Assembly (NCBI RefSeq): GCF_057098645.1
Contig: NZ_CM169472.1
Strand: one strand, 5' to 3'
Length of the DNA stretch: 64,000 bases
Shown here: in pieces, positions 1-64,000 of the stretch
Layout: the number at the start of each line of letters is the position of its first letter
How positions within the stretch are numbered: the first letter of the stretch is position 1
Notes under the pieces: generated by a model
What the model was told of the DNA's origin: nothing
Seen by the model: only the letters and a program-made list of their open reading frames with translations
Databases searched by the model: none
Program-made: the position numbers and the translations under genes

Positions 1-138
1 GATGTTAGTCGCAGCGCTGTTAACCCAAAAAGATAATAACCTGATACATCAACTGTCTGCGCTTTTTGAATTTCACTATCAGCAAGCCCCACAGCAATTA
101 GGGGTAATCTATCAATATTATTTTGAACAAGCAGGAGT

Positions 139-3100
139 ATGTCATTGATGGACGTTCAGCAACTGCATTATGCGCCACTTCTAAATCAGCTTCATCAGCG
201 TGCGGTGAGGTCGGTGGTAAGTCAGTTGGCATTGCGGAGCAAGTCGTTGACTCATTATCTGGAATCACAATATTTTCAGCCTCCCGGTCAGGAGGGGTCA
301 CTGCTTGCAGACCCGGTATTCGAAAGTACATTCGGCTGGATGCCTGCGGATGAAACAATGGAGGATTTGCGGGACAAGCTGATCTCCAGCCCGCTGGTTG
401 ATGCATTGAGCAAAGCGCCAGTGCCATTTCGTCATCAACTTACTGCGTGGCGAACGATTCTGGAAGACAAAAAATCCTTGTTAGTGAGCAGCGGTACGGG
501 ATCCGGGAAAACAGAATGCTTTATGGTACCGGTTCTGGAAGATCTTATTCGTCAGCAAAAATCGACCCGCCAGTCACTAACAGGGACACAAGCTATTTTC
601 TTGTATCCGTTAAATGCATTAATTAACAGCCAACAGGAGCGGCTTCGCGAATGGACGCGCGGATTTAAGGGGAAAATACGCTTCGCGCTATATAATGGCG
701 AAACCCGGCATACCAAATACGAAATTCAGGAAGATCAGTTGAAAGTACCTGAACAAGCTTTGAGTCGGGAAGCCATTTATGAAGCACCACCTTCCATCAT
801 GGTGACGAATACCACCATGCTGGAATATATGCTGATTCGTCGTAAAGATGCCCCAATCATCGAAAAGTCTCAGGGGATGTTAAAGTATATCGTCCTGGAT
901 GAAGCCCATAGTTATATTGGTTCTCAGGCTGCTGAGTTAGCGCTGCTTTTACGTCGTGTTATGCAGGCTTTCAATGTTGGACCCGGCACAGATAAACCTG
1001 TGCAGATTATCGCGACCTCTGCCACTATTGGTGAAGACTCTCCTGAAGGTAATAAGGAGCTTGCTAAATTTGTCGCTGATCTCGCGGGCGTTACAGAACG
1101 TGATGTCAAAGTGGTTCGCGGTTATCGACAAATACCGCGGGTATCGGAGTCGCTGATTCGTCATGAATACCCCACATCTTTAACTTCTCTTAAATCCCTG
1201 AGCCCTCAGGATCTTTACCAACAGCTTTGTCATTACCGTGTGGCCCAGCAATTGCGTCAGGCGTTAACTCATCCCGGACGGCAGGCAGTACGTTTGAGTG
1301 AGTTGCTCAATGTTGCCAGAAGAACCTGGCCAGATATTAATCACCGTGAGCTACTGCAACTCCTCGATCTAATGGCAAGATCGCGAGAAGGTGAACTGGC
1401 TTTTACGCCATTACGTATGCATGGGTTTATCAGAACACTGGCGGGTCTATGGGCATGTTCAAACAAACAATGCTCACATAAAGCACATGAATTAAATCAG
1501 AGTGACTGGCCATTTGGTCAGGTATGGTTTGAGCAGCGCCAATATTGTGACTGTGGAGCGCCGGTATTTGAAGTTTTACGTTGCTCCGGGTGTGGTTCAG
1601 CTTATTTGTCTGCCAAAGAGGAGATGCGCGGTGATGGAACGAACTGGTTGGTAGCGCAACCAGCCGCTGCCGAAGTGGATGAGTTTGCTCTTGATGTAGA
1701 TGTTTATTCTGAAGATGAAGACAACGACGAATTAGACAATAACTCTCAATTTGATCGTCTGATTGCGAGCGATGGTGAAAAATATATCATTTCACTGGAA
1801 GAAACGACGGCGGGGAAAATTGATAGTGAAGCGCAAAAGCACTATGAAATAAACCTGTTAAGACCGGAATCTCGAGGTGAGGGACGCAATAACTCCTTTG
1901 CTTGTGTTTGCTGTGGTGACACTCAACGGAAAAATAATCCTTTATTCCGTCCGCTTCGGCTCGGCGCGCCCTTTTTTTTAAATGAAATTATTCCTACTCT
2001 GCTGGAGTTTTCTCCATTACCGCAAACAAGAGAAGAGCAGTTAGGACCGTTTAATGGTCGACGCTTGCTCACCTTTACGGATTCGCGTCAGGGTACCGCT
2101 CGCATTTCAGCCCGCTTACAGCAGGATGCCGATAAAGCGACGTTGCGAGCTCTTTGTTACCAGGAACTGGCAAATATTACAGAGCCTTCAGCAAAACTCA
2201 GCCCGGCACACTGTGCACTGTTAGAGAAAGTTATTAGCCAGTTTTCTGTCCTCCCTTTAAAAAATTCCATCGACGCGCTGAAAAAAGCGATGGCTGCGAA
2301 TGAGGAGCTTAGCCCGACGGACATTCAGGCACTTAAAATTATTGAGCCGATGGTGAGTTCCTTAAGCACGGAGCATGCTGAAGCGATGCAAATACTTCAG
2401 GCTAACTCTGGCAATCAGCAGAAGAAAACCATGTCATGGCAAACGCTGTCTGAACAGCTGGTTGGCAGTGTGGACCTTGCCGATAGAATGAGAGGCAGTT
2501 TTAAAGAATTGTCTGGGCTTGATCTTACTAAACAACAGTTTGCAGATTTTTGTTTATACAGCGAGTTTGGTCGCCGCCCTAAAAATGCCTGGACCCTCGA
2601 AAGTCTGGGTCTGGTAGCCATTCACTATCCATTCATTGATAAAGTTACAACCTGCCCGCAGGACTGGAAGACATTATTACCCGATCCCGATAAGCAATTA
2701 GCGGAATGGCGTAATTTATTGAAGATTACTCTTGATTTCTTTATCCGTGAAAACAGTGCCGTTTTTTACGAAAACGAGCAATACCCTCGCTGGATGGGGG
2801 CACGTTTCCCGGTAAAAATGCTCCAGGGGCCAGATAAAAAAAACAAAGGGCAGAAACGTGATCAACTTTGGCCACAAATACGCGATCGCCATTATAACCG
2901 GGTCATTAAGCTATTAATCGCAGTCTTTCCGGCAATACAACCTGAGCAGGCTCACTGGAAATCGTTAGTTAACCACTTAATGATTGAGGTCTGGGATGCA
3001 ATTCGACCCTGCTTACGTCAGTTTGAGTCGGGTTATCAGCTGGATATTAAACAACAAGCTGAATTTTACAGTCCAAAGCAAGTGTGGCGTTGCCCCTATA

Positions 3101-6100
3101 CTCGACGTGCGTTAGACGTCACGTTGCTGGGATACTCTCCGTATTTGCCGGGTAGCAAAGAAATTGCACCTGAAAAAGCAGTGTTGATTGAAATGCCTGA
3201 GCTTCCTGTACGTCACTGGCGTTTGTCTGGTGGTGGAGAAATCGCCCGAGAAGAACGTCTGGAGTGGCTGGAAAGTAATGCGCTGATTCAACATGCCCGC
3301 GAGGAAGGATTATGGTCTACTCGCAGCGACCGACTGGCCCTGAAAGATAGCTGGTATCGTCTGGAGGAACACTCTGCGCAGAGAACGCCTGAGCAGAACC
3401 AGTTTAATGAAAAACAATTTAAGTCAGGCAAAGTTAATGTGCTGAACTGTTCCACGACCATGGAGATGGGGGTGGATATTGGTGGTATGAGTTTGGTGGC
3501 AATGAACAACGTTCCTCCAGCGCCGGCAAATTATTTGCAACGTGCAGGTCGCGCGGGGCGTCGTGGAGAGAGTGCATCTGCTGCCATTACGTTATGTAAA
3601 AACACGGCGCATGGAATGGAGGTATTCAAAGACCCCCTCTGGGCGTTCAACACTACTGCCAGTGCGCCACGGGTTCGTTTTGGGAGCAGTAGCATTGTTC
3701 AACGACATGTTAATGCCCAGGTTTTAGGTCTGTTTTTACGAGCTGAAGTTCCTGATGCGACAAAACTGAGTTGCAAATGGTTCTTTGAAGGTGATGAGAG
3801 CCAGTGTCTTCGTTTTCTTCATTGGTTAAATCACCAGGCCGATGAGCTGGCGGATAAACTTAAACGCCTTACTCAGGGAACCGTCCTGATGTCATTGACG
3901 GCAACCCAGCTCTTGACCCGCACACAAGCAATGATGCAGCAGGTTGATATCCGCTGGAGAAGCCAACTTGCGATACTGTTGGAAAATATCGAAGCGTTGA
4001 AGGCGGATAACAGCGCGTGGGAAGAAACGCCAGCAGGTAAAGCCATCGCTTATCAGCTTCGTGATTATCGCGGTGCATATCTGTTTTCTAAACTCATTAG
4101 TGAAGCGTTCCTGCCGGGGCATGGTTTCCCGGTTGGCGTAGTCAATTTCAATTATCTGACGGCAGATGAGCTGGAAAAACGTCGCGCAATAAAAGCCACT
4201 CAGGCTGACCCTAATGAAGGGGGAGAAAGCTTTTCTCGTCGTATTGAAAAATTGCCCAGCCGTGATTTGCCTACAGCATTACGCGAGTATGCGCCTGGTG
4301 CAGATGTGGTATTGGGCGGAAAAGTATATCGTTCCTCGGGCATTATGCTTGGCAAGGTGCTTGCCAGCGGGCAGGAGCTGTCAGGCGATCATCATATTCC
4401 GTGGTTCTGGCATTGCCGTAAATGTGGTGCGGGGGCAACCAGTACTACCCATCCTGTCGAATGTAGTCACTGCAAAGCGGATATACAGCAACTTGATGTG
4501 AAGCGTTATTTACAGCCTGTTGGTTTTGCGACAGATATTCGTTATCAGGCACATAATGATGTATCCATGCCTGCACAACTTCCCTGGAAAGATCCACGTG
4601 TTCTTGTACCGTCTTCGGTGTGGGTTTCTTTACCCGATGCTGGGCTAGGACGTTACCGTTTTAGCCATAGTGGGGAATTGTTCCACTTCAGTGAAGGGGA
4701 ATTTGGGCACGGCTACGCAATTTGCCTCTCATGTGGTCGGGCAGAATCTCAAACTCAACCCCAGCGTACCCCTGAAAATCTAAAGAACCCAGAGCGGGAA
4801 AATACGCATTACCTGTTGCGAGGGGGCAGTAACGATCGTCAGGGGAGCAATAAATTGTGCCACGGTCATGTGCATAAAGATCTGTGGTTGGGGTATAGCA
4901 GTCGTACAGATATGGTTGAGCTGCAACTTAATGATGATAATGGCCTGTTGATCCGTGATGAGGTTGCCGCGCGTTCCCTTGCGGTCGCTTTGCGTGAAGG
5001 GTTAGCGCATAAATTGGGTATCGAAAATACTGAGCTGGGCGTGACGACGCAGCAAGCGCGCGATATCAATGGCTATACCGGATATTCCATCTTCATATAC
5101 GACAATAATGCGGGTGGTGCAGGTTATGCAGTGCAATTGATCGACCATTGGGCTGATGTCTTTAATTACGCCAGAAAATTGCTCGATTGCAGTTGCGATA
5201 AATTTTGTCACCACTGCTTGCTCAGCTACGACAGTCAGCATTATGTCAACAGATTAGATCGTCACCATGCATTAACCCTGCTTACCAATGTACGGTTGCA
5301 GCGACTTAACCTCGCGCCAGAATATCAGTACTTCGGCGATGGTAGCCGGGTTGAAACTAACCCTCTGAGTTTACGTATTGCGCAATGCCTGAACAGCGAG
5401 ATTTATGACTCCTGCTCGCTGGTTCTTGCGGGGCCGCAGGAACAGTGGGACTTTGCCCAATGGCCATTATTTAAAGAGTTGCTCCAGTTTGCCTCCTCCG
5501 GTGGGAATGTTGAGTTGCTGGTGGCCACGCCGCTGGAAAACTTAACTGATAGCTCCAGACATCAGCTTTCCGCGTTGGCGGCGATGCCGGGAGGACGCTT
5601 ACAAGTGAAATCCATTGCCACTGCGCAACTCATGCAAGGAAAGGGGCGCTGGCTTGCGCAGGTGACTCGCGAAGGGCAAAGCCAACAGTGGGCCGCAGAC
5701 GACAGCGCTACCGTTGCCCCTGGTGAATTATGGGGACAAAGTGCGTCTTCACCAGTAGTGACACTTAAAGGAACGTCCGGAAAAACCTTCTCGGGTCAGA
5801 CCTTAAGTGCAGAAGATTTACTGCCCGCCTTACCCACCGGGGCGGTGCGCATCAATCTCTGTGAACAACTGGACGGGCCGCTGGAAGGTTTTGGTTCGCG
5901 TTTCTGGTCGTTAGTCACGCAACAGCACGCTGGCTGGAAGCAGGCATTTACCCGCCACAAAGAGATAACGCATGTTGAGTACAGCGATCGTTATCTTAAT
6001 AGCCCATTCACGGCGCGTTTGTTAGGTGAAATCTTAACCGAGCTGGTTGAACAGGGAATGGCGGAACGCGCCAGCCTCACTGTTTGCGTCAAAAAATTGG

Positions 6101-6462
6101 ATTACAACTCTCGCCAACACGACGCTCTCTATAACGCGTGGCTTAATGAGGAAGATCGTCAGCAGGTTGTGACCACTTTACTTGAAGAAGGATATCTGGG
6201 GCCTGCGTGGCCGGGAGCAATTAGCTGGTTAACGGGGGATAACCAGAGTACGGAGCATGGACGAGAACTGACAGTCACCTTCAGCGATGGCAGTCAGCAT
6301 TATGTCCTGCTCGACATGGGGCTTAGCTACTGGCGCTGTATTGAAGATACCTTCTTTGATTTTGCCCTGCGAGTACCGCAGCAAGTTGAACGGCTGGCAA
6401 ACACGCGAGCGCGAGCTGTTGCCCCGGGTAATGACCTTAGGAGTTATATTATCGCTGGATAA
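139..6462 (+). CDS. Giant SF2 DEAD/DEAH-box helicase fused to a DUF1998-like Zn-binding domain (DrmA-DrmB / DruE-like), 2107 aa
   Basis: 6324-nt ORF; AGGAG RBS at 129-133 five nt before ATG 139; upstream frame closed by stops. Walker A SGTGSGKTE, motif II VLDEAHSY, SAT motif, helicase-C QRAGRAGRRG. Downstream Cys clusters CRKCG...CSHC, CLSCG, CSCDKFCHHC typical of DUF1998. Confidence 0.85.
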   Translation: MSLMDVQQLHYAPLLNQLHQRAVRSVVSQLALRSKSLTHYLESQYFQPPGQEGSLLADPVFESTFGWMPADETMEDLRDKLISSPLVDALSKAPVPFRHQLTAWRTILEDKKSLLVSSGTGSGKTECFMVPVLEDLIRQQKSTRQSLTGTQAIFLYPLNALINSQQERLREWTRGFKGKIRFALYNGETRHTKYEIQEDQLKVPEQALSREAIYEAPPSIMVTNTTMLEYMLIRRKDAPIIEKSQGMLKYIVLDEAHSYIGSQAAELALLLRRVMQAFNVGPGTDKPVQIIATSATIGEDSPEGNKELAKFVADLAGVTERDVKVVRGYRQIPRVSESLIRHEYPTSLTSLKSLSPQDLYQQLCHYRVAQQLRQALTHPGRQAVRLSELLNVARRTWPDINHRELLQLLDLMARSREGELAFTPLRMHGFIRTLAGLWACSNKQCSHKAHELNQSDWPFGQVWFEQRQYCDCGAPVFEVLRCSGCGSAYLSAKEEMRGDGTNWLVAQPAAAEVDEFALDVDVYSEDEDNDELDNNSQFDRLIASDGEKYIISLEETTAGKIDSEAQKHYEINLLRPESRGEGRNNSFACVCCGDTQRKNNPLFRPLRLGAPFFLNEIIPTLLEFSPLPQTREEQLGPFNGRRLLTFTDSRQGTARISARLQQDADKATLRALCYQELANITEPSAKLSPAHCALLEKVISQFSVLPLKNSIDALKKAMAANEELSPTDIQALKIIEPMVSSLSTEHAEAMQILQANSGNQQKKTMSWQTLSEQLVGSVDLADRMRGSFKELSGLDLTKQQFADFCLYSEFGRRPKNAWTLESLGLVAIHYPFIDKVTTCPQDWKTLLPDPDKQLAEWRNLLKITLDFFIRENSAVFYENEQYPRWMGARFPVKMLQGPDKKNKGQKRDQLWPQIRDRHYNRVIKLLIAVFPAIQPEQAHWKSLVNHLMIEVWDAIRPCLRQFESGYQLDIKQQAEFYSPKQVWRCPYTRRALDVTLLGYSPYLPGSKEIAPEKAVLIEMPELPVRHWRLSGGGEIAREERLEWLESNALIQHAREEGLWSTRSDRLALKDSWYRLEEHSAQRTPEQNQFNEKQFKSGKVNVLNCSTTMEMGVDIGGMSLVAMNNVPPAPANYLQRAGRAGRRGESASAAITLCKNTAHGMEVFKDPLWAFNTTASAPRVRFGSSSIVQRHVNAQVLGLFLRAEVPDATKLSCKWFFEGDESQCLRFLHWLNHQADELADKLKRLTQGTVLMSLTATQLLTRTQAMMQQVDIRWRSQLAILLENIEALKADNSAWEETPAGKAIAYQLRDYRGAYLFSKLISEAFLPGHGFPVGVVNFNYLTADELEKRRAIKATQADPNEGGESFSRRIEKLPSRDLPTALREYAPGADVVLGGKVYRSSGIMLGKVLASGQELSGDHHIPWFWHCRKCGAGATSTTHPVECSHCKADIQQLDVKRYLQPVGFATDIRYQAHNDVSMPAQLPWKDPRVLVPSSVWVSLPDAGLGRYRFSHSGELFHFSEGEFGHGYAICLSCGRAESQTQPQRTPENLKNPERENTHYLLRGGSNDRQGSNKLCHGHVHKDLWLGYSSRTDMVELQLNDDNGLLIRDEVAARSLAVALREGLAHKLGIENTELGVTTQQARDINGYTGYSIFIYDNNAGGAGYAVQLIDHWADVFNYARKLLDCSCDKFCHHCLLSYDSQHYVNRLDRHHALTLLTNVRLQRLNLAPEYQYFGDGSRVETNPLSLRIAQCLNSEIYDSCSLVLAGPQEQWDFAQWPLFKELLQFASSGGNVELLVATPLENLTDSSRHQLSALAAMPGGRLQVKSIATAQLMQGKGRWLAQVTREGQSQQWAADDSATVAPGELWGQSASSPVVTLKGTSGKTFSGQTLSAEDLLPALPTGAVRINLCEQLDGPLEGFGSRFWSLVTQQHAGWKQAFTRHKEITHVEYSDRYLNSPFTARLLGEILTELVEQGMAERASLTVCVKKLDYNSRQHDALYNAWLNEEDRQQVVTTLLEEGYLGPAWPGAISWLTGDNQSTEHGRELTVTFSDGSQHYVLLDMGLSYWRCIEDTFFDFALRVPQQVERLANTRARAVAPGNDLRSYIIAG

Positions 6463-6469
6463 ATAATTG

Positions 6470-6496
6470 CTCCCCTGGGGATATCTTCCAGGGGAG
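6470..6496 (+). terminator. Stem-loop immediately after gene 1 stop (stem ctcccctgg / ccaggggag); possible terminator or RNA-stabilising hairpin
   Basis: 9-bp perfect inverted repeat with 9-nt loop starting 8 nt after the TAA at 6460-6462; no immediate U-tract. Confidence 0.3.
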
Positions 6497-6581
6497 TTGA
6501 CCCAGCTCACTTTTTAATAATTTTTGTTTGAAAATCATGCGCAATTTATGCGCATTCCCTCCCATTTTGTCACTTTGCCGG

Positions 6582-6617
6582 GGGCCTTCATGATATCTTT
6601 AAGGCCCTCTTTTTTAT
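6582..6617 (+). terminator. Candidate intrinsic terminator between gene 1 and gene 2
   Basis: gggcc...ggccc 5-bp stem with 16-nt loop followed by tcttttttat; weak stem and long loop. Confidence 0.3.
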
Positions 6618-6685
6618 CGCAGTGTGCCGCGCCACATTTTTCAGGATGACGTTACCGCCACTGCCCCAAATAGACAGAAAAACCG

Positions 6686-9544
6686 ATGAATAAGCAAAAT
6701 TATGCACCTGGTATGCGGGTGGTTATTCGTGATGCCGAATGGCGTATTCGCCGGGCGGATGACAGTGGTGATGGTGGGTATTTGCTGACCTGCGATGGTA
6801 TTTCAGAGCTTGTGCGCGGTAAAGAAGGGTTATTTCTGACCAAACTGGAACAAAAAGTAGAGATCCTGGATCCCGCAAAAACGCATTTGGTGGAAGATGA
6901 ATCCGCCAATTATCAAGCGGCGCAGTTGTATATCGAAAGTCAGTTACGCCAACGCGTACCGACAGACAGTAAAGTCCATTTTGGTCATCTGGCGGCGATG
7001 GATTCCATGCCGTTTCAGCTCGATCCTACGCGGATGGCGCTGGCACAACCGCGTCAGCGGATACTCATTGCCGACGCTGTCGGTCTGGGTAAAACGCTGG
7101 AAGCGGGTATTCTGGTTTCGGAGCTGATCCGTCGTGGGCGCGGAAAACGTATTCTGGTTCTGGCGGTCAAATCGATGCTGACACAATTCCAGAAGGAGTT
7201 CTGGAGCCGTTTTGCGATCCCATTGACCCGCCTGGATTCTGCTGGTTTACAAAAGGTGCGTAACCGCATCCCAACCAACCACAACCCGTTCCACTATTTT
7301 GACAAGACCATTATCTCCATCGATACGCTGAAACAAGACATTGAATATCGTCACCATCTGGAAAATGCCTGGTGGGATATTATTGTCATTGATGAGGCCC
7401 ATAACGTCGCAGAACGTGGAACCAGTTCGTTACGCAGTAAACTGGCAAAACTGCTCGCCGGGCGTAGCGATACGCTGATTATGCTTTCAGCAACGCCGCA
7501 TGATGGTAAGGCTGAAAGTTTTGCCAGCCTGATGAACATGCTTGACCCGACGGCGATCGCCAACCCGAAAGAGTATGAATACGCCGACTTTGCCGATAAA
7601 AATCTGGTTGTCCGTCGCTTCAAAAAAGACGTGAAAGATCAGATGTCCGGCGAGTTCCCCGAGCGCAATATTGTCAAATTGACTCGCCTGGCATCCGGTG
7701 CCGAAGAAGAAGCATACCGTCGTCTGGTTGAGAGCCAGTTCCGTGATGATGACGATGAACAGGCCCAGTCTAACAAAGGTCGTCTGTTCAAGATAACCCT
7801 CGAAAAAGCGCTATTTTCCAGCCCGATGGCGTGTGCCAGCGTCGTGGCGAATCGTCTGAAGCGTCTTGAGAGCCGTAAAGATCATAATAGCCAGAGCCAG
7901 ATCAACGAACTGGAGTCATTGCTGTTGGCGCTGAATAACATTGATGCCAGCCAGTTTAGCAAATACCAGTTGCTGCTCGACACCATCCGAAAAGACCTCG
8001 CCTGGAAAGCCAATAACACGGAAGATCGCCTGGTGATCTTCACCGAAAGTATTAAAACGCTGGAGTTCCTCGAACAGCAACTGCGAGCGGATCTGAAATT
8101 GAAAGATGACCAGATCGCCACGCTGCGCGGCGATCAGGGCGATACGGTATTGATGGAAACCGTAGAAGCCTTTGGTAAAACGCAGTCGCCGTTGCGTCTT
8201 CTGGTTTGTTCGGATGTGGCATCTGAAGGGATCAACTTGCATCACCTTAGCCACAAAATGATTCACTTTGATATTCCGTGGTCGTTGATGGTATTCCAGC
8301 AACGTAACGGGCGTATTGACCGCTATGGGCAAAAACATCAGCCCCAAATCCGCTATCTGCTTACTGAGGCCAGCGAACCACAGATCAATGGCGATATGCG
8401 CGTACTGGAAGTGTTGATCAACAAAGACGAACAGGCGCAGAAGAACATTGGGGACAGTTCGGAGTTTACCGGCAAATTTACCCAGGAAGAGGAAGAAGAG
8501 CAGGTTGCAGAGTTCATGATGCAGGATGATGGTGCCAGCCTGTTTGATCAACTGCTGAACAGCAACGTCTCGGAAAGCGCCGAACACGATCTGTTTGGCG
8601 AAATATGCAGTGCGGTTTCCAGCGATGCCTCAATGGTCACCGAAGCAGACACCAGCTTGTTTGCCAGCGAACAGGCGTACTGCGAAAGAGCATTGGGTTA
8701 CCTGAAAGCCAGTGGTCAAACTATCCAGTATGAAACCTTGCCTGATAATACCTTGTCGCTGGTGGCACCGGAGGAGTTACGCCGCCGCTTCAACCAGCTA
8801 CCGCCTGAAATCGCCCCGGAGAACTGGCAGCTCTATTTAAGTCAGGATAAAACCGTCATCACCGACGCGATTGCACGCGCTCGCGGTGAGCAACATGCCT
8901 GGCCCGATGTGCAGTATCTCTGGCAAATCAACCCGGTAGTGCAGTGGCTGGACGATAAAATCTCTTCGGCTTTTGGTCGTCATCAGGCACCAGTTATCCG
9001 TCTGCCATACCTGCTTGAACCCGATGAAGATCACTTCATTCTTTCCGGGTTATTCCCGAACCGTAAATCACATCCGATGGTGAACCCGTGGATAGTGGTG
9101 AGCTTTAACCGTGAATCGCTAATCGGCAGTCAGCCATTCGCTGAGTTTTTACAACGTCATCCGCAGTTGAGTAACAAGCTGACTAACAGCGGCGGTAAAG
9201 ATCGTAATCACCAACGCCAGCAGGATTTACTTGAAGCGGCTATTGCTCATGCCCGGGAGGTATTCATCCATGATCGGAATGCGTTTGAAACGCACATTAA
9301 CCAGCAACTGAATGAGCATCTGCAAAAGCTGGACGTTTTGCGTGGGCGGCAGTTGAGCCAACTTGAGCTGGATTTTGCCGATAATAAACAGCAATTGTCA
9401 GTCAAGCAGAGCCGTAAAGAGCAGAGACAACGCGAAATCGAACACAATTTTGACAGCTATATCGAATGGATTGAGGACACCATGACGACTGAAAAAGAAC
9501 CCTACATTCAGGTAATTGCTGTTATCACCGGAGCGGAGGGTTAA
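6686..9544 (+). CDS. SNF2-family (SF2) helicase/ATPase, DISARM DrmD-like, 952 aa
   Basis: 2859-nt ORF. Motif I DAVGLGKTLEAG, motif II IVIDEAHNV, LSATP, C-terminal FQQRNGRIDRYGQK characteristic of SNF2/RAD54-type ATPases. Confidence 0.85.
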   Translation: MNKQNYAPGMRVVIRDAEWRIRRADDSGDGGYLLTCDGISELVRGKEGLFLTKLEQKVEILDPAKTHLVEDESANYQAAQLYIESQLRQRVPTDSKVHFGHLAAMDSMPFQLDPTRMALAQPRQRILIADAVGLGKTLEAGILVSELIRRGRGKRILVLAVKSMLTQFQKEFWSRFAIPLTRLDSAGLQKVRNRIPTNHNPFHYFDKTIISIDTLKQDIEYRHHLENAWWDIIVIDEAHNVAERGTSSLRSKLAKLLAGRSDTLIMLSATPHDGKAESFASLMNMLDPTAIANPKEYEYADFADKNLVVRRFKKDVKDQMSGEFPERNIVKLTRLASGAEEEAYRRLVESQFRDDDDEQAQSNKGRLFKITLEKALFSSPMACASVVANRLKRLESRKDHNSQSQINELESLLLALNNIDASQFSKYQLLLDTIRKDLAWKANNTEDRLVIFTESIKTLEFLEQQLRADLKLKDDQIATLRGDQGDTVLMETVEAFGKTQSPLRLLVCSDVASEGINLHHLSHKMIHFDIPWSLMVFQQRNGRIDRYGQKHQPQIRYLLTEASEPQINGDMRVLEVLINKDEQAQKNIGDSSEFTGKFTQEEEEEQVAEFMMQDDGASLFDQLLNSNVSESAEHDLFGEICSAVSSDASMVTEADTSLFASEQAYCERALGYLKASGQTIQYETLPDNTLSLVAPEELRRRFNQLPPEIAPENWQLYLSQDKTVITDAIARARGEQHAWPDVQYLWQINPVVQWLDDKISSAFGRHQAPVIRLPYLLEPDEDHFILSGLFPNRKSHPMVNPWIVVSFNRESLIGSQPFAEFLQRHPQLSNKLTNSGGKDRNHQRQQDLLEAAIAHAREVFIHDRNAFETHINQQLNEHLQKLDVLRGRQLSQLELDFADNKQQLSVKQSRKEQRQREIEHNFDSYIEWIEDTMTTEKEPYIQVIAVITGAEG

Positions 9545-9546
9545 TC

Positions 9547-12500
9547 ATGGCGCTGGTCGGTATTAATAACGAAAACGAATTTTACTCTAACCACTATTTG
9601 GGTGAGGTTTTCACCAGTGATATCCGCGATGTGCTGGAACCCTGGATAGCCAAGGAAAATGCAGCGCGTGAAGCGGAGCGTGCCGCTCGTGAACAGGGCA
9701 AAGACGTGGAGCCGGGATACCGCGCTCCGTGGAACCAGTTTAACAGTCTGGCGACTGAGTTTTTCCGCAAACTTGCCGAGCACGAAAAACAGCGTCAGAT
9801 CCCGCAGCGTCTGGCCGATCAACGTAATCGCTGGCAGCCATTGTTAAAGGCGCTGGGCTACGAAATTACGCCACAGATCCAAATGCTGGATGACGATACA
9901 CCGCTGCCGGTACTGGCGCGTTACAACAGCACTGACGGTAGCCCGTGGCTGTGGATTGTTGAAGCACACGATCAGGAAGAAGGAACGCTGGATCCGCTGG
10001 CGCTCTCCTTACTGACCGCGCAATTCCCGGCGGATACCGACAAACATAAGCGCGACAGCCTGCGCAAAAAAGCCAACGGTGAATATCGCAGCTGGCAGGA
10101 TCTGCTCTCTACGGCGGTCTTCACCCAAAATGAACCGCCGCGTTTTGTGCTGCTGCTCGGTAACCGTCAGCTCTTGTTGTTGGACCGTACTAAGTGGGCG
10201 CAAAACCGTCTGCTACGTTTTGATTTTGAAGAGATTTTAAGCCGTCGTGAAACGGATACGCTGAAAGCGACTGCGGTGTTGTTACATAAAGATTCTCTGC
10301 TGCCGGGCAGTGGGGCACCTTATCTTGACTCGCTGGATGACAATTCGCACAAACATGCGTTTGGTGTTTCGGAAGATCTGAAATATGCCCTGCGCGAAAG
10401 CATTGAGTTGCTGGGCAACGAAGCGATGCATTATCTGATCGACCGTGGCCTGGCAAACTATACCGGTAACCGTGCGGTGGACCCGGATGAACTGAGCCGC
10501 GAATGTCTGCGTTACATGTACCGCCTGCTGTTCCTGTTCTACATTGAAGCGCGCCCGGAGCTGGGTTATGCGCCAATGACTGCCAAAACTTATCTACAGG
10601 GCTACAGCCTGGAAACGTTGCGCGATCTGGAGATGATCCCGCTGACCAGCGAAGAAGATCGCAACGGGCGCTACTTCCACGACAGCCTGAATATGCTGTT
10701 TAAACTGGTGCGCGAAGGCTACAACGGCGGCGTGAAAATGCAGAGTGACCTGGAGAGCGGCGACCGGATCACCATCCATAGTCATCAGTTCAGCGTCCCG
10801 CGTCTGGAAAGTCATCTGTTTGATGCCAACAACACGCGCATTCTTAACCGCGTGGTATTCCGTAACGAAACCCTGCAACAGATTATCCAGGCGATGTCGT
10901 TAAGCCGCCCGGCCAAAGGGCGCTTTAACCGCCGCGGACGTATTTCTTATCGCCAGTTGGGTATCAACCAGTTGGGTGCGGTGTATGAGGCGCTGCTCTC
11001 CTATCGTGGATTCTTCGCCAGCGAAGACCTCTACGAGGTGAAGAAAGCCGGGGAAGAGTTTAACGAGCTGGAGACAGGTTACTTCGTCAGTAAGGATGAG
11101 ATTGGCAAATACCACGAAGACGAGAAGGTCTACGAGAAAGACGGCAGTCTGCGCATTCACCGCAAAGGCAGCTTTATCTACCGTATGGCCGGGCGCGACC
11201 GTGAGAAATCTGCCTCTTATTACACCCCGGAAGTGCTGACCCGCTCACTGGTTAAATATGCCCTGAAAGAACTGTTTAAGGAGCAGATTGATCCCATTAG
11301 CGATCCGCACGCCAAAGCTGATGCCATCTTAAACCTCACCGTGTGCGAACCGGCGATGGGCAGCGCGGCGTTCCTTAACGAAGCCATCAACCAGCTGGCG
11401 GAAGCGTATCTGTTCCACAAGCAGCAGGCGGAAGGTCGCCGTATTCCGCAGGATCGTTACACCCAGGAGTTACAGCGGGTGAAAATGTACATTGCCGACA
11501 ACAACGTTTTCGGCGTGGACTTAAACCCGGTGGCGGTGGAACTGGCGGAAGTGTCACTGTGGTTGAACGCCATCAGTGGCGATGCCTTTGTACCGTGGTT
11601 TGGTTACCAGCTGCACTGCGGTAACTCACTGGTGGGCGCGCGCCGTCAGGTGTTCAACAAGAGTGAACTGACCTACAAAAAAGCCAAAGATCCGAGCTGG
11701 CTTAACAGCGAGCCGGTCGAACTGGCGATGAACACGCCGCGTGAAGAGACGCAGATTTTCCACTTCCTGCTGCCCGACGGCGGTATGGCTAACTACAGCG
11801 ATAAAACTGTTAAGCAGCGTTATCCGGATGACTTCAAAGCCCTGGACAGCTGGCGCAAAGAGTTTATTAAAAGCTTTGCCGGGCATGAGATTGCTGATGT
11901 GCAGCGTATCAGCGAAAAGGTGGAAGCTCTGTGGAACACTTATCGCCAACAACTTAAAGCAGAACGTCTGAAAACCGCCGACAGCTACCCGGTGTGGCCG
12001 GCAGAAAACAGCGAGCAGACGCGTTCTTCGCTGAGCAGTAAAGATGAAACCTTTAGCGGTCGTCTTGAAGATAACAGCGCCTACCAGAAGCTGCGTTGGG
12101 TAATGGACTACTGGTGCGCGCTGTGGTTCTGGCCGATCGACAAAGCCGATGAGCTACCGGATCGCGGCACCTGGTTGTTTGAGATTGAAACCCTGCTCGA
12201 CGGGATTGTAATCACGGAAAAAGTCACTGAAGTTGCGGAGCACACCACCGGCGATCTGTTTGCCGAAGAAGGCCTGCTGCGAGAAGAGTCTTCGCTGTTT
12301 TCCGTTGCTGGTCGTCTGAAAACCGAGGTGTTGTTCCGTCATTTGCCGCGTCTGGCGATTGTCGATGCCCTGAGAAAGCAGCACCGTTTCTTCCACTGGG
12401 ATCTGGAGTTCTGCGACCTGTTTGCCGAGCGCGGCGGTTTTGACCTGATGCTCGGAAACCCGCCGTGGCTGAAAGTGGAATGGCAGGAAGCGGGCGTGCT

Positions 12501-14457
12501 GGGTGATTACGAGCCGGAATTTGTGCTGCGTAAGCTGAGCGCCTCGAAGCTGGCAACGTTGCGTGTTGATACCTTTAACCAGATCCCGGCACTGGAAGCG
12601 GCCTGGCGCAGCGAGTATGAAGGCTGTGAAGGGATGCAAAACTTCCTCAATGCGCAGCAGAACTACCCGGTACTAGCAGGACAAAAAGCGAATTTGTATA
12701 AATGTTTTCTACCTCTGGGGTGGCGCTTAGGGGCGCAGAAAGGTGTCGTAGGGTTCCTGCATCCGGAAGGAATTTATGAAGACCCGAAAGGGGGAAAACT
12801 GCGTGGGGCGGTCTATCCAAGGTTAAGAGCTCATTTTCAGTTTCAAAATCAGCATATGCTTTTCCCTATCGGTGACAGGGTTAAGTTTAGTATTAATATC
12901 TACACCGCGTTTGTAAGTGATCATATTGGCTTCATTAGTATTGCAAACTTATTCTCGGCAAAAACGATTGAACTGTGTTTGTCGCATGATGGAACTGGAG
13001 AAGTGGGTGGTATTAAAGATGACGAAACCGACTCATGGAACGAATCAGGACACCAAAGCCGCATATTGAAAGTATCGTTAGAGCGGCTTTCCTTGTTTGC
13101 TAATTTGTATGATGAGCTAGGTATACCTGCGATTGAGGCCAGATTACCTGCTCTTCATGCGGATCACTTGGTGTCTGTGCTTGAGAAATTTGCTAAGCAG
13201 CCAACTAGATTGAGTGACTTAGAAAAAGACTATTATTCAACCCAACATTGGAACGAAGTTAATGCTCAGGATGATGGGATAATCAGACGCGAAACCCAAT
13301 TCCCGGAAGACGCATCCCAATGGATTTTGTCTGGTCCGCACTTCTATGTTGGAACACCGCTTTATAAAACGCCGAGAGAAATTTGCACAGAGAAAGGACA
13401 TTATGACTGCCTGGACTTGCTAACTCTGCCCGACGACTATCTGCCGCGCACTAACTATATTCCAGCATGTGATGCACAGGAGTATGCAAAGCGCACCCCA
13501 CGGGTTTCGTGGAAAGAACAGGATGAAGACGAGCCGAGGAAGGTGACGGATTATTATCGTCATATAAATCGAAGAGCCATTGGTTGTTCTTCGGAGCGAA
13601 CTGCTATAGGTGCAATTATACCCAAAGATGTCGCTCATATAGATGGGGGATTCTCATTAACTTTCAAAGACCCTAAACAACTGGTGATTTTTAATACCAG
13701 CTTCAATTCCTTACCTTTTGACTTTGTAATTAAAACAACGGGTAAAAGCGATTGTCGGGCGGAATTAGTAAAAATTTTACCAATGCTTTCAGATATAGGG
13801 ACAAGGCTATTTGCTCGGGGCTTAGTTAATAATGCAATAACAGCGCATTACTCCGATCTCTGGCAATCCTGCTACACCCCAGACTTCAACACCCAGCGTT
13901 GGAGCCGCGATCTCCCGCTGCTGCCCCAGGATTTCTTCGCCAATCTGACCCCAGAGTGGCAGCGTAACTGCGCCTTACGCTCCGACTACAGCCGCCGTCA
14001 GGCGCTGGTGGAAATCGACGTACTGGTGGCGCAGGCGCTGGGGTTAACCCTCGAAGAGCTGCTTACCATTTACCGTGTACAGTTCCCGGTTATGCGCCAG
14101 TACGAAGCGGACACCTGGTACGATCAAAACGGTCGTATTATCTTTACCCCAAGCAAAGGGCTGGTGGGCGTTGGCTTGCCGCGTACCGCGCGTAAAGCTG
14201 ACCTGAAAAACGGCTTTGTCTTTAACGTCGACAGCCCGGACTGGACCGGCGGTGACTGCACCGATCAAGCCATCGGCTGGGATGATGTCAAACATCTTAA
14301 AACTGGTACCGTCAGCGTCACCTTTGATGACTATACCCGCAGCGACGAAGGCGAGCGCCGTACCGTCACCTGGCAGGCACCGTTTATCAAGCCGGATCGC
14401 GAAGACGACTACAAAGTGGCCTGGGCGTTCTTTGCACAAGATAAGGAGAGCGCCTGA
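9547..14457 (+). CDS. Large gamma-class N6-adenine DNA methyltransferase (PglX / DrmMI / type IIG-like), 1636 aa
   Basis: GGAGGG RBS at 9534-9539; start 2 nt after gene 2 stop. SAM motif I-like CEPAMGSAAFL, GVDLNPVAVELAEVSLWL, catalytic motif IV NPPW at 12457-12468. Confidence 0.85.
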   Translation: MALVGINNENEFYSNHYLGEVFTSDIRDVLEPWIAKENAAREAERAAREQGKDVEPGYRAPWNQFNSLATEFFRKLAEHEKQRQIPQRLADQRNRWQPLLKALGYEITPQIQMLDDDTPLPVLARYNSTDGSPWLWIVEAHDQEEGTLDPLALSLLTAQFPADTDKHKRDSLRKKANGEYRSWQDLLSTAVFTQNEPPRFVLLLGNRQLLLLDRTKWAQNRLLRFDFEEILSRRETDTLKATAVLLHKDSLLPGSGAPYLDSLDDNSHKHAFGVSEDLKYALRESIELLGNEAMHYLIDRGLANYTGNRAVDPDELSRECLRYMYRLLFLFYIEARPELGYAPMTAKTYLQGYSLETLRDLEMIPLTSEEDRNGRYFHDSLNMLFKLVREGYNGGVKMQSDLESGDRITIHSHQFSVPRLESHLFDANNTRILNRVVFRNETLQQIIQAMSLSRPAKGRFNRRGRISYRQLGINQLGAVYEALLSYRGFFASEDLYEVKKAGEEFNELETGYFVSKDEIGKYHEDEKVYEKDGSLRIHRKGSFIYRMAGRDREKSASYYTPEVLTRSLVKYALKELFKEQIDPISDPHAKADAILNLTVCEPAMGSAAFLNEAINQLAEAYLFHKQQAEGRRIPQDRYTQELQRVKMYIADNNVFGVDLNPVAVELAEVSLWLNAISGDAFVPWFGYQLHCGNSLVGARRQVFNKSELTYKKAKDPSWLNSEPVELAMNTPREETQIFHFLLPDGGMANYSDKTVKQRYPDDFKALDSWRKEFIKSFAGHEIADVQRISEKVEALWNTYRQQLKAERLKTADSYPVWPAENSEQTRSSLSSKDETFSGRLEDNSAYQKLRWVMDYWCALWFWPIDKADELPDRGTWLFEIETLLDGIVITEKVTEVAEHTTGDLFAEEGLLREESSLFSVAGRLKTEVLFRHLPRLAIVDALRKQHRFFHWDLEFCDLFAERGGFDLMLGNPPWLKVEWQEAGVLGDYEPEFVLRKLSASKLATLRVDTFNQIPALEAAWRSEYEGCEGMQNFLNAQQNYPVLAGQKANLYKCFLPLGWRLGAQKGVVGFLHPEGIYEDPKGGKLRGAVYPRLRAHFQFQNQHMLFPIGDRVKFSINIYTAFVSDHIGFISIANLFSAKTIELCLSHDGTGEVGGIKDDETDSWNESGHQSRILKVSLERLSLFANLYDELGIPAIEARLPALHADHLVSVLEKFAKQPTRLSDLEKDYYSTQHWNEVNAQDDGIIRRETQFPEDASQWILSGPHFYVGTPLYKTPREICTEKGHYDCLDLLTLPDDYLPRTNYIPACDAQEYAKRTPRVSWKEQDEDEPRKVTDYYRHINRRAIGCSSERTAIGAIIPKDVAHIDGGFSLTFKDPKQLVIFNTSFNSLPFDFVIKTTGKSDCRAELVKILPMLSDIGTRLFARGLVNNAITAHYSDLWQSCYTPDFNTQRWSRDLPLLPQDFFANLTPEWQRNCALRSDYSRRQALVEIDVLVAQALGLTLEELLTIYRVQFPVMRQYEADTWYDQNGRIIFTPSKGLVGVGLPRTARKADLKNGFVFNVDSPDWTGGDCTDQAIGWDDVKHLKTGTVSVTFDDYTRSDEGERRTVTWQAPFIKPDREDDYKVAWAFFAQDKESA

Positions 14458-17400
14458 TGCTGCCGTCCGTTGTCAGTCGGCAGGTCGCCGACAGCGTTGC
14501 CGCCTTTTTACGGGCGGCGTTCCCGCTAAACAGCCCGCTGTTTAACGGTGAGAATAACGATAATGTCTCAATGCTGGAGCAATTTCTGGCCCAGCCCGAA
14601 ACGCTGCTGAAAGGACCATACCTTTCCGCCCAGTTGCCGTTTCGTAAAAGTGACTTACCACTGAATTTCTTCCCTAATCTGACGCTGCCGTTCCCGCCGC
14701 ACGCGCATCAGGCCCGGGCATTTCAGCGTCTGGGAAGCGACGCGCCACAGCCGACACTGGTCGCTACCGGTACCGGCTCCGGTAAAACAGAATGCTTTAT
14801 GTTCCCGCTGCTCAACCACTGCGCGGGCGCGTCACATGCCGGGGTTAAAGCGATTATCATCTACCCGATGAACGCCCTGGCAACCGATCAGGCCAGCCGT
14901 TTCGCCAAAACCATCGCCAGCGATCCACAACTGCATGGCAAGGTGACCGTCGGCTTGTTTGTCGGCGACAGCGAAATCGAACCCAGCAAGAAAATGTCGG
15001 CAGAAAAGGTCATTACCTGCAAGCACACGCTGCGCGAAAGCCCGCCGGACATCCTGTTGACCAACTACAAAATGCTCGACTACCTGCTGATGCGCCCTGG
15101 CGATCAGCCGCTCTGGCGTTACAACCAGCCCGGTTCATTGCGTTACCTGGTCGTGGATGAATTGCATACGTTTGATGGCGCGCAAGGGTCGGATCTGGCC
15201 TGTCTGGTGCGACGTCTGAAGCATCACATAGGTGTGGATAACCAACGATTCGCCTGCGTCGGGACATCAGCTACCGTCGGCGACGAACTGGGGCAACTGC
15301 TCGATTACGCAAAAACAATCTTTGACCAGCCGTTTACCGATGACGCCGTTATTCGCGAAGATCGCTACACGGCAGCGGAGTACTTGCAGGATTATGCCAT
15401 TGCGTACAGTCAGTATCCGGGGCCGGAGGCCGCTTCGGCCCTGGACCCGCAGAGTTACTCTACCCCGGTAGCGTATCTCAACGGGCAAATCCCTTTGTGG
15501 TTCCCCGACAGCGATTTGCAACTCCCGGACGATCTGGAGAGCGACGACGGGCGTGAAAAGCGTATTGCGCTGGGGTCACTGTTACGCCGCCACAGCGTGA
15601 TGCATGTCTTACTCCATGATCTGCAAGGCGGGATCCTCTCTGAGCGAGAGTGTCTGGAAAATCTCCAGGTCATGCTGGCAGAAAGCGCCGACCATGCCCG
15701 ACGCGTGCTGCAAAGCATTCTGGCGCTGATCGCGCAGGCACGTCTCGAAGTACCGGAAACGGAACACGATCGTCAAAAACGTCTCCAGGCGAAGAAAGCG
15801 CGTCCGGTGCTGCCGTTTGTGCAACTGCGCTCCCAGTTGTGGCTTCGTGAGATGCGTCGTCTGGTCGCCAGCGTGGCGAAAACGCCGCGACTGGTGTTTG
15901 CCGATGATGTGGCGGTGGAAGACCGCGAACACTATTTGCCGGTTATCCACTGCCGTGACTGCCATGCAACCGGCTGGGCCAGCCTGCGTCATGGGCAAAG
16001 CGTTCAGCTGGAAACAGACCTCGACGGCATTTATCGCCAGTTCTTTGAAAAAGGGCGCTCCATCGTCCTCGCTTTCCCGGATAATAACGAAAAAGCGGTC
16101 AGTGGCGCACACCAGAAACTGTGTCCTACCTGTCTGAAACTTAACCGACAGTCCAGCGTCCAGTGTGGACATTGCGGTCATACGGAACTGTTGCAGGTAC
16201 TGATCCCGGATATGCTCAAAGAGCGTAAGGACGAGCTGGAGTTTGCTAATGAATGCCCGTACTGCAACAGCAAACAGGGGATTTCGATCCTGGGGTCACG
16301 GGCTGCCAGTCTGTCGGCGGTGATGATTCACCAGCTTTATGGCAGCCAGTTCAACGAACATAAAAAGCTGATTACGTTTTCTGACTCGGTACAAGACGCC
16401 GCGCATCGTGCCAGCTTCTTTACTGCCCGAACCTGGCCGCTGATGATTCGTGGGCAAATCGCCAGTGTTCTTGGCGAAAAAGAGACATTACCGCTGGATG
16501 CGTTCGCGGCGCGTGTTTGCCAACAAACGCGTGAACGTTCACCGGACGATGCTCATTTTGCAGCGAACTTCATCGCACCAAATATGCAGTGGCTGAATGA
16601 TTATCAGACGCTGAAAAATGAAGGCAAACTGGCGGAGAACTCCGATCTGCCGGAGCTGGTTTCCCTGCGCCTCGACTGGGAGGTGTACAGCGAATTTACC
16701 CTGCGCGCGCGTATCGGACGTACGCTGGAAGCCACCGGTTATGCCGTTGCCGGAGTGGATAAAGATCGCTTTAATCCGGCAATTACCGCCCTGCATCAAC
16801 AGCTTTGTGAAGAGCTGGGTGATGAGATGTCCGGTGTGAGCGTCGAGCAGGTAGCGCACCTGGCGCTGGGGGTTATCTGGTATCAACGCCAGGCCGGGGC
16901 CGTTATGCATCCGGCGTTCGAAAGTTATCGCCGTGATGGCACGACCTTTATGATGACGCAAAAAGAGCGTACATCGCGCTATATGCCTTCTATCGGTCCG
17001 AAAACGCGTAAACCGGCTTATGCGTCGTTTGAAAAAATTAATGGTTTCCATCGCCTGATTGGCGCGAAGTCTAACCCCAGTTGGTATCAGCATTGGATCA
17101 ATCGCACGCTGAGTAACGGCAATAATCTGTTTATCAGTAGCGTTGCGGAAACAGTGTTACGACGCCTGTTTACGGCGTTGAAAATAGCCGGAGTAGTAAA
17201 AGATTTTGACACCAAAGGGCGTGAAGCCTGGGGACTGGTGCCTTCGGCGCTGGTGGTGAGCCGTGACGTCGTTCAGCTTAATTGCTCATGTTGCCGTGAG
17301 GTTGTCCGGGCTCCGGCCGATCAAGGCTGGCAGTGGCGTAATGCGCCTTGTCTCTCTTTACGTTGTGAAGGTCGTTACCTAGAAGTCGACAATATGGCGA

Positions 17401-20400
17401 CCTGGCGTTGGGAGAACATGGACATCGCGCGCGTGCAGGGCGCAGAACACACGGGGCTGCTTAGCCGTGAAGATCGCGAAGCCACCGAAAAATCGTTCTA
17501 CCGCGGCAACCAACCGTGGAATATCAACCTGTTGTCGGCAACACCGACGCTGGAGATGGGTATTGACGTTGGGGATCTTTCCACCGTTTTACTCTGTTCT
17601 GTCCCACCTGCTCAGGCCAACTACTTGCAACGTATTGGTCGCGCCGGTCGTAAAGATGGTAACGCGTTAAACATTACCGTGGCAGAAGGGAACCCGCACG
17701 ATCAGTTTTTCTTTGAAGAACCACTGGAGATGATGCAGGGCCAGGTGCAGGCTCCTGGCGTCTTCCTCAATGCAACGGCTATTCTCGAACGCCAGCTGGC
17801 AGCTTTTTGTATGGATAACTGGGTGAAAACCGGTGTACCAGAATCCGCTATCTGTAAAAACGTCAAACAGATGCTGGATGAGCTGGAGTTCGGGCGTAAA
17901 TCGGGTTTTCCGTATAACTTACTGCGATATATCGAACAGCATCATGCGGAGATTGCTGCGCAATTTACGGCAATCTTCCCCGATCTTGCCGCAGAAACTC
18001 GCCAACAGCTGTTGTCTTATCTTCAGGGCGCGCCAGGACAACGCTCGCTGGTGCAGCGTATCGAAGAAGCGTTAAAACTGCTGGTGGAAGATCGCAAATC
18101 TTTGCGCTCACGCATCGATAAACTCAAGCGCAGTATCGATAAACTGGAGAACGCGCCGCGCGATCAAAACTTTGATAGCGATATGCGCGAGTTAACTTCG
18201 GAACGGCAGGCGCTGATGGCGCTGGTCAATCAAATCAACAATAAGCAAACGCTGAATTTCCTCACGGATGAAGGTCTGCTGCCTAACTACGCCTTCCCGG
18301 AAGCCGGTATTACGTTACGTTCTGTGCTCTGGCGGCGTAAAGAAGGCGGGGAAGCACGTGAATATCAAAACACCACTTTCGAATATGAACGCCCGGCATC
18401 AACGGCGCTGGCTGAGCTGGCTCCGCTGAATAATTTCTATGCCGGTGGGCATAAAGTTGAAATTGAGCAGATAGACCTGAAGGTCTCTGAGCCGGAGAAC
18501 TGGCGTATCTGTAGCCACTGTAACTACAGCGAAAATATCGACCAGACGGGCGACCAGCATAAATATTGCCCGAAATGTGGCACACCGGGGTGGGCCGATG
18601 CCGGACAAAAAACCACGCTGCTGAAACTTCGCCAGGTTTATGCCCGCGCCAGCGCACGTGATAGCCAGATCAGCGACGAGAGCGACAGCCGTGAACCTGC
18701 TTTCTTCCAGCGTCAGCTATTGGTTAGTTTCGAAAAAGAAGATGTATCGGCGGCATACGCGATTGAGGAAGGCGAAGTTCCGTTTGGTTTTGAATTTTTA
18801 AGCAAAGTCACCCTGCGGGATATCAACTTCGGCAAAATGGCGGATGATGCCAATGAGTTGATGATTGCCGGAGAAGCGAAGAAGCGAACCGGGTTTAAAG
18901 TTTGCCTCGGGTGCGGCATGGTGCAGCGTCCTCGCGATCATGAACCACGTCATGATTTGAGCTGCAAATATCGCACGGAACCGGAAAAGGCGAAGTTCGA
19001 AGATTATCTCTACCTCTATCGCCAGCTGGAGTCAGAAGCGTTGCGTATTCTGCTCCCGGTAAGCAGTTACAGTAATGACCGTGTCGTGGAGGCTTCTCTT
19101 GGGGCGGCGATCCAGCTCGGTCTTAAACATTACTTCAAGGGGAATGTCGATCACCTGAAAGGCGTTGTGTACCGCGAGCCGGAAAATGAAGGCGAATCCT
19201 GGCGGCAGTATCTGGTGATTTACGATACCGTCCCGGGGGGGACTGGTTCTCTTAAAGAACTGATGCGCACTCCCGACAATTTGCTGAAATTACTTGAACT
19301 GGCCTATCAGGCAATAGTGGAATGCAGTTGCAACAATGATACGCATAAAGATGGTTGTTATCGTTGCGTTTACGCTTACCGTGACCGTGGGCGCATGAAG
19401 TATGTCTCCCGCGATCAGGCGCGTCTCTTGCTGGCGAAAATTTTGCAGGCAAGAGATTCGATACGGGTAATTGATTCCATCAAAAACATTTCCCTCGAAG
19501 CCATGATGGGCAGTGAGCTGGAAAAACGGTTTATTAGCTGCCTGCAAGAAAATAAAAACCTGATTGTCAGTCGCAGTTACGCGCATCAGGGCGCTGGGTG
19601 GATTATTAACACCCGCAGCGAACCGATGATGAGCTGGCATCTTAAAGCTCAGGTGGATTTAGGCGCTAAAGAGGCGGTGGGGATCCCTTGTCGCCCGGAT
19701 TACGTGCTATATCCGCTTATGCAGTCTGATGCCATTAAACCGGTGGTTATTTTCCTTGATGGCTTTGCGTTCCACAAAAATAGCGTCGCAGAGGATGTGC
19801 AAAAACGCCAGGCGATTCGGGATAGCGGTAATTTCTGGGTGTGGACAGTCACGTGGGCCGATCTCAAAGAGCCTGGGCTTAAACATGTTCAGGATGTCCT
19901 GGGACTTGGGCATAACCCGGATATGAAACAGCCTAAGTTTTATAACCTGTTTCATGATACCAACTTTGCGGCCCTTGAAGCGTCGTTCCGGGAACGCAAC
20001 AGTTTTGCACTGCTGCTGGATTATCTCGCCGATCCGGGCGGAAGAACGCAGTTATGGCAGAGAATGGCTGCTGCACATGCCTGGGTGTGGTTGGATGTGA
20101 AGAAGTCACAGGACGCGGGAACGAAACAAAAGTATGCCTATGAAATGCAGGAAAACGCGCCAGCCTGGCGGCTAGCAGAGCTTTTGCCAGACGAACCGTT
20201 TGTCTTTGGTGGTTTACTCGATAGCTGTAACTCATCGCAGCAATTTATTGAGCTGGCTTCGGTGTTGCCACAACAAGCCATTAAACCGACGACCAGCGTC
20301 GCACAAATGCGCAGCTGGCTGCGTTTGCATATCTGTTTTGACGATCGCTATACGCAGGATGACGGTTATGAAGCGGGACTCAATGGCTTCTGGCGACTGG

Positions 20401-20798
20401 TAAACCTGTTACAGTTCCTGCCGGATATGACCTTTACCAGCCGTAAAGCCGTGCATTTACCGCAGGAAAGCGTTGACACTAAAGTTTCGGCAACGCCAGA
20501 GGCAGTACCAGAGACTGATGAGAGTTGGGCTGAGATTATTGAGTTTGGCTTATTAAGCGCTGAAGAGATCGCGTTGCTTCAGTCTCATTCTCTCTCTGCG
20601 CCGACTCTCGGCTACGAATTGCAAAATGATGAAGGTGAAATTATTGCGGAAGCCGATCTCGCCTGGCCATCACAAAAATGGGCATTGATTATTGATAATC
20701 AAGAATTTATTCCATTATTCACAACCAGGGGTTGGCACGTTGCATTCGGGCCAATTGACGAAAATACATTGCAACATCTGTCCGGAGGTGACAAATGA
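14457..20798 (+). CDS. Second giant SF2 DEAH helicase-DUF1998-like fusion, paralogous to gene 1, with a C-terminal DUF559/Vsr-like PD-(D/E)xK nuclease-like motif, 2113 aa
   Basis: Start overlaps gene 3 stop (TGATG); AAGGAGAG RBS. Walker A TGTGSGKTE, motif II VVDELHTF, TSAT, QRIGRAGRKDG. Cys clusters CSHC...CPKCG, CLGCG, CSCNND...CYRC. C-terminal RPDYVLYP...VVIFLDGFAFH...KRQAIRDSGNFWVWTVTW. Confidence 0.85.
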   Translation: MLPSVVSRQVADSVAAFLRAAFPLNSPLFNGENNDNVSMLEQFLAQPETLLKGPYLSAQLPFRKSDLPLNFFPNLTLPFPPHAHQARAFQRLGSDAPQPTLVATGTGSGKTECFMFPLLNHCAGASHAGVKAIIIYPMNALATDQASRFAKTIASDPQLHGKVTVGLFVGDSEIEPSKKMSAEKVITCKHTLRESPPDILLTNYKMLDYLLMRPGDQPLWRYNQPGSLRYLVVDELHTFDGAQGSDLACLVRRLKHHIGVDNQRFACVGTSATVGDELGQLLDYAKTIFDQPFTDDAVIREDRYTAAEYLQDYAIAYSQYPGPEAASALDPQSYSTPVAYLNGQIPLWFPDSDLQLPDDLESDDGREKRIALGSLLRRHSVMHVLLHDLQGGILSERECLENLQVMLAESADHARRVLQSILALIAQARLEVPETEHDRQKRLQAKKARPVLPFVQLRSQLWLREMRRLVASVAKTPRLVFADDVAVEDREHYLPVIHCRDCHATGWASLRHGQSVQLETDLDGIYRQFFEKGRSIVLAFPDNNEKAVSGAHQKLCPTCLKLNRQSSVQCGHCGHTELLQVLIPDMLKERKDELEFANECPYCNSKQGISILGSRAASLSAVMIHQLYGSQFNEHKKLITFSDSVQDAAHRASFFTARTWPLMIRGQIASVLGEKETLPLDAFAARVCQQTRERSPDDAHFAANFIAPNMQWLNDYQTLKNEGKLAENSDLPELVSLRLDWEVYSEFTLRARIGRTLEATGYAVAGVDKDRFNPAITALHQQLCEELGDEMSGVSVEQVAHLALGVIWYQRQAGAVMHPAFESYRRDGTTFMMTQKERTSRYMPSIGPKTRKPAYASFEKINGFHRLIGAKSNPSWYQHWINRTLSNGNNLFISSVAETVLRRLFTALKIAGVVKDFDTKGREAWGLVPSALVVSRDVVQLNCSCCREVVRAPADQGWQWRNAPCLSLRCEGRYLEVDNMATWRWENMDIARVQGAEHTGLLSREDREATEKSFYRGNQPWNINLLSATPTLEMGIDVGDLSTVLLCSVPPAQANYLQRIGRAGRKDGNALNITVAEGNPHDQFFFEEPLEMMQGQVQAPGVFLNATAILERQLAAFCMDNWVKTGVPESAICKNVKQMLDELEFGRKSGFPYNLLRYIEQHHAEIAAQFTAIFPDLAAETRQQLLSYLQGAPGQRSLVQRIEEALKLLVEDRKSLRSRIDKLKRSIDKLENAPRDQNFDSDMRELTSERQALMALVNQINNKQTLNFLTDEGLLPNYAFPEAGITLRSVLWRRKEGGEAREYQNTTFEYERPASTALAELAPLNNFYAGGHKVEIEQIDLKVSEPENWRICSHCNYSENIDQTGDQHKYCPKCGTPGWADAGQKTTLLKLRQVYARASARDSQISDESDSREPAFFQRQLLVSFEKEDVSAAYAIEEGEVPFGFEFLSKVTLRDINFGKMADDANELMIAGEAKKRTGFKVCLGCGMVQRPRDHEPRHDLSCKYRTEPEKAKFEDYLYLYRQLESEALRILLPVSSYSNDRVVEASLGAAIQLGLKHYFKGNVDHLKGVVYREPENEGESWRQYLVIYDTVPGGTGSLKELMRTPDNLLKLLELAYQAIVECSCNNDTHKDGCYRCVYAYRDRGRMKYVSRDQARLLLAKILQARDSIRVIDSIKNISLEAMMGSELEKRFISCLQENKNLIVSRSYAHQGAGWIINTRSEPMMSWHLKAQVDLGAKEAVGIPCRPDYVLYPLMQSDAIKPVVIFLDGFAFHKNSVAEDVQKRQAIRDSGNFWVWTVTWADLKEPGLKHVQDVLGLGHNPDMKQPKFYNLFHDTNFAALEASFRERNSFALLLDYLADPGGRTQLWQRMAAAHAWVWLDVKKSQDAGTKQKYAYEMQENAPAWRLAELLPDEPFVFGGLLDSCNSSQQFIELASVLPQQAIKPTTSVAQMRSWLRLHICFDDRYTQDDGYEAGLNGFWRLVNLLQFLPDMTFTSRKAVHLPQESVDTKVSATPEAVPETDESWAEIIEFGLLSAEEIALLQSHSLSAPTLGYELQNDEGEIIAEADLAWPSQKWALIIDNQEFIPLFTTRGWHVAFGPIDENTLQHLSGGDK

Positions 20799-22909
20799 CG
20801 GTGCAAACGCCCAAGGTGGCACTTTCTGATGGTTTTCTGGGCGCATTCGCGCGGATCCCAAAGGCACAGCAAAAAAAGGTGCAGGAATTCATCTCCAAAT
20901 TCCGTCAGGACCCGACCAGTAATGGACTTAACTATGAAAAGATCCACGATGCGCGCAGTAAAAATGTCCATTCGGTGCGAATCGATCAAACTTATCGCGG
21001 CATTGTTCTGAAACCTGAACAGGGTGCCCTGTATATGCTGATGTGGGTGGATAAACACGACGAAGCATACGACTGGGCGCGGCGGCATGATTGTTCGATT
21101 CACCCGGTTACCGGCGCGATTCAGGTCATTGATATTAGCTATATCAAACCGGCACCGGAAGCGGTGGTTGATAAACCGAAACTCTTCGCGGCTTACAGCG
21201 CGGAACAGATTCTGGCCCTGGGCGTGCCGCCTGTCTTTATTGATCAGGTGATGGCGCTTACCGATGAAGCCGGGCTTAATCAACTTGAAAGCATAATGCC
21301 AGCAGAAGCCTGGGAACCTCTGCACTGGCTGGCAGAAGGGCTGGATTACCAGGAAGTGCTGGAAGAGTTTAACGATCATCATGATGAGCCTGTTGATACC
21401 AACGACTTTATGGAGGCGATTGAACGAAGTAAACGTCGCTTCCATGTCGTTGAAAATGAACAGGAGCTGTTGCAGATGCTTAATGCGCCTTTAGAAAAAT
21501 GGCGTGTATTTCTGCATCCGAGCCAGCGAAAACTGGTGGAGTCGCCCGCTAATGGTCCGGTACGAGTACTGGGCGGTGCAGGTACAGGGAAAACGGTTGT
21601 TGCGATGCACCGTGCGCGGTGGTTATCTCAGCGTCTGGCAGATAAACCCGGTAAGAAGGTACTTTTCACGACCTTTACGCGTAACCTGGCGGCAGATATT
21701 CGCGCTAATCTCCAGCGGTTGTGTACGCGAGAAGAGATGGCGCGTATTGACGTCGTTAACATTGATGCCTGGATGAGCGACCAACTAAAACGCCACGGTT
21801 ATGATTTCCGCGTGGTATACGACAGCGATGAAGGGCGACGCAAATGCTGGAACTATGCCTTGCAGCAGGCACCTGCCGAACTGGGGCTACCTGACAATTT
21901 CTATGCTGAAGAGTGGCAACGCGTTGTCCAGCCAAATGCGGTTTACACCCGGGAGGAATACCTCAAAGTCAGCCGGGTTGGACGTGGTACAGCGTTATCC
22001 CGTATTCAACGGGCGAAAATCTGGCCAGTCTTTGAAGAATTCAGAGCACAAATGGCGCGTGCCAAACTGCGCGAAATGGGCGATGCCATGCATGAGGCTA
22101 TTGTTCTGTTTAAAGAAAAACAGGTTCAACTACCTTATAGCAGTATTGTGGTCGATGAAGCTCAAGATATCGGTGCCCCGGCATTTACTCTTATTCGCAG
22201 CCTGGTTCCCGAGTCGCCCAACGATCTGTTTATTGTCGGGGATGGGCATCAGCGTATTTATCGCAATAAGGTCGTTCTTGGTCAGTGTGGTATTAACGTC
22301 CGTGGTCGTCGCAGTAAAAAATTGAAGATTAACTATCGGACCACAGAAGAGACGCGTCAATTTGCTGTTGGGCTGTTAACTGGTGTGAAGGTTGATAACC
22401 TCGATGGCGAAGCGGATACCAGTAATGATTATTTGTCATTACTGCACGGGGAAAAGCCCATGATTACGCATGCGGCAGATTTCAAAGAAGAGGCTGCAAC
22501 GCTCGTCAAGCAAATTCAGGCATTGCTGGCGAATCAGGTTCGTTCTCAGGATATCTGCATTACTGCGCGTACTAAACATGCTTGTGACCGCTACGCATCA
22601 GCACTGAATGACGCCGGAATTGAGACATTTAATTTAGGCAATGATAGCGGTGACAGCGATGCACGCCCTGGCGTGCGGGTTGCAACGATGCACCGTATTA
22701 AAGGGCTTGAGTTCCAGTATGTGTTCCTGGTGGGGATTAACGAAGGCGTTGTGCCGGAAATAAAAGCATTAGCATCCGATGATCCCGTTGAACAGCGTGA
22801 TGCATTATTTAATGAGCGCGCGTTACTGCATGTGGCTGCAACCCGTGCCGTAAAAGGGCTGTTTGTTTCATCATCTGGTGTCCCTAGTCCGCTATTAGTG
22901 GCTGACTGA
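20795..22909 (+). CDS. SF1 UvrD/PcrA-like helicase with N-terminal ~230-aa domain of unknown function, 704 aa
   Basis: ATGA start/stop overlap with gene 4; GGAGGTGA RBS. Walker A GGAGTGKT, motif II VVDEAQDIG, VGDGHQRIY, NYRTT, HRIKGLEFQYVFLVG, AATRAVKGL. Confidence 0.85.
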   Translation: MTVQTPKVALSDGFLGAFARIPKAQQKKVQEFISKFRQDPTSNGLNYEKIHDARSKNVHSVRIDQTYRGIVLKPEQGALYMLMWVDKHDEAYDWARRHDCSIHPVTGAIQVIDISYIKPAPEAVVDKPKLFAAYSAEQILALGVPPVFIDQVMALTDEAGLNQLESIMPAEAWEPLHWLAEGLDYQEVLEEFNDHHDEPVDTNDFMEAIERSKRRFHVVENEQELLQMLNAPLEKWRVFLHPSQRKLVESPANGPVRVLGGAGTGKTVVAMHRARWLSQRLADKPGKKVLFTTFTRNLAADIRANLQRLCTREEMARIDVVNIDAWMSDQLKRHGYDFRVVYDSDEGRRKCWNYALQQAPAELGLPDNFYAEEWQRVVQPNAVYTREEYLKVSRVGRGTALSRIQRAKIWPVFEEFRAQMARAKLREMGDAMHEAIVLFKEKQVQLPYSSIVVDEAQDIGAPAFTLIRSLVPESPNDLFIVGDGHQRIYRNKVVLGQCGINVRGRRSKKLKINYRTTEETRQFAVGLLTGVKVDNLDGEADTSNDYLSLLHGEKPMITHAADFKEEAATLVKQIQALLANQVRSQDICITARTKHACDRYASALNDAGIETFNLGNDSGDSDARPGVRVATMHRIKGLEFQYVFLVGINEGVVPEIKALASDDPVEQRDALFNERALLHVAATRAVKGLFVSSSGVPSPLLVAD

Positions 22910-23673
22910 TAATATGTCCAAAACAGACCAGGAGCCGAAACGCTCCTGGTCTATATAACCGTTCTGGCAACTGGCGATATTTATATTGCTTAGCTCCCAA
23001 CAGCCAGACAATATCAACTTAGAAATTATATTCGCTTATGCGGTTTGCATATTGCACAGTACAACCTGTTTTCTCTATATCTAACGTAACGTCAGGATGT
23101 GGATGATTTTTGGATGGGGTGACACACTGGACAAATATAGCTGGCACGAAAAGGCTGGCATTTCCAGCTGACCAATAGTCTCTGGAACCATGATGATGAT
23201 AAAATAAATATCTTAAGTTTTAAACGTATGATGCCAGGATTACCAGAATTATAAACGAATATATTAGTTCTTTTCTATTTGTTCAGGAGGGGTATAAAAA
23301 TTGCAATTGTTAATAGTATCGTCAGGACGATAAAAAGATAATCATGACAAAGGAAATTGAACTAAAATGATTGACATTTTACAGGTGGTTTGTCAGTGAT
23401 TTCTTGTTATTCATAATTTATTTTCCGTAAAAAATAGTAAGGTGATCACCTGAATAAAGGTAATCTCATATTTTGATGAGTATAGTGATTTTTTATTTCT
23501 CTGGTGAGGAATGAAGGAAATATCAATGGTAAGGAACGTCAGAGAATCAGGGAAAATTAAGGTCCCTCAGAAACACAATGCCGTTCACTTAAGCGGGGCG
23601 GCACTGTGTTTCACAGGATAACGGGTTTTTGATATCTTAACCGCCCTCGCCCTTGATGGTCGGGGGCGTTTTG

Positions 23674-24349
23674 TTATGAACACCACTTCCAGAGCCCCCG
23701 CAGATGCTCCAGTCGTTTCGGGATAGTCCCCGGTGACGCCGTGTTTCCCAGCACTATCATTTCTGTCACGATAAACTGGAACGCGAACTTAAAGCTGATC
23801 TCTGACGCCGCTTTTGTTGCCTCACGCCGTATCGCTCCGCTGGTAGGCGCGGTCATGGCATTCAGTAGAATGTGATTCCCAGATTCATTAACGCCACCAG
23901 ACGCATGACGGGGTAGGCGCTCTGCCGCTCAGTGGATGTGTTGGCAGAGCCATAATATTCACGCAGCTCGGGTTCATCAGGTGTCCTGAACTGTGCGCCA
24001 TCAATGGCAAAAAGTTGCAGGCCGTGCCAGTCATCCTGCAGGTAACGTTCCGCGCCCCATGTCTGTGCGGTCTGGCGGAAGAGCCATTCCACCGGGGCGG
24101 CCCCCACGCGCTGACGCGCCTGGGTGACAGCGCTGCGGGCGCCAGCAGGTTCATCCCCGCTTCGCCATCCACGCTCAGGTTAAGACGACGAACGGTCGCA
24201 TGAGCAGAAAGCGTCAGGAAGTGCTGTATCCACTCGGTGGGAAGGTGCTCTGCAAACAGTTGCGTAGAGGGTGGTGGCATAAGCGGATGGTCACTGAAAG
24301 TGGTATAAGAAAATGGCCCCTTGTTGTGGAAGTCGTTATAGTGCCGCAC
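23674..24349 (-). pseudogene. Degenerate transposase-like remnant (possibly IS4-family), broken across frames
   Basis: Three overlapping short minus-strand ORFs in different frames; one reads LFAIDGAQFRTPDEPELREYYG, reminiscent of IS4-family transposase N-terminal region; no intact ORF or terminal repeats found. Confidence 0.3.
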
Positions 24350-24402
24350 GCCGGAGGAGTTAAAAGCGCTGATGGATGCGAATAAATCAAATTAATGAAC
24401 GC

Positions 24403-25383
24403 TCACTTTTCGCGCCAAAACTGCAAAATTGCTTCTACAAACCTGTCAGAAATAATCCCCCGACGGGCTGCCGCGCTGAAATGACTGCTTCGCAGTGCCG
24501 TCGTCCAGTTCTCCGGTGACCGGTACGCTGAACCGTAATATCCCGTGCTTAAATCGTCCGGATCTTCATCAGGCGCGTTCGTTAGCCCTCTTGCACCTTG
24601 TTGCTGGAAGTCGACGAAAATAATATTAGCTAAAACATTATTTTGATAATTGCCATAAATAGCTTCATACGCATGAGGGAAATTTTCTTTCCAGTACCAG
24701 GTGGTATCGCCGCAAAACCACGGCGCGTCAGTAATATTATTAAGCTGAGAATGGTATTGTTTTAGATCCCTACGAAAGGCTTCAACCATATGATTAAAGT
24801 GTTGAGGATGTGACGCGTAGTCACTGGTCATTAAGTCAAATTCGCCTTGCATCCAGCATACGCCGAGGAATTTGTTCTGCGGATTTTTTGTCAGTGCGGC
24901 TCGCGTTCTGCTGACTAAATCCTGGTATAGCGGAGTATCCGTTCCCCAACGACAAGCATCATGGCTGGCTCCGTGCCGTTCTGAATATGTCCCTTCGCTG
25001 CCTGCGGTAAAAGCCGATCCGCCACGGCAACATGGAACGATGAGAACCCCTGCGTTAACAGGAATAAAGGGCAGTAATTTCCGTGCAATATGCAGTGCCT
25101 GGCCAACGGTGCCGTACTGTGTTTGATGATTCGTTGCCAGAGGATGGTGATAACCCTGCATATCCTGAACATCGTGTGGGCAGTGAGTCATTGGAATAAT
25201 GTCGTTAAAGTGACATGACGGGCCTCCGGGATGCGTATGCGCAAATCTCGCTAATTGTTTAATTCTGGGATGAGGCGCATCTTCCCTGTCCGGTAATGGC
25301 AGTCCTTCGCCATACGCCATGGCATTAGACTGACCAGCAACGGTAAGAACATAGTAATAATCAGGCGATATTATTGCGTTCAT
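24403..25383 (-). CDS. nanS: N-acetyl-9-O-acetylneuraminate esterase NanS (YjhS)
   Basis: Protein MNAIISPDYYYVLTVAGQSNAMAYGEGLP... matches my recollection of E. coli NanS; start taken at internal Met to give 326 aa; operon position after nanM. Confidence 0.85.
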   Translation of the reverse strand: MNAIISPDYYYVLTVAGQSNAMAYGEGLPLPDREDAPHPRIKQLARFAHTHPGGPSCHFNDIIPMTHCPHDVQDMQGYHHPLATNHQTQYGTVGQALHIARKLLPFIPVNAGVLIVPCCRGGSAFTAGSEGTYSERHGASHDACRWGTDTPLYQDLVSRTRAALTKNPQNKFLGVCWMQGEFDLMTSDYASHPQHFNHMVEAFRRDLKQYHSQLNNITDAPWFCGDTTWYWKENFPHAYEAIYGNYQNNVLANIIFVDFQQQGARGLTNAPDEDPDDLSTGYYGSAYRSPENWTTALRSSHFSAAARRGIISDRFVEAILQFWREK

Positions 25384-25447
25384 ATAAATTTCGCGTAATT
25401 GAAATGACAAATTGATAGCAGGGCCCCTTTACTGGGGCCCTGAAGCG

Positions 25448-26554
25448 TTAGTTTTGTACTGTGACTTTATTATCCTTCACAGAGATCAAAACTGAATCCG
25501 TCACCGCTTTGCCGCCTGCAGTTTCACCGCCAATAATCAATAGACTATTATTCCAGGGCAATGATACTCCGTAAGCCCGACCTTGCGATAATTCACCCGA
25601 TTTATCCCATTTCCCGTTATGCCAAAGATGAATATCAGTGCTATATGATTTTTTCAGGCCTTCATGCGCATAGTTCTTACCGTTTTGGTAATTTTCTCGT
25701 GAACCTTTGAATCCGGCCCCTCCGGCAAATATAAGAGAATCATTGCTTATCCCCGCAAAACCGCCAGCGACGCCATCTGGTGATGAGACGGGAGCAAGCT
25801 TATTCCATTTTAAATTATTACCGGTGAAATCAAGTTCAAATACGGCATCCGTTCGCAATCCTGGTTTGGCTTCGCCATTAATAAGCCAGGTTTTATCACC
25901 TTTATTCACAACCGCCGCACCAGCCGTCCCGTACCAGGGAGATTCGCCAGCGTAACTCCATTGCTGTGTAGAGGGATCAAAAGACAACAGAAACTTATTA
26001 AAGAAATAATCTTCTGCTTTTTTGTCAAAATAGTGTGCATTGATTTTATCTATAGCGGTTGAATCTTTTCCAGTTTCGTTGAGATCTTCAAAATAGCCAT
26101 TGAAGATATTCTGGTTAACACCGCCAGTAACATAAGCCTTGCCGTTGTGTACAAAAGTCACATGGCCCGCCATGCCCATCGGCGCGTGCGACATCAATTT
26201 AACCCAGCTATTGGTTTTGGGGTTGTATTTGTGTACGTCATTAAATACCTGAGTCAAGCCCTCGCTGTTTTTGCCAATGCCGCCAAACACATACAGATTG
26301 CCATCAATAAATGCAGAGGTTGCTTGATCTCTTGGTCCGCCAGGGAATGCAGCTAACGCTGTCCATTTTTTATCTTTGGCCTGTGTATCCAGCTTGTACC
26401 ATGCCGTACCTGCGCTACCTAAACCAATGTAGACAGTGTCGTTATCAATTGCTCCGGTACCACTTTTAAATGGCACAGGAGTTTCCGGTAATACAGACGC
26501 GTTTGCGGCAAATGAAGCCATCATGATAGCAAGCGCCGTTATTGTTTTATTCAT
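25448..26554 (-). CDS. nanM: N-acetylneuraminate mutarotase NanM (YjhT), Kelch-repeat periplasmic protein
   Basis: Signal peptide MNKTITALAIMMASFAANA, 368 aa from this start; ctcctg (GGAG on minus strand) RBS upstream. Confidence 0.85.
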   Translation of the reverse strand: MNKTITALAIMMASFAANASVLPETPVPFKSGTGAIDNDTVYIGLGSAGTAWYKLDTQAKDKKWTALAAFPGGPRDQATSAFIDGNLYVFGGIGKNSEGLTQVFNDVHKYNPKTNSWVKLMSHAPMGMAGHVTFVHNGKAYVTGGVNQNIFNGYFEDLNETGKDSTAIDKINAHYFDKKAEDYFFNKFLLSFDPSTQQWSYAGESPWYGTAGAAVVNKGDKTWLINGEAKPGLRTDAVFELDFTGNNLKWNKLAPVSSPDGVAGGFAGISNDSLIFAGGAGFKGSRENYQNGKNYAHEGLKKSYSTDIHLWHNGKWDKSGELSQGRAYGVSLPWNNSLLIIGGETAGGKAVTDSVLISVKDNKVTVQN

Positions 26555-26573
26555 TGTGACTGTCTCCTGTCTA

Positions 26574-27290
26574 CTACAGTTTAAATGACACACCAATGCG
26601 ATAACTGTTTTCCGATAAATTATCTCTGCCGTTGTAAACACCCTGACGGTCCAGGTAGTCATATTCTATGTATGGCGTAATATCGGGCGTCATATGGTAT
26701 TGTAGAACAAATGCATTTTCCGTCGCCCATTTCTTATGGTTTGCATAGCGATAATCGTTCTGTTTGCTGTATAGCGTCGTTTGCCATGCGAAGGTGAAAT
26801 CACTATTAATATGGTAAGTGACATATCCATCCCAACGATGAACGTTATCACGAGACATATCACCGGATAAGTCTTGTTGTCGGTAAGCTTTCCAGTCGTA
26901 ACGATAGCGAATGCCAAAATTAAGATCTTTTGTCGCGTCCCAGGACAGTTTTACGTAGGGTCCGTAGCGTGTGCCGTTGCTGCTAAAATGCGTTAACATT
27001 CCCGGGCGCACCGTCCATTGATCATCAAGTTTAATCGCGTAATTAACTTCAACCTGAACATCATTGAGTGCGGCATTTTCCTTTTTATTATCATGAATGG
27101 TATTCCAGGTATTACTTTCCATGCTTGCCCACCATCCATTTTGCCATCCCTCACTGACTTTGAGTCGAGTCTCATAGGCGTGGCTTCCACTACGATATCC
27201 ACCACGTACGTCCAGTGTCGCAGCCTGAGAAATTAATGGTGACGAAAAGCACAGTAATAATACGCCAGAAAGTATTTTAGCCTTTTTCAT
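26574..27290 (-). CDS. nanC: N-acetylneuraminic acid outer-membrane channel NanC (KdgM family)
   Basis: MKKAKILSGVLLLCFSSPLISQA signal peptide and beta-barrel-like sequence; 238 aa; first gene of nanC-nanM-nanS. Confidence 0.85.
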   Translation of the reverse strand: MKKAKILSGVLLLCFSSPLISQAATLDVRGGYRSGSHAYETRLKVSEGWQNGWWASMESNTWNTIHDNKKENAALNDVQVEVNYAIKLDDQWTVRPGMLTHFSSNGTRYGPYVKLSWDATKDLNFGIRYRYDWKAYRQQDLSGDMSRDNVHRWDGYVTYHINSDFTFAWQTTLYSKQNDYRYANHKKWATENAFVLQYHMTPDITPYIEYDYLDRQGVYNGRDNLSENSYRIGVSFKL

Positions 27291-27710
27291 AAATTTCACT
27301 CATTTGTAGGATACAGAAAGCAATACAAAGCCCGCATAAACAATTAGCATTTATGTTGTGTAATATTTTTTGCCAGGCTTATAGTGTCTTTGGCAACGGG
27401 TAGCTTATTTTATATTTTTTGTATAAGGTCTCCTGTGAAAATTCTCTTTCCACATTATTTAAATAAACAGAGAGCCAGATTAAATACCTGAGTATAAAAT
27501 CTCTTCTGATGTTTAATTGATTTGAATGTTCGTAAGCTATATCACTTACTCAATTCATTTTACCCAGAGTCATAAAATAGAGTGTCTATTGATCTCATTT
27601 TCATATTCCTTTCAGACTGAAGTGCGTTTTCATCACCCGATGAGAAAGAACTGAAGTGATGTTTGCCATAGATTGCGAGATGCCCTGTCTCATTGACTAT
27701 CTTGGTGCAC

Positions 27711-27730
27711 CTTTATACCTGTTATACCAG
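27711..27730. promoter_or_regulatory. NanR operator-like GGTATA repeat (minus-strand GGTATAACAGGTATA) upstream of nanC
   Basis: Plus strand tatacctgttatacc = two GGTATA hexamers in the arrangement I recall for NanR operators; about 420 bp upstream of the nanC start. Confidence 0.5.
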
Positions 27731-28093
27731 ATCAAAAATCACGCAATCCATACAACAAAACCAGATTTGCAATTCGTGTCACAAAATATGTCGATCTTTT
27801 TCTAAGAGGAAGATGCCATGTGAAGCCAGACGAACACTTGCAGTGGTCTTCAAAAACTAAAGATCTTCTTTTAACTATTTGTTTTATAAAAATTTATTTA
27901 GAGTCTAAACAAGGGAAGCTTTGCAAGCTAACTCAGTGAGCTTGGTGAAAATCAGTGTTTACCCGCCATCAGGCTGAGCATAATTCTCATCATGAAATAT
28001 GTTTCCTGGTTTGTGGCTTGTAACTGGTCACTTCTGAAGTCGATCTGGAGAGGCTTGTTGATGTTGGTGTTTTCAGGATGATGTTTCACTTAG

Positions 28094-29289
<1,196 letters not shown>

Positions 29290-29942
29290 TTAGTTTGTTT
29301 GCCGTATCGCCCGGCGAATGGCTGTGATTGAGGAAGGTTTAAGTCGTAGTGACCAAAGCCATATTTACCAACGAATGTAGATGAAAAAATCGTTTCCTGC
29401 TTTCCCCCATATCTCCATGATAAAAAGGAATGTAACAATCTCATGGCCTAAACTGACGAACCAGCCAGGAATAATCGCTAGGGACCTAAGAATTAGCATG
29501 ATAATAGCCACTAAGAAATTACTGCGTTCCATGAAATAGCCATTTTGTGGCAAATGGAGTTGACTAATAATGTCATATGTGAGACGGCTAGTTGAACGAA
29601 TATTAAATTTTGCTGAATTTTTTATGTTGATTTTACTTGTTACAGAACATATCACATGATATATAGATAAGATTAGTTGCATTAATGATGAGGGTTATTA
29701 TTAGATTCGTATCCGATTGATAAATATATAAAGGTACATAGCATGCAAGAGCATAGCGTTTGTATGGCAACGTTATTATAATTAACTGTTGCTACTCCAT
29801 TTAAGTTCACTCAGAAGAACTGGTCCACTTACGTTAGTTATTAAACAAACGTTCGCTTTTATAAACATAATCAGGATAAAAATGTTGGATTATTGCTAAC
29901 CCAGCACAGCTAGTGCGCGTCTGTAATTATAAGGGAAAAACG

Positions 29943-30545
29943 ATGAAGAATAAGGCTGATAACAAAAAAAGGAACTTCCTGACCCATAGTGAAATCGAAT
30001 CACTCCTTAAAGCAGCAAATACCGGGCCTCATGCAGCACGTAATTATTGTCTGACTTTGCTTTGTTTTATTCATGGTTTCCGGGCGAGTGAAATTTGTCG
30101 ATTGAGGATTTCGGATATTGATCTTAAGGCAAAGTGTATATATATCCATCGATTAAAAAAAGGCTTTTCAACAACGCACCCGCTATTGAATAAAGAAGTT
30201 CAGGCTTTAAAAAACTGGTTGAGTATCCGTACTTCGTACCCGCATGCTGAGAGCGAGTGGGTATTTTTATCGCGTAAGGGGAATCCGCTTTCTCGGCAAC
30301 AGTTTTACCATATTATCTCGACTTCCGGTGGTAATGCCGGGTTGTCACTGGAGATTCATCCGCACATGTTACGCCATTCGTGTGGTTTTGCTTTGGCGAA
30401 TATGGGAATAGATACGCGACTTATCCAGGATTATCTTGGGCATCGCAATATTCGTCATACTGTCTGGTATACCGCCAGCAATGCAGGGCGTTTTTACGGC
30501 ATCTGGGATAGAGCCAGAGGACGACAGCGTCACGCTGTTTTATAG
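29943..30545 (+). CDS. fimB: Type 1 fimbriae switch recombinase FimB (tyrosine recombinase)
   Basis: MKNKADNKKRNFLTHSEIESLL..., 200 aa; HxxR and Y motifs near C-terminus; start chosen at ATG 29943 rather than the upstream GTG of the ORF track. Confidence 0.9.
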   Translation: MKNKADNKKRNFLTHSEIESLLKAANTGPHAARNYCLTLLCFIHGFRASEICRLRISDIDLKAKCIYIHRLKKGFSTTHPLLNKEVQALKNWLSIRTSYPHAESEWVFLSRKGNPLSRQQFYHIISTSGGNAGLSLEIHPHMLRHSCGFALANMGIDTRLIQDYLGHRNIRHTVWYTASNAGRFYGIWDRARGRQRHAVL

Positions 30546-31022
30546 AGATAGTTGAGATACCAGGGATGGTGTTAAAAACTACATTATTCTTACGATATAT
30601 CAAAAATGATTAACCATTTATTAATTGATGTTATTGTAAGTATAATTCTTAATTATCATAATAAACATTAAGTTAACCATATCCATACAAAATACAATGG
30701 TTTATGTTCTTCAAAATAAATAAACAAAATCATTCATAAATTTACACATCACTTAAATTCTCCTGTTTTCGCACTTTTTTCTTTATTTTTTAAGCAACTG
30801 GAAGTTAATCCACTGCAATCTATTGTTATATTGAATCAAATCAATGAAAATAGATGTTGTCACATCAGTGATATTTTATTTTTGTATGATATTTAATGTA
30901 ATTGACTGATAGCCACATCACTTCGTGTGTGGTTATCTTTTTATCTATTGGGCTAATTTTGACCGATTGAGGTTTCCTATAGGTATTCATTCAAATATAT
31001 CTCAGTTAGGAGTACTACTATT

Positions 31023-31619
31023 GTGAGTAAACGTCGTTATCTTACCGGTAAAGAAGTTCAGGCCATGATGCAGGCGGTTTGTTACGGGGCAACGGGAGCC
31101 AGAGATTATTGTCTTATTCTGTTGGCATATCGGCATGGGATGCGTATTAGTGAACTGCTTGATCTGCATTATCAGGATCTTGACCTTAATGAAGGTCGAA
31201 TAAATATTCGCCGACTGAAGAACGGATTTTCTACCGTTCACCCGTTACGTTTTGATGAGCGTGAAGCTGTGGAACGCTGGACCCAGGAACGTGCTAACTG
31301 GAAAGGCGCTGACCGGACCGACGCTATATTTATTTCTCGCCGCGGGAGTCGGCTTTCTCGCCAGCAGGCCTATCGCATTATTCGCGATGCCGGTATTGAA
31401 GCTGGAACCGTAACGCAGACTCATCCTCATATGTTAAGGCATGCTTGCGGTTATGAACTGGCGGAGCGTGGTGCAGATACCCGTTTAATTCAGGATTATC
31501 TCGGGCATCGAAATATTCGCCATACTGTGCGTTATACCGCCAGTAATGCTGCTCGTTTTGCTGGATTATGGGAAAGAAATAATCTCATAAACGAAAAATT
31601 AAAAAGAGAAGAGGTTTGA
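31023..31619 (+). CDS. fimE: Type 1 fimbriae switch recombinase FimE (ON-to-OFF)
   Basis: GTG start; MSKRRYLTGKEVQAMMQAVCYGATGARDYCL..., 198 aa; paralogous to FimB. Confidence 0.9.
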   Translation: MSKRRYLTGKEVQAMMQAVCYGATGARDYCLILLAYRHGMRISELLDLHYQDLDLNEGRINIRRLKNGFSTVHPLRFDEREAVERWTQERANWKGADRTDAIFISRRGSRLSRQQAYRIIRDAGIEAGTVTQTHPHMLRHACGYELAERGADTRLIQDYLGHRNIRHTVRYTASNAARFAGLWERNNLINEKLKREEV

Positions 31620-31666
31620 TTTAACTTATTGATAATAAAGTTAAAAAATAAATAAATACAAGACAA

Positions 31667-31980
31667 TTGGGGCCAAACTGTCCATATCATAAATAAGTTA
31701 CGTATTTTTTCTCAAGCATAAAAATATTAAAAAACGACAAAAAGCACCTAACTGTTTGATATGTAAATTATTTCTCTTGTAAATTAATTTCACATCACCT
31801 CCACTATATGTAAAGCTAACGTTTCTGTGACTCGACGCCTCTTCCTCATTCTTCTCTCCAAAAACCACCTAGTTCAATATAAAAAACTGCAAATAAAGAT
31901 AACAATAGAATATTAAGCCAACAAATAAACTGAAAAAGTTTGTGCGCGATGCTTTCCTCTATGAGTCAAAATGGCCCCAA
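31667..31980. promoter_or_regulatory. fimS invertible element (fim switch), 314 bp bounded by 9-bp inverted repeats; apparently in phase-OFF orientation
   Basis: TTGGGGCCA at 31667-31675 and TGGCCCCAA at 31972-31980. Sigma70-like -35 TTGAGA / -10 TATGAT(A) lies on the minus strand at 31685-31715 next to the fimE-proximal repeat, pointing towards fimE. Confidence 0.7.
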
Positions 31981-32099
31981 ATGTTTCATCTTTTGGGGGA
32001 AAACTGTGCAGTGTTGGCAGTCAAACTCGTTGACAAAACAAAGTGTACAGAACGACTGCCCATGTCGATTTAGAAATAGTTTTTTTAAAGGAAAGCAGC

Positions 32100-32648
32100 A
32101 TGAAAATTAAAACTCTGGCAATCGTTGTTCTGTCGGCTCTGTCCCTCAGTTCCGCAGCGGCTCTGGCCGATACTACGACGGTAAATGGTGGGACCGTTCA
32201 CTTTAAAGGGGAAGTTGTTAATGCCGCTTGCGCAGTTGATGCAGGCTCTGTTGATCAAACCGTTCAGTTAGGACAGGTTCGTACCGCATCGCTGGCACAA
32301 GAAGGAGCAACCAGTTCTGCTGTCGGTTTTAACATTCAACTGAACGATTGTGACACTACTGTTGCAGACAAAGCAGCTATTGCCTTCCTTGGTACCGCAA
32401 TTGATGGCACTCATCCTAACGTATTAGCTTTGCAGAGTTCAGCTGCGGGTAGCGCAACAAAAGTTGGTGTGCAGATCCTGGACAGAACGGGCGCTGCGCT
32501 GGCGCTGGACGGTGCGACATTTAGTGCACAAACAACCCTGAATAACGGAACCAACACCATTCCGTTCCAGGCGCGTTATTATGCAATTGGGGCCGCAACC
32601 CCTGGCGCAGCTAATGCGGATGCGACCTTCAAGGTTCAGTATCAATAA
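32100..32648 (+). CDS. fimA: Type 1 fimbrial major subunit FimA
   Basis: [23 protein letters not shown] signal peptide, 182 aa; start taken at conserved Met, not the upstream GTG of the ORF track. Confidence 0.9.
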
Positions 32649-32712
32649 CCTACCCAGGTTCAGGGACGTCATTACGGGCAGGGATGCCCACCCTTGTGCG
32701 ATAAAAATAACG

Positions 32713-33252
32713 ATGAAAAGGAAGAGATTATTTCTATTAGCGTCGTTGCTGCCAATGTTTGCTCTGGCCGGAAATAAATGGAATACCACGTTGCCCGGCG
32801 GAAATATGCAATTCCAGGGCGTCATTATTGCGGAAACTTGCCGGATTGAAGCCGGTGATAAACAAATGACGGTCAATATGGGGCAAATCAGCAGTAACCG
32901 GTTTCATGCGGTAGGGGAAGATAGCGCACCGGTGCCTTTTGTTATTCATTTACGGGAATGTAGCACGGTGGTGAGTGAACGTGTAGGTGTGGCGTTTCAC
33001 GGTGTCGCGGATGGTAAAAATCCGGATGTGCTTTCCGTGGGAGAGGGGCCAGGGATAGCCACCAATATTGGTGTAGCCTTGTTTGATGATGAAGGAAACC
33101 TCGTACCGATTAATCGTCCTCCAGCAAACTGGAAACGGCTTTACTCAGGCTCTACTTCGCTACATTTCATCGCCAAATATCGTGCTACCGGGCGTCGGGT
33201 TACTGGCGGCATCGCCAATGCACAGGCCTGGTTCTCTTTAACCTATCAGTAA
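32713..33252 (+). CDS. fimI: Fimbrial protein FimI
   Basis: [19 protein letters not shown] signal peptide, 179 aa; pilin-like. Confidence 0.85.
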
Positions 33253-33288
33253 TTGTTCAGCAGATAATGTGATAACAGGAACAGGACA

Positions 33289-34014
33289 GTGAGTAATAAA
33301 AACGTCAATGTAAGGAAATCGCAGGTAATAACATTCTGCTTGCTGGCAGGTATCCTGATGTTCATGGCAATGATGGTTGCCGGACGCGCTGAAGCGGGAG
33401 TGGCCTTAGGTGCGACTCGCGTAATTTATCCGGCAGGGCAAAAACAAGTGCAACTTGCCGTGACAAATAATGATGAAAATAGTACCTATTTAATTCAATC
33501 ATGGGTGGAAAATGCCGATGGTGTAAAGGATGGTCGTTTTATCGTGACGCCTCCTCTGTTTGCGATGAAGGGAAAAAAAGAGAATACCTTGCGTATTCTT
33601 GATGCAACAAATAACCAATTGCCACAGGACCGGGAAAGTTTATTCTGGATGAACGTTAAAGCGATTCCGTCAATGGATAAATCAAAATTGACTGAGAATA
33701 CGCTACAGCTCGCAATTATCAGCCGCATTAAACTGTACTATCGTCCGGCTAAATTAGCGTTGCCACCCGATCAGGCCGCAGAAAAATTAAGATTTCGTCG
33801 TAGCGCGAATTCTCTGACGCTGATTAACCCGACACCCTATTACCTGACGGTAACAGAGTTGAATGCCGGAGCCCGGGTTCTTGAAAATGCCTTGGTGCCT
33901 CCAATGGGCGAAAGCACGGTTAAATTGCCTTCTGATGCGGGAAGCAATATTACTTACCGAACAATAAATGATTATGGCGCACTTACCCCAAAAATGACGG
34001 GCGTAATGGAATAA
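33289..34014 (+). CDS. fimC: Periplasmic chaperone FimC
   Basis: GTG start; 241 aa; PapD-like chaperone sequence. Confidence 0.9.
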   Translation: MSNKNVNVRKSQVITFCLLAGILMFMAMMVAGRAEAGVALGATRVIYPAGQKQVQLAVTNNDENSTYLIQSWVENADGVKDGRFIVTPPLFAMKGKKENTLRILDATNNQLPQDRESLFWMNVKAIPSMDKSKLTENTLQLAIISRIKLYYRPAKLALPPDQAAEKLRFRRSANSLTLINPTPYYLTVTELNAGARVLENALVPPMGESTVKLPSDAGSNITYRTINDYGALTPKMTGVME

Positions 34015-34080
34015 TGCAGGGGGAATTTTTCGCCTGAATAAAAAGAATTGACTGCCGGGTGATTTTAAACCGGAGGAATA

Positions 34081-36717
34081 ATGTCATATCTGAATTTAAG
34101 ACTTTACCAGCGAAACACACAATGCTTGCATATTCGTAAGCATCGTTTGGCTGGTTTTTTTGTCCGGCTCGTTGTCGCCTGTGCTTTTGCCGCACAGGCA
34201 CCTTTGTCATCTGCCGAACTCTATTTTAATCCGCGCTTTTTAGCGGATGATCCCCAGGCTGTGGCCGATTTATCGCGTTTTGAAAATGGGCAAGAATTAC
34301 CGCCAGGGACGTATCGTGTCGATATCTATTTGAATAATGGTTATATGGCAACGCGTGATGTCACATTTAATACGGGCGACAGCGAACAAGGGATTGTTCC
34401 CTGCCTGACACGCGCGCAACTTGCCAGTATGGGGCTGAATACGGCTTCTGTCGCCGGTATGAATCTGCTGGCGGATGATGCCTGTGTGCCATTAACCACA
34501 ATGGTCCAGGACGCTACTGCGCATTTAGATGTTGGTCAGCAGCGACTCAACCTGACGATCCCTCAGGCATTTATGAGTAATCGCGCGCGTGGTTATATTC
34601 CTCCTGAGTTATGGGATCCCGGTATTAATGCCGGATTGCTCAATTATAATTTCAGCGGAAATAGTGTACAGAATCGGATTGGGGGTAACAGCCATTATGC
34701 ATATTTAAACCTACAGAGTGGGTTAAATATTGGTGCGTGGCGTTTACGCGACAATACCACCTGGAGTTATAACAGTAGCGACAGATCATCAGGTAGCAAA
34801 AATAAATGGCAGCATATCAATACCTGGCTTGAGCGAGACATAATACCGTTACGTTCCCGGCTGACGCTGGGTGATGGTTATACTCAGGGCGATATTTTCG
34901 ATGGTATTAACTTTCGCGGCGCACAATTGGCCTCAGATGACAATATGTTACCCGATAGCCAAAGAGGATTTGCTCCGGTGATCCACGGTATTGCTCGTGG
35001 TACTGCACAGGTCACTATTAAACAAAATGGGTATGACATTTATAATAGTACGGTGCCGCCGGGGCCTTTTACCATCAACGATATCTATGCTGCAGGTAAT
35101 AGTGGTGACTTGCAGGTAACGATTAAAGAGGCTGACGGCAGCACGCAGATTTTTACCGTACCCTATTCGTCAGTCCCGCTTTTGCAACGTGAAGGGCATA
35201 CTCGTTATTCCATTACGGCAGGAGAATACCGTAGTGGAAATGCGCAACAGGAAAAACCCCGCTTTTTCCAAAGTACATTACTCCACGGCCTTCCGGCTGG
35301 CTGGACAATATATGGTGGAACGCAACTGGCAGATCGTTATCGTGCTTTTAATTTTGGTATCGGGAAAAATATGGGGGCACTGGGCGCTCTGTCTGTGGAT
35401 ATGACTCAGGCTAATTCCACACTTCCCGATGACAGTCAGCATGACGGACAATCGGTGCGTTTTCTCTATAACAAATCGCTCAATGAGTCAGGCACGAATA
35501 TTCAGTTAGTGGGTTACCGTTATTCGACCAGCGGATATTTTAATTTCGCTGATACAACATACAGTCGAATGAATGGCTACAACATCGAAACACAGGACGG
35601 AGTTATTCAGGTTAAGCCGAAATTCACCGACTATTACAACCTCGCTTATAACAAACGCGGGAAATTACAGCTCACCGTTACTCAGCAACTCGGGCGCACA
35701 TCAACACTGTATTTGAGTGGTAGCCATCAAACTTATTGGGGAACGAGTAATGTCGATGAGCAATTCCAGGCTGGATTAAATACTGCGTTCGAAGATATCA
35801 ACTGGACGCTCAGCTATAGCCTGACGAAAAACGCCTGGCAAAAAGGACGGGATCAGATGTTAGCGCTTAACGTCAATATTCCTTTCAGCCACTGGCTGCG
35901 TTCTGACAGTAAATCTCAGTGGCGACATGCCAGTGCCAGCTACAGCATGTCACACGATCTCAACGGTCGAATGACCAATCTGGCTGGTGTATACGGTACG
36001 TTGCTGGAAGACAACAACCTCAGCTATAGCGTGCAAACCGGCTATGCCGGGGGAGGCGATGGTAATAGCGGAAGTACAGGCTACGCCACGCTGAATTATC
36101 GCGGTGGTTACGGCAATGCCAATATCGGTTACAGCCATAGCGATGATATTAAGCAGCTCTATTACGGAGTCAGCGGTGGGGTACTGGCTCATGCCAATGG
36201 CGTAACGCTGGGGCAGCCGTTAAACGATACGGTGGTACTTGTTAAAGCGCCTGGCGCAAAAGATGCAAAAGTCGAAAACCAGACGGGGGTGCGTACCGAC
36301 TGGCGCGGTTATGCCGTGCTGCCTTATGCCACCGAATATCGGGAAAACAGAGTGGCGCTGGATACCAATACCTTGGCTGATAACGTCGATTTAGATAACG
36401 CGGTCGCTAACGTTGTTCCCACTCGTGGGGCGATCGTGCGAGCAGAGTTTAAAGCGCGCGTTGGGATAAAACTGCTCATGACGCTAACCCACAATAATAA
36501 GCCGCTGCCGTTTGGGGCGATGGTGACATCAGATAGTAGCCATAGTAGCGGCATTGTTGCGGATAATGGTCAGGTTTACCTCAGCGGAATGCCTCTAGCG
36601 GGAAAAGTTCAGGTGAAATGGGGAGAAGAGGAAAATGCTCATTGTGTCGCCAATTATCAACTGCCACCAGAGAGTCAGCAGCAGTTATTAACCCAGCTAT
36701 CAGCTGAATGTCGTTAA
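34081..36717 (+). CDS. fimD: Outer-membrane usher FimD
   Basis: 878 aa, usher-family sequence, position in operon. Confidence 0.9.
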   Translation: MSYLNLRLYQRNTQCLHIRKHRLAGFFVRLVVACAFAAQAPLSSAELYFNPRFLADDPQAVADLSRFENGQELPPGTYRVDIYLNNGYMATRDVTFNTGDSEQGIVPCLTRAQLASMGLNTASVAGMNLLADDACVPLTTMVQDATAHLDVGQQRLNLTIPQAFMSNRARGYIPPELWDPGINAGLLNYNFSGNSVQNRIGGNSHYAYLNLQSGLNIGAWRLRDNTTWSYNSSDRSSGSKNKWQHINTWLERDIIPLRSRLTLGDGYTQGDIFDGINFRGAQLASDDNMLPDSQRGFAPVIHGIARGTAQVTIKQNGYDIYNSTVPPGPFTINDIYAAGNSGDLQVTIKEADGSTQIFTVPYSSVPLLQREGHTRYSITAGEYRSGNAQQEKPRFFQSTLLHGLPAGWTIYGGTQLADRYRAFNFGIGKNMGALGALSVDMTQANSTLPDDSQHDGQSVRFLYNKSLNESGTNIQLVGYRYSTSGYFNFADTTYSRMNGYNIETQDGVIQVKPKFTDYYNLAYNKRGKLQLTVTQQLGRTSTLYLSGSHQTYWGTSNVDEQFQAGLNTAFEDINWTLSYSLTKNAWQKGRDQMLALNVNIPFSHWLRSDSKSQWRHASASYSMSHDLNGRMTNLAGVYGTLLEDNNLSYSVQTGYAGGGDGNSGSTGYATLNYRGGYGNANIGYSHSDDIKQLYYGVSGGVLAHANGVTLGQPLNDTVVLVKAPGAKDAKVENQTGVRTDWRGYAVLPYATEYRENRVALDTNTLADNVDLDNAVANVVPTRGAIVRAEFKARVGIKLLMTLTHNNKPLPFGAMVTSDSSHSSGIVADNGQVYLSGMPLAGKVQVKWGEEENAHCVANYQLPPESQQQLLTQLSAECR

Positions 36718-36726
36718 GGGGGCGTG

Positions 36727-37257
36727 ATGAGAAACAAACCTTTTTATCTTCTGTGCGCTTTTTTGTGGCTGGCGGTAAGTCGCGTTTTGGCTGCGGATAG
36801 TACGATTACTATCCGCGGCTATGTCAGAGATAACGGCTGTAGTGTGGCCACTGAATCAACCAATTTTACTGTTGATCTGATGGAAAACGCGGCGAAGCAA
36901 TTTAACAACATTGGCGCAACGACTCCTGTCGTTCCATTTCGTATTTTGCTGTCACCCTGTGGTAACGCCGTTTCTGCCGTAAAGGTTGGGTTTACCGGCG
37001 TTGCAGATAGCCACAATGCCAACCTGCTTGCACTTGAAAATACGGTGTCAGCGGCTTCGGGACTGGGAATACAGCTTCTGAATGAGCAGCAAAATCAGAT
37101 ACTCCTTAATGCTCCATCGTCCGCGATTTCGTGGACGACCCTGACGCCGGGTAAACCAAATACGTTGAATTTTTACGCCCGGCTAATGGCGACACAGGTG
37201 CCTGTCACTGCGGGGCATATCAATGCCACGGCTACCTTCACTCTTGAATATCAGTAA
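36727..37257 (+). CDS. fimF: Minor fimbrial subunit FimF
   Basis: [18 protein letters not shown]..., 176 aa. Confidence 0.9.
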
Positions 37258-37269
37258 CTGGAGATGCTC

Positions 37270-37773
37270 ATGAAATGGCGCAAACGTGGGTATTTATTGG
37301 CGGCAATATTGGCGCTCGCAAGTGCGACGATACAGGCAGCCGATGTCACCATCACGGTGAACGGTAAGGTCGTCGCCAAACCGTGCACAGTTTCCACCAC
37401 CAATGCCACGGTTGATCTCGGCGATCTTTATTCTTTCAGTCTGATGTCTGCCGGGGCGGCATCGGCCTGGCATGATGTTGCGCTTGAGTTGACTAATTGT
37501 CCGGTGGGAACGTCGAGGGTCACTGCCAGCTTCAGCGGGGCAGCCGACAGTACCGGATATTATAAAAACCAGGGGACCGAGCAAAACATCCAGTTAGAGC
37601 TACAGGATGACAGTGGCAACACATTGAATACTGGCGCAACCAAAACAGTTCAGGTGGATGATTCCTCACAATCAGCGCACTTCCCGTTACAGGTCAGAGC
37701 ATTGACGGTAAATGGCGGAGCCACTCAGGGAACCATTCAGGCAGTGATTAGCATCACCTATACCTACAGCTGA
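37270..37773 (+). CDS. fimG: Minor fimbrial subunit FimG
   Basis: MKWRKRGYLLAAILALASATIQA, 167 aa; GGAG RBS 7 nt upstream. Confidence 0.9.
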   Translation: MKWRKRGYLLAAILALASATIQAADVTITVNGKVVAKPCTVSTTNATVDLGDLYSFSLMSAGAASAWHDVALELTNCPVGTSRVTASFSGAADSTGYYKNQGTEQNIQLELQDDSGNTLNTGATKTVQVDDSSQSAHFPLQVRALTVNGGATQGTIQAVISITYTYS

Positions 37774-37792
37774 ACCCGAAGAGATAATTGTA

Positions 37793-38695
37793 ATGAAACG
37801 AGTTATTACCCTGTTTGCTGTACTGCTGATGGGCTGGTCGGTAAATGCCTGGTCATTCGCCTGTAAAACCGCCAATGGTACCGCTATCCCTATTGGCGGT
37901 GGCAGCGCTAATGTTTATGTAAACCTTGCGCCTGCCGTGAATGTGGGGCAAAACCTGGTCGTAGATCTTTCGACGCAAATCTTTTGCCATAACGATTATC
38001 CGGAAACCATTACAGACTATGTCACACTGCAACGAGGCTCGGCTTATGGCGGCGTGTTATCTAATTTTTCCGGGACCGTAAAATATAGTGGCAGTAGCTA
38101 TCCATTTCCGACTACCAGCGAAACGCCGCGGGTTGTTTATAATTCGAGAACGGATAAGCCGTGGCCGGTGGCGCTTTATTTGACGCCTGTGAGCAGTGCG
38201 GGTGGGGTGGCGATTAAAGCTGGCTCATTAATTGCCGTGCTTATTTTGCGACAGACCAACAACTATAACAGCGATGATTTCCAGTTTGTGTGGAATATTT
38301 ACGCCAATAATGATGTGGTGGTGCCTACTGGCGGCTGCGATGTTTCTGCTCGTGATGTCACCGTTACTCTGCCGGACTACCCTGGTTCAGTGCCAATTCC
38401 TCTTACCGTTTATTGTGCGAAAAGCCAAAACCTGGGGTATTACCTCTCCGGCACAACCGCAGATGCGGGCAACTCGATTTTCACCAATACCGCGTCGTTT
38501 TCACCAGCGCAGGGCGTCGGCGTACAGTTGACGCGCAACGGTACGATTATTCCAGCGAATAACACGGTATCGTTAGGAGCAGTAGGGACTTCGGCGGTAA
38601 GTCTGGGATTAACGGCAAATTACGCACGTACCGGCGGGCAGGTGACTGCAGGGAATGTGCAATCGATTATTGGCGTGACTTTTGTTTATCAATAA
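37793..38695 (+). CDS. fimH: Mannose-binding adhesin FimH
   Basis: MKRVITLFAVLLMGWSVNAWSFACKTANGTAIPIGGG..., 300 aa. Confidence 0.95.
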   Translation: MKRVITLFAVLLMGWSVNAWSFACKTANGTAIPIGGGSANVYVNLAPAVNVGQNLVVDLSTQIFCHNDYPETITDYVTLQRGSAYGGVLSNFSGTVKYSGSSYPFPTTSETPRVVYNSRTDKPWPVALYLTPVSSAGGVAIKAGSLIAVLILRQTNNYNSDDFQFVWNIYANNDVVVPTGGCDVSARDVTVTLPDYPGSVPIPLTVYCAKSQNLGYYLSGTTADAGNSIFTNTASFSPAQGVGVQLTRNGTIIPANNTVSLGAVGTSAVSLGLTANYARTGGQVTAGNVQSIIGVTFVYQ

Positions 38696-38764
38696 AGAAA
38701 TCACAGGGCATTGCTAATGCAGGTACGCAAATATTACCTGAAGCTAAAAACCTGCACGTTAGCC

Positions 38765-38810
38765 CTTTGTAGGCCAGATAAGACGCGTCAGCGTCGCATC
38801 TGGCATAAAC
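38765..38810. repeat. REP (repetitive extragenic palindromic) element
   Basis: tgtaggccagataagacgcgtcagcgtcgcatctggcataaac, the canonical E. coli REP family as I recall it. Confidence 0.7.
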
Positions 38811-38836
38811 AAAGCGCACTTTGCCGACAATCCGAA

Positions 38837-38870
38837 CAGAGCCTGCCATTGGCAGGCTCTGGTGTTCTTT
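38837..38870 (+). terminator. Rho-independent terminator-like hairpin in the convergent fimH/gntP gap
   Basis: 11-bp perfect stem cagagcctgcc / ggcaggctctg with 3-nt loop, followed by gtgttctttt. Confidence 0.6.
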
Positions 38871-40213
38871 TACGCTACCATGCTAATAATCAGCACAATA
38901 ATTAGCCCAACCACGGAGTTGACCAGCTCCAGCAGACCCCAGGTTTTCAACGTGTCTTTTACTGACAGGTCAAAGTAACCTTTGAACAACCAGAAAGATG
39001 CATCGTTAATGTGGGTGAGGGTGTTGGAACCCGCAGCCGTCGCCAGCACCAGCAGCGCCGGATTCACGCCAACCAGCTGACCGGTTGCTGGATCAAGGAT
39101 TGCAGCACTGATAATCCCGGCGGCGGTCATCGCCGAAACGACACCCTGACCCGTCGCCAGACGAATTAGCACAGTGATCAGCCATGCCATAATGTAGGGC
39201 GAGATATTGCCGTGGGACATCAACATGCCGATGGTGTCGCCAATGCCGGTGTCGATGATAGTTTGCTTCAGCACGCCACCCGCACCGATGATCAGAATCA
39301 CCATTGCAATGCTTTTCACCGCACTTTCAAAAGCGTTCATCACCCACTGCATGTCATGACCACGTGCGGTGCCAAAGAGTACGAATGCAACCACCATCGC
39401 AATAAACATTGCAATCGGCGAGGAACCGATAAAGTTAACCACTTCCCAGGCAGGGGTATCTTTTACCAGCCAGATATTGGCGATGGTGGTAGAGATCATA
39501 ATGATCGCCGGGATCAGCGGCACCAGAATCGAAACGCCGAAAGAGGGCAGATTGTTCATATCTACCGGTTGATCTGCTTTCAGGAATGATGGCGTTGGGC
39601 GCTCAAGATTGCCGAGGAACTTCGGCAGGATCAGACCTGCGCAGATTACACTTGGGATCGTCACCAGTACGCCATAGATATAAACCATCCCCATATCTGC
39701 GCCATAAGCATTCACCAGCGCCACAGGACCCGGCTGCGGTGGGAACAGTGAATGTGCGGTAGTGGCAGCTGCTACTGCCGGGATCGCCAGTTTCAGGAAC
39801 GGAATTTTAGCTTCGGCGGCAATGACAATAACCAGCGGCGCTAACATGATAAAGGCCACTTCATAGAACATCGCCAGACCAAAAATCAGGCCGATGATAA
39901 TCACCGACAGCTGTACATAGCGCAGACCGAGACGCGCCAGCAGCGTATGCGCTATCTGGTGAGCCGCGCCGGAGTCGACCATCAATTTACCGATGACCGC
40001 ACCGAACACCACGATGATAGCCAGTTCCCCCAGCGTGTTGCCGAAGCCCGCTTTCATGGTGTGCAGCAGCGACATCAAATCCATGCCCGCCAGCATCCCG
40101 ACGGACAGCGCCGCCACCAACAAAGCCACCATTGAATTGATTTTGAACTTCAAATTCAGTACCAGCATCAGACCAATGCCGAATACCACCCAGAGAATGT
40201 TAAGCACATGCAT
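38870..40213 (-). CDS. gntP: Gluconate/fructuronate permease GntP
   Basis: 447-aa polytopic membrane protein; sequence matches my recollection of E. coli GntP; divergent from uxuA. Confidence 0.9.
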
Positions 40214-40267
40214 AACGTTTTACCTTACCTGGTTGAACCGTTGTTATTTTGGGCGACATGTTATGTA

Positions 40268-40284
40268 AATTGGTCAACCATTGT
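40268..40284. promoter_or_regulatory. UxuR/ExuR-type operator-like palindrome in the gntP-uxuA divergent promoter region
   Basis: aaattggtcaaccattg contains the TGGT..ACCA core typical of FadR-subfamily GntR regulators; a near-identical motif sits upstream of uxuR. Confidence 0.45.
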
Positions 40285-40552
40285 TGCGATGAATGTCACA
40301 TCCTCTGATCAATAACCATCGATTACCCTTTGCTGCAATTTGCAGCAACAACCAGGAGAGTGAAATTCTTGTGATGTGGTTAACCAATTTCAGAATTCGG
40401 GTTGACATGTCTTACCAAAAGGTAGAACTTATACGCCATCTCATCCGATGCAACGCCACGGCTGCGGTCTGGTTGTTCATCCGGATACCTAAACAACTCC
40501 AGGGTTCCGCGTCTCTTTGCTGTGGAACCCACTATGTGAAAGAGGAAAAATC

Positions 40553-41737
40553 ATGGAACAGACCTGGCGCTGGTACGGCCCAAACGATCCGGTTTCTTTA
40601 GCTGATGTCCGTCAGGCGGGCGCAACTGGCGTGGTTACCGCGCTGCACCATATCCCGAACGGCGAAGTATGGTCCGTAGAAGAGATCCTCAAACGCAAGG
40701 CGATTGTTGAAGACGCAGGCCTGGTGTGGTCTGTCGTAGAAAGCGTACCAATTCACGAAGATATCAAAACCCACACTGGCAACTATGAGCAGTGGATCGC
40801 TAACTATCAGCAGACTCTGCGCAACCTGGCGCAGTGCGGCATTCGCACCGTGTGCTACAACTTCATGCCGGTGCTCGACTGGACTCGTACTGACCTCGAA
40901 TACGTGCTGCCAGACGGCTCCAAAGCTCTGCGCTTCGACCAGATCGAATTCGCAGCATTCGAAATGCATATCCTGAAACGTCCAGGCGCGGAAGCGGATT
41001 ACACCGAAGAAGAAATTGCTCAGGCAGCTGAACGCTTCGCCACTATGAGCGACGAAGACAAAGCGCGTCTGACGCGTAACATCATTGCCGGTCTGCCGGG
41101 CGCGGAAGAAGGGTATACCCTCGACCAGTTCCGTAAGCACCTGGAGCAGTACAAAGATATCGATAAAGCGAAGCTGCGCGAAAACTTTGCCGTCTTCCTG
41201 AAAGCGATTATTCCAGTTGCTGAAGAAGTTGGCGTGCGTATGGCGGTTCACCCGGACGATCCGCCGCGCCCGATCCTCGGCCTGCCGCGCATTGTTTCCA
41301 CCATTGAAGATATGCAGTGGATGGTTGATACCGTAAACAGCATGGCGAACGGTTTCACCATGTGCACCGGTTCCTACGGCGTGCGTGCTGACAACGATCT
41401 GGTTGATATGATCAAGCAGTTCGGTCCGCGTATTTACTTCACCCATCTGCGCTCCACCATGCGTGAAGATAACCCGAAAACCTTCCACGAAGCGGCGCAC
41501 CTGAACGGTGACGTTGATATGTACGAAGTGGTGAAAGCGATTGTTGAAGAAGAACACCGTCGTAAAGCGGAAGGCAAAGAAGACCTGATCCCGATGCGTC
41601 CGGACCACGGTCATCAGATGCTGGACGACCTGAAGAAGAAAACCAACCCAGGTTACTCCGCAATTGGTCGTCTGAAAGGCCTGGCCGAAGTTCGCGGTGT
41701 CGAATTGGCGATCCAGCGCGCTTTCTTTAGCCGTTAA
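40553..41737 (+). CDS. uxuA: Mannonate dehydratase UxuA
   Basis: [40 protein letters not shown]..., 394 aa; AAAGAGGAAAAA RBS. Confidence 0.9.
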
Positions 41738-41817
41738 TATCCACCGGCATGGCTGCGCGCCGTGCCGGTTCCTTCTTCCTTGCCGTCACCCTCTGAAGAC
41801 GGATTCTGGAGTTTACG

Positions 41818-43278
41818 ATGACTACTATTGTTGACAGCAATCTGCCGGTTGCCCGCCCGTCATGGGATCATTCTCGTCTGGAATCACGCATTGTGCATCT
41901 CGGTTGCGGGGCGTTTCACCGCGCGCACCAGGCGCTGTATACCCATCATCTGCTGGAAAGCACCGACAGCGACTGGGGCATCTGCGAAGTTAACCTGATG
42001 CCAGGCAACGACCGCGTGCTGATCGAAAACCTGAAAAAACAGCAACTGCTGTACACCGTAGCGGAAAAAGGCGCAGAAAGCACCGAGCTGAAAATTATCG
42101 GTTCGATGAAAGAAGCGCTGCATCCGGAAATCGACGGCTGCGAAGGTATTCTCAACGCGATGGCGCGTCCGCAAACGGCGATTGTCTCTCTAACGGTCAC
42201 GGAAAAAGGCTACTGCGCTGATGCGGCAAGCGGTCAACTGGATCTCAATAACCCGCTGATCAAGCACGATCTGGAAAACCCGACTGCGCCGAAGTCCGCG
42301 ATTGGTTACATCGTCGAAGCCTTGCGTCTGCGTCGTGAAAAAGGGCTGAAAGCATTTACGGTGATGTCCTGCGATAACGTGCGTGAAAACGGTCATGTGG
42401 CGAAGGTCGCGGTACTGGGGCTGGCTCAGGCGCGTGACCCGCAGCTGGCGGCATGGATTGAAGAGAACGTCACCTTCCCATGCACCATGGTTGACCGCAT
42501 CGTTCCGGCGGCGACGCCAGAAACCTTACAGGAAATTGCTGACCAGCTGGGTGTTTACGACCCGTGCGCCATTGCCTGCGAACCGTTCCGTCAGTGGGTG
42601 ATTGAAGATAACTTCGTTAATGGTCGCCCGGACTGGGATAAAGTGGGCGCACAGTTCGTTGCAGACGTTGTGCCGTTCGAAATGATGAAGCTGCGTATGC
42701 TGAACGGCAGCCACTCTTTCCTGGCGTACCTCGGTTACCTCGGCGGCTATGAAACCATTGCCGACACCATGACTAACCCGGATTATCGCAAAGCGGCCTT
42801 CGCCCTGATGATGCAGGAACAAGCGCCAACGCTGTCGATGCCGGAAGGTACGGACCTGAACGCCTATGCGACGCTGCTGATCGAGCGTTTCAGCAACCCG
42901 TCTCTGCGTCACCGTACCTGGCAGATTGCAATGGACGGCAGCCAGAAGTTACCGCAGCGTCTGCTGGACCCGGTGCGTCTGCACCTGCAAAACGGCGGCA
43001 GCTGGCGTCACCTGGCGCTGGGCGTGGCTGGCTGGATGCGTTACACCCAGGGCGTGGATGAGCAGGGTAATGCCATTGACGTGGTCGACCCGATGCTGGC
43101 CGAGTTCCAGAAGATTAACGCGCAGTATCAGGGCGCAGACCGCGTGAAAGCGCTGCTGGGCCTGAGCGGTATTTTTGCCGATGATCTGCCGCAAAATGCC
43201 GACTTTGTTGGCGCGGTGACGACGGCATATCAGCAGCTGTGCGAACGCGGTGCGCGCGAGTGTGTGGCTGCGCTGTAA
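41818..43278 (+). CDS. uxuB: D-mannonate oxidoreductase UxuB
   Basis: 486 aa, GCGAFHRAH Rossmann-like motif, operon position after uxuA. Confidence 0.9.
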   Translation: MTTIVDSNLPVARPSWDHSRLESRIVHLGCGAFHRAHQALYTHHLLESTDSDWGICEVNLMPGNDRVLIENLKKQQLLYTVAEKGAESTELKIIGSMKEALHPEIDGCEGILNAMARPQTAIVSLTVTEKGYCADAASGQLDLNNPLIKHDLENPTAPKSAIGYIVEALRLRREKGLKAFTVMSCDNVRENGHVAKVAVLGLAQARDPQLAAWIEENVTFPCTMVDRIVPAATPETLQEIADQLGVYDPCAIACEPFRQWVIEDNFVNGRPDWDKVGAQFVADVVPFEMMKLRMLNGSHSFLAYLGYLGGYETIADTMTNPDYRKAAFALMMQEQAPTLSMPEGTDLNAYATLLIERFSNPSLRHRTWQIAMDGSQKLPQRLLDPVRLHLQNGGSWRHLALGVAGWMRYTQGVDEQGNAIDVVDPMLAEFQKINAQYQGADRVKALLGLSGIFADDLPQNADFVGAVTTAYQQLCERGARECVAAL

Positions 43279-43302
43279 CTAACTGATTACCCTACAGACT
43301 TA

Positions 43303-43347
43303 CTGGTCAATCAAACTGATATTTGGTTGACCAGTTTTCGTTTTTTT
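43303..43347 (+). terminator. Rho-independent terminator after uxuB, overlapping a UxuR-box-like motif
   Basis: Stem ctggtcaa / ttgaccag followed by ttttcgttttttt; the 3' arm atttggttgaccagttt (43321-43337) is the reverse-complement match of the uxuA operator-like site. Confidence 0.55.
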
Positions 43348-43404
43348 GCCCACCTGTACGTGCCAACTTCCAGTGCTAATGGTATAGTTTGAGATTAACG
43401 GGGG

Positions 43405-43460
43405 CCGTAAAATTGCCCGTTGTAGGCCGGATAAGGCGTTCACGCCGCATCCGGCAAAAA
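43405..43460. repeat. REP element between uxuB and uxuR
   Basis: cccgttgtaggccggataaggcgttcacgccgcatccggcaaaaa, canonical REP palindromic unit. Confidence 0.7.
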
Positions 43461-43492
43461 TTTGATTAACCGCACCTAACGGACACAACACC

Positions 43493-44266
43493 ATGAAATC
43501 TGCCACCTCTGCGCAAAGACCTTACCAGGAAGTCGGGGCGATGATCCGCGATCTGATCATAAAGACGCCGTACAATCCTGGCGAACGGCTGCCGCCGGAG
43601 CGTGAAATTGCAGAAATGCTTGATGTCACGCGGACGGTGATACGTGAAGCGCTGATCATGCTGGAGATCAAAGGGCTGGTGGAAGTGCGCCGGGGTGCCG
43701 GTATCTATGTTCTTGATAGCTCAGGCAGCCACAACACAGACAGTCCGGATGCCAACGTCTGCAATGATGCGGGTCCTTTTGAGCTGTTACAGGCGCGTCA
43801 GTTACTGGAAAGTAACATCGCCGAGTTTGCCGCCCTGCAGGCTACCCGCGAAGATATCGTCAAAATGCGTCAGGCATTGCAACTGGAAGAGCGTGAACTG
43901 GCTTCCAGCGCGCCGGGTAGCAGCGAAAGCGGTGACATGCAGTTCCATCTCGCTATTGCCGAAGCAACGCATAACAGCATGCTGGTGGAGTTATTCCGTC
44001 AGTCCTGGCAGTGGCGGGAAAACAACCCAATGTGGATCCAGTTGCACAGCCATCTGGATGACAGCCTGTATCGCAAAGAGTGGTTGGGCGATCACAAACA
44101 GATCCTCGCCGCGTTAATCAAAAAAGATGCCCGAGCGGCGAAGCTGGCAATGTGGCAGCATCTGGAAAACGTTAAGCAACGTCTGCTGGAATTCTCGAAC
44201 GTTGACGATATTTATTTTGACGGCTATCTGTTTGATTCATGGCCGCTGGATAAAGTCGACGCCTGA
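43493..44266 (+). CDS. uxuR: GntR-family transcriptional repressor UxuR
   Basis: 257 aa; N-terminal HTH (ERLPPEREIAEMLDVTRTVIREAL), FadR-like C-terminal domain. Confidence 0.9.
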   Translation: MKSATSAQRPYQEVGAMIRDLIIKTPYNPGERLPPEREIAEMLDVTRTVIREALIMLEIKGLVEVRRGAGIYVLDSSGSHNTDSPDANVCNDAGPFELLQARQLLESNIAEFAALQATREDIVKMRQALQLEERELASSAPGSSESGDMQFHLAIAEATHNSMLVELFRQSWQWRENNPMWIQLHSHLDDSLYRKEWLGDHKQILAALIKKDARAAKLAMWQHLENVKQRLLEFSNVDDIYFDGYLFDSWPLDKVDA

Positions 44267-44277
44267 CTTATTATAAT

Positions 44278-44310
44278 AAGCGCAAGGGTAAACGTTCCTT
44301 GCGCTTTCTT
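44278..44310 (+). terminator. Terminator hairpin between convergent uxuR and yjiC
   Basis: 10-bp stem aagcgcaagg / ccttgcgctt with 9-nt loop, followed by tctt. Confidence 0.5.
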
Positions 44311-44406
44311 AAATTAAGAAGTCGCAATGAGTATTACTTTGTAAATTGCAGGGTATTGTTTAAATATCTGTATAACCTGAATATTAGTACTCATTCTTCT
44401 CAGTGG

Positions 44407-45237
44407 CTATTTACCAATATAATTCCATTCACCATTTTTTAATTCAAACAGTTCTGGAAGAGATGACGGTTGCAGAGTCATGCGTTTGAGTGGCGCATCT
44501 TCATCACCGGGGATAACTTTATATCCCATTTTTGCATGGATCTCCGCGGTACCAGGATAGGCTTCTATACCAATGATTGGGTCATTTTCCATCTCAATAT
44601 TAGCATTAAGTAATGCGGCAAGGGCGAATCCGGAAGAATTTGCTACCCCTGAGACAGTTATTATCTGATCAATATAGATATCAATTCTTGGCTGCTCATT
44701 GGTCCATCTTTTTGCCTGAGAAACTGGAAGGGTTGAAATATATCCTATCGTGGTTCCGGCGTAACCTGGAACATTGCAACCAGGGCCTAATGTTATTTCA
44801 TGAACTGTATAGTCCTCAACAGGATCGAAAGGGCTCTTCATAAATAAATTTAGCCGTAAACCTTCTGCTAATTCTGTAGCAGCATGCGCCTTTTTACATA
44901 TGCCACCATATATTTCGTCTAAAGCTGAGGTGATTTTCAAGTTTCGATAGAGCATACGTCCTGTTGTTGTAATACCATCGAATTCTCTGCATGTATCTGT
45001 CACATAATTAAATGGCCAGGACTGTTTGCCAATATTAAGTTTTCTAATTTCGACAACGCTTTTTCCATCGTAATTATGGTTATTGCCACGAGCAAGAGGC
45101 AGAAGATAGATATTTTCCGTATCCATGCGTGCATATTCATATCGACGTGTTAACTCATTGTCGACTTTTGGGTGATGAAGGAAGTGATTATCTGTAATAA
45201 TTTGACTCTGAAGGGTATTGCTTAATGGCATAGACAT
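44407..45237 (-). CDS. yjiC: Uncharacterised protein YjiC
   Basis: 276-aa ORF; matches my recollection of E. coli YjiC by sequence and position between uxuR and iraD. Confidence 0.75.
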   Translation of the reverse strand: MSMPLSNTLQSQIITDNHFLHHPKVDNELTRRYEYARMDTENIYLLPLARGNNHNYDGKSVVEIRKLNIGKQSWPFNYVTDTCREFDGITTTGRMLYRNLKITSALDEIYGGICKKAHAATELAEGLRLNLFMKSPFDPVEDYTVHEITLGPGCNVPGYAGTTIGYISTLPVSQAKRWTNEQPRIDIYIDQIITVSGVANSSGFALAALLNANIEMENDPIIGIEAYPGTAEIHAKMGYKVIPGDEDAPLKRMTLQPSSLPELFELKNGEWNYIGK

Positions 45238-45909
45238 AATAGTTACCTTTTATGAGTATTTCACTGATGTTTAGAAAAATAGATAAATTTTTCTGTAGTA
45301 AAAAGAGAAGTAAACAAATGACATGCATGTTTCTGTTGTAGTGATATCAACTCTACACAGTGATATTAAAGGGTAGGAAATACTCTAAAGTATCAAAAAA
45401 CGCTCATTTAAAATTATTTGCATGCAATTTAAAAGCATATCTTATTACTAATTGGAATTTGATGTTGCTATATTGAGGTCTATATTAATAATGCCTGTGA
45501 ATGGTATTTTTGATGTATTTGATATGTTATTAATTTATATTATTTACAAACTAATTGTTTCAAATAATACATGGCTGATTATGCGGAAATAAATAATTTC
45601 CCACCGGAATTAAGTAGCAGCGGTGACAAGTATTTTCATCTACGTAACTATTCGGAATATTCAGAATATACTAGCGGTTTTTTTTTGAGTTTGATGATTT
45701 TTATCAAATCATGACTTTTTTCCTGAAAAGTCAGTAGATATTCATAGGCAAGTAAGGTTTTATACTTTGCTGACAGGATTCAGGCCTGTCTCAGACTGAC
45801 ATGGATGTAATGAACAAAAGGGAATGGCTATGGAAAATGAGCATCAATACAGTGGTGCCCGGTGTTCAGGGCAAGCCGCATATGTTGCTAAACGTCAGGA
45901 GTGCGCAAA

Positions 45910-46302
45910 ATGATGCGCCAATCACTTCAGGCTGTTTTAACTGAAATTTCAGGCAATAAAACGTCATTGCTGCGTAAATCGGTATGCAGCGATCTCCTCA
46001 CTCTTTTTAATTCTCCTCATTCGGCATTACCGTCATTACTTGTTTCAGGCATGCCCGAGTGGCAAGTGCATAACCCGAGCGACAAACATCTCCAGAGCTG
46101 GTATTGCCGTCAGCTGCGTTCTGCACTGTTATTTCATGAGCCACGGATTGCGGCGTTGCAGGTCAATTTGAAAGAAGCGTACTGCCACACGCTGGCGATC
46201 AGCCTTGAGATAATGCTGTACCACGACGATGAACCGCTAACGTTTGATCTGGTCTGGGATAATGGCGGTTGGCGCAGTGCGACGCTGGAGAATGTCAGCT
46301 AA
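45910..46302 (+). CDS. iraD: Anti-adaptor protein IraD (inhibitor of RssB-mediated RpoS degradation)
   Basis: [25 protein letters not shown]..., 130 aa; convergent and slightly overlapping with hypT. Confidence 0.8.
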
Positions 46303-47206
46303 GCACAATCTCCAGCTCGCGCAGTTCACGCCAGAAGCGTTCGGCAACGGGATTCATGCGGGTATTCATCCGGTATGCGTAGGCCTGAATCGGGATCACC
46401 TGTTCGTCCCGATTCAGCACAACGAGCTGCCCGCTGCGAATTTCTTGTTGGATGGCATACTCCGGCAGCCAGGCAATCCCACAGCCGTCGAGGGCAACCT
46501 GCTTTAAAAGCTCGCTCATCGAAGAGACAAAAAAGGTGCTGAAACTTAACTCACTGTGGCGCGTCAGGGTGCGATTAATCAATCGCCCCATGTAGGAGTT
46601 GCGGCTGTAATTCAGTAACGGAAAGTGTGGCTGCGCGAGGTTAAAAAGTGCTTCTCCGTGTTCGTCACTGGCGCAGACAGGGAACAATTGAGATTCAAAT
46701 AAGCGAATGTGGTCAAACGGCGCTTCCAGCAAATCTTCGTCGTGAAAGGAAAAAATACAGTCACTTTGCCCTTCACGCAGTTTATCGACCGCTTCATCGA
46801 CATCAATGGCTTCAATTGCCCAGGTAAAGAGCGGCGGCATCTGGCTGATAATGGACGGTAACAGACCGAGGGAAAGAGAGTGTGCAGCGGCTATCTTGAT
46901 TTTACGTTGCGCGTAATCGCTGCCGCCACGCAGCTCTGCAAGGTTACTTTCTAACTGTTGCAACAGATGGCGGATCTGCGAATGGAAGATTTTCCCTTGT
47001 TCTGAGAGTTGCAGCGGCGTCACCTGGCGGTTAAACAATTCAACGCCAATCGCCTGTTCCAGCGCGCGGATGCGGCGGCTGAATGCCGGTTGCGAGACGT
47101 TACGACTGACTGCCGCCTGGGAAAAATTGCGGCATTTTTCCAGGGTCAGAAAATCATAAAGCCATTTGGTTTCAATATTATGCAAAACCGCACCACAGTC
47201 ATCCAT
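46295..47206 (-). CDS. hypT: LysR-type transcriptional regulator HypT (YjiE)
   Basis: 303 aa; N-terminal LysR HTH ([35 protein letters not shown]). Confidence 0.85.
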
Positions 47207-47270
47207 TACGTTTTACTCTGTCAGCCGCCCTTGCGGGCATTCTACGTCCATTAGGGCGGCTGACAACCGT

Positions 47271-48443
47271 TTAAGCCGTTTCAAACGTTCCTTTCACGCA
47301 GGCTTTGCCGTCTTTGACCATCAGTTTGCCGCGAGCATATACCTGCTCAATGCGCAATTCTGGCGTCATGACCAGTAAGTCTGCGTCATTGCCAGGCAGA
47401 ATTTCGCCTTTCCCGCTCAGGTTAAGGAAACCGGCTACGCTACTGGTGAGCGGGCGCAGGGCATCGCTGATACTGAAATCATAGTCTTTGACCAGCACCT
47501 GCACGGTTTCCAGCAACGTTTCAAAACCTGCAACACCGATATGGGTTAAATTCCCTTCGTCATCGAAGAACGGCTGGCTACCGTTGCCGTCGGAGCTGAG
47601 GGTGACGCGTGCCAGCGGAATACCCGCCTGAACGGCGCGGGCAATACCTTCGGCAGGGGCGACCGGTTCGTCAATGCTGCTGGTGATATCGATGGTGCCG
47701 CCTTTGCGCGCGAACTCCAGCGCCTGCTCAAACAACGGTACGTTGCGGTTAACGTGGGTCGGCAGCAACTTGCTGATCGGCACATCGCAGTTTTCCAGCA
47801 GGTCATAGACAGGCTGTAACGCCTTTTTGCTGTCGCCCATGTGGAACACGGTAACGCCAGGTTTACCGCCGAGCAAACCGCCAACGCGGGATTCTGCCGC
47901 CATATTAGCCAGGTGATAAACGTCCGGTGCGGCAGAACGGTGATCAGAGATGGCGCATTTCACGCCAATCACGCGATCGATAATCGCCACGTCTTTTTCC
48001 ACGGAACCCGTAATAGTGCGGGAAGGGACATGATAAGCGCCGGTCAGCATCCAGGCGCTGATGCCTTCTTCATTGAGCGCACGGGTCTTGGCGAGCAGGG
48101 ATTCCGGGTGGCGAGAGATAGAGTCGGTGCCCAGCAGACCAACCACTGACGTGACGCCCGCTTCTGTCAGGCGACTTAGCGCCACTTCCGGCGTGCGCGT
48201 CGTGGGACCTGCTTCGCCGCCACCGCCAATCAAATGGACGTGTTGATCAATAAAACCTGGGCAGAGGATCTGCCCACTGAGATCGACAACCGTGCAGTCC
48301 GGTACAATGTCAGAAGGGATATTGCTGGCAACGGCGATAATTTTGCCGTTAGCGACGAGGACATCGCAAATTCCCCGATCTTCCGGCGCATACAAATGCG
48401 CTCCCTGCAGCAGGGTAAAACCGGCTGCGGTATAATCAATCAT
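47271..48443 (-). CDS. iadA: Isoaspartyl dipeptidase IadA
   Basis: 390 aa; amidohydrolase-type metal-binding motif FIDQHVHLIGGGGE. Confidence 0.9.
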   Translation of the reverse strand: MIDYTAAGFTLLQGAHLYAPEDRGICDVLVANGKIIAVASNIPSDIVPDCTVVDLSGQILCPGFIDQHVHLIGGGGEAGPTTRTPEVALSRLTEAGVTSVVGLLGTDSISRHPESLLAKTRALNEEGISAWMLTGAYHVPSRTITGSVEKDVAIIDRVIGVKCAISDHRSAAPDVYHLANMAAESRVGGLLGGKPGVTVFHMGDSKKALQPVYDLLENCDVPISKLLPTHVNRNVPLFEQALEFARKGGTIDITSSIDEPVAPAEGIARAVQAGIPLARVTLSSDGNGSQPFFDDEGNLTHIGVAGFETLLETVQVLVKDYDFSISDALRPLTSSVAGFLNLSGKGEILPGNDADLLVMTPELRIEQVYARGKLMVKDGKACVKGTFETA

Positions 48444-48455
48444 GGTAACTCCTTG

Positions 48456-48917
48456 TTAAACAATAAGCTGCATAACCCAGATCGACAGCAATGCGTTAAT
48501 CACGCAGACCGTAATGATATGCGGGTAATATTTGGCATTCACTTCGGCTGTCCCCAGGCAGCGACCGACATTTTGCACCGGGTTGCCCATTAAATACATC
48601 GCGGGCAGTAAAACGGTGACATCGTGACCGGTTAATGCGCCAGCGGTTGCCAGACTGGCGGCAACACCGACTGCGCCGCCCATACTCATTAATGCGGCTA
48701 AAAGGACGGTTGCCGCTTCACCGGGTAATCCCCACAGCGCCATTACGGGTTCACAGATATGCCCCACCCAGTCGAGCAGGCCGGTAATTTTCAGCGCCTG
48801 AATGATGACAAACGCCATCACCACGTTTGGCAGCAGGTTGGTCGTGGCGATAGTAAAGCCACGGCGCGCGCCATCGATAAACATATCCATGACGTTTTTG
48901 CGGACCTGAGTTGTCAT
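48456..48917 (-). CDS. yjiG: Inner-membrane protein YjiG (SpmB-like)
   Basis: 153-aa hydrophobic protein; 4-nt overlap with yjiH. Confidence 0.85.
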   Translation of the reverse strand: MTTQVRKNVMDMFIDGARRGFTIATTNLLPNVVMAFVIIQALKITGLLDWVGHICEPVMALWGLPGEAATVLLAALMSMGGAVGVAASLATAGALTGHDVTVLLPAMYLMGNPVQNVGRCLGTAEVNAKYYPHIITVCVINALLSIWVMQLIV

Positions 48918-49609
48918 GCTTGCGCTCCTTGCGTTGGGTTGCGACGTTCTTCGAAGTTAAGCCAGACGCGCAAAATGTTGGCTCCGACAAATTTAAACAC
49001 CAGGATGACGGCTAAAGGTACGATTACGGACGTGCCCAGAAAGGCGAACACCGCGACGCCGGAAGAGAAGTAGTTGGTGATGATGGCGCTACCGCTGGTT
49101 TGATATGCGGCGAAAATCACTTTATCGCGTTCGGTAATTTCACCTTCCTGCGCCAGCTCTTTGGTCATACCGGCGGCGGCATCAGTGTTTTGCAAGTTAG
49201 CGATCAGCGCCAGCGAGCAGATCCCTGGAATGCCCAACAACGGTTTTAGCACAGGTGTCATTAACTGCTGCGCGGCGCGTAATCCACCAAGACCATCGGT
49301 AATTGAAATAATCCCCAGAGAGAGAATGACTGACGGTGCCAGCTCCAGCGCAAAGAGAAAGCCATCTTTAGCCCCCGCACCACCCGCGCCGCGAAATGAG
49401 GTGGTGGCTCCGTTCGCACCAGGCAGTTGCCCAAACGATCCGTTCAGAACGGAAAAATCAAAAACGCGCCACCAGCTGTCTGTCCCGGAAAAAACACCGG
49501 AAAAAAAGATTATGGTGAGAAAAAAGGCCAGATACCCTTTAATGCCCACTTTTTCTGTCGCCAGCTCCCCGGCTACAGCATCCCCTTGTTGTGTCATAAC
49601 AATCCCCAT
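48914..49609 (-). CDS. yjiH: Inner-membrane protein YjiH (nucleoside-recognition/SpmA-like)
   Basis: 231-aa ORF (true start may be the internal Met at residue 5); first gene of yjiH-yjiG-iadA. Confidence 0.8.
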   Translation of the reverse strand: MGIVMTQQGDAVAGELATEKVGIKGYLAFFLTIIFFSGVFSGTDSWWRVFDFSVLNGSFGQLPGANGATTSFRGAGGAGAKDGFLFALELAPSVILSLGIISITDGLGGLRAAQQLMTPVLKPLLGIPGICSLALIANLQNTDAAAGMTKELAQEGEITERDKVIFAAYQTSGSAIITNYFSSGVAVFAFLGTSVIVPLAVILVFKFVGANILRVWLNFEERRNPTQGAQA

Positions 49610-49846
49610 TGTTTTTTTGTGTTTGTGTGTTGCTTGAGCCAGGAAAATTCCTGGAACTGAAAAACCTTATCAGCCATGTGGGTATGGGGAAAATGCAAGT
49701 ATGTTTCTGGCTATGCGTTTTTTGCATAGGGGAAACATTACGCTGTGTGGAAAAGGTTCTGCGCAGGATTGAGTTGCAGAAAATTCATAAAGCCAGTGAC
49801 AATGACATTGGTAAATAAAAACAGAAAACCCAGGGACGAAAACGCG

Positions 49847-50398
49847 ATGGCAAAGTACAACGAAAAAGAGCTGGCGGATACGAGCAAGTTTTTAAGTTTT
49901 GTCCTCCGACACAAACCGGAGGCGATTGGTATCGTACTGGACCGTGAAGGATGGGCGAATATCGATAAGCTCATACTTTGTGCCCAAAAAGCGGGCAAGC
50001 GATTAACCCGTGCATTGCTGGATACCGTGGTCGCCACCAGCGATAAAAAGCGTTTTAGTTATTCCAGTGATGGTAGGTGCATCCGCGCGGTTCAGGGGCA
50101 TTCGACTTCGCAGGTCGCTATTTCCTTTGCCGAAAAAACACCGCCACAGTTTCTCTACCACGGTACGGCAAGCCGTTTCCTTGACGAGATAAAAAAACAG
50201 GGGCTGATTGCAGGGGATCGTCATTACGTGCATCTCTCTGCTGATGAAGCAACGGCACGCAAAGTGGGAGCAAGACACGGATCGCCGGTTGTCTTAACCG
50301 TCAAAGCACAGGAAATGGCGAAACGAGGCATCCCTTTCTGGCAAGCGGAAAACGGGGTCTGGCTGACATCAACGGTTGCTGTTGAGTTTCTTGAGTAG
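49847..50398 (+). CDS. kptA: RNA 2'-phosphotransferase KptA (Tpt1 family)
   Basis: [42 protein letters not shown]...; start at internal ATG 49847 rather than ORF-track start. Confidence 0.85.
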
Positions 50399-50510
50399 TC
50401 GTTTATGCCGGCTGGGGTACAAAAACAATAAATTCAATATATTGCAGGGGTTATATAGGCCTGATAAGCGCAGCACATCCGGCAATGTAGCGTTTGTTAT
50501 CAGTCTGAAA

Positions 50511-50534
50511 GGATACCCTCGTAAAAGGGTATCC
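50511..50534. terminator. Perfect hairpin between convergent kptA and the invasin-like gene; likely bidirectional terminator
   Basis: ggataccct cgtaaa agggtatcc, 9-bp stem and 6-nt loop, then tttaataac. Confidence 0.5.
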
Positions 50535-50552
50535 TTTAATAACATACTGAAA

Positions 50553-64000: not shown

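What the first reader, a model, noticed from the sequence alone, without database searches (positions are those of the whole stretch)
6463..6685. Gene 1 may be a separate transcription unit: hairpins and a TGCGCA palindrome in the only sizeable intergenic gap of the island
Genes 2-5 are fused into one operon, but gene 1 is followed by a 223-bp gap. It holds a 9-bp perfect stem-loop right after the stop (6470-6496), a second hairpin with a T-tract (6582-6617), and the imperfect palindrome ATGCGCAatttaTGCGCAT (6536-6555) that looks like a dimeric regulator binding site. This suggests gene 1 is expressed or regulated independently of the SNF2/methylase/helicase operon.
Basis: seen in the sequence. 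Interest (0 to 1): 0.4.

Follow-up and report, generated by a model that had tools for sequence, protein, structure and literature searches.

The report
Boundary between two phage-defence operons
The 223-base gap is the junction between two already published E. coli anti-phage systems, Druantia III (gene 1 plus a partner gene upstream) and ARMADA II (genes 2-5); it holds an end-of-operon hairpin and the ARMADA promoter/leader, so it is real but ordinary.

Summary
The locus is the E. coli defence island OI-172. Gene 1 is druE (type III Druantia). Its partner druH lies almost wholly upstream of the window and overlaps druE by TGATG, so gene 1 is not a lone unit. Genes 2-5 are armABCD (ARMADA type II).

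Two 2025 preprints already treat these as separate systems. One cloned ARMADA from the first base after the druE stop codon, antisense to the vector lac promoter, and it protected cells. The gap therefore probably contains the armA promoter.

Comparison across genera adds three points:
- The whole gap travels with ARMADA, not with druE. The same leader follows a different, unannotated two-gene cassette in Enterobacter and Mangrovibacter.
- Only hairpin 1 is structurally conserved, with compensatory changes in 4 of 10 pairs.
- The TGCGCA palindrome and the stem of hairpin 2 are strong only in the E. coli lineage. The T-tract block is conserved as far as Aeromonas for another, unknown reason, possibly an extended -10 promoter.

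No transcript ends are mapped in anything I could read. Interest is low: a known boundary of ordinary anatomy.

The parts
1..148 (+). 3' end of druH (STY4851/ECs_5259 family). Its stop TGA at 146-148 overlaps the druE start.
   Evidence: annotation of the identical region in NZ_AP018488.1; the full-length protein scores 2552 bits against DruH3; sequence TGATG.
RefSeq start is 148; the longest ORF starts at 139.
   Evidence: (DruE3, 2182 bits, full length).
6463..6685 (+). druE-armA intergenic gap, equal to the ARMADA II leader module. It is the exact 5' end of the published pARMADA insert.
   Evidence: conserved as a unit, 223 nt in five genera; the 3' part of primer FN1701 equals 6463-6485.
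6469..6497 (+). Hairpin 1: GC-rich stem (9 bp perfect, 12 bp with G-U pairs), no U-tract directly after it. Read as the 3'-end hairpin of the upstream operon or an insulator at the start of the leader.
   Evidence: -21.2 kcal/mol; 92% of cells paired, 4 of 10 pairs changed on both sides across three sequence types; orthologues fold at -19.1 and -24.4 kcal/mol.
6497..6524 (+). Promoter candidate P1: TTGACC, 15-16 nt spacer, TAATTT/AATTTT. Predicted start near 6530.
   Evidence: score 7.5 in E. coli and 10.8 in Siccibacter and Mangrovibacter (TTGACC-16-TATCGT), poor in Serratia and Yersinia. Not above the shuffle range.
6537..6555 (.). Perfect 7+7 palindrome ATGCGCA-N5-TGCGCAT, specific to the E. 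coli lineage.
   Evidence: I7; -9.2 kcal/mol; 70% paired, no compensatory change.
6556..6579 (+). Unpaired C/U-rich linker UCCCUCCCAUUUUGUCACUUUGCC between the two E. coli-specific hairpins.
   Evidence: unpaired in the MFE fold; aligned to the CCUCCC motif of Rfam mmgR; no island ribosome-binding site pairs better than background.
6567..6599 (+). Promoter candidate P2: TTGTCA-16-CATGAT, or extended -10 TG-a-TATCTT (6591-6599). Predicted start about 6601-6608.
   Evidence: 9 of 12 matches. TGnTAnnnT is kept in E. coli, Siccibacter, Serratia, Yersinia and Aeromonas.
6580..6617 (+). Hairpin 2 plus U6: intrinsic-terminator-like element in the O157-type E. coli allele. The stem is not conserved elsewhere.
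   Evidence: -15.1, versus -8.5, -1.4 and -1.2 kcal/mol in other alleles and genera; 58% paired, 0 compensatory changes.
6586..6629 (+). Best-conserved block of the gap: CTTCATGnTA(n)TCTTTAAnnCCCTCTTTTTTATCGCAGTGTGCC. A 1-nt indel shows it is non-coding. Function not established.
   Evidence: invariant columns, conserved to Aeromonas.
6671..6688 (+). In-frame TAG (6671-6673) closes the armA frame upstream. ACAGACAGAAAAACCG-ATG is the conserved translation-initiation region.
   Evidence: (DrmD model 350 bits, below its cut-off of 610).
9547..14457 (+). armB, a PglX/type IIG-like adenine methyltransferase.
14457..20798 (+). armC, a YprA-like helicase with a C-terminal nuclease region.
20795..22909 (+). 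armD, a GajB/UvrD-like helicase.
22925..22952 (+). 12-bp GC-rich hairpin 16 nt after the armD stop, also without a U-tract. Same style of operon-end hairpin as hairpin 1.

Best explanation
The gap is the junction of two co-directional but separable anti-phage operons of the E. coli defence island OI-172: druHE (type III Druantia; gene 1 is druE) and armABCD (type II ARMADA; genes 2-5).

Shown:
- The protein identities.
- druH-druE start/stop overlap.
- The gap is a conserved 223-nt module that stays attached to armA when the upstream partner changes.
- Hairpin 1 is under structural selection.
- A published clone that begins at the first base of the gap and lies antisense to Plac gives armA-dependent phage protection.

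Inferred:
- druHE transcripts end in the gap. Hairpin 1 serves as the stable 3'-end structure. In the O157-type allele, hairpin 2 plus U6 acts as a canonical intrinsic terminator about 150 nt after the stop codon.
- armABCD is transcribed from a weak sigma-70 promoter inside the gap. The better-conserved candidate is the extended -10 element TGaTATCTT (6591-6599), which overlaps hairpin 2, so an mRNA started there would lack the terminator's left arm. The alternative is TTGACC-N16-AATTTT (6497-6524).
- The TGCGCA palindrome is a lineage-specific feature with no demonstrated role.
For: - PADLOC scores: DruE3 2182 bits and DruH3 2552 bits. ArmA-D resemble DrmD, type IIG/DrmMI methyltransferase, DruE and GajB.
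- RefSeq annotation and the TGATG overlap.
- Literature names the operons druHE (z5897-98) and armABCD (z5899-5902) and shows that each works after deletion of the other.
- pARMADA primer FN1701 starts the insert at window 6463, and the armD end is joined to the Plac side. The plasmid protects BL21-AI, and deleting armA abolishes protection.
- Among 58 loci from different species with at least 3 kb upstream, DruE precedes ArmA in 8. The other 50 have a median gap of 260 nt, and 19 have an opposite-strand neighbour.
- Z5899-Z5902 occur alone in Salmonella, and 17 E. coli strains carry ARMADA II only.
- The same leader, from hairpin 1 to the ATG, follows cassette X instead of druE in Enterobacter wuhouensis and Mangrovibacter.
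- Hairpin 1: three sequence types, 4 of 10 pairs with double changes, 92% of cells paired, -19 to -24 kcal/mol.
- A similar hairpin closes armD.
Against: - No 5' or 3' ends are mapped in any source I could read. The EDL933 Cappable-seq tables held here stop near 0.5 Mb.
- No promoter candidate scores above shuffled sequence.
- Hairpin 1 lacks an adjacent U-tract, so it is not a canonical intrinsic terminator.
- The hairpin 2 stem is weak or absent outside one E. coli allele, so druHE termination there is unexplained.
- The druE-armA adjacency is kept down to about 50% protein identity, and the gap is only about 8 nt in one gammaproteobacterial MAG (L029). Read-through co-expression is therefore plausible in some lineages.
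- Vector read-through into pARMADA cannot be excluded from the primer data alone.
- In the druHE deletion strains the druH promoter is retained upstream of the gap.
Confidence: 0.7

Rival explanations
1. One long druHE-armABCD transcription unit. The gap hairpins are RNA processing or stability elements, or partial terminators that set the stoichiometry of the two systems. ARMADA expression in the native island depends mainly on the druH promoter.
For: - All six genes are co-directional, and their adjacency is conserved down to about 50% identity.
- The gap is about 8 nt in L029.
- Hairpin 1 has no U-tract, and hairpin 2 is weak in most lineages.
- The two systems act synergistically.
- No promoter candidate exceeds chance.
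Against: - pARMADA, with only the 223-nt gap upstream and antisense to Plac, is functional and needs armA.
- Most ArmA loci lack DruHE and sit behind long gaps or divergent genes.
- The leader is retained behind a different upstream cassette.
Confidence: 0.15
2. In the E. coli lineage the gap encodes a short RNA of about 86-90 nt that acts as an sRNA or leader attenuator. It would start near 6530 from TTGACC-N16-AATTTT. It would carry a 5' hairpin (the TGCGCA palindrome), a single-stranded CCUCCC-containing linker, and the hairpin 2 plus U6 terminator. armABCD would then be expressed by terminator read-through.
For: - Whole-length match to Rfam mmgR/suhB: 25.1 bits, E 0.002 for the 223-nt search. 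The alignment matches hairpin, CCUCCC motif and terminator in order.
- The 89-nt RNA folds exactly into that anatomy (-24.3 kcal/mol, z -3.1).
- P1 is positionally conserved in the E. coli, Siccibacter and Mangrovibacter group.
Against: - The score is far below the family gathering threshold of 41, and terminators often produce such matches.
- mmgR is an alphaproteobacterial family.
- The palindrome and the terminator stem are not conserved in other genera, and the stem is weakened in a second E. coli allele.
- The linker pairs with no island ribosome-binding site better than background.
- No sRNA at this locus turned up in the literature searches.
Confidence: 0.15
3. The TGCGCA palindrome is the operator of a dimeric transcription factor that controls armABCD.
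For: A perfect 7+7 inverted repeat with a 5-nt spacer lies between the two promoter candidates. About 10% of shuffled gaps contain any 7-bp inverted repeat.
Against: - Perfect only in E. coli. It is a 5+5 core at best in Siccibacter and Enterobacter, and A-C or G-U mismatches appear on different strands.
- Absent in Serratia, Yersinia and Aeromonas, although the rest of the leader is conserved there.
- Neither system encodes a DNA-binding regulator.
- pARMADA works in BL21-AI without other island genes.
Confidence: 0.08
4. The gap is mainly a DNA-level recombination junction, that is, shared linker sequence at which defence cassettes are swapped upstream of ARMADA.
For: - The identical leader follows either druE or cassette X.
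- E. coli genomes carry cassette X followed by leader stubs of different lengths.
- The gap length is exactly 223 nt in five genera.
Against: - The stubs are explained more simply by deletions or IS insertions that removed ARMADA: an IS end abuts the stub in 1218KP.
- No recombinase site or repeat family was found.
- The gap sequence occurs nowhere else in 5,426 E. coli genomes.
- This reading does not exclude the transcriptional role.
Confidence: 0.1

Closest known systems
Type III Druantia (DruH-DruE), as in E. coli OI-172 (z5897-z5898), ATCC 8739 and ECOR19
   Same: Gene 1 matches DruE3 over its full length. Its upstream neighbour matches DruH3 over its full length, and the two overlap by TGATG. 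The locus is the very one studied.
   Different: Nothing differs at the protein level. An older paper called Z5898 an RNA helicase that regulates motility.
ARMADA type II (armABCD; Bell et al. preprint PMC12458937; Li et al. preprint 10.1101/2025.09.22.677730)
   Same: Same strict gene order: SNF2/BrxHII-like helicase, PglX-like methyltransferase, YprA-like helicase, GajB-like helicase. Same island. The published pARMADA insert starts at window 6463.
   Different: The papers describe no promoter, terminator or leader. The conserved 223-nt leader and its hairpin are described here only. The window's armB allele is closest to O145:H28 strains, not EDL933.
DISARM class 1 (drmD-drmMI-drmA-drmB-drmC)
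   Same: ArmA and ArmB give partial hits to DrmD and DrmMI, and ArmC resembles a DrmA-DrmB fusion.
   Different: ArmA scores 350 bits against a DrmD cut-off of 610. There is no separate DrmB or PLD DrmC, and there is an extra GajB-like ArmD. The cluster is not DISARM.
Rho-independent terminators and 3'-end stabilising hairpins at operon ends in enterobacteria
   Same: Hairpin 2 has a GC-rich stem followed at once by UCUUUUUU. Hairpin 1 and the hairpin after armD are strong GC-rich stems 7-16 nt after a stop codon.
   Different: Hairpin 1 has no adjacent U-tract. Hairpin 2 has a 12-nt loop, and its stem is not conserved.
Rfam RF00519 (mmgR/suhB, alphaproteobacterial sRNA with CCUCCC motifs)
   Same: Same order of elements: a 5' hairpin, a single-stranded CCUCCC motif, a terminator and a U-run. 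The match covers the whole model.
   Different: 25.1 bits against a gathering score of 41. Different phylum. Not conserved among enterobacterial orthologues of the gap.

Membership tests
Type III Druantia | Large YprA/DUF1998 helicase DruE of the type III clade | tested here: met
   PADLOC DruE3 PDLC00037: 2182 bits, residues 9-2105 aligned to profile positions 4-2051 of 2055.
Type III Druantia | DruH encoded immediately upstream in the same operon | tested here: met
   DruH3 PDLC00041: 2552 bits over 1117 of 1117 profile positions. Stop and start overlap as TGATG.
Type III Druantia | Confers phage resistance | not testable with these tools
   Reported for this island in EDL933 and ATCC 8739.
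ARMADA type II | Gene order: SNF2/BrxHII-like helicase, PglX-like methyltransferase, YprA-like helicase, GajB-like helicase, tightly packed | tested here: met
   ORF coordinates; PADLOC and NCBIfam hits; definition of the order.
ARMADA type II | Identity with the published experimental system | tested here: met
   - Primers FN1701, TG179 and TG436 match window 6463-6485, 6463-6512 (reverse complement) and 6627-6685.
- EDL933 ArmC is WP_000937974.1, the paper's type II representative.
DISARM class 1 | DrmD equivalog above the curated cut-off; separate DrmA, DrmB and PLD DrmC | tested here: not met
   NF038317 scores 349.9 bits against a cut-off of 610. No PLD gene, and a single fused helicase.
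Intrinsic (Rho-independent) terminator: hairpin 2 | GC-rich stem followed at once by a U-run | tested here: met
   9-bp stem, -15.1 kcal/mol, followed by UCUUUUUUAU.
Intrinsic (Rho-independent) terminator: hairpin 2 | Short loop (3-8 nt) and conservation of the stem in orthologues | tested here: not met
   12-nt loop. 58% of cells paired, no compensatory change. Energies of -8.5, -1.4 and -1.2 kcal/mol in other alleles.
Intrinsic (Rho-independent) terminator: hairpin 1 | U-run directly 3' of the stem | tested here: not met
   The stem is followed by UUGACCCAGCUCAC. The first U5 run comes 14 nt later.
Structured RNA element under selection: hairpin 1 | Base pairs kept through compensatory substitutions | tested here: met
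   4 of 10 pairs changed on both sides, 92% of cells paired. Caveat: only three independent sequence types.
Sigma-70 promoter in the gap | -35 and -10 match above chance | tested here: inconclusive
   Best PWM score is 9.2, against a shuffle median of 8.3 and a 95th percentile of 11.5. One site of 9 of 12 matches found by the consensus scan.
Sigma-70 promoter in the gap | Drives expression of the downstream gene | not testable with these tools
   Indirect evidence only: pARMADA with the gap as its sole upstream native sequence is functional.
Rfam RF00519 mmgR/suhB | Score at or above the gathering threshold | tested here: not met
   25.1 bits against 41.
Operator of a dimeric regulator (TGCGCA palindrome) | Both half-sites conserved in orthologous leaders | tested here: not met

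The most novel reading that the evidence does not exclude
In the E. coli lineage the ARMADA leader has evolved into a small transcription unit. It would comprise the promoter TTGACC-N16-AATTTT, a 5' hairpin, a CCUCCC-containing single strand, and an intrinsic terminator, giving an RNA of about 86-90 nt from 6530-6617. This RNA would attenuate or tune armABCD expression, or act in trans as an island-encoded sRNA that links the two synergistic defence systems.
Probability: 0.15. Interest if true: 0.5.

Novelty: already known. Interest (0 to 1): 0.2.

Why it matters
The finding mainly corrects the annotation. The "island" is the published Zorya II / Druantia III / ARMADA II array, and the gap separates two systems that were shown in 2025 to act independently and synergistically. 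This work adds little biology, but it is practical for anyone engineering or measuring these systems:
- The 223-nt leader is the unit that moves with ARMADA II.
- Only its first hairpin and one T-rich block are conserved, so these are the places to look for the terminator and the promoter.
- The conspicuous palindrome is probably not a conserved operator.

Tried and rejected
- **Published transcript ends.** Searches for ECs5259-63, z5897-5900 and OI-172 with sRNA terms found no mapping. The EDL933 Cappable-seq supplements are held only up to about 0.5 Mb, so coordinates 5,422,442-5,422,664 could not be checked (one search timed out). The Sakai dRNA-seq/Term-seq paper has no supplement held.
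- **Rfam.** Only a sub-threshold mmgR match.
- **Coding potential of the conserved block.** A 19-codon ORF (6590-6649) exists in E. coli, but a 1-nt indel in the Serratia/Yersinia group shifts the frame while the nucleotides stay conserved. Rejected.
- **N-terminal extension of ArmA.** Some gene callers give 973 or 986 aa. E. coli has an in-frame TAG at 6671. Rejected.
- **Other motifs, checked by eye.**
  - Sigma-54, sigma-28, CRP and dif/XerCD-like sites: spacing or key bases do not fit.
  - LexA box: the CTG-N11-CAG near the ribosome-binding site has the wrong spacing in E. coli.
- **PWM promoter scan.** No candidate exceeds shuffles.
- **Pairing of the C/U-rich linker** with the translation-initiation regions of the zor, dru and arm genes: all within background.
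- **Small hairpin at 6622-6637.** Not more stable than shuffles, and its apparent covariation rests on an uncertain alignment.
- **Distant ArmA loci** (60% identity or less): the upstream regions are not alignable, so they say nothing about the leader.

Full report
**Observation.** The gap is real: 223 nt (6463-6685) between the stop codon of a 2,100-codon ORF and the start of a tightly packed four-gene cluster.
- All three features exist:
  - Hairpin 1: 6470-6478 / 6488-6496, 12 bp with G-U pairs, -21.2 kcal/mol.
  - A perfect palindrome ATGCGCA-N5-TGCGCAT at 6537-6555.
  - Hairpin 2: 6580-6588 / 6601-6609, -15.1 kcal/mol, followed by T6.
- They exceed chance. The 64-kb window has only about 11 distinct perfect hairpins with arms of 9 bp or more.
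- Only 0.3% of shuffled gaps contain one, and about 10% contain any perfect 7-bp inverted repeat. The gap has three independent ones.

**What the locus is.**
- The region is 100% identical across 6200-6900 to E. coli O157:H7, O145:H28 and O55:H7 chromosomes and is present in about 530 of 5,426 complete E. coli genomes and 17 plasmids. The window's armB allele is closest to O145:H28 strains.
- RefSeq context shows, in order: type II Zorya (divergent), an STY4851/ECs_5259-family gene, gene 1, the gap, then genes 2-5.
- PADLOC identifies the upstream gene as DruH3 (2552 bits) and gene 1 as DruE3 (2182 bits). Genes 2-5 resemble DrmD, a type IIG/DrmMI methyltransferase, DruE and GajB.
- The druH stop overlaps the druE start (TGATG at 146-150). 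Gene 1 is therefore the second gene of druHE, and the window cuts off the first.
- Two 2025 preprints describe exactly this array on O-island 172: zorABE, druHE (z5897-98) and armABCD (z5899-5902, ARMADA type II). [quoted passage not shown]
- An older paper had called Z5898 an RNA helicase that affects motility. It noted that Z5899-Z5902 occur alone in Salmonella.

**Is the gap a boundary of transcription units?** No source available to me maps transcript ends. The indirect evidence is good.
- Supplementary primers of the ARMADA paper show that the pARMADA insert begins with ATAATTGCTCCCCTGGGGATATC, which is window 6463-6485, the first base after the druE stop.
- The armD end is joined next to CAGGAAACAGCTATGACCATGATTACGCCA, the Plac side of lacZ-alpha. 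The operon is therefore antisense to Plac (the vector orientation is from my own knowledge of pUC/pGEM-type lacZ-alpha).
- That plasmid protects BL21-AI against 13 phages, and deleting armA abolishes protection. The 223 nt therefore very probably contain a working promoter.
- The deletion strains keep the whole gap (TG179 is the reverse complement of 6463-6512).

**Comparative analysis.** A scan of one genome per species with an ArmA alignment returned 80 loci.
- Among the 58 with at least 3 kb upstream, DruE directly precedes ArmA in 8.
- The other 50 have a median upstream gap of 260 nt, and 19 have an opposite-strand neighbour. ArmA is thus normally the first gene of its own unit.
- Where DruE precedes ArmA, the gap is exactly 223 nt in Escherichia, Siccibacter, Serratia, an Enterobacter MAG and Yersinia proxima. 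It is about 134 nt in two vibrios and about 8 nt in one MAG.

**The gap travels with ARMADA, not with druE.**
- In Enterobacter wuhouensis and Mangrovibacter, ARMADA II is preceded by a different pair of genes ("cassette X", 1569 + 743 aa). The sequence from hairpin 1 to the ATG is nevertheless the same as in Siccibacter, where druE is upstream.
- E. coli strains 1218KP and A29 carry cassette X followed by a 75%-identical copy of gap bases 6491-6671 that is cut off by an IS end. Other strains keep only the first about 50 nt, or break inside the hairpin.
- These are best read as remnants left after loss of ARMADA.

**Which gap elements are conserved?**
- **Hairpin 1** is kept in three sequence versions: CTCCCCTGG/CCAGGGGAG, CTCCCCCAC/GTGGGGGAG and CCCCCTGCC/GGCAGGGGG. 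Double changes occur at 4 of 10 pairs, 92% of cells are paired, and energies run from -19 to -24 kcal/mol.
- **The palindrome** is perfect only in E. coli. It is partly kept as a 5+5 core in the Siccibacter/Enterobacter group and absent in Serratia, Yersinia and Aeromonas, with no compensatory change.
- **The hairpin 2 stem** is not conserved: 58% paired, no compensation, and -8.5, -1.4 and -1.2 kcal/mol in other alleles.
- **The T-tract block** is nevertheless the best-conserved stretch of the gap, out to Aeromonas. It comprises the right arm of hairpin 2, the T-tract and the following bases (6586-6629, ...CATGnTA(n)TCTTTAAnnCCCTCTTTTTTATCGCAGTGTGCC).
- A 1-nt indel inside the block excludes coding.
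- It contains a positionally conserved extended -10-like motif TGnTAnnnT (6591-6599).

**Promoter candidates.** A simple PWM finds two positionally recurrent candidates. P1 is TTGACC-N16-AATTTT (6497-6524) and P2 is 6567-6599. Neither beats shuffled sequence.

**Most likely mechanism.**
- druHE mRNA ends in the gap. Hairpin 1 is the selected 3'-end structure. It has no adjacent U-run, which suggests a stabiliser after Rho-dependent or downstream termination. A similar U-less hairpin follows armD.
- In the O157-type allele, hairpin 2 plus U6 adds a canonical intrinsic terminator.
- armABCD starts from a weak promoter in the gap. If that promoter is P2, transcription begins inside the right arm of hairpin 2, so the armA mRNA lacks the terminator.
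- If it is P1, hairpin 2 is a leader attenuator and the region 6530-6617 would also yield an RNA of about 86-90 nt. That RNA's anatomy matches Rfam mmgR over the whole model, but only at 25 bits against a threshold of 41.
- The linker of that putative RNA pairs with no island ribosome-binding site better than background.
- Partial read-through from druHE remains possible and could matter for the reported synergy.

**Verdict.** The systems and their separateness are already published, and the fine structure of the leader is ordinary. Interest is low.

Noticed in passing
L002:11007-17944 (E. coli 1218KP); also L007:2811-9748, L008:2811-9748, L003:7066-14003, L004:7061-14003: "Cassette X" is two overlapping co-directional ORFs of 1569 and 743 aa with no hit in PADLOC, Pfam or NCBIfam. 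It sits exactly where druHE sits, directly upstream of the ARMADA II leader, in Enterobacter wuhouensis and Mangrovibacter. It also occurs in about 127 E. coli chromosomes at the leuX/nanC-fim hotspot. It is a candidate uncharacterised defence pair and an alternative partner of ARMADA II.
   Followed up: partly
window 6463-6685 and L006, L009, L010, L013 at 9778-10000: The druE-armA gap is exactly 223 nt in five genera, despite about 60% identity between the most distant pairs and several 1-nt indels that cancel out. This may reflect a spacing constraint or may be coincidence.
   Followed up: no
window 22925-22952: A 12-bp GC-rich hairpin lies 16 nt after the armD stop and has no U-tract after it. 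It is the same style as hairpin 1 after druE.
   Followed up: no
window 9547-14457: The window's armB (1636 aa, intact) is 99.9% identical to O145:H28 strains, where the region is annotated as two hypothetical proteins. It is only 95-99% identical to most O157:H7 genomes, whose armB is 1644 aa. This fits the reported hypervariability of armB. The window is therefore probably not from EDL933 or Sakai.
   Followed up: partly
L029:9980-9989 (uncultured gammaproteobacterial MAG); L015 and L017 about 9855-9989: In distant DruHE-ARMADA arrays the gap shrinks to about 8 nt (L029) or about 134 nt (Vibrio agarilyticus, Enterovibrio). The transcriptional coupling of the two systems therefore probably differs between lineages.
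   Followed up: no
L085:6582-16859 (Shewanella indica): An ArmA homologue (84% identical) is preceded by an overlapping 140-aa ORF. It is followed by the methyltransferase and then directly by a UvrD-like protein of at least 1,022 residues, instead of a YprA-like ArmC. This is a variant architecture inside a P4-like element carrying integrase, AlpA and RadC.
   Followed up: no
window 6623-6688 and protein ids P0002, P0018 and others: Many database entries for ArmA homologues are 19-32 residues longer (973 or 986 aa). E. coli has an in-frame TAG at 6671-6673, so the shorter start (ATG 6686) is the conserved one and the long forms are probably miscalled starts.
   Followed up: partly
window 148-6462: Z5898 (druE) was published in 2013 as an RNA helicase that regulates fliC and motility, and OI-172 was named a motility-associated island. 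That reading predates the gene's recognition as the Druantia III effector, and the two have not been reconciled.
   Followed up: no

What the first reader, a model, noticed from the sequence alone, without database searches (positions are those of the whole stretch)
14457..20798. Twin paralogous giant helicases with different C-terminal modules; gene 4 carries a DUF559/Vsr-like PD-(D/E)xK nuclease-like motif
Genes 1 and 4 share collinear helicase motifs (TGSGKTECFM, YP.NAL, TN..ML.Y.L.R, Y.V.DE.H, TSAT, QR.GRAGR) and Cys-rich DUF1998-like regions, so they are paralogues, but their last ~500 residues are unrelated. Gene 4 contains RPDYVLYP...VVIFLDGFAFH...KRQAIRDSGNFWVWTVTW (encoded near 19690-19860), which fits the PD...(E/D)xDG...R...G...V.R pattern of DUF559/Vsr-type restriction-endonuclease-fold domains. 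That would supply the nuclease this locus otherwise lacks. Gene 1 has no such motif and may be a sensor or regulator paralogue.
Basis: inference. Interest (0 to 1): 0.7.

Follow-up and report, generated by a model that had tools for sequence, protein, structure and literature searches.

The report
ArmC helicase with Vsr-like nuclease
The gene is ArmC, the giant helicase of the already described ARMADA type II anti-phage system of E. coli, and its Vsr-like nuclease domain is real but had already been predicted in a 2025 preprint, so the finding is correct in its core and not new.

Summary
Window 14457-20798 is one 2113-aa ORF, and the quoted motifs lie at aa 1746-1800 (nt 19692-19856). It is collinear with gene 1 (139-6462) through the helicase core and the MZB/DUF1998 module, and unrelated in the last 390-450 residues.

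[quoted passage not shown] Gene 4 is ArmC of ARMADA II (armABCD, 6686-22909). Gene 1 is DruE of the neighbouring Druantia III, essentially identical to PDB 9tu7; its partner DruH ends at window 148.

- D1748, D1768, G1769 and H1773 are invariant in 134 diverse homologues.

Bell et al. (bioRxiv, September 2025) already annotated an "active Vsr domain" in a near-identical ArmC. Catalysis has still not been tested.

The two helicases belong to two separate systems. DruE has tandem PLD-like domains. The locus also holds ZorE (HNH) and a RelE-like domain in ArmD.

In passing: ArmC's extreme C-terminal domain is homologous to the unassigned C-terminal extension of Druantia-associated ZorE.

The parts
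2..148 (+). 3' end of druH (STY4851/ECs_5259 family; Druantia III partner of DruE), cut by the window edge
   Evidence: Open frame ending in a stop at 146-148. RefSeq annotation of identical O145 genomes puts an STY4851/ECs_5259 family CDS directly upstream of, and overlapping, the DruE start.
139..6462 (+). Gene 1 = DruE, the Druantia type III-A YprA-family helicase with C-terminal tandem PLD-like domains
   Evidence: PADLOC DruE3 PDLC00037, 2182.5 bits, aa 9-2105. PDB 9tu7_Y, 4898.6 bits over aa 3-2107. Pfam MZB at aa 1615-1694. PLDi/PLDa domains from PMC13192584.
6469..6497 (+). 12-bp G+C-rich hairpin just after the druE stop, inside the 223-nt druE-armA gap (a likely boundary between transcription units)
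   Evidence: RNA fold dG -21.2 kcal/mol, z -2.5. Sequence. A promoter-like site at 6567-6594. The consensus scans are only suggestive.
6686..9544 (+). Gene 2 = ArmA, a SNF2/RapA/BrxHII-like helicase
   Evidence: PADLOC DrmD 1.4e-99 and BrxHII 9.4e-60. NCBIfam DrmD 349.9 bits (below the 610 cut-off) and RapA 1.3e-38.
9547..14457 (+). Gene 3 = ArmB, a PglX/type IIG-like N6-adenine DNA methyltransferase; intact in this window
   Evidence: PADLOC REase_MTase_IIG 4.8e-280 and DrmMI 6e-57. Pfam Eco57I / MmeI_Mtase / N6_Mtase, weak hits. Disrupted by IS3 in sister strain RM13514.
14457..20798 (+). Gene 4 = ArmC, the ARMADA II YprA-family helicase-nuclease (the finding)
   Evidence: PADLOC DruE-family profiles 6e-104 to 1e-60, DrmA only 6e-14. 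100% identical to O145:H28 genomes; present in 525 of 5426 complete E. coli genomes. Walker A K110 and DExH D234 carry the same numbers as the residues mutated in PMC12458937.
14691..15326 (+). ArmC RecA1 lobe (motifs I TGSGKTECFM, Ia YPMNAL, Ib TNYKMLDYLLMR, II VVDELH, III TSAT)
   Evidence: BLASTP against DruE, aa 81-277, 34% identity, E 3e-30. PADLOC best stretch aa 79-281.
17418..17786 (+). ArmC RecA2 lobe, including motif VI QRIGRAGR (aa 1058-1065)
   Evidence: BLASTP against DruE from aa 997. PDB and NCBIfam helicase hits at aa ~990-1110.
19101..19370 (+). ArmC MZB (MrfA Zn-binding, formerly DUF1998) domain, aa 1549-1638
   Evidence: Pfam PF09369, E 6.4e-13. CxxC pairs at aa 1352, 1371, 1483 and 1634.
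19491..19892 (+). ArmC Vsr/DUF559-like PD-(D/E)xK-fold nuclease domain, aa 1679-1812. Candidate catalytic residues: E1689, D1748 (nt 19698-19700), D1768 (19758-19760), H1773 (19773-19775), plus D1780, R1784 and D1802
19914..20501 (+). ArmC middle C-terminal domain, aa ~1820-2015, alpha/beta, fold unassigned
20517..20756 (+). ArmC extreme C-terminal domain, aa ~2021-2100: a small alpha-beta3-alpha-beta module homologous to the ZorE C-terminal extension (degenerate Vsr-like)
   Evidence: PADLOC ZorE2 profile positions 282-357/375, E 5.8e-9. BLASTP to the island's ZorE, 40% identity over 57 aa, E 3e-8. hhalign to Vsr weak, E 0.0039, with A and P at the Vsr H64 and H69 positions. Conservation.
20795..22909 (+). 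[quoted passage not shown]
   Evidence: PADLOC GajB 2.6e-36. NCBIfam PcrA/Rep/UvrD partial hits. PHROG RelE-like toxin at aa 8-92, E 0.035, weak. Bell et al. report HHpred RelE3 0.0085.

Best explanation
Gene 4 is ArmC, the YprA-family (MrfA/DruE-like) SF2 helicase of the ARMADA type II anti-phage system (armA-armB-armC-armD, window 6686-22909). [quoted passage not shown]

After its helicase core and MZB zinc module, ArmC has three C-terminal domains. The first (aa ~1679-1812) is a Vsr/DUF559-like member of the PD-(D/E)xK restriction-endonuclease superfamily. Its metal-binding and catalytic constellation is fully conserved: E1689 on helix 1, D1748 of 'PD', D1768-G1769 of 'DG', H1773, and D1780/R1784.

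Most likely mechanism:
- ArmB N6-methylates host DNA.
- ArmA (SNF2) and the ArmC helicase load on and translocate along or unwind unmodified phage DNA.
- The Vsr-like domain of ArmC nicks or cleaves that DNA.
- The result is direct, non-abortive clearance. ArmD is a partly dispensable accessory.

Shown (literature): ARMADA II protects; all four genes are needed; the ATPase motifs of ArmA and ArmC and the NPPW motif of ArmB are needed; infected cells survive. Shown here: identity of the locus, the fold, alignment of the motif to Vsr, and invariance of the candidate catalytic residues. Inferred: that the domain is catalytically active, that it is the effector, that methylation marks self, and the order of events.

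The confidence given (0.78) is a blend: about 0.95 for the identity of the locus and for the Vsr-like fold with a conserved active-site signature, and about 0.6 for the domain being the catalytically active effector of the system.
For: Identity of the system: gene order and family hits. Window 1-24000 is 100% identical to O145 genomes and flanked by zorABE and druH. The DNA of the nuclease domain is 99.5% identical to EDL933, where armC deletion and complementation were done (10.1101/2025.09.22.677730). Walker A K110 and DExH D234 have the same numbering as in the mutated NCTC 12900 ArmC.

Independent agreement: Bell et al. [quoted passage not shown]

DNA targeting is consistent with the resistance of hypermodified Tevenvirinae. 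The ArmC-ArmD pairing and the ArmB neighbour recur in distant homologues.
Against: No experiment in the literature read mutates or assays the ArmC nuclease domain; only helicase and methyltransferase motifs were mutated.

Vsr H64 is replaced by Asp, and the Vsr zinc site (C66/H71/C73/C117) is absent, so the chemistry may differ from Vsr.

Related DruE proteins of Druantia I and II are reported to carry inactivated Vsr domains. The PLD domains of DruE were dispensable in one study. A C-terminal nuclease-like domain in this helicase family is therefore not automatically the effector.

A self/non-self role for ArmB methylation has not been demonstrated.
Confidence: 0.78

Rival explanations
1. The Vsr-like domain of ArmC is not a nuclease. 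It would be a DNA-binding, lesion- or modification-sensing, or protein-docking module, and phage DNA would be destroyed by something else (host RecBCD, the DruE PLD domain, the ZorE HNH domain, or the ArmD RelE-like domain).
For: Vsr H64 is replaced by Asp and the Vsr zinc site is missing (sequence). No Pfam Vsr or DUF559 hit. Relatives in Druantia I and II are described as having inactivated Vsr domains. The DruE PLD domains were dispensable for defence in one study. The nuclease has never been tested.
Against: Absolute invariance of D1748, D1768, G1769 and H1773, and near-invariance of D1780, R1784, D1802 and E1689, across 134 sequences at ~25-40% identity. That is the pattern of a maintained active site, not of a decayed one. 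By contrast, the C-terminal domain of the same protein has lost the equivalent His positions. ARMADA II protects when cloned alone in BL21-AI without Druantia or Zorya.
Confidence: 0.17
2. One reading: genes 1-5 form one system in which gene 1 is a nuclease-less sensor or regulator paralogue and gene 4 supplies the only nuclease.
For: The genes are co-directional and adjacent. Druantia III and ARMADA II synergise against many phages. One study found no DruE nuclease activity, and PLD-less DruE(1-1723) still protected in EDL933, a strain that retains ARMADA II and Zorya II.
Against: Gene 1 is DruE, with its obligate partner DruH upstream. A 223-nt gap with a strong hairpin separates druE from armA, whereas the arm genes abut or overlap. 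Each system works when cloned alone. DruE has tandem PLD-like domains, and another study reports DNA cleavage and loss of defence with R1258A in the PLD pocket. 17 E. coli genomes carry ARMADA II without the other two systems.
Confidence: 0.04
3. The PD...DG..H...R...W pattern is a chance resemblance inside an otherwise unrelated domain.
For: Short motif. No Pfam hit.
Confidence: 0.01

Closest known systems
ArmC of ARMADA type II (Bell et al., bioRxiv 2025, PMC12458937; EDL933 OI-172 study, 10.1101/2025.09.22.677730)
   Different: Nothing of substance. This window is the O145:H28 allele with an intact armB. Here the invariance of the catalytic residues is quantified, and the last domain is linked to ZorE.
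DruE of Druantia type III-A (gene 1; PDB 9tu7-9tuc)
   Same: YprA-family helicase of ~2100 aa. Collinear RecA1, inserted domains, RecA2, OB/zinc modules and MZB. 23-34% identity to ArmC.
   Different: The C-terminal effector module is tandem PLD-like domains instead of Vsr-like + unassigned + ZorE-CTD-like. It partners with DruH rather than with a SNF2 helicase, a methyltransferase and a UvrD helicase.
E. coli Vsr endonuclease (PDB 1cw0/1vsr; Pfam PF03852) and DUF559 (PF04480; PDB 3hrl), and the I-Bth0305I catalytic domain (3r3p)
   Different: No Pfam-level sequence membership. Vsr H64 is replaced by invariant Asp. No Vsr zinc site and no N-terminal DNA-intercalating segment. Fused to a giant helicase rather than standing alone. 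Not a T:G mismatch repair enzyme.
DISARM class 1 (DrmD, DrmMI, DrmA, DrmB, DrmC)
   Same: A SNF2 helicase, an N6-adenine methyltransferase and a DUF1998-containing helicase in one operon.
   Different: The helicase and DUF1998 are fused in one protein that is closer to DruE than to DrmA. No PLD protein (DrmC). A Vsr-like nuclease is fused instead. There is an extra UvrD/GajB-like ArmD. DrmD scores below the NCBIfam cut-off.

Membership tests
ARMADA type II | YprA-like DEAD/DEAH helicase with an MZB/DUF1998 module, closer to DruE than to DrmA | tested here: met
   Pfam MZB 6.4e-13. PADLOC DruE profiles 6e-104 against DrmA 6e-14. PDB YprA 6znp 5e-20.
ARMADA type II | Strict gene order: BrxHII/RapA-like helicase, PglX-like methyltransferase, YprA helicase, GajB-like helicase | tested here: met
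   ORFs 6686-9544, 9547-14457, 14457-20798 and 20795-22909, all on the + strand, abutting or overlapping. Family hits.
ARMADA type II | GajB-like helicase carries an N-terminal RelE-like domain | tested here: inconclusive
   Only a weak PHROG RelE-like hit (E 0.035, aa 8-92). No NCBIfam hit. Bell et al. report HHpred 0.0085.
ARMADA type II | C-terminal Vsr-type nuclease domain on the YprA helicase | tested here: met
ARMADA type II | Near-identity to an experimentally validated ARMADA II locus | tested here: met
   99.5% DNA identity to EDL933 over the nuclease domain. O145:H28 is listed among the carriers in 10.1101/2025.09.22.677730.
ARMADA type II | Anti-phage activity of this particular allele | not testable with these tools
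   Shown for the NCTC 12900, ATCC 8739 and EDL933 alleles only.
Vsr endonuclease family (Pfam PF03852) | Sequence match to the family HMM | tested here: not met
   hmmscan finds no Pfam family on aa 1660-2113 even at E<=10, for the query or for 53 homologues. Only profile-level similarity: hhalign E 1.1e-4, probability 57%.
Vsr endonuclease family (Pfam PF03852) | Restriction-endonuclease-like alpha/beta core | tested here: met
Vsr endonuclease family (Pfam PF03852) | Catalytic Asp51 and His69 (roles recalled from the Vsr literature, own knowledge) | tested here: met
   They align to D1748 and H1773, both 134/134.
Vsr endonuclease family (Pfam PF03852) | His64 of the 'THG' motif | tested here: not met
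   It aligns to D1768 (invariant Asp).
Vsr endonuclease family (Pfam PF03852) | Structural zinc site (Cys66, His71, Cys73, Cys117; own knowledge) and T:G mismatch specificity | tested here: not met
   ArmC has DGFAFHKNSV where Vsr has HGCFWHHHHC: no Cys/His cluster. Mismatch specificity cannot be tested here.
DUF559 (Pfam PF04480) | Sequence match to the family HMM, and the 'E-x-D-G..H' motif | tested here: not met
Druantia type III (for gene 1) | DruE3-type helicase adjacent to DruH | tested here: met
   PADLOC DruE3 2182 bits. PDB 9tu7 4898 bits. An STY4851/ECs_5259 family gene ends at window 148.
DISARM class 1 (considered for genes 2-4) | Separate DrmA and DrmB genes, a PLD protein DrmC, and DrmD at equivalog score | tested here: not met
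   The helicase and DUF1998 are fused in one ORF. No PLD hit in genes 2-5. NCBIfam DISARM_DrmD 349.9 bits against a cut-off of 610.

The most novel reading that the evidence does not exclude
The three co-resident systems may share modules and divide labour. ArmC's extreme C-terminal domain (aa ~2021-2100) is homologous to the unassigned 'nuclease-like' C-terminal extension that marks Druantia-III-associated ZorE. It could be a common adaptor, for a shared partner or for a shared DNA intermediate. Through it, DruE would act mainly as an ssDNA-engaging helicase that hands substrates to the ArmC Vsr-like nuclease or the ZorE HNH nuclease. DruE's PLD domains were dispensable in the native EDL933 background, which fits this.
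Probability: 0.15. Interest if true: 0.6.

Novelty: already known. Interest (0 to 1): 0.17.

Why it matters
It matters little as a discovery. The locus is the published ARMADA II / Druantia III island, and the Vsr-type nuclease domain of ArmC was already annotated in 2025.

It does have practical value:
- It confirms that reading the sequence alone can recover a real, conserved active-site signature.
- It gives exact residues (D1748, D1768, H1773, plus E1689, D1780 and R1784) for the nuclease-dead mutants that nobody has yet reported.
- It shows which of the three C-terminal ArmC domains has kept a catalytic constellation.

The side observation that ArmC and Druantia-associated ZorE share a C-terminal module gives a concrete handle on the unexplained synergy among the three systems of this island, which accounts for most phage resistance of EHEC strains.

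Tried and rejected
1. Pfam hmmscan of ArmC aa 1101-2113, and of 53 aligned C-terminal homologues, found only MZB. There was no Vsr, DUF559 or other nuclease family, so family membership by HMM is rejected.
2. PDB sequence searches with the ArmC tail, as a single sequence and as a profile, gave nothing relevant.
3. The search for homologous proteins with the tail gave only 3 hits because of its word prefilter. It was replaced by the exhaustive representative search, which gave 927 hits.
5. Internal duplication (domain 1 against the last domain) has no sequence support: hhalign E 0.11. The last domain against Vsr is only weakly similar (E 0.0039) and lacks both His positions.
7. PHROGs has nothing for either helicase tail.
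8. A nuclease domain at the N-terminus of ArmB (as in type IIG enzymes) was looked for. Pfam shows only methyltransferase hits in aa 1-1000.
9. DISARM membership was considered and rejected (see the membership test).
Full report
WHAT IS THERE. The window starts with five co-directional large ORFs: 139-6462 (2107 aa), 6686-9544 (952 aa), 9547-14457 (1636 aa), 14457-20798 (2113 aa) and 20795-22909 (704 aa). The finding's coordinates are exactly the fourth ORF. RPDYVLYP is at aa 1746-1753 (nt 19692-19715), VVIFLDGFAFH at aa 1763-1773 (nt 19743-19775), and KRQAIRDSGNFWVWTVTW at aa 1783-1800 (nt 19803-19856).

BLASTP of gene 1 against gene 4 gives 34% identity over 211 aa of the RecA1 lobe (E 3e-30). 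It gives 23% over 722 aa from RecA2 through the Cys-rich region (E 7e-26). The alignment ends at aa 1718 of gene 1 and aa 1662 of gene 4. Both proteins hit Pfam MZB, the former DUF1998. The unrelated tails are 389 and 451 residues.

WHERE IT COMES FROM. Window 1-24000 is 100% identical to several E. coli O145/O145:H28 chromosomes, for example RM9872. Gene 4 is found in 525 of 5426 complete E. coli genomes, and 15 of the copies are on plasmids. In the annotated sister genome RM13514, the genes upstream of gene 1 are an STY4851/ECs_5259-family protein and, divergently, zorA2-zorB2-zorE. The last 48 codons of the STY4851-family gene are at window 2-148. Downstream lie a transposase pseudogene, a truncated nanS, nanM, nanC and the fim operon.

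IDENTITY OF THE GENES. PADLOC assigns gene 1 to DruE3 over its full length (2182 bits). Gene 2 matches DrmD/BrxHII-like SNF2 helicases, and gene 3 matches type IIG/DrmMI-like methyltransferases. Gene 4 matches DruE-family profiles (6e-104) far better than DrmA (6e-14). Gene 5 matches GajB-like UvrD helicases; NCBIfam agrees. Gene 1 is essentially identical to PDB 9tu7 chain Y (4898.6 bits, aa 3-2107).

The literature names this arrangement. [quoted passage not shown] The DNA of the ArmC nuclease domain is 99.5% identical to that of EDL933. ArmC K110 and D234, the residues mutated by Bell et al., carry the same numbers here.

Two transcription units are likely. A 223-nt gap with a 12-bp hairpin (dG -21.2 kcal/mol) follows the druE stop. 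The arm genes, by contrast, are 2 nt apart or overlap by 1 and 4 nt. The consensus promoter and terminator scans are only suggestive.

THE NUCLEASE-LIKE DOMAIN. Sequence methods alone do not place it. Pfam finds nothing on aa 1660-2113, for the query or for 53 homologues. PDB sequence and profile searches also find nothing.

An exhaustive HMMER search of 1.84 billion representatives with aa 1660-2113 found 927 relatives with E<=1e-3. In an alignment of the 133 that cover the whole tail, plus the query, several columns are invariant or nearly so:
- D1748, D1768, G1769, H1773, S1686 and E1689 are 134/134.
- D1780, R1784 and D1802 are 133/134.
- Q1732 is 132/134.

These sequences share about 25-40% identity with the query.

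I verified the E. coli Vsr sequence against PDB 1cw0_A and compared profiles. hhalign aligns ArmC RPDYVLYP...KPVVIFLDGFAFHK with Vsr RPDFVVDEYRCVIFTHGCFWHH. With the full-tail profile this gives E 6.5e-4; with the domain-only profile it gives E 1.1e-4 and probability 57%. The alignment puts D1748 on Vsr D51, D1768 on H64, and H1773 on H69.

AlphaFold2 models are confident: aa 1660-2113 has pLDDT 90.2 and pTM 0.79, and aa 1679-1816 alone has pLDDT 86.9 and pTM 0.82. Foldseek with the three-domain model was uninformative.

- SfsA, TnsA and BstEII

The domain is Vsr/DUF559-like but is not a Pfam-level member of either family. Vsr H64 is an invariant Asp here. The Vsr Cys/His zinc cluster is absent. 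The Glu of the DUF559 'ExDG' motif is F/Y here.

Their mutants cover only helicase and methyltransferase motifs. The EDL933 study used deletions and complementation. Catalysis by this domain has therefore not been tested in anything I could read.

Genes 1 and 4 are not a sensor/effector pair of one system. DruE works with DruH, and ARMADA II protects when cloned alone. The two systems do synergise.

DruE is not devoid of a nuclease module, since it has two PLD-like domains. Their role is disputed. PMC13192584 reports DNA cleavage, and loss of defence with R1258A. In contrast, 10.64898/2026.05.13.724758 found no nuclease activity, and DruE(1-1723) was still protective in EDL933.

The locus is not otherwise nuclease-free. 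ZorE has an HNH domain, and ArmD has a weak RelE-like N-terminus.

THE OTHER TWO ArmC TAIL DOMAINS. The middle domain (aa ~1820-2015) is confidently modelled, but I could not assign it. The 'EEP?' label was not reproduced.

The last domain (aa ~2021-2100) matches the PADLOC ZorE2 profile at positions 282-357 of 375 (E 5.8e-9). It also matches the island's own ZorE at aa 278-334, with 40% identity over 57 aa (E 3e-8). [quoted passage not shown] It is present in 53 of 59 Druantia-associated ZorE lineages and is not assignable to any family. None of the papers read connects it to ArmC.

In ArmC homologues this domain conserves E2054 (128/134 acidic), E/D2067 (128/134), K/R2074 (113/134), W2070 and W2093. 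It aligns only weakly to Vsr (E 0.0039), with Ala and Pro at the two His positions.

MECHANISM. The best-supported reading has four steps:
- ArmB methylates host DNA.
- ArmA and the ArmC helicase engage unmodified phage DNA.
- The ArmC Vsr-like domain cuts it.
- Immunity is direct and non-abortive.

Shown in the literature: the requirement for all four genes and for the ATPase and NPPW motifs, survival of infected cells, and resistance of hypermodified T-even phages. Shown here: the fold, the motif alignment and the invariance. Inferred: catalysis, self-marking by methylation, and the order of events.

The main rival is a non-catalytic DNA-binding or docking role. It is disfavoured by the strict invariance of the putative metal ligands, in contrast with the degenerate last domain of the same protein.

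VERDICT. The thing is already known, so interest is low. The only modestly new items are the quantified catalytic-residue conservation and the ArmC-ZorE shared C-terminal module.

Noticed in passing
window 20517-20756 (ArmC aa ~2021-2100); L002 2979-4082 (zorE): ArmC's extreme C-terminal domain is homologous to the C-terminal 'nuclease-like' extension of ZorE (PADLOC ZorE2 profile E 5.8e-9; BLASTP 40% identity over 57 aa, E 3e-8). A 2026 preprint says this extension marks Druantia-associated ZorE and could not be assigned to a family. No paper read links it to ArmC. The acidic positions E2054 and E/D2067 are ~95% conserved in ArmC homologues.
   Followed up: partly
window 6463-6685: A 223-nt gap lies between druE and armA. 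It has a 12-bp G+C-rich hairpin (6469-6497, dG -21.2 kcal/mol) right after the druE stop and a promoter-like site at 6567-6594. The arm genes are 2 nt apart or overlap by 1 and 4 nt, which suggests two transcription units and translational coupling within armABCD.
   Followed up: partly
L001 13781-20001 (RM13514); hits H1-H3: In sister O145 strains an IS3-family element interrupts armB (RM13514), or lies inside the armC match (RM8988-C1, RM12275-C1, RM8995-C1). In this window both genes are intact. These strains are natural ARMADA knock-outs.
   Followed up: no
window ~23585-25383; L002 2507-2755: The defence island appears to be inserted in the nanCMS locus. A nanM fragment lies beside zorE on the left. 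A transposase pseudogene and a truncated sialate O-acetylesterase (nanS) lie right of armD, before intact nanM and nanC.
   Followed up: no
window 28162-29142: An IS5-family transposase ORF (NCBIfam 5.8e-110) sits between nanC and fimB. About 1.2 kb here is absent at this place in strain RM9872, which is otherwise identical over window 1-24000.
   Followed up: partly
L005 1-18890; L004 1-26462: A distant ArmC homologue in a metagenome contig (P0012) is followed by ArmD but has no adjacent ArmA or ArmB; Zorya-II-like genes (OmpA-like, DUF8245/ZorE-like) lie ~7 kb upstream. Another homologue (P0004) has a 1662-aa SACS/NOV_C protein inserted between ArmB and ArmC, and sits on a P4-like satellite (integrase, AlpA, primase).
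   Followed up: no
window 139-6462 (DruE), literature: Two May 2026 preprints disagree on the DruE PLD domains. One reports DNA cleavage and loss of defence with R1258A. The other reports no nuclease activity and full protection by DruE(1-1723), tested in EDL933, which still carries ARMADA II and Zorya II.
   Followed up: partly
window 19914-20501 (ArmC aa ~1820-2015): This is a confidently modelled alpha/beta domain with conserved N1983, Q1986 and F1987 but no convincing structural match. The published tentative 'inactive EEP' label was not reproduced.
   Followed up: partly
window 14001-16000: G+C content peaks at 0.576 with slightly negative GC skew over the end of armB and the start of armC, against 0.47-0.54 in the neighbouring genes. 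This may be a recombination mosaic; armB is reported to be the variable gene of the island.
   Followed up: no

What the first reader, a model, noticed from the sequence alone, without database searches (positions are those of the whole stretch)
12680..13860. Compositionally distinct (AT-richer) ~1.2-kb block inside the methyltransferase gene, suggestive of a swapped target-recognition module
Within gene 3 the sequence changes by eye from GC-rich E. coli-like codon usage to an AT-rich stretch (for example ttagtattaatatctacaccgcgtttgtaagtgatcatattgg) and back, without interrupting the reading frame. In large type IIG / PglX / DrmMI-like methyltransferases the specificity domain lies downstream of the NPPW catalytic motif (here at 12457-12468) and is known to be exchanged horizontally. 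The block would span roughly residues 1045-1440.
Basis: seen in the sequence. Interest (0 to 1): 0.6.

Follow-up and report, generated by a model that had tools for sequence, protein, structure and literature searches.

The report
Swappable DNA-recognition cassettes in ArmB methyltransferase
The AT-rich stretch is the DNA-recognition part of ArmB, the methyltransferase of the ARMADA II anti-phage system; it is made of two hypervariable cassettes that bacteria exchange independently by recombination, probably changing which DNA sequence the defence system reads.

Summary
Inside ORF 9547-14457 (1636 aa), third-codon-position GC (GC3) falls from 0.64 to about 0.40 between about 12630 and 13910, then returns to 0.69, with the frame intact.

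The gene is armB, the PglX/BrxX-like N6-adenine methyltransferase of ARMADA type II (armABCD, 6686-22909), next to Druantia III druE. The system was described in two 2025 preprints.

Among 525 E. coli genomes the gene is 96-100% identical outside the block. Inside it, identity is only 35-75%, and synonymous sites are saturated.

The block is two cassettes, VR1 (about 12640-13400) and VR2 (about 13500-13900), joined by a conserved linker. They assort independently:
- One genome is 100% identical to the window through VR1 and 35-55% in VR2.
- Another shows the reverse.
- 69 enterobacterial sequences give 12 VR1 types, 18 VR2 types and 40 combinations.

A model of the block matches only target-recognition domains (M.BseCI, CamA, TaqI, PglX, HsdS, MmeI).

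It is a population-level, two-module TRD exchange, not a one-off import, because every allele is AT-rich there. A change of DNA specificity is inferred, not shown. This is a new instance of a known phenomenon, of moderate interest.

The parts
9547..14457 (+). armB: PglX/BrxX-like N6-adenine DNA methyltransferase of ARMADA type II (1636 aa, intact here)
   Evidence: ORF. The PADLOC REase_MTase_IIG model scores 930 bits and DrmMI 191 bits. Pfam gives weak Eco57I, MmeI_Mtase and N6_Mtase hits. The first 1000 aa are 99% identical to O157:H7 ArmB. The operon is named armABCD in PMC12458937 and bioRxiv 10.1101/2025.09.22.677730.
11347..11373 (+). SAM-binding motif I (EPAMGSAAF, G605)
   Evidence: G605 is the residue mutated (G605A) in PMC12458937.
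12457..12468 (+). Catalytic motif IV, NPPW (N971-W974)
   Evidence: N971A abolishes ARMADA defence in PMC12458937. The residues are invariant in 75 homologues.
12630..13910 (+). Whole compositionally distinct, hypervariable block (TRD-coding region), about aa 1029-1455
12640..13400 (+). Variable cassette VR1 (core 12810-13290, about aa 1095-1245); itself finely mosaic
   Evidence: L015 is 40-80% identical here but 100% in VR2. L004 and L008 differ only at 12810-13440. L002 and L008 show sub-blocks. pS is 0.56-0.89 for pairs carrying different VR1 types.
13400..13500 (+). Conserved linker and crossover zone, inside the conserved 'mid' segment aa 1246-1325 (SGPHFYVG ... LPDDYLPRTNY)
   Evidence: Both reciprocal recombinants switch identity here. 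The residues are near-invariant across the family.
13500..13900 (+). Variable cassette VR2 (about aa 1335-1445), the most divergent segment
   Evidence: L014 is 100% identical through VR1 and 35-55% here. L008 and L010 are identical up to about 13470, then 30-55%. Amino-acid identity between alleles is 27-61%, apart from shared types.
13912..14457 (+). Conserved C-terminal tail of ArmB (aa 1455-1636)
   Evidence: 95-100% aa identity among alleles; dS about 0.14-0.23.
6686..9544 (+). armA: SNF2/DrmD/BrxHII-like helicase
   Evidence: PADLOC DrmD 333 bits; NCBIfam DISARM_DrmD 350 bits, below the curated cutoff.
14457..20798 (+). armC: YprA/DruE-like DEAD/DEAH helicase with an HNH-like C-terminus
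   Evidence: PADLOC DruE models, and a ZorE HNH hit at aa 2021-2096. Pfam DEAD, Helicase_C and MZB on the orthologue.
20795..22909 (+). armD: UvrD/GajB-like helicase
   Evidence: PADLOC GajB 123 bits; annotated as a UvrD-helicase domain protein.
139..6462 (+). druE of the neighbouring Druantia type III system (context, not part of the cassette)
   Evidence: PADLOC DruE3 2182 bits. The upstream STY4851/ECs_5259-family gene (druH in 10.1101/2025.09.22.677730) is seen in RM9872.

Best explanation
The block encodes the target-recognition domain (TRD) of ArmB, the PglX/BrxX-like N6-adenine methyltransferase that ARMADA type II (armABCD) needs for phage defence.

The TRD-coding region is built from two hypervariable cassettes, VR1 (about 12640-13400) and VR2 (about 13500-13900). 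They sit between almost invariant flanks and are joined by a conserved linker.

Shown here:
- Many anciently diverged versions of each cassette circulate among Enterobacterales, on genomic islands and on conjugative or mobilizable plasmids.
- Recombination breakpoints fall in the conserved flanks and linker, and the two cassettes assort independently, giving many VR1 x VR2 combinations.
- All versions are AT-rich at silent codon positions. The compositional step therefore marks the boundary between a vertically stable gene body and a horizontally circulating cassette pool.

Inferred by analogy with BrxX/PglX, the MmeI family and type I HsdS:
- Each cassette contributes part of the DNA-sequence readout.
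- Swapping a cassette changes the motif that ArmB binds or methylates, and so changes which DNA ARMADA treats as self or foreign.

The mechanism itself, homologous recombination after horizontal transfer, is also inferred from the pattern rather than observed.
For: **Composition**
- GC3 is 0.417 in the block against 0.646 elsewhere in armB (p = 2e-16), with GC2 unchanged.
- Every one of 12 alleles is AT-richer in the block.

**Mosaic**
- armA's last kb, armB's first 3 kb and armC's first kb are 94.6-99.9% identical. The block is 53-75% identical, except in one strain that carries the same allele.
- 525 of 5426 E. coli genomes hold the gene, but only 37 match the block at 95% or more.

**Ancient alleles under constraint**
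- For pairs with different cassette types, pS is 0.56-0.89 in VR1 and 0.65-0.85 in VR2. It is 0.04-0.19 in the N-terminal 1000 codons and 0.13-0.20 in the C-terminal tail.
- dN/dS is below 1 wherever it can be computed.

**Independent assortment**
- L014 is 100% identical to the window at 12340-13330 and 35-55% in VR2. L015 is 40-80% in VR1 and 100% at 13540-13830.
- L008/L010 share VR1 (98% aa) but not VR2 (35%). L004/L008 share VR2 (99%) but not VR1 (59%).
- 69 sequences give 12 VR1 types, 18 VR2 types and 40 combinations.

**Cross-genus sharing**
- The window's VR2 type occurs at 95% aa in Salmonella. Its VR1 type occurs at 93% aa in Morganella.

**Vehicles**
- 17 plasmids carry the gene, 7 conjugative and 6 mobilizable, in E. 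coli and Klebsiella.
- The same allele sits in a tRNA-Phe/integrase island in pig strains.

**Fold**
- The whole C-terminal model is collinear with BrxX/PglX (Foldseek E = 1.6e-4, about 1000 columns).
- The cropped block hits only TRD-bearing proteins: M.BseCI 9.5, CamA 9.1, BpuSI 7.7, TaqI 7.0, S.BsaXI 6.9, PglX 6.8, EcoKI HsdS 6.3, MmeI 6.0.

**Literature**
- ArmB N971A and a full armB deletion abolish defence (PMC12458937).
- armB is the variable gene of the island (10.1101/2025.09.22.677730).
- In BrxX the TRD has two alpha/beta subdomains, is the most variable part, and sets both methylation and defence specificity (PMC11842806; PMC11341690).
Against: - No methylation motif, and no DNA methylation at all, has been reported for ArmB. 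Neither ARMADA preprint mentions one.
- The structure models are of only moderate confidence (pLDDT 72 and 63).
- Pfam and PDB sequence searches of the block find nothing.
- The conserved linker is not predicted as the helical spacer seen in HsdS and PglX.
- The published O145 methylomes list only GATC and CTGCAG (PMC3893438). That is uninformative for RM13514, where armB is split by an IS. RM13516 was not examined.
Confidence: 0.7

Rival explanations
1. The cassettes vary mainly to escape phage-encoded inhibitors of ARMADA, or to co-adapt with partner proteins, not to change DNA sequence specificity. The variable surfaces would then be protein-protein interfaces under an arms race.
For: Ocr binds BrxX through TRD and CTD residues (PMC11842806), so TRD surfaces can be inhibitor targets. 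No ArmB motif is known. VR2 relatives were found only inside the ArmB family: all 150 best hits are collinear with ArmB.
Against: The block's fold matches are all DNA-reading domains. armA and armC next to it are 97-100% conserved, so there is no sign of co-varying partners. DNA mimics such as Ocr bind independently of the recognition sequence. Synonymous saturation and dN/dS below 1 indicate exchange of old alleles rather than rapid local positive selection.
Confidence: 0.15
2. The block is a single recent insertion of foreign AT-rich DNA peculiar to this strain.
For: There is a sharp compositional step at both ends.
Against: All 12 alleles examined are AT-rich in the same interval. The interval is homologous and in frame in all of them, with conserved scaffold residues. 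The window's VR1 and VR2 are found separately in other genomes.
Confidence: 0.02
3. The region is decaying under relaxed constraint, on its way to becoming a pseudogene.
For: armB is broken in all 23 O145 and O145-allele RefSeq genomes listed: a 2-bp deletion in 17, an IS3-split copy in three, and matches that begin mid-gene in three more.
Against: The window's ORF and 11 of 12 alleles are intact. dN/dS is 0.17-0.48 in the variable regions where it can be computed. Dozens of invariant scaffold residues lie inside the block across homologues that are about 50% identical.
Confidence: 0.02
4. It is a programmed intragenomic switch: a shufflon, inverton or phase-variable repeat that swaps in silent cassettes within one cell line.
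For: [quoted passage not shown] Six pig-strain genomes of the Res13 series have a second matching place that I did not locate.
Against: No second copy of any part of the block exists in the 64-kb window by blastn or tblastn. There are no tandem repeats in the gene. The only inverted repeat is one 16-nt, 88% pair. No invertase is adjacent to armB; fimB and fimE further downstream belong to the fim switch.
Confidence: 0.03

Closest known systems
ArmB of ARMADA type II from E. coli O157:H7 (NCTC 12900 / EDL933 z5899-z5902 operon; PMC12458937, bioRxiv 10.1101/2025.09.22.677730)
   Same: Same operon order, armA-armB-armC-armD, downstream of druHE. Identity is 99% aa over residues 1-1000 and 98% over 1455-1636. 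G605 and N971 have the same numbering.
   Different: The TRD block is only about 65% identical in nucleotides. VR1 is 50% and VR2 35% identical in amino acids. The O157 allele is 1644 aa against 1636 here.
BrxX/PglX, the methyltransferase and specificity factor of type I BREX (PDB 9ewz, 9ex7, 8q56, 8c45)
   Different: Sequence identity is only 9-11%, and no HMM-level similarity is detectable in the block. The partner proteins differ: three helicases here, against BrxB, BrxC and PglZ in BREX. ArmB has a highly conserved segment of about 80 aa between two separately exchanged cassettes. No ArmB recognition motif is known.
Type I HsdS specificity subunits (TRD1-CR-TRD2-CR) and type IIB enzymes, where TRD shuffling creates new bipartite specificities
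   Different: ArmB is a single chain with one catalytic domain. The linker is not predicted as a coiled-coil spacer; it is coil with low pLDDT. Whether the motif is bipartite is unknown.
MmeI-family type IIL and type IIG enzymes (MmeI, BpuSI, DrdV) and gamma-class solitary methyltransferases (M.TaqI, CamA, M.BseCI)
   Different: No nuclease domain was found: Pfam finds nothing in residues 1-540. Any restriction activity presumably lies in the partner helicase-nucleases. Specificity change in MmeI-type enzymes is mostly described through point substitutions rather than cassette exchange (my own knowledge).
DrmMI of class 1 DISARM
   Same: An adenine methyltransferase encoded beside an SNF2 (DrmD-like) helicase and a DrmA/DUF1998-like helicase. 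PADLOC DrmMI hits reach 191 bits.
   Different: The score is much weaker than for the IIG model (930 bits). The operon lacks a separate DrmB and DrmC and adds a UvrD-like ArmD. The founding paper places ARMADA in a separate clade.

Membership tests
ARMADA type II (ArmB) | Strict gene order: BrxHII/SNF2-like helicase, PglX-like methyltransferase, YprA-like DEAD/DEAH helicase, GajB/UvrD-like helicase | tested here: met
   ORFs 6686-9544, 9547-14457, 14457-20798 and 20795-22909 overlap or abut on the + strand. The definition is in PMC12458937.
ARMADA type II (ArmB) | Orthology to the experimentally validated ArmB of E. coli O157:H7 | tested here: met
   99% aa identity over residues 1-1000 and 98% over 1455-1636 to the O157:H7 strain 4276 allele (L002). 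It is syntenic with 99% identical armA and armC ends.
ARMADA type II (ArmB) | Intact methyltransferase motifs shown to matter for defence (GxG with G605; NPPW with N971) | tested here: met
   EPAMGSAAF at aa 601-609 and NPPW at aa 971-974.
ARMADA type II (ArmB) | Confers anti-phage defence | not testable with these tools
   Shown for the O157:H7 allele only. Not shown for this allele.
Gamma-class N6-adenine DNA methyltransferase with C-terminal TRD (PglX / MmeI / TaqI type) | Motif I precedes motif IV, and the TRD follows the catalytic domain | tested here: met
   Motif I is at aa 601, motif IV at aa 971, and the variable TRD-like block at aa 1029-1455. The protein is collinear with BrxX/PglX by Foldseek.
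Gamma-class N6-adenine DNA methyltransferase with C-terminal TRD (PglX / MmeI / TaqI type) | The block adopts a TRD fold | tested here: met
Gamma-class N6-adenine DNA methyltransferase with C-terminal TRD (PglX / MmeI / TaqI type) | Sequence-specific m6A methylation of a defined motif | not testable with these tools
   No motif is reported in the ARMADA papers. The O145 methylome paper is uninformative for RM13514, whose armB is IS-split.
Type IIG restriction-modification enzyme (fused nuclease and methyltransferase) | A nuclease domain in the same polypeptide | tested here: not met
   Pfam finds nothing in aa 1-540, even at E <= 10, and only methyltransferase families in aa 485-1636. The PADLOC model name REase_MTase_IIG is only a label. 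A divergent nuclease fold was not excluded by structure.
Horizontally exchanged TRD cassette (allelic TRD swapping as in hsdS or pglX) | Sharp identity breakpoints, with near-identical flanks and deeply diverged interior | tested here: met
Horizontally exchanged TRD cassette (allelic TRD swapping as in hsdS or pglX) | The same cassette is found on different backbones or partners, and in different taxa | tested here: met
   The window's VR1 type occurs with 3 VR2 types, and its VR2 type with 4 VR1 types. Salmonella and Morganella share these cassettes. The gene is also on plasmids and in a second island.
Horizontally exchanged TRD cassette (allelic TRD swapping as in hsdS or pglX) | The cassette allele correlates with the recognised motif | not testable with these tools
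   Needs methylome data per allele.
Type I HsdS-like double-TRD architecture | Two complete TRDs separated by long helical conserved spacers | tested here: inconclusive
Phase-variable or shufflon-type specificity switch | Silent cassettes, inverted repeats with a recombinase, or simple-sequence repeats in the gene | tested here: not met
   No second copy in the window, no tandem repeats, and only one weak 16-nt inverted repeat.

The most novel reading that the evidence does not exclude
ArmB would be a single-chain, single-catalytic-domain methyltransferase whose DNA specificity is set combinatorially by two separately exchangeable cassettes, each reading a different part of an asymmetric or bipartite motif. 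ARMADA II populations could then generate on the order of 12 x 18 specificities by simple recombination, much as type I hsdS does. The natural chimeras found here would give a direct code for predicting and reprogramming ARMADA self/non-self discrimination. They would also provide the first evidence that ARMADA is a sequence-motif-based, epigenetic defence.
Probability: 0.3. Interest if true: 0.6.

Novelty: new member of a known kind. Interest (0 to 1): 0.45.

Why it matters
ARMADA II was described only in 2025. It is reported as the dominant phage barrier of EHEC O157:H7, but how it tells self from foreign DNA is unknown.

Almost all natural variation in the whole Zorya-Druantia-ARMADA island turns out to sit in two recombining cassettes of the ArmB recognition domain. 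This points to DNA-motif recognition by ArmB as the specificity step.

It also supplies ready-made natural chimeras: same VR1 with different VR2, and the reverse. These can be used to find the motif, to test whether defence range follows it, and to predict which phages a given strain can resist. That is relevant to phage therapy against EHEC.

Finally, typing armB by whole-gene identity hides a combinatorial structure, and several O145 lineages carry a broken armB.

Tried and rejected
- **Pfam on the block and 29 homologues:** no TaqI_C or Methylase_S hit, only a spurious DUF4298.
- **PDB sequence and profile searches with A1 and A2:** no hits, even at E = 10. The TRD assignment therefore rests on fold comparison only.
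- **The search for homologous proteins with VR2 alone:** 1 candidate and nothing scored. This is a limit of the word index, not evidence.
- **Exhaustive phmmer of VR2:** 543 relatives. All 150 best hits are collinear with ArmB, so no sharing of this cassette with other methyltransferase families was detected.
- **Methylome literature:**
  - The O145 paper lists only GATC and CTGCAG. It was rejected as evidence because armB is IS-split in RM13514 and RM13516 was not checked.
  - No O157:H7 methylome paper was found.
  - S. Heidelberg has an unassigned ACC(m6A)NCC motif and carries ArmB homologues. The authors suspect a plasmid enzyme, so this is a lead only.
- **Intragenomic switching:** no silent cassettes, tandem repeats or meaningful inverted repeats.
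- **Internal promoter or terminator in the AT-rich block:** no more than chance.
- **Amino-acid-composition explanation:** rejected because GC2 is unchanged.
- **Second matching place in the Res13 pig genomes:** not located within 20 kb on either side.
Full report
**1. The observation**

The finding sits inside ORF 9547-14457 (+ strand, 1636 aa, no stop). A 300-bp GC profile runs 0.55-0.57 at 12100-12700, drops to 0.40-0.46 at 12700-13900, and climbs back to 0.57-0.59.

The 5' part of the gene has GC3 0.640 and the 3' part 0.685. GC2 barely moves (0.39 vs 0.38-0.42), so the shift lies at silent sites and not in amino-acid content.

GC3 over codons 1029-1455 is 0.417 against 0.646 for the rest of the gene (chi-square 67, p = 2e-16). 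It is the lowest such stretch in the four arm genes.

The quoted string is at 12887-12929, and NPPW is at 12457-12468. One caveat applies: against the whole 64-kb window, 18% of equal-length windows are at least as AT-rich. The block is distinct relative to its own gene, not relative to the genome.

**2. What the gene is**

PADLOC and NCBIfam identify five large genes in a row:

| Coordinates | Identification | Score |
|---|---|---|
| 139-6462 | DruE3 | 2182 bits |
| 6686-9544 | SNF2/DrmD-like helicase | 333 bits |
| 9547-14457 | the methyltransferase | REase_MTase_IIG model 930 bits; DrmMI 191 bits |
| 14457-20798 | DruE/YprA-like DEAD/DEAH helicase with an HNH-like end | 347 bits (DruE3 model) |
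| 20795-22909 | UvrD/GajB-like helicase | 123 bits |

The window is 99.9% identical to E. coli O145 RM9872, where an STY4851/ECs_5259-family gene (druH) lies upstream.

Two 2025 preprints name the four-gene cluster ARMADA type II (armABCD) and show that it defends E. coli O157:H7 against many phages. All four genes are needed, and ArmB N971A (the NPPW motif) abolishes protection (PMC12458937; 10.1101/2025.09.22.677730). G605 and N971 fall on exactly those residues in the window's protein.

[quoted passage not shown] It does not localise or interpret that variation. Neither paper reports a methylation motif or a TRD.

**3. Mosaic structure**

The gene is present in 525 of 5426 complete E. coli genomes. 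Most match at 95-99% but cover only about 86% of the gene, in three pieces. The block alone matches at 95% or more in only 37 genomes and at 60-80% in 375.

I aligned 12 alleles (L001-L012). Nucleotide identity to the window is:
- 96-100% from 9547 to about 12500,
- 35-60% at 12770-13250,
- 80-97% at 13270-13500 in many alleles,
- 35-55% at 13500-13840,
- 93-100% from 13912.

The last kb of armA and the first kb of armC are 97-100% identical in all alleles.

At protein level this gives five segments:

| Segment | Residues | Identity between alleles |
|---|---|---|
| N-terminal part | 1-1000 | 95-99% |
| VR1 | about 1095-1245 | 38-61% between types |
| Conserved middle segment | 1246-1325 | mostly 71-97% (50-58% for the outlier L012) |
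| VR2 | about 1335-1445 | 27-61% between types |
| C-terminal tail | 1455-1636 | 95-100% |

For pairs carrying different cassette types, synonymous differences are saturated: pS is 0.56-0.89 in VR1 and 0.65-0.85 in VR2, against 0.04-0.19 in the N-terminal 1000 codons and 0.13-0.20 in the C-terminal tail. dN/dS is below 1 wherever it can be computed. The cassettes are therefore old alleles brought in by recombination, not recent local hypermutation. Every allele is AT-richer in the block (GC 0.35-0.48 against 0.54-0.58).

**4. Two cassettes that assort independently**

- L008 and L010 are 95-100% identical up to about 13470, then 30-55% until 13900.
- L004 and L008 differ only at 12810-13440 and are 96-100% identical from 13446 on.
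- L002 and L008 alternate between identical and different on a finer scale within VR1.

For the window's own cassettes:
- A genome fetched via P0002 (L014) is 100% identical at 12340-13330 and 35-55% at 13540-13860.
- A genome fetched via P0033 (L015) is 40-80% identical at 12640-13400 and 100% at 13540-13830.

The crossover lies in the conserved linker near 13400-13500.

Among 69 enterobacterial C-terminal sequences whose tails are at least 93% identical, clustering at 80% aa gives 12 VR1 types, 18 VR2 types and 40 combinations. The window's VR1 type occurs with 3 VR2 types, and its VR2 type with 4 VR1 types. Its VR2 is found at 95% aa in Salmonella, and its VR1 at 93% aa in Morganella.

Divergence between E. 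coli cassette types (VR1 about 50%, VR2 about 35-40%) is as large as divergence to homologues whose flanks are only 50-65% identical.

**5. Routes of exchange**

- armB is on 17 plasmids: 15 from E. coli and 2 from Klebsiella, of which 7 are conjugative and 6 mobilizable.
- The very same allele sits in pig E. coli strains in another island, beside tRNA-Phe and a tyrosine integrase.
- Nothing suggests an intragenomic switch. There is no second copy of any part of the block in the window, no tandem repeats, only one weak 16-nt inverted repeat, and no excess of promoter or terminator motifs.

**6. Is it a target-recognition domain?**

- Sequence methods are silent. Pfam finds nothing in the block, and PDB sequence and profile searches find nothing.
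- An AlphaFold2 model of residues 540-1636 (pLDDT 72) has BrxX/PglX of BREX as its best PDB matches. Foldseek gives E = 1.6e-4 with about 1000 aligned columns. CamA, M.BseCI, BpuSI, M.TaqI and LlaBIII follow.
- Since the query has no catalytic domain, those matches must run through the partners' recognition domains.
- In BrxX the TRD (651-837) consists of two alpha/beta subdomains. It is the most variable part, and its engineering changes both methylation and defence specificity (PMC11842806; PMC11341690).

I therefore read VR1 and VR2 as the variable parts of an ArmB TRD. I cannot say which of them carries the canonical TRD fold. From memory, the VR2 pattern "L..F..S....DF..K.TGK........LP" resembles the C-terminal signature of HsdS and TaqI-type TRDs. 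That is a lead, not a test.

An exhaustive phmmer search with VR2 found 543 relatives. The 150 best are all collinear with ArmB, so the cassette pool appears to be internal to this family.

**7. Mechanism**

Shown:
- the compositional step;
- the breakpoints;
- ancient allele divergence under purifying selection;
- independent assortment of the two cassettes;
- sharing across genera and replicons;
- TRD-like fold, at moderate model confidence.

Inferred:
- the exchange happens by homologous recombination, after horizontal transfer, in the conserved flanks and linker;
- the cassettes read DNA bases;
- swapping them changes the motif that ArmB recognises, and so changes ARMADA's target range.

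The last step rests on analogy with BrxX/PglX, MmeI and HsdS. It also rests on the fact that ArmB is required for defence rather than only for self-protection: armB deletion mutants are viable and phage-sensitive.

The main rival is that the variation serves escape from phage inhibitors or partner co-adaptation. It is not excluded, but several observations disfavour it: the DNA-reading fold matches, the invariance of the neighbouring genes, and the old age of the alleles. A one-off foreign insertion, decay under relaxed constraint and a programmed shufflon are each contradicted by the data in sections 3-5.

**8. Comparison and novelty**

The gene is a member of ARMADA II ArmB: operon order, orthology and motifs were all tested and met. 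It works like PglX/BrxX.

It is not a type IIG enzyme in the strict sense, because no nuclease domain was found (Pfam none in aa 1-540). The two-module arrangement resembles type I hsdS shuffling, but in a single chain with one catalytic domain. The HsdS-like helical spacer is not predicted, so that comparison is inconclusive.

TRD exchange is a well-known way for restriction-like systems to diversify, and armB variability was already noted at gene level. What is new here is:
- its localisation to the TRD;
- the two-cassette combinatorial structure;
- the identification of natural reciprocal chimeras.

I rate it a new member of a known kind, with moderate interest of 0.45.

Noticed in passing
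window 13152-13153 and 12397; RefSeq O145 genomes (L001 = NZ_CP028379.1): The window's armB is intact. Seventeen O145-type RefSeq genomes in the listing (RM9872 and relatives; four are not labelled O145) show the same 1099-of-1101-bp match and split annotation. In RM9872, the one I aligned, this is a 2-bp deletion (TC in CTGCTCTTC) that frameshifts the gene inside VR1, plus a W951R change in the conserved FFHW motif. RM13514, RM12581 and FWSEC0002 have the gene split, with an IS3 transposase annotated in FWSEC0002, at about window 13210. Three more genomes match only from about 13155 onward.
   Followed up: partly
L016 (NZ_CP062815.1 806322-847420): Pig E. coli 'Res13' strains carry the same armB allele (99.5% nt in the block) in a different chromosomal island, next to tRNA-Phe and a tyrosine integrase near speC/mutY. 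There druE is truncated by ISKpn26. These genomes also show a second matching place that I did not locate.
   Followed up: partly
L014 (GCA_030473865.1 contig JASZOW010000019.1), gene at 3001-6282: armB is truncated at its 5' end (1093 aa remain) and abuts fimD/fimH remnants on the opposite strand. This indicates a deletion joining the fim operon to the ARMADA locus.
   Followed up: no
window 13282-13521 (aa 1246-1325): The segment between the two cassettes (SGPHFYVG...YKTPR...LPDDYLPRTNY.PAC) is nearly invariant across homologues that are only about 50% identical overall. AlphaFold nevertheless predicts it as low-confidence coil. Its role (DNA backbone contact, partner docking or hinge) is unexplained.
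   Followed up: no
protein database hits P0001-P0120: A large share of database ArmB entries are 'partial' proteins at contig ends or fragments. Examples are Salmonella Heidelberg C-terminal pieces of 742-778 aa and E. coli pieces of about 655-675 aa that start near NPPW. Short-read assemblies may break at this gene, perhaps from co-resident copies or IS insertions, and some entries are pseudogene fragments.
   Followed up: no
literature: PMC4393132 (S. Heidelberg CFSAN002064 and CFSAN002069): An asymmetric motif, ACC(m6A)NCC, methylated at 99% of about 2700 sites, has no assigned methyltransferase in S. Heidelberg. That serovar carries ArmB homologues (P0018-P0022). The authors suspect a plasmid enzyme, so the link to ArmB is only a lead.
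   Followed up: no
window 139-2200 (5' part of druE): druE as a whole is AT-richer than the arm genes (GC3 0.46). Its lowest 427-codon stretch (GC3 0.384) starts at nt 898, which is lower than the armB block.
   Followed up: no
window about 23000-64000 (by correspondence with L013, RM9872): Downstream of armD lie a frameshifted transposase, a truncated sialate O-acetylesterase, nanM/nanC, the fimB-fimH type 1 fimbrial operon, gntP, uxuAB-uxuR, iraD, iadA, a 5.2-kb inverse autotransporter gene (iatD), yjiJ-yjiN and mdtM. These are ordinary E. coli core and accessory genes. The defence island ends at the transposase remnant near 23.5-24.4 kb.
   Followed up: partly
window 11374-12456 (aa 610-970): About 360 residues separate methyltransferase motif I from motif IV, an unusually long insertion inside the catalytic domain. 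Part of it is modelled with low confidence.
   Followed up: no

What the first reader, a model, noticed from the sequence alone, without database searches (positions are those of the whole stretch)
22910..24402. Island-chromosome junction: AT-rich ORF-free spacer, orphan terminator-like hairpin and transposase debris
After gene 5 there are ~700 bp of AT-rich DNA without ORFs of 60 aa or more, then frame-broken transposase-like fragments on the minus strand abutting nanS. A plus-strand terminator-like hairpin (cgccc...gggcg + ttttgtt at 23648-23675) has no annotated gene upstream of it, so an unannotated small RNA or small ORF within 23300-23640 is possible. The arrangement looks like the scar of an integration or deletion event that defines the right edge of the island.
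Basis: partly seen in the sequence, partly recalled or inferred. Interest (0 to 1): 0.45.

Follow-up and report, generated by a model that had tools for sequence, protein, structure and literature searches.

The report
Decayed right end of O-island 172
This stretch is the worn-out right edge of a known E. coli O157 phage-defence island: a deletion scar, a dead insertion sequence whose own hairpin looks like an "orphan terminator", and a stub of an older gene, so it is ordinary genome decay and not a hidden gene.

Summary
All the described features are real and sit at the stated coordinates. The window is E. coli (99.9% identical to O145 RM9872). The region lies between armD, the last gene of the ARMADA II defence system on O-island 172 / SpLE6, and nanS.

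It is a mosaic of four relics:
1. The armD terminator hairpin, 22925-22952.
2. AT-rich DNA, 22953-23575. These are the two flanks of a 216-aa uracil-DNA-glycosylase-fold gene that is intact in 93 other E. coli genomes. Here a 661-bp deletion between imperfect 11-bp direct repeats removed it (junction 23408-23411).
3. A 773-bp dead copy of a 1430-bp IS4-subgroup element (ISCro3-like, 93% identical to K-12 insZ), 23576-24348. One terminal repeat survives. The catalytic core, the start codon and the other end are gone.
4. The last 15 codons of an HNH endonuclease gene, 24348-24395.

The "orphan" hairpin lies inside the insertion sequence, antisense to transposase codons FITKRPRPSRARAV. It is present in all 11 related copies examined.

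The spacer and the IS relic diverge 3-4 times faster than the flanking genes. The candidate small ORF is not conserved, and Rfam finds nothing. The Sakai reference genome already annotates the island boundary and the IS fragment. Interest is low.

The parts
22925..22952 (.). Perfect 11-bp stem-loop 16 nt after the armD stop codon. It is the terminator of armD, and possibly also of the convergent lost gene, because GUUUUGG follows the stem on the minus strand.
   Evidence: Fold -21.4 kcal/mol, z = -9.7, 0 of 200 shuffles as good. Identical in strain E1.
22953..23407 (.). Left part of the AT-rich spacer. It is the 3' flank of the lost UDG-fold gene and has no annotated or conserved feature.
   Evidence: Collinear with L002 6044-6496 of strain E1. 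95.2% identical to E1, against 98.5% for armD. Found only in island-bearing genomes; PGAP annotates nothing there.
23408..23414 (-). Deletion junction. The TATT microhomology (23408-23411) is followed by CAT (23412-23414). Together, TATTCAT is the reverse complement of ATGAATA, the first 7 nt of the lost 216-aa gene. 661 bp are missing here.
   Evidence: Alignment with E1 shows one clean 661-bp gap flanked by TATTAATGATT and TATTCATGATT. The gene is intact in 93 genomes, and the deletion form is present in several hundred.
23415..23575 (.). Right part of the spacer: the former 5' flank of the lost gene, up to the IS end. It contains the 12-bp palindrome AGGTGATCACCT at 23440-23451.
   Evidence: 93.4% identical to E1.
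23390..23417 (+). Promoter-like match TTGTCA-N16-CATAAT that straddles the deletion junction. This is a consensus match only.
   Evidence: 10 of 12 positions. The -35 comes from the left flank and the -10 from the right flank of the deletion.
23511..23621 (+). 36-aa ORF, the candidate small ORF. Rejected: it is a chimera of spacer and IS end.
   Evidence: It crosses the IS boundary at 23576. In E1 it has 6 of 25 codons replaced and is then frameshifted. No Pfam hit.
23576..23593 (+). The only surviving 18-bp terminal inverted repeat of the IS, CAATGCCGTTCACTTAAG.
   Evidence: The single match in the 64-kb window. The same repeat bounds both ends of the intact 1430-bp element. It fits the IS4-subgroup end signature -AATR--------WTW (PMC2266710).
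23576..24348 (-). 773-bp dead remnant of a 1430-bp IS4-subgroup insertion sequence (ISCro3-like; paralogue of K-12 insZ / ISZ'). It retains codons 10-44, 74-189 and 357-445 in broken frames.
   Evidence: tblastn map onto intact transposase P0014. Deletions of 488, 87, 21 and 19 bp, a 41-bp terminal truncation and several 1-2 bp indels add up exactly to 773 bp. Sakai annotates part of it as 'ISCro3 Family: IS4 partial'.
23642..23675 (+). The terminator-like hairpin (stem 23642-23668, T-tract 23669-23675). It is internal to the IS, 66-100 nt from its end, and antisense to transposase codons FITKRPRPSRARAV.
   Evidence: Identical in the intact IS. 98.3% of cells paired across 11 copies, with one doubly compensated pair. 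The 3' arm and T-tract are deleted in E1.
24348..24395 (+). The last 15 codons and stop codon (TPEELKALMDANKSN*) of an HNH endonuclease gene, fused to the truncated IS.
   Evidence: Identical to the 3' end of the HNH pseudogene next to nanS in island-free strains.
24403..25383 (-). nanS (sialate O-acetylesterase), the first core gene. K-12 homology starts at 24400.
   Evidence: Pfam SASA; annotations; alignment.

Best explanation
The interval is the non-functional, decayed right end of O-island 172 / SpLE6, the variable region downstream of leuX. [quoted passage not shown] The interval is built from four relics.

1. armD ends with its own strong hairpin.

2. The AT-rich 'spacer' is the pair of flanks left behind when a convergent 216-aa UDG-fold gene was removed. 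The deletion was 661 bp, between two imperfect 11-bp direct repeats (TATTAATGATT / TATTCATGATT). This is the signature of slipped-strand or illegitimate recombination. Only ATGAATA of the gene remains.

3. Next comes a dead IS4-subgroup insertion sequence that has lost its DDE core, its start codon and its nanS-proximal inverted repeat. The 'orphan terminator' is simply part of this element. The Arg/Pro-rich C-terminal codons of the transposase read as a GC-rich palindrome followed by T's on the opposite strand.

4. The IS is fused to the last 15 codons of an older HNH endonuclease gene that sits next to nanS in other strains.

Shown here: the homologies, the breakpoints, the distribution among genomes and the divergence rates.

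Inferred here: the order of events. IS decay and the fusion to the HNH stub came first, because both are shared with the E1 haplotype. The 661-bp deletion came later and is specific to the O157/O145-type haplotype. Also inferred: that nothing here is under selection today.
For: - Identity and context of the island.
- Deletion of the UDG-fold gene: clean 661-bp gap with microhomology; the gene; intact in 93 genomes, deletion form in several hundred; UDG fold.
- IS relic. The deletions sum exactly to the difference between 1430 and 773 bp.
- The hairpin belongs to the IS.
- HNH stub and core boundary.
- Lack of constraint. The spacer is 93-95% and the IS relic 94% identical to E1, against 98-99% for armC, armD and nanS.
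- No known RNA family.
- The same spacer is repeatedly hit by IS1 and IS2 in other strains, and the gene is frameshifted in another.
Against: No expression data could be consulted, so a transcript from the AT-rich DNA cannot be excluded. Promoter-like matches are enriched (11 found against 2.6 expected), and one good match was assembled by the deletion itself. Within the deletion haplotype the sequence is 99% or more identical across hundreds of genomes. That is uninformative about constraint: it neither supports nor refutes function. The order of events is inferred from only two haplotypes.
Confidence: 0.9

Rival explanations
1. An unannotated small RNA or small protein gene. A plus-strand transcript would start in the AT-rich spacer, for example at the TTGTCA-N16-CATAAT match at 23390-23417. 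It would end at the hairpin and T-tract at 23675, giving an RNA of about 250 nt that could encode the 31-36 aa ORF at 23511/23526-23621.
For: A promoter-like site and a terminator-like site sit in the right order and on the right strand. The hairpin is stable. AGGA lies 7 nt before the internal ATG at 23526 (sequence).
Against: The unit would be a three-part chimera of left flank, right flank and IS end, assembled only by the lineage-specific deletion. In the sister haplotype E1 the terminator's 3' arm and T-tract are deleted and the ORF is frameshifted, with 6 of 25 codons replaced. Divergence is 3-4 times that of the flanking genes. There is no Rfam match above chance, no Pfam hit, and no mention in the EHEC sRNA literature searched.
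Confidence: 0.05
2. The hairpin is kept here as a working insulator. It would stop plus-strand read-through from armABCD, or from spurious promoters in the AT-rich DNA, before that transcription runs antisense into the convergent nanS-nanM-nanC operon.
For: The orientation is right: the terminator is on the plus strand and nanS on the minus strand. The structure is a plausible intrinsic terminator.
Against: armD already has a much stronger hairpin of its own (z = -9.7). The E1 haplotype, present in 93 genomes, has lost the 3' arm and T-tract by a 12-bp deletion. The window copy carries one of only two broken pairs among the 11 copies, as expected under relaxed selection. The hairpin's presence is fully explained by descent from the IS.
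Confidence: 0.06
3. The junction is an attachment site (attR) left by integrase-mediated insertion of the island at leuX, and the AT-rich DNA is the island's native end.
For: OI-172 is adjacent to leuX and encodes integrases (PMC3681947).
Against: No copy of the leuX 3' end occurs anywhere in the window, even allowing 3 mismatches. There are no direct repeats in 22700-24700. The actual breakpoints lie inside an IS and inside an HNH gene. Three different junction classes exist next to nanS.
Confidence: 0.02

Closest known systems
SpLE6 (Sakai) / O-island 172 (EDL933) right boundary, and the K-12 counterpart KpLE2 next to nanS
   Same: Same locus and same boundary. Sakai annotates SpLE6 as ending 3 bp before nanS, equivalent to window 24400, and marks an 'ISCro3 Family: IS4 partial' repeat at window 23577-23815. 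The genes upstream are druE and armABCD, as published.
   Different: The reference annotation does not describe the 661-bp deletion of the UDG-fold gene, the full 773-bp extent of the IS relic, the HNH stub or the origin of the hairpin. In Sakai, ECs_5266 is annotated as a hypothetical protein, but it is a fragment of the transposase.
insZ / ISZ' pseudogene between tdk and adhE in E. coli K-12
   Same: 93% nucleotide identity and the same IS species. Both are dead copies with internal deletions, and both carry the same hairpin and T-tract near the same end.
   Different: The locus is different. K-12 insZ keeps both inverted repeats and what appears to be its target duplication (CCCAGAAGGG, read from the alignment), and its internal deletions are different. 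The window copy has lost one end and the whole DDE core.
IS4 subgroup of the IS4 family (IS4, ISCro3, ISPsy33)
   Same: The intact relative is 1430 bp long. It has 18-bp inverted repeats that fit -AATR--------WTW, an 11-bp target duplication, and a single 445-aa transposase with the Nterm_IS4 and DDE_Tnp_1 domains.
   Different: The window copy cannot transpose. IS4 proper (K-12 insG) has a different sequence at the position of the hairpin.
Brig1 / Brig2 / Brig3 UDG-superfamily antiviral DNA glycosylases
   Same: The gene lost from the spacer encodes a confident UDG-fold protein. It lies in AT-rich DNA at the end of a defence island, which is the setting described for Brig-type glycosylases.
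   Different: No sequence or structural comparison with the Brig proteins could be made. There was no PADLOC hit. Homologues in other taxa are not next to defence genes. The gene is absent from the window itself.

Membership tests
IS4 family, IS4 subgroup (remnant) | Transposase homologous to IS4-family DDE transposases | tested here: met
   NCBIfam transpos_IS4_1, E = 6.5e-11 on the 81-aa fragment. Pfam Nterm_IS4 weak. 81-89% identity to intact transposase P0014 in the best-preserved segments.
IS4 family, IS4 subgroup (remnant) | Terminal inverted repeats with the signature -AATR--------WTW | tested here: inconclusive
   One end is present and fits the signature (CAATGCCGTTCACTTAAG, 23576-23593). 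The other end is deleted: the last 41 bp are missing.
IS4 family, IS4 subgroup (remnant) | Intact DDE / YREK catalytic region | tested here: not met
   Codons 190-356 are removed by a 488-bp deletion, and the frame is broken several times. This is a dead relic, not a functional member.
IS4 family, IS4 subgroup (remnant) | 10-13 bp target-site duplication | not testable with these tools
   One end is missing in the window. An intact relative shows an 11-bp duplication, CAGTCTAGCTG.
Intrinsic (Rho-independent) terminator of a gene | GC-rich stem-loop followed by a U-tract | tested here: met
Intrinsic (Rho-independent) terminator of a gene | A transcription unit ending at it, conserved together with it | tested here: not met
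   There is no conserved ORF or RNA upstream. The 3' arm and T-tract are deleted in haplotype E1. The element derives from the antisense strand of transposase codons.
Bacterial small RNA gene | Match to a described family, or sequence/structure conservation beyond the neutral rate | tested here: not met
   The best Rfam hit over the interval is Spot_42 at 17.5 bits against a gathering score of 80, E = 5.4. The spacer is 93-95% identical between haplotypes, against 98-99% for the flanking genes.
Bacterial small RNA gene | Detected transcript with defined ends | not testable with these tools
   No expression data are available. The literature searches found nothing for this locus.
Integrase-made island junction (attR) | Direct repeat of the 3' end of the target tRNA gene (leuX) | tested here: not met
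   0 matches with up to 3 mismatches. No direct repeats in 22700-24700.
Uracil-DNA glycosylase superfamily (the gene lost from the spacer) | UDG alpha/beta fold | tested here: met
   Tested on the E1 protein, not on the window. AlphaFold pLDDT 89.5. Foldseek E = 6e-7, TM 0.63-0.69 to family-4 UDG 4zbx. Pfam UDG scores 18.1 bits, below the 24.3 cut-off.
Brig-type antiviral DNA glycosylase (the gene lost from the spacer) | Excision of modified phage bases; protection against phage | not tested
   Only the setting resembles that of Brig-type enzymes. No Brig sequence was available to compare, and there was no PADLOC hit.

The most novel reading that the evidence does not exclude
The hairpin and T-tract may be a selected feature of ISCro3/ISPsy33-like IS4-subgroup elements, not a by-product of Arg/Pro codons. 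It would be an inward-facing intrinsic terminator 66-100 nt inside the transposase-distal end that stops host transcription from running antisense through the transposase gene. Dead copies such as this one and K-12 insZ would then seed ready-made 'orphan' terminators in the chromosome. Here such a terminator could cap a transcript of about 250 nt from a promoter assembled by the 661-bp deletion, which would be an example of de novo RNA birth from junk. What the evidence shows is only that the stem is kept in 11 of 11 copies down to 49% protein identity, with one doubly compensated pair, and that only the two dead copies have a broken pair.
Probability: 0.12. Interest if true: 0.35.

Novelty: already known. 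Interest (0 to 1): 0.12.

Why it matters
It matters little. The result removes a false lead, because there is no hidden gene behind the "orphan terminator". [quoted passage not shown]

Two by-products may be worth a note. First, O157:H7-type strains have lost a UDG-fold gene that other carriers of the island still have. That gene is a candidate for the growing class of antiviral DNA glycosylases. Second, ECs_5266 of Sakai is a transposase fragment, not a gene.

Tried and rejected
- Rfam at a permissive threshold over 22000-25500 gave only chance-level hits.
- A search for a leuX 3'-end repeat, which would indicate an att site, found none.
- A search for a second IS inverted repeat found none.
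- A repeat search in 22700-24700 found no direct repeats and only short palindromes.
- A distant blastn of the spacer against all complete E. coli genomes found no paralogues and no annotated feature. The spacer is always at this locus and only in genomes with this island.
- I tested whether the lost UDG-fold gene travels with helicase systems elsewhere. Its few distant homologues (13 hits) sit in unrelated contexts that look like Firmicutes (my reading of the neighbouring genes), so it is not an obligate ARMADA component.
- PADLOC and NCBIfam gave no hit for the UDG-fold protein. A PDB sequence search gave only a marginal hit to a family-5 UDG.
- I tested whether the known EHEC sRNA Esr41 maps here. 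It does not: it lies in OI-43.
- Literature searches on Z5898-Z5903, ECs5264-5267, SpLE6, insZ and OI-172 with sRNA found nothing on a transcript at this junction.
- IS4 proper (K-12 insG) was compared at the hairpin position and its sequence differs, so the hairpin is a feature of the ISCro3/ISPsy33-like clade only.

Full report
**What the window is.** The interval 22910-24402 is 99.9% identical to E. coli O145 RM9872 and 99.6% identical to other EHEC-type genomes. It lies between a UvrD-like helicase gene (20795-22909) and nanS-nanM-nanC-fim. The upstream genes score as DruE3, a DrmD-like helicase, a type IIG/DrmMI-like methyltransferase, a DruE/DrmA-like helicase and a GajB-like UvrD helicase. 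This is the published druE-armABCD arrangement of O-island 172 of EDL933, carrying Druantia III and ARMADA II (bioRxiv 10.1101/2025.09.22.677730; PMC3681947). In the Sakai reference genome the same region is the right end of 'phage-like element SpLE6'. Sakai coordinate = window coordinate + 5,367,246.

**Check of the observation.**
- GC falls to 0.29-0.39 between 22950 and 23550, against about 0.5 in armD and 0.54-0.61 in the following 700 bp.
- No ORF of 60 aa or more lies between 22910 and 23673.
- The scan finds one plus-strand terminator-like site, at 23648-23668 followed by TTTTGTT. Folded, the stem is 23642-23668 (-20.3 kcal/mol for 51 nt, z = -3.1).
- The count of such sites in the region is at chance level (2 found against 1.9 expected), so the hairpin needs other evidence to count as non-random.
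- The minus-strand ORFs between 23674 and 24349 are fragments of an IS4-family transposase.

**The AT-rich spacer is a deletion scar.**
- Strain E1 (NZ_CP115821) carries the same locus at 93% identity but is 644 bp longer. It has an annotated 216-aa gene on the minus strand between armD and the transposase debris.
- The pairwise alignment shows a single clean 661-bp gap in the window. In E1 the gap is flanked by TATTAATGATT on the left and TATTCATGATT on the right. The window keeps one hybrid copy (TATTCATAATT), so the junction lies within TATT at 23408-23411.
- The deletion removed everything from 17 bp downstream of the stop codon up to the third codon. What is left is ATGAATA (reverse complement at 23408-14), which now opens an 11-codon ORF.
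- The gene is intact in 93 of 5426 complete E. coli genomes, including SMS-3-5. PGAP calls it 'uracil-DNA glycosylase family protein' in some of them. The deletion form is found in several hundred genomes (O157:H7, O145 and others).
- In further strains the gene is cut by IS1, displaced by IS2 and IS1, or frameshifted.
- The protein matches Pfam UDG below threshold. Its AlphaFold model is confident (pLDDT 89.5) and matches family-4, family-5 and UdgX uracil-DNA glycosylases (Foldseek E = 6e-7, TM 0.6-0.7).
- It belongs to a rare family with 13 hits in 5.8 billion proteins. Its distant homologues are not linked to helicases.
- Thus 22953-23407 is the former 3' flank and 23415-23575 the former 5' flank of a lost, convergently oriented gene.

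**The transposase debris is a dead IS4-subgroup element.**
- Megablast showed that 23553-24299 is 93% identical to a site present in about 3800 genomes. That site is the K-12 pseudogene between tdk and adhE, known as insZ / ISZ'.
- A reconstructed protein finds intact 445-aa transposases (P0014 of E. coli, 82% identity; ISCro3 at 66%; ISPsy33 at 49%).
- An intact copy (locus L011) is 1430 bp long, with 18-bp inverted repeats CAATGCCG(A/T)TCA(G/C)TTAAG and an 11-bp target duplication. This fits the IS4 subgroup as defined in PMC2266710.
- Against this copy the window element runs from its transposase-distal inverted repeat (23576-23593, the only such repeat in the window) to 24348.
- It lacks 488 bp (codons 190-356, the DDE core), 87 bp, 21 bp, 19 bp (including the start codon), three single bases and the terminal 41 bp with the other inverted repeat. 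It has a 2-bp insertion.
- These changes account exactly for 773 bp instead of 1430 bp.
- E1 shares all of these lesions, so they predate the split of the two haplotypes.
- Sakai annotates 23577-23815 as 'ISCro3 Family: IS4 partial', and annotates the 81-aa fragment as hypothetical protein ECs_5266.

**The 'orphan' hairpin belongs to the IS.**
- It lies 66-100 nt inside the surviving end, on the strand opposite to the transposase. It is the reverse complement of the codons for FITKRPRPSRARAV.
- The same sequence is present in the intact element and in K-12 insZ.
- I aligned the last 160 bp of eleven copies whose transposases are as little as 49% identical. The 11-bp stem is paired in 98.3% of cells. 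One pair changes on both sides (C-G to A-U and G-U) and six vary on one side only while staying paired. The slid controls give 33-54% pairing.
- The only two broken pairs are in the two dead copies (the window and K-12).
- So the hairpin is inherited, not local.
- Whether the IS family selects for it, for example to stop inward antisense transcription, is open. The alternative is that it follows from the self-complementary Arg (CGN/AGG) and Pro (CCN) codons of a conserved RPRPxRPR motif.
- In IS4 proper the sequence at this position is different.
- In E1 a 12-bp deletion has removed the 3' arm and the T-tract, which argues against a role at this locus.

**The junction with the core.**
- Three junction classes exist next to nanS: the window type (444 genomes), a type that shares sequence from 24348 onward, and the K-12 type that shares sequence from 24400 onward.
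- In the second type, 24348-24395 is the 3' end of an HNH endonuclease pseudogene (…CPNCHAMLHRRKPPFTPEELKALMDANKSN*).
- The window keeps only TPEELKALMDANKSN*, joined directly to the truncated IS.
- The right edge of the island was therefore made by a deletion running from inside the IS into an older HNH gene.
- There is no leuX-derived repeat, so it is not an attachment site.

**Is anything functional hidden here?**
- Window versus E1 identity is 98.5% (armD), 98.7% (armC) and 97.9% (HNH stub plus nanS). It is 95.2% and 93.4% for the two spacer halves and 94.4% for the IS relic. The relics diverge 3-4 times faster, as expected for unconstrained DNA.
- The only ORF with a reasonable start (23511-23621) spans the IS boundary. 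In E1 it has 6 of 25 codons replaced and is then frameshifted.
- Rfam gives nothing above chance.
- Promoter-like matches are enriched (11 found against 2.6 expected), which is usual for AT-rich horizontally acquired DNA.
- One match, TTGTCA-N16-CATAAT at 23390-23417, was assembled by the deletion itself. A spurious transcript ending at the IS hairpin is therefore conceivable, but nothing indicates function.
- Literature searches found no sRNA reported at this locus. Esr41 maps to OI-43.

**Verdict.** The reading as 'junction scar with transposase debris' is supported and made precise. The 'hidden sRNA or small ORF' reading is not supported. The island boundary and the IS fragment are already in the Sakai reference annotation. 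The deletion of the UDG-fold gene, the HNH stub and the origin of the hairpin are small additions. Interest is low (0.12).

Noticed in passing
window 24395-24484 (+): A 29-aa ORF (MNAHFSRQNCKIASTNLSEIIPRRAAALK) lies antisense to the 3' end of nanS. PGAP annotates it as a hypothetical protein in RM9872, and the corresponding ORF in K-12 as the small protein YthB. Its ATG overlaps the TAA of the HNH stub, so its start and N-terminus lie in variable DNA and differ from the K-12 version.
   Followed up: partly
L002 6514-7164 (strain E1); absent from the window at 23408-23411: The gene lost from the spacer encodes a confident UDG-fold protein in AT-rich DNA at the end of a defence island. It has been inactivated independently by deletion, by frameshift and by IS1 insertions in different E. 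coli lineages. It is a candidate Brig-like antiviral DNA glycosylase, and O157:H7-type strains lack it.
   Followed up: partly
window 23642-23675; L011, L015-L021, L003, L004 (IS right ends): The last 110 bp or so of ISCro3/ISPsy33-like IS4-subgroup elements are far more conserved at the nucleotide level than the transposases are overall. They contain a hairpin and T-tract on the antisense strand that is kept in 11 of 11 copies, with one doubly compensated pair.
   Followed up: partly
window 23560-23575; L003 about 1500-1516; L011 flanks of 1418-2847: Independent insertions of this IS have similar sequences just outside the same end (CCCTCAGAAACA, CCCCAGAAGGG, CCCCAGTCTAGCTG), and several others end in GCG. 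This suggests a target-site preference like that known for IS4 (the IS4 preference is from memory, not checked here).
   Followed up: no
window 23440-23451: A perfect 12-bp palindrome, AGGTGATCACCT, lies 26 bp upstream of the start codon of the lost gene. It is a possible operator of the former gene.
   Followed up: no
window 23862-24107 (-): Sakai ECs_5266 ('hypothetical protein', 81 aa) is a fragment of the dead IS4-family transposase (codons of about 98-178) and should be annotated as a pseudogene fragment.
   Followed up: yes
window 9547-14457 (+): armB (DrmMI / type IIG-like methyltransferase) is an intact 1636-aa ORF in the window. In the otherwise nearly identical RM9872 genome it is annotated as a frameshifted, split pseudogene. 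The published survey also names armB as the most variable gene of the island.
   Followed up: no
L007 about 5335-6032; L008 3665-5830: In other carriers of the island, IS1 and IS2 have inserted into the same AT-rich spacer. In those strains the DNA beyond the insertions is different (a sugar-utilisation cluster; a tRNA-Phe integrase island). The spacer is therefore a recurrent rearrangement point.
   Followed up: partly

Follow-up and report, generated by a model that had tools for sequence, protein, structure and literature searches.

The closest described system to the locus treated here is the fim switch of Escherichia coli, the invertible element fimS, in which the fimA promoter is located (PMC2647292). 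It is one of the most thoroughly studied invertible promoters. Two recombinases act on it: FimB inverts fimS both ways at a low rate, and FimE turns it from ON to OFF and dominates FimB (PMC2647292, PMC2845655). In the OFF state only, the fimE transcript is cut short by a Rho-dependent terminator located within fimS (PMC2647292, PMC2845655). Mechanistically, FimB and FimE would recombine two 9-bp repeats and thereby flip the 314-bp segment that carries the fimA promoter. Expression of fimB is itself regulated from a distance. Upstream of the fimB start site, at a distance of about 760 to 470 bp, are the operators of NanR and NagC; both proteins activate fimB, low expression of which limits OFF-to-ON switching (PMC3173223). 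The SlyA operators, of which OSA1 spans -179 to -168 relative to the fimB start site, affect fimB more than NanR or NagC (PMC3173223).

The window, meaning the whole 64-kb stretch of DNA that was analyzed, contains a locus of this type. Its switch region and the adjacent genes comprise the following features, in order of position.

29943-30545, plus strand: fimB, bidirectional recombinase of 200 aa, identical to the K-12 protein at 200/200 residues.
31023-31619, plus strand: fimE, recombinase biased from ON to OFF, 198 aa, identical to the K-12 protein at 198/198 residues.
31622-31634, minus strand: predicted IHF site TATCAATAAGTTA from a consensus scan, just outside IRL, at the position described for IHF-1.
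31667-31980, no strand assigned: invertible element fimS in the phase-OFF orientation, 314 bp, by homology to MG1655 fimS and in-silico assays.
31667-31675, plus strand: IRL, the fimE-proximal 9-bp inverted repeat TTGGGGCCA, a 9-mer that is unique in the 64-kb window.
31686-31715, minus strand: candidate fimA promoter (PfimA) from a consensus scan, with the -35 hexamer TTGAGA at 31715-31710, an 18-bp spacer, and the -10 hexamer TATGAT at 31691-31686.
31699-31704, no strand assigned: single SnaBI site TACGTA inside the promoter spacer, used in the classical orientation assay.
31749-31761, minus strand: predicted IHF site TATCAAACAGTTA from a consensus scan, inside fimS, at the position described for IHF-2.
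31945-31948, no strand assigned: single BstUI site CGCG close to IRR, in agreement with the description of the right end in phase OFF.
31972-31980, plus strand: IRR, the fimA-proximal 9-bp inverted repeat TGGCCCCAA, likewise a 9-mer unique in the 64-kb window.
32100-32648, plus strand: fimA, major fimbrial subunit of 182 aa, intact, 92% identical to the K-12 protein.

fimS lies between the fimE ORF (31023-31619) and fimA, whose ATG is at 32100; the tyrosine recombinase genes fimB and fimE are immediately upstream of it, and downstream of fimA follow ORFs of the sizes expected for fimI, C, D, F, G, and H. The sequence TGGCCCCAA is the reverse complement of TTGGGGCCA, so that the two repeats are perfect over 9 bp, and the span from IRL to IRR is 314 bp. 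An intact element of this length with both repeats had been proposed in the initial annotation and is borne out. In its length, its 9-bp repeats, its position between fimE and fimA, and its orientation, the element is like that of MG1655. The fimE–fimA spacers of the two are colinear and share 98% identity, the repeats and the adjacent inner sequence being identical. The differences are about 15 substitutions within fimS, mostly central, a changed base and an A-run differing by one base just outside IRL, and a T-to-G change between IRR and fimA. Within fimS, the changes relative to K-12 concentrate at window positions 31870-31895 (alignment columns 272-292), and neither the ends nor the promoter vary.

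The IHF arrangement expected of E. coli fimS, with one site beside IRL and one internal site, is found as well: a scan with the consensus WATCAANNNNTTR predicts both. The 800 bp that include the element hold a further perfect inverted repeat of 9 bp (pair I5), which arises by chance. Repeat and promoter statistics alone do not single out fimS, and its identification rests on homology. RNA families were searched for in Rfam, which gave no match in window positions 27000-34000.

The lineage of the window was addressed with a query of 901 bp around fimS, for which a match is found in 4725 of 5426 complete E. coli genomes; all matches fall under fimE and fimA features. Among the matches listed, 23 genomes are 100% identical over the whole query. 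These are mostly labeled O145 or O145:H28 STEC (RM12581, RM13514, and others), with fimE and fimA annotated. The 24 kb downstream are 99.8% identical to the same O145:H28-group genomes. Judged by these identities, the window is from a close relative of the O145:H28 STEC lineage and is not one of those assemblies.

The best σ70-like site in the region is the pair TTGAGA/TATGAT, which matches 10/12 consensus positions, lies beside the fimE-proximal repeat IRL, and is aimed at fimE in the molecule as sequenced. The whole stretch from TTGAGA to TATGAT, spacer included, is identical in MG1655. The two hexamers are presumably those mapped for the fimA promoter by Olsen and Klemm (1994). On the plus strand, a single promoter-like site is found; it matches 9/12 positions and is some 190 bp away from IRR, and the fimA-proximal end is thus weak. 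Hence, both the minus-strand promoter beside the fimE-proximal repeat, for which the initial annotation had allowed a spacer of 17 to 18 bp, and the weakness of the hexamers at the opposite end stand, the spacer being 18 bp. A perfect -35 hexamer, TTGACA, was noticed outside the element, at 32030-32035 between IRR and fimA, where a T-to-G change relative to K-12 has created it. It was considered as a fimA promoter that is independent of the switch and was rejected, since the scan gave no acceptable -10 partner.

The hexamers leave room for another reading, namely that the promoter belongs at the other end and that the sequenced state is really ON. Hexamers are weak evidence in AT-rich DNA, and in the AT-rich fim region four promoter-like sites are observed against 1.8 ± 1.1 in shuffles. 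A full-text literature search for the fimA hexamers returned nothing relevant that prints the -35 and -10 sequences or gives a mapped start. The orientation was therefore judged from two published restriction assays by in-silico PCR and digest, rather than by reading hexamers. In the SnaBI assay, the 601-bp amplicon (window 31541-32141) is cut into 161 + 440 bp; the published patterns are 440 + 161 for OFF and 403 + 198 for ON (PMC11724981). In the BstUI assay, the OL4/OL20 primers give a 727-bp amplicon (window 31408-32134) that is cut into 539 + 188 bp, and the published patterns are 539 + 187 for OFF and 433 + 293 for ON (PMC9993118). When the fimS core is inverted in silico, the BstUI fragments become 293 + 434, matching the published ON pattern. 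A colinear alignment places fimS in the same orientation as in the MG1655 reference.

Both assays thus agree that the sequenced fimS is in the OFF state. They are independent of each other and calibrated on phenotype, against which the assignment of the promoter to the wrong end can hardly be maintained. In this arrangement, the candidate promoter points to fimE. As sequenced, the promoter would adjoin IRL and fire toward fimE, and fimAICDFGH would not be transcribed from PfimA. The initial annotation had called the element apparently phase OFF and had proposed the SnaBI digest and the comparison with a reference as checks. The call is upheld: the site at 31699-31704 is single, its fragments fit OFF as do those of BstUI, and fimS is colinear with MG1655. 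Taken as a whole, the locus is almost certainly the canonical E. coli type 1 fimbrial phase switch of an O145:H28 STEC relative, recorded OFF.

How ordinary this state is can be appreciated from its frequency in the species. With a full-length match defined as at least 80% of the query covered in one place, the OFF-form 901-bp query has such a match in 4453 genomes, and a synthetic ON-form query, in which the 296-bp core was reverse complemented, has one in 250. fimS therefore occurs in both orientations across E. coli genomes, and the 4703 scorable genomes are about 95% OFF and 5% ON. All 23 of the listed genomes with identity over the query are OFF; among full-length matches to the ON form, the highest identity is only 98.2%, and hence no genome of the query-identical group is ON. 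OFF is the default recorded state of E. coli fimS, so the state of the window is ordinary; the orientation is already known biology and the most common recorded state. An assembly would report the majority orientation of the sequenced culture, and as the ON-to-OFF drive of FimE dominates FimB, ordinary laboratory cultures, and hence assemblies, would be mostly OFF. A single assembly gives a snapshot of fimS, namely the orientation that prevailed in one culture, and this should not be taken for a phenotype.

A mutant form of the switch is described for O157:H7, in which a 16-bp deletion prevents inversion to ON (PMC8605689). A comparable genetic lock on the window's element, through damage to fimS or to the recombinases, deserves consideration, since O145:H28 also belongs to the EHEC group, both switches are OFF in assemblies, and no genome with identity over the fimE–fimA query is assembled ON. 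With an ON base rate near 5%, however, 23 of 23 OFF is an outcome of about 30% chance for a working switch. Unlike the O157:H7 switch, which the deletion holds OFF (PMC8605689), fimS of the window has its full 314 bp and both repeats perfect, and the inner sequence adjacent to the repeats equals that of K-12. The alignment to MG1655 has no gap inside fimS, so the 16-bp deletion of the O157:H7 type is absent. FimB and FimE show no difference from the K-12 proteins. A switch locked OFF is, on this comparison, very improbable. Since the two recombinases are identical to those of K-12 and the switching parts are intact, the switch should still flip; by its sequence, the locus should still be phase-variable and not locked. 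The sequenced culture would have been a mixed population in which the switch still flips.

Apart from the switch, the window carries an insertion upstream of fimB. The features of this part of the locus are the following.

27714-27728, minus strand: two GGTATA repeats, GGTATA being taken here to be the NanR motif, spanning -758 to -744 in native numbering, the reported location of the NanR operator.
28090-28093, no strand assigned: TTAG target-site duplication, left copy.
28094-29289, plus strand: ISKpn26-like IS5-family element of 1196 bp, with a transposase ORF at 28162-29142 (326 aa).
29290-29293, no strand assigned: TTAG target-site duplication, right copy.
29478-29504, plus strand: SlyA operators OSA2 (CTAGGGACCTAA) and OSA1 (TTAGCATGATAA), identical to the operator sequences that PMC3173223 gives.

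The element ends in GGAAGGTGCGAACAAG and CTTATTCGCACCTTCC, and it has the features of the IS5 family: it is about 1.2 kb long, is bounded by terminal inverted repeats of 16 bp, holds one transposase ORF, and is flanked by a target duplication of 4 bp. In other genomes, elements that match it carry the annotation ISKpn26 family transposase. It lies in the nanC–fimB spacer, upstream of the fimB start site by about 382 bp; the position of OSA1 at 29493-29504 places this start site near 29672, and the leader is accordingly 271 nt. In RM12581, the site is empty with a single TTAG, and the flanks are 100% and 99.9% identical to those of the window. Many plasmid copies of ISKpn26 appeared to have 26 bp of left flank in common with the window; this candidate was dropped, as direct alignment shows only the TTAR target and T-richness.

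By its position, the element separates the NanR/NagC operators from the fimB promoter, and the operator region is now a further 1.2 kb from fimB, across the element. The SlyA operators stay on the promoter side. Any effect of the insertion on fimB expression is one that we infer.

It had been proposed in the initial annotation that IS5 separates fimB from its activating sites and that the OFF state fits this separation. The first part holds as geometry, with the element at about -382; the link to OFF is unsupported. The corresponding explanation would be that the insertion causes OFF: cut off from the NanR/NagC sites, fimB would yield so little FimB that switching from OFF to ON ceases, and the strain would in effect be held OFF. 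In its favor speak the location of the element between the fimB promoter and operators that lie about 760 to 470 bp upstream, the role of NanR and NagC as activators of fimB, and the limitation of OFF-to-ON switching by low fimB expression (PMC3173223). Against it, OFF is found in about 95% of scorable genomes species-wide, and the query-identical relatives that were checked have no element in the spacer, RM12581 having the empty site, and are all OFF. The element is hence not needed to explain OFF, since the closest relatives listed are free of it and OFF too. Moreover, the SlyA operators, which are reported to act more strongly on fimB than NanR or NagC, are still beside the promoter.

The orientation of fimS was examined in 12 genomes with an IS5-family element in the fim regulatory region. 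With the element at the identical TTAG site (n = 4), H15 is ON, and SL124, JMF1, and LF3-1 are OFF; with the element elsewhere in the nanC–fimB spacer, 6/6 are OFF; and with the element between fimB and fimE (n = 2), F247 is ON and ME8067 OFF, a sample that, at 12 genomes and a base rate of 95% OFF, has no statistical power and serves qualitative use only. H15 is the telling case. Its fimS is assembled ON (6969-7282 in the numbering of the extracted locus), its FimB and FimE are intact, and the insertion is at the same TTAG site as in the window. The insertion therefore does not enforce OFF and is compatible with the ON state, and the notion that it causes the OFF state of the window is improbable. 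The orientation of fimS carries essentially no information on the insertion; in general, it should not be tied to nearby mutations without base-rate control.

The preferred reading remains that of an ordinary switch recorded OFF, next to which the insertion is a small strain-level difference that could interest workers on STEC adhesion. Tentatively, and rather as a possibility than as an expectation, the element at -382 might uncouple fimB from the sensing of sialic acid by NanR and of GlcNAc by NagC and thus alter the readiness for fimbriation in the gut, the TTAG site having been hit independently in several lineages, some with a later IS-linked deletion from fimB to fimA, and the orientation being ordinary.

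An ISKpn26-type element is present at the identical TTAG site in H15, SL124, JMF1, and LF3-1, whose flank haplotypes differ from that of the window. The flanks in the window are of the O145:H28 haplotype, whereas the complete O145:H28 genomes among those listed are without the element. Since these relatives lack it, the insertion in the window is probably an independent event, and the site comparison suggests that the TTAG site is hit recurrently by IS5-family elements. Such elements are also present elsewhere in the nanC–fimB spacer, or in the fimB–fimE spacer, of at least nine further genomes. All copies found are co-oriented with fimB, which is an artifact of the search, as the query carried the element that way round. 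Such recurrent insertion of IS5-family elements in the fimB regulatory region is only a mildly interesting by-product of this analysis.

The positions of these other elements vary. In TOE17 and APEC 102026, the element adjoins nanC; 702/18 and ST12468 have it at two further upstream sites of the nanC–fimB spacer; in MB22, it is closer to fimB, and in ES4, it immediately precedes the start codon of fimB. ME8067, a laboratory strain of K-12, has an IS5-family element in the fimB–fimE spacer, as does OV2 by search match only. ST12468 and APEC 102026 also show an apparent extra A just inside IRL, where the match reads TGGGGCCAAAACTG, at 6961-6986 and 6966-6991, respectively, in the numbering of the extracted loci. 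In EC05, the element has the same left junction as in the window and is directly followed by fimI, fimB, fimE, fimS, and fimA being absent (region 3366-4988 in the numbering of the extracted locus); this arrangement looks like an IS-adjacent deletion of fimB to fimA. The search match of CE0021a breaks off at the same point as EC05. JMF1, besides its ISKpn26 upstream of fimB, contains an IS1 between fimB and fimE, at 6050-6747 in the numbering of the extracted locus.

What the first reader, a model, noticed from the sequence alone, without database searches (positions are those of the whole stretch)
40268..43337. Matching UxuR-box-like palindromes upstream of uxuA and uxuR
aaattggtcaaccattg (40268-40284, gntP/uxuA divergent region) and the reverse complement of atttggttgaccagttt (43321-43337, upstream of uxuR) are nearly identical TGGTCAACCA-core palindromes. 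This suggests the same GntR-family repressor controls both uxuA/gntP and uxuR itself. The second copy overlaps the uxuB terminator stem, so it may serve both roles.
Basis: partly seen in the sequence, partly recalled or inferred. Interest (0 to 1): 0.3.

Follow-up and report, generated by a model that had tools for sequence, protein, structure and literature searches.

The report
Known UxuR operators around uxu genes
The two matching palindromes are real binding-site motifs for the already well-studied E. coli hexuronate repressor UxuR (with a third, missed, copy in front of uxuA), so this is textbook regulation; the only mildly unusual point is that the copy in front of uxuR is also one arm of the uxuB terminator hairpin.

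Summary
The window is the E. coli fimH-gntP-uxuA-uxuB-uxuR-yjiC region.

There are three exact TGGTNNACCA boxes in 64 kb, not two, and all lie in the two uxu intergenic regions:
- Box 1, 40271-40280, is gntP-proximal.
- Box 3, 43324-43333, lies in the uxuB-uxuR spacer.

A weight matrix built only from non-Escherichia orthologous sites ranks them 1-3 in the window (19.7-23.1 bits; next best 14.1). Only 0.7% of simulated windows reach 19.7 even once.

Box 3 forms the 3' arm of a conserved uxuB terminator hairpin, which shows compensatory changes across genera. It also behaves as an independent element. It occurs in 24 of 28 loci where uxuR follows uxuB and in 1 of 52 where it does not. One clade keeps it outside an unrelated hairpin. 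It keeps a fixed distance from the uxuR -10.

Published work already places gntP, uxuAB and uxuR in the UxuR/ExuR regulon and describes autorepression. Verdict: real, correctly interpreted, already known, low interest. How a box at about -66.5 represses uxuR remains unsettled.

The parts
38870..40213 (-). gntP (fructuronate transporter gene), divergent from uxuA
   Evidence: ORF list; RefSeq annotation of identical DNA
40258..40263 (-). Predicted gntP -10 hexamer (TAACAT on the minus strand). It implies a start site near 40251.
   Evidence: Invariant block ATGTTA in a 10-species alignment of the spacer. The prediction is an inference and has not been mapped experimentally.
40266..40285 (.). 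Box 1: UxuR/ExuR operator (core TGGTCAACCA 40271-40280). Its centre is about -24.5 from the predicted gntP start, that is, inside the gntP core promoter.
   Evidence: Weight-matrix score 22.8, rank 2 in the window. Conserved in Escherichia, Citrobacter, K. spallanzanii and L020.
40285..40300 (.). CRP-like site TGCGATGAATGTCACA, abutting box 1. Its centre, 40292.5, is about -41.5 from the predicted gntP start (a class II position).
   Evidence: The only 9/10 match to TGTGA-N6-TCACA in the whole window. Conserved in all 10 aligned species.
40370..40385 (.). CRP-like site TGTGATGTGGTTAACC, overlapping box 2
   Evidence: 8/10 consensus match, one of 14 in the window. The TGTGAT block is conserved next to box 2 from Escherichia to Pantoea.
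40372..40391 (.). Box 2: UxuR/ExuR operator (perfect palindrome TGGTTAACCA 40377-40386), 16 bp upstream of the conserved TTGACA.
   Evidence: Weight-matrix score 23.1, rank 1. It is the most widely conserved box, present with the same TGTGAT...TGGTTAACCA...GGTTGACA arrangement in Citrobacter, Klebsiella, Enterobacter, S. arizonae, Pantoea and Atlantibacter.
40402..40407 (+). TTGACA, the likely -35 element of the uxuAB promoter
   Evidence: GGTTGACATG is invariant in the 10-species alignment. The -10 element and start site were not resolved here.
40553..41737 (+). uxuA (mannonate dehydratase)
41818..43278 (+). uxuB (fructuronate reductase / mannonate oxidoreductase)
43302..43347 (+). uxuB intrinsic terminator: 5' arm 43302-43315, loop 43316-43321, 3' arm 43322-43335, T-tract 43336-43347
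   Evidence: Terminator scan. Fold of -19.7 kcal/mol, z = -4.4. 98.6% of cells paired across 20 sequences from 3 genera, with two compensatory pairs.
43304..43313 (.). Pseudo-box TGGTCAATCA in the 5' arm. It is the hairpin complement of box 3 and probably not an operator.
   Evidence: Weight-matrix score 7.7. It degrades to GGGTCAATCA / GGGTCAACTG in Citrobacter and Klebsiella.
43319..43338 (.). Box 3: UxuR/ExuR operator (core TGGTTGACCA 43324-43333) inside the 3' arm of the terminator. Its centre is about -66.5 from the predicted uxuR start.
   Evidence: Weight-matrix score 19.7, rank 3. Present in 24/28 loci with uxuR next to uxuB versus 1/52 without. Core invariant while the 5' arm varies. 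Retained outside an unrelated hairpin in L020/L023/L024.
43360..43388 (+). uxuR promoter GTGCCA-17-(TGg)TATAGT, with an extended -10
   Evidence: Promoter scan. The same hexamers are listed as a constitutive RpoD promoter between uxuB and uxuR in PMC3946193. TGnTATAGT is conserved in nearly all genera.
43415..43470 (.). REP-type repeat inside the predicted uxuR 5' leader
   Evidence: Sub-threshold Rfam naRNA4 (REP-derived) match at 43425-43470. The 5.6-kb query hit about 36 places per E. coli genome. This part of the spacer varies in length among Escherichia.
43493..44266 (+). uxuR, a GntR/FadR-family (GntR + FCD) repressor
   Evidence: Pfam PF00392 at 5e-23 and PF07729 at 2e-22; annotation

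Best explanation
The finding is part of the operator set of the E. coli hexuronate repressor UxuR and its paralogue ExuR. There are three 18-20-bp interrupted palindromes with a TGGT-NN-ACCA core.

Box 1 lies in the predicted gntP core promoter, at about -24.5, next to a class II-positioned CRP-like site. It would block RNA polymerase and possibly CRP.

Box 2 lies just upstream of the uxuA -35 element and almost coincides with a second CRP-like site. It would repress uxuAB mainly by competing with the activator and with upstream polymerase contacts.

Box 3 lies in the uxuB-uxuR spacer and gives uxuR autoregulation. Fructuronate or glucuronate releases the repressor from all three boxes.

Box 3 is also, when transcribed, the 3' arm of the uxuB intrinsic terminator. 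One stretch of sequence therefore carries two functions: an RNA hairpin arm and a DNA operator.

Shown here: the motif matches, their conservation, the hairpin, and the signs that the box is constrained independently. Taken from the literature: regulon membership, autorepression and in vitro binding in this region. Inferred: the promoter-relative positions and how repression is exerted at uxuR, where the box sits upstream of the core promoter.
For: - The locus is gntP-uxuA-uxuB-uxuR of E. coli, and UxuR is a GntR + FCD protein.
- The only three TGGTNNACCA matches in 64 kb lie in the two uxu spacers.
- A matrix trained on non-Escherichia sites ranks them 1-3. Scores at positions not used to select the training sites fall in the 98.6th to 99.85th percentile. 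Only 0.7% of simulated windows reach the weakest box's score.
- The boxes are conserved in orthologous positions across Escherichia, Citrobacter, Klebsiella, Enterobacter, Cedecea, Pantoea and others. They are absent from most uxuAB loci without a nearby uxuR, such as Xenorhabdus and the second Citrobacter copy.
- Box 3 occurs in 24/28 loci where uxuR is the next gene and in 1/52 where it is not (Fisher 3e-15, not corrected for phylogeny).
- In the hairpin alignment the box core varies at only 1 of its 10 positions, while the complementary 5' arm varies at 4 and is rescued by wobble pairs.
- In L020/L023/L024 the box lies 3' of an unrelated hairpin.
- The distance from box centre to the -10 is 53.5-55.5 bp in three clades and exactly 34.5 bp in Citrobacter.
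- Terminator evidence.
- Literature: operator consensus (PMC8092373); regulon membership and autorepression (PMC9369180; PMC10016265); SELEX target gntP/uxuABR with two sites (PMC5934670); RpoD promoter GTGCCA-17-TATAGT (PMC3946193).
Against: - No binding or expression experiment could be run. The primary papers that define these operators (Rodionov 2000, Bates Utz 2004, Suvorova 2011, Tutukina 2016, Ritzenthaler 1982/83) were not available, so I could not confirm that the published uxuR operator is exactly 43319-43338.
- The SELEX text speaks of a single site in the gntP-uxuA spacer, while its figure legend speaks of two sites in the operon. Direct evidence for box 3 is therefore ambiguous.
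- Box 3 is the weakest of the three boxes. It lies about 26 bp upstream of the -35 element (about -66.5), which is not a classical position for repression. By contrast, the paralogous exuR promoter has its box overlapping the -10.
- In Citrobacter and K. oxytoca the last core base is C (ACCC), a change that keeps the hairpin but weakens the box.
- Atlantibacter, Shimwellia and L068 have an adjacent uxuR but no box.
- All start sites used here are predicted, not mapped.
Confidence: 0.8

Rival explanations
1. Box 3 is only the 3' arm of the uxuB terminator. Its resemblance to the UxuR box is incidental, and uxuR autoregulation, if any, runs through other sequences.
For: The hairpin is clearly under selection. 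At the one position where box and hairpin conflict, Citrobacter and Klebsiella kept the pair and broke the box (ACCA to ACCC). The box is far from the core promoter. Four lineages with an adjacent uxuR lack it.
Against: A hairpin arm has no need to be a palindrome that matches the local regulator's operator at 19.7 bits, a score reached in 0.7% of simulated windows. The box tracks uxuR adjacency (24/28 versus 1/52). It persists outside a different hairpin in L020/L023/L024. The 3' arm is far less variable than the 5' arm. No other box exists in the spacer to explain the reported autorepression.
Confidence: 0.07
2. Box 3 works mainly as a roadblock or termination modulator for transcription coming from uxuAB, rather than as a repressor of the uxuR promoter. 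On this view bound UxuR stops polymerase before the hairpin is completed. When the inducer removes UxuR, some polymerases read through the terminator into uxuR, tying uxuR dosage to uxuAB transcription.
For: The operator is embedded in the terminator and sits upstream of, not on, the uxuR core promoter. Shimada et al. write the target as uxuABR / uxuABuxuR. uxuR is reported to be under cAMP/glucose control. Yet the uxuB-uxuR spacer has no CRP-like site of 8/10 or better, whereas the uxuA promoter has one.
Against: There are no data on read-through. An RNA-polymerase-alone promoter exists between uxuB and uxuR. The fixed box-to--10 distance across clades argues for an interaction with that promoter rather than with incoming polymerase. 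This model is not exclusive of the main explanation.
Confidence: 0.2
3. The boxes act together through DNA looping. On this view UxuR dimers on phase-matched operators about 105 bp apart (box 1 and box 2), and possibly box 3 some 2.9 kb away, form a repression loop. The upstream position of boxes 2 and 3 would then be explained by cooperative binding rather than by local occlusion.
For: Neighbouring boxes are 104-106 bp apart (ten helical turns) in 26 of 49 adjacent pairs. This holds in two different architectures: box 1-box 2 in Escherichia and Citrobacter, and box 2 plus a downstream box in Pantoea, the Erwinia-like loci and the Enterobacter/Cedecea loci. The spacing holds although the intervening DNA of Escherichia and Citrobacter is not alignable.
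Against: The spacing is not universal; it is 159, 186-187, 208 and 219 bp in other loci. The counts are not phylogenetically independent. No partner site lies 105 bp from box 3. The sources I could read describe UxuR only as a homodimer or as a UxuR-ExuR heterodimer. The spacing could also simply reflect the fixed layout of two divergent CRP-dependent promoters.
Confidence: 0.15

Closest known systems
UxuR/ExuR regulon operators of E. coli and other Gammaproteobacteria (Rodionov 2000 and Suvorova 2011 comparative genomics; RegulonDB and RegPrecise entries). These sources are recalled from my own knowledge; the held papers cite them.
   Same: Same organism and same genes (gntP, uxuAB, uxuR). 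Same motif (AAATTGGTATACCAATTT-type, TGGT-NN-ACCA core). Same regulator family (GntR/FadR). Same logic: repression relieved by fructuronate or glucuronate, plus autorepression.
   Different: Nothing of substance; this is the same system. I could not check whether the databases list exactly these coordinates, or whether the overlap of the uxuR-side box with the uxuB terminator arm has been pointed out.
The autoregulatory box of the paralogue exuR (exuT-exuR spacer, K-12; L082 5606-5627)
   Same: A regulator gene follows a structural or transport gene. It has a GntR-type box in the short spacer and the same TATAGT -10 hexamer.
   Different: At exuR the box (AAAGTGGTATAACAAATA) overlaps the -10, which is classical occlusion, and the exuT terminator is a separate GC-rich hairpin upstream. 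At uxuR the box is about 54 bp upstream of the -10 and is itself part of the terminator.
ulaG-ulaR / UlaR autoregulatory site (Shimada et al. 2018, PMC5934670)
   Same: A single-target regulator has one site in the divergent promoter region. A second site sits between the last upstream gene and its own gene and is interpreted as autogenous control.
   Different: The regulator belongs to a different family (DeoR). No terminator overlap is described.
Intrinsic (Rho-independent) terminators
   Same: A stem-loop followed by a U-tract, 23 nt after the uxuB stop codon and conserved with compensatory changes.
   Different: The stem is unusually A/U- and G.U-rich (5 G-C pairs of 14). Its 3' arm is frozen in sequence, consistent with the second (operator) constraint.

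Membership tests
UxuR/ExuR (GntR/FadR-family) operator | 18-20-bp interrupted palindrome matching the UxuR consensus (AAATTGGTATACCAATTT; core TGGT-NN-ACCA) | tested here: met
   The cores match exactly. The sites match 13-14 of 18 consensus positions. Weight-matrix scores are 23.1, 22.8 and 19.7, ranks 1-3 of the window. The chance level is 0.7% of simulated windows for a single hit of 19.7 or more.
UxuR/ExuR (GntR/FadR-family) operator | Located in the regulatory regions of hexuronate-utilisation genes, with the cognate regulator gene present | tested here: met
   All three boxes lie in the gntP-uxuA and uxuB-uxuR spacers. uxuR encodes a GntR + FCD protein.
UxuR/ExuR (GntR/FadR-family) operator | Conservation of the site at orthologous positions in related genomes (phylogenetic footprint) | tested here: met
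   Boxes 1 and 2 are conserved while the surrounding spacer diverges. Box 2 is conserved out to Pantoea. Box 3 is conserved in Escherichia, Citrobacter, the K. oxytoca group and L020/L023/L024, and tracks uxuR adjacency.
UxuR/ExuR (GntR/FadR-family) operator | Physical binding by UxuR/ExuR and an effector-sensitive effect on transcription | not testable with these tools
   Literature only. SELEX with purified UxuR gives a peak at gntP/uxuABR with two sites that is weakened by glucuronate (PMC5934670). Genes of the regulon are derepressed in a uxuR deletion (PMC10016265). Both regulators are reported to be autorepressors (PMC9369180). None of the held texts gives site-level data for box 3.
UxuR/ExuR (GntR/FadR-family) operator | Position compatible with repression (overlapping the core promoter or an activator site) | tested here: inconclusive
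   With predicted start sites, box 1 is at about -24.5 of gntP (core promoter), box 2 overlaps a CRP-like site upstream of the uxuA -35, and box 3 is at about -66.5 of uxuR (-46.5 in Citrobacter), overlapping neither the core promoter nor a recognisable activator site.
Rho-independent terminator (uxuB) | Stable stem-loop immediately followed by a U-tract, just downstream of a stop codon | tested here: met
   A 14-pair stem with a 6-nt loop, followed by UUUCGUUUUUUU, starts 23 nt after the uxuB stop codon. Free energy is -19.7 kcal/mol (z = -4.4), and 0 of 200 shuffles fold as well.
Rho-independent terminator (uxuB) | Structure conserved with compensatory substitutions | tested here: met
   98.6% of cells are paired in 20 sequences, against 18-50% when the partner is slid. 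Two pairs change on both sides (U:A to G:C, A:U to C:G). There are only two covarying pairs, so support is moderate.
Rho-independent terminator (uxuB) | Transcript 3' ends at the U-tract in vivo or in vitro | not testable with these tools
   No 3'-end mapping data were available.
CRP (cAMP receptor protein) binding sites next to boxes 1 and 2 | Match to TGTGA-N6-TCACA at a class I or class II distance from a promoter | tested here: inconclusive
   The 9/10 match at 40285-40300 is the best in the window, and there is an 8/10 match at 40370-40385. Both are conserved. Promoter distances rest on predicted start sites, and binding was not tested.

The most novel reading that the evidence does not exclude
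Box 3 may be a truly bifunctional element whose two roles are mechanistically coupled. As DNA it would be a UxuR operator held at a fixed helical phase (about -66.5, or -46.5 in Citrobacter, exactly two turns closer) upstream of the extended -10 uxuR promoter. As RNA it is the terminator arm of uxuB. Repressor occupancy would then decide both promoter activity and read-through from uxuAB into uxuR. The recurrent 104-106-bp spacing of UxuR boxes would additionally reflect repression loops, which the texts I could read do not describe for this regulator.
Probability: 0.2. Interest if true: 0.45.

Novelty: already known. Interest (0 to 1): 0.15.

Why it matters
It matters little beyond confirmation. 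The UxuR/ExuR regulon, including gntP, uxuAB and autoregulated uxuR, has been studied since the 1980s and is catalogued in regulatory databases.

The residual value lies in three details:
- One sequence is constrained both as an operator and as a terminator arm, a small, clean example of overlapping DNA-level and RNA-level codes.
- The uxuR operator sits well upstream of its core promoter, so how autorepression works at this promoter is not self-evident.
- Operator spacing of about 105 bp recurs across genera, which hints at cooperative binding.

Each of these is testable with simple reporter and footprinting experiments.

Tried and rejected
- **Primary operator papers.** I tried to read Suvorova 2011 (PMC3147527), Bates Utz 2004 (PMC524916), Tutukina 2016 (DOI), Ritzenthaler 1982 (PMC216320) and Mata-Gilsinger 1983 (PMC1202228). 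None is held.
- **Full-text search for the site sequences.** It returned only unrelated primers.
- **RefSeq K-12 annotation.** It carries no regulatory features for this region.
- **Plain consensus-match counting.** This discriminated poorly: 13-14 of 18 for the boxes, but 5 other 13/18 hits in AT-rich DNA. I replaced it with a weight matrix from orthologous sites.
- **The pseudo-box TGGTCAATCA in the 5' arm as a fourth operator.** Rejected: 7.7 bits and not conserved as a box.
- **TGGTATAGTT over the uxuR -10 as a half-site, by analogy with exuR.** Rejected: the GGT is not conserved outside Escherichia.
- **A CRP site in the uxuB-uxuR spacer.** None reaches 8/10.
- **A second promoter overlapping box 3.** I found no credible -10/-35 pair by eye or by scan.
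- **The terminator T-tract as an UP element for uxuR.** It aligns with the distal UP subsite in E. coli but not in Citrobacter, where the 20-bp shorter spacing moves it over the -35. I kept this only as speculation.
- **Rfam.** No known RNA family matches the hairpin.
- **The weight-matrix hit at 30602-30621.** At 14.1 bits it is at chance level.
Full report
**What the window is.** The region 38.8-44.4 kb is 100% identical to E. coli chromosomes annotated gntP, uxuA, uxuB and uxuR, and the K-12 record shows the same order. The genes in window coordinates are gntP 38870-40213 (minus strand), uxuA 40553-41737, uxuB 41818-43278 and uxuR 43493-44266. UxuR carries a GntR winged-helix domain and an FCD domain, so it is a FadR-type GntR-family regulator.

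**Checking the observation.**
- Both strings exist. The second is exactly at 43321-43337. The first is at 40267-40283, one base left of the stated coordinates.
- Reverse-complemented, the two 17-mers agree at 13 of 17 positions and share the same 10-bp core.
- TGGTNNACCA occurs only three times in 64 kb, against 0.9 expected. All three are in the two uxu spacers.
The third, a perfect palindrome TGGTTAACCA at 40377-40386, is the one closest to uxuA.
- The second reported copy does lie in the 3' arm of a terminator-like hairpin (43302-43335, followed by a T-tract). The hairpin is found by the scan and folds at -19.7 kcal/mol, better than all 200 shuffles.

**Is it more than chance?**
- I fetched 80 loci encoding UxuB relatives from one genome per species and mapped gntP, uxuA, uxuB and uxuR in them.
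- From the uxuA upstream regions of non-Escherichia loci I collected 41 distinct 20-mers with the exact core and built a symmetrised weight matrix.
- In the window it ranks 40372-40391 (23.1 bits), 40266-40285 (22.8) and 43319-43338 (19.7) first to third, with a gap to 14.1.
- Scored only on the positions not used to pick the training sites, the three are in the 98.6th to 99.85th percentile.
- In 300 simulated windows with the same dinucleotide statistics, 0.7% had any hit of 19.7 or more. Hits near 14 were common, so the fourth hit (30602, in the fimB-fimE spacer) is at chance level.

**Anatomy of the gntP-uxuA spacer.** A 10-species alignment shows sharp footprints in otherwise unalignable DNA.
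- On the gntP side there is an invariant ATGTTA, which reads TAACAT on the gntP strand and is a plausible -10. Next come box 1 and then TGCGATGAATGTCACA. That last sequence is the single best CRP-consensus match in the whole window, at 9/10.
- With that -10, the CRP-like site is centred at -41.5 and box 1 at -24.5. This is a class II CRP promoter with the repressor site in the core promoter.
- On the uxuA side the block TGTGAT-TGGTTAACCA-N16-GGTTGACATG is conserved from Escherichia to Pantoea, Enterobacter, Salmonella arizonae and Atlantibacter.
- Box 2 therefore overlaps a second CRP-like site (8/10) just upstream of a TTGACA -35.
- These positions are inferences from sequence; I had no mapped start sites.

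**Anatomy of the uxuB-uxuR spacer.**
- The hairpin starts 23 nt after the uxuB stop codon.
- Downstream lies GTGCCA-17-TATAGT, preceded by TG. These are the same hexamers that Shimada et al. list as a promoter bound by RpoD holoenzyme alone between uxuB and uxuR (PMC3946193).
- TGnTATAGT is conserved in almost every genus examined.
- A REP-type repeat sits in the predicted leader.
- Box 3 is centred 54.5 bp upstream of the -10, at about -66.5.

**Does box 3 serve one role or two?** The terminator is real as far as sequence can show.
- Across 20 sequences from Escherichia, Citrobacter and the Klebsiella oxytoca group, 98.6% of stem positions pair, against 18-50% when partners are slid.
- Two pairs show compensatory changes.

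The box also behaves as an element in its own right.
- Its core is invariant except for the last base, while the complementary 5' arm varies at four positions and is rescued by wobble pairs.
- A box of at least 8 bits lies downstream of uxuB in 24 of 28 loci where uxuR is the next gene, and in 1 of 52 where it is not. These counts are not phylogenetically independent.
- In L020, L023 and L024 the uxuB terminator is an unrelated GC-rich hairpin, and the box follows it rather than being part of it.
- The box-to--10 distance is 53.5-55.5 bp in Escherichia, the K. oxytoca group and the L020 group, despite very different intervening sequence. It is exactly 34.5 bp in ten Citrobacter loci, two helical turns less.

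Against a strong operator role:
- The single position where the two codes conflict was resolved in favour of the hairpin in Citrobacter and Klebsiella (ACCA to ACCC, with U:A to G:C).
- Four lineages with an adjacent uxuR have no box.

**Mechanism.**
- For gntP, classical occlusion is the obvious reading.
- For uxuA, competition with CRP and upstream polymerase contacts is the most likely mechanism.
- For uxuR the mechanism is not obvious, because the box is upstream of the -35. The paralogous exuR promoter, by contrast, has its box over the same TATAGT -10 and a separate terminator.
- I consider repression of the uxuR promoter from an upstream, phase-fixed position the most likely mechanism. 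A roadblock or read-through mechanism is a serious, non-exclusive alternative.
- That alternative fits three observations: the operator's position inside the terminator, the way SELEX authors write the target as uxuABR, and the reported cAMP control of uxuR despite there being no CRP-like site in its own spacer.

**What is known.**
- The held literature states that UxuR and ExuR jointly control uxuA, uxuB, gntP and others, and that both are autorepressors (PMC9369180; PMC10016265).
- Genomic SELEX with purified UxuR finds its only target at gntP/uxuABR, with two sites, and the signal is weakened by glucuronate (PMC5934670).
- A biosensor paper uses AAATTGGTATACCAATTT as the UxuR site attributed to the uxuR promoter (PMC8092373).
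- A UxuR profile from RegPrecise is in routine use (PMC4888284).
- The papers that define the individual sites were not available to me. From my own knowledge, they include gntP, uxuA and uxuR sites.
- I therefore file the finding as already known.

**Scores.** The finding is real but ordinary, with interest 0.15. The most novel reading not excluded is a mechanistically coupled operator/terminator plus phase-locked operator pairs that imply looping. I give it a probability of about 0.2 and moderate interest if true.

Noticed in passing
window 40266-40391; loci L007-L013, L022, L025, L035-L041, L048: Neighbouring UxuR boxes are 104-106 bp apart (ten helical turns) in 26 of 49 adjacent pairs. 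This holds in two different layouts: box 1-box 2 in Escherichia and Citrobacter, and box 2 plus a box in the uxuA leader in Pantoea, the Erwinia-like loci and the Enterobacter/Cedecea loci. The spacing holds although the DNA between the boxes is unalignable between genera. It may indicate cooperative binding or looping, or merely a fixed layout of divergent promoters.
   Followed up: partly
window 40285-40300 and 40370-40385: Two CRP-consensus matches (9/10, the best in the window, and 8/10), each touching a UxuR box. Both are conserved across genera. The first is at about -41.5 from the predicted gntP start.
   Followed up: partly
window 40229-40238: TGGTTGAACC, a box-like sequence with a 3-bp rather than 2-bp centre, is nearly invariant across 10 species. 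It lies in the predicted gntP leader, 16-25 nt upstream of the start codon. Its function is unknown; it could be a translation-initiation region constraint or a variant operator.
   Followed up: no
window 40471-40480: TGGTTGTTCA in the uxuA leader aligns with a full box (TGGTTGACCA) in Klebsiella spallanzanii. It looks like a decayed third uxuA operator in E. coli.
   Followed up: no
window 43415-43470; L002-L006: A REP-type repeat (sub-threshold Rfam naRNA4 match) lies inside the predicted uxuR leader. Other Escherichia species carry about 55 extra bases here, so the leader varies from about 98 to 153 nt while the box, terminator and promoter stay fixed.
   Followed up: partly
L082 5553-5627 (K-12 exuT-exuR spacer): The paralogue exuR has a separate GC-rich exuT terminator. 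Its box, AAAGTGGTATAACAAATA, overlaps a TATAGT -10 identical to that of uxuR. The exu-type boxes seen in K-12 have an ACA rather than ACCA right half.
   Followed up: partly
L020, L023, L024 at about 5530-5565: Between the box and the -10 these loci carry a 9-bp inverted repeat (TTGTCGGCA...TGCCGACAA) that Escherichia lacks. It is possibly another protein site or a second hairpin.
   Followed up: no
L028-L031 (second uxuAB copy in Citrobacter): Several Citrobacter genomes have a second uxuA-uxuB pair followed by a convergent GntR-like gene only 33-35% identical to UxuR. No UxuR boxes lie upstream. It is presumably a separately regulated paralogous operon.
   Followed up: no
L060 5640-5659 (Vibrio sinensis): This is the only locus without an adjacent uxuR that has a good box (14.8 bits, TGGTCAACCA) within 250 bp downstream of uxuB. 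The gene it precedes was not identified.
   Followed up: no
window 30602-30621 (fimB-fimE spacer): This is the fourth-best weight-matrix hit (AAAAATGATTAACCATTTAT, 14.1 bits), in AT-rich DNA. 20% of simulated windows reach this score, so it is probably chance.
   Followed up: yes
window 41743-41769 (uxuA-uxuB spacer): An 11-pair, GC-rich hairpin (ACCGGCATGGC...GCCGTGCCGGT) lies between uxuA and uxuB without a proper T-tract. It may be an intercistronic stabiliser or processing structure.
   Followed up: no
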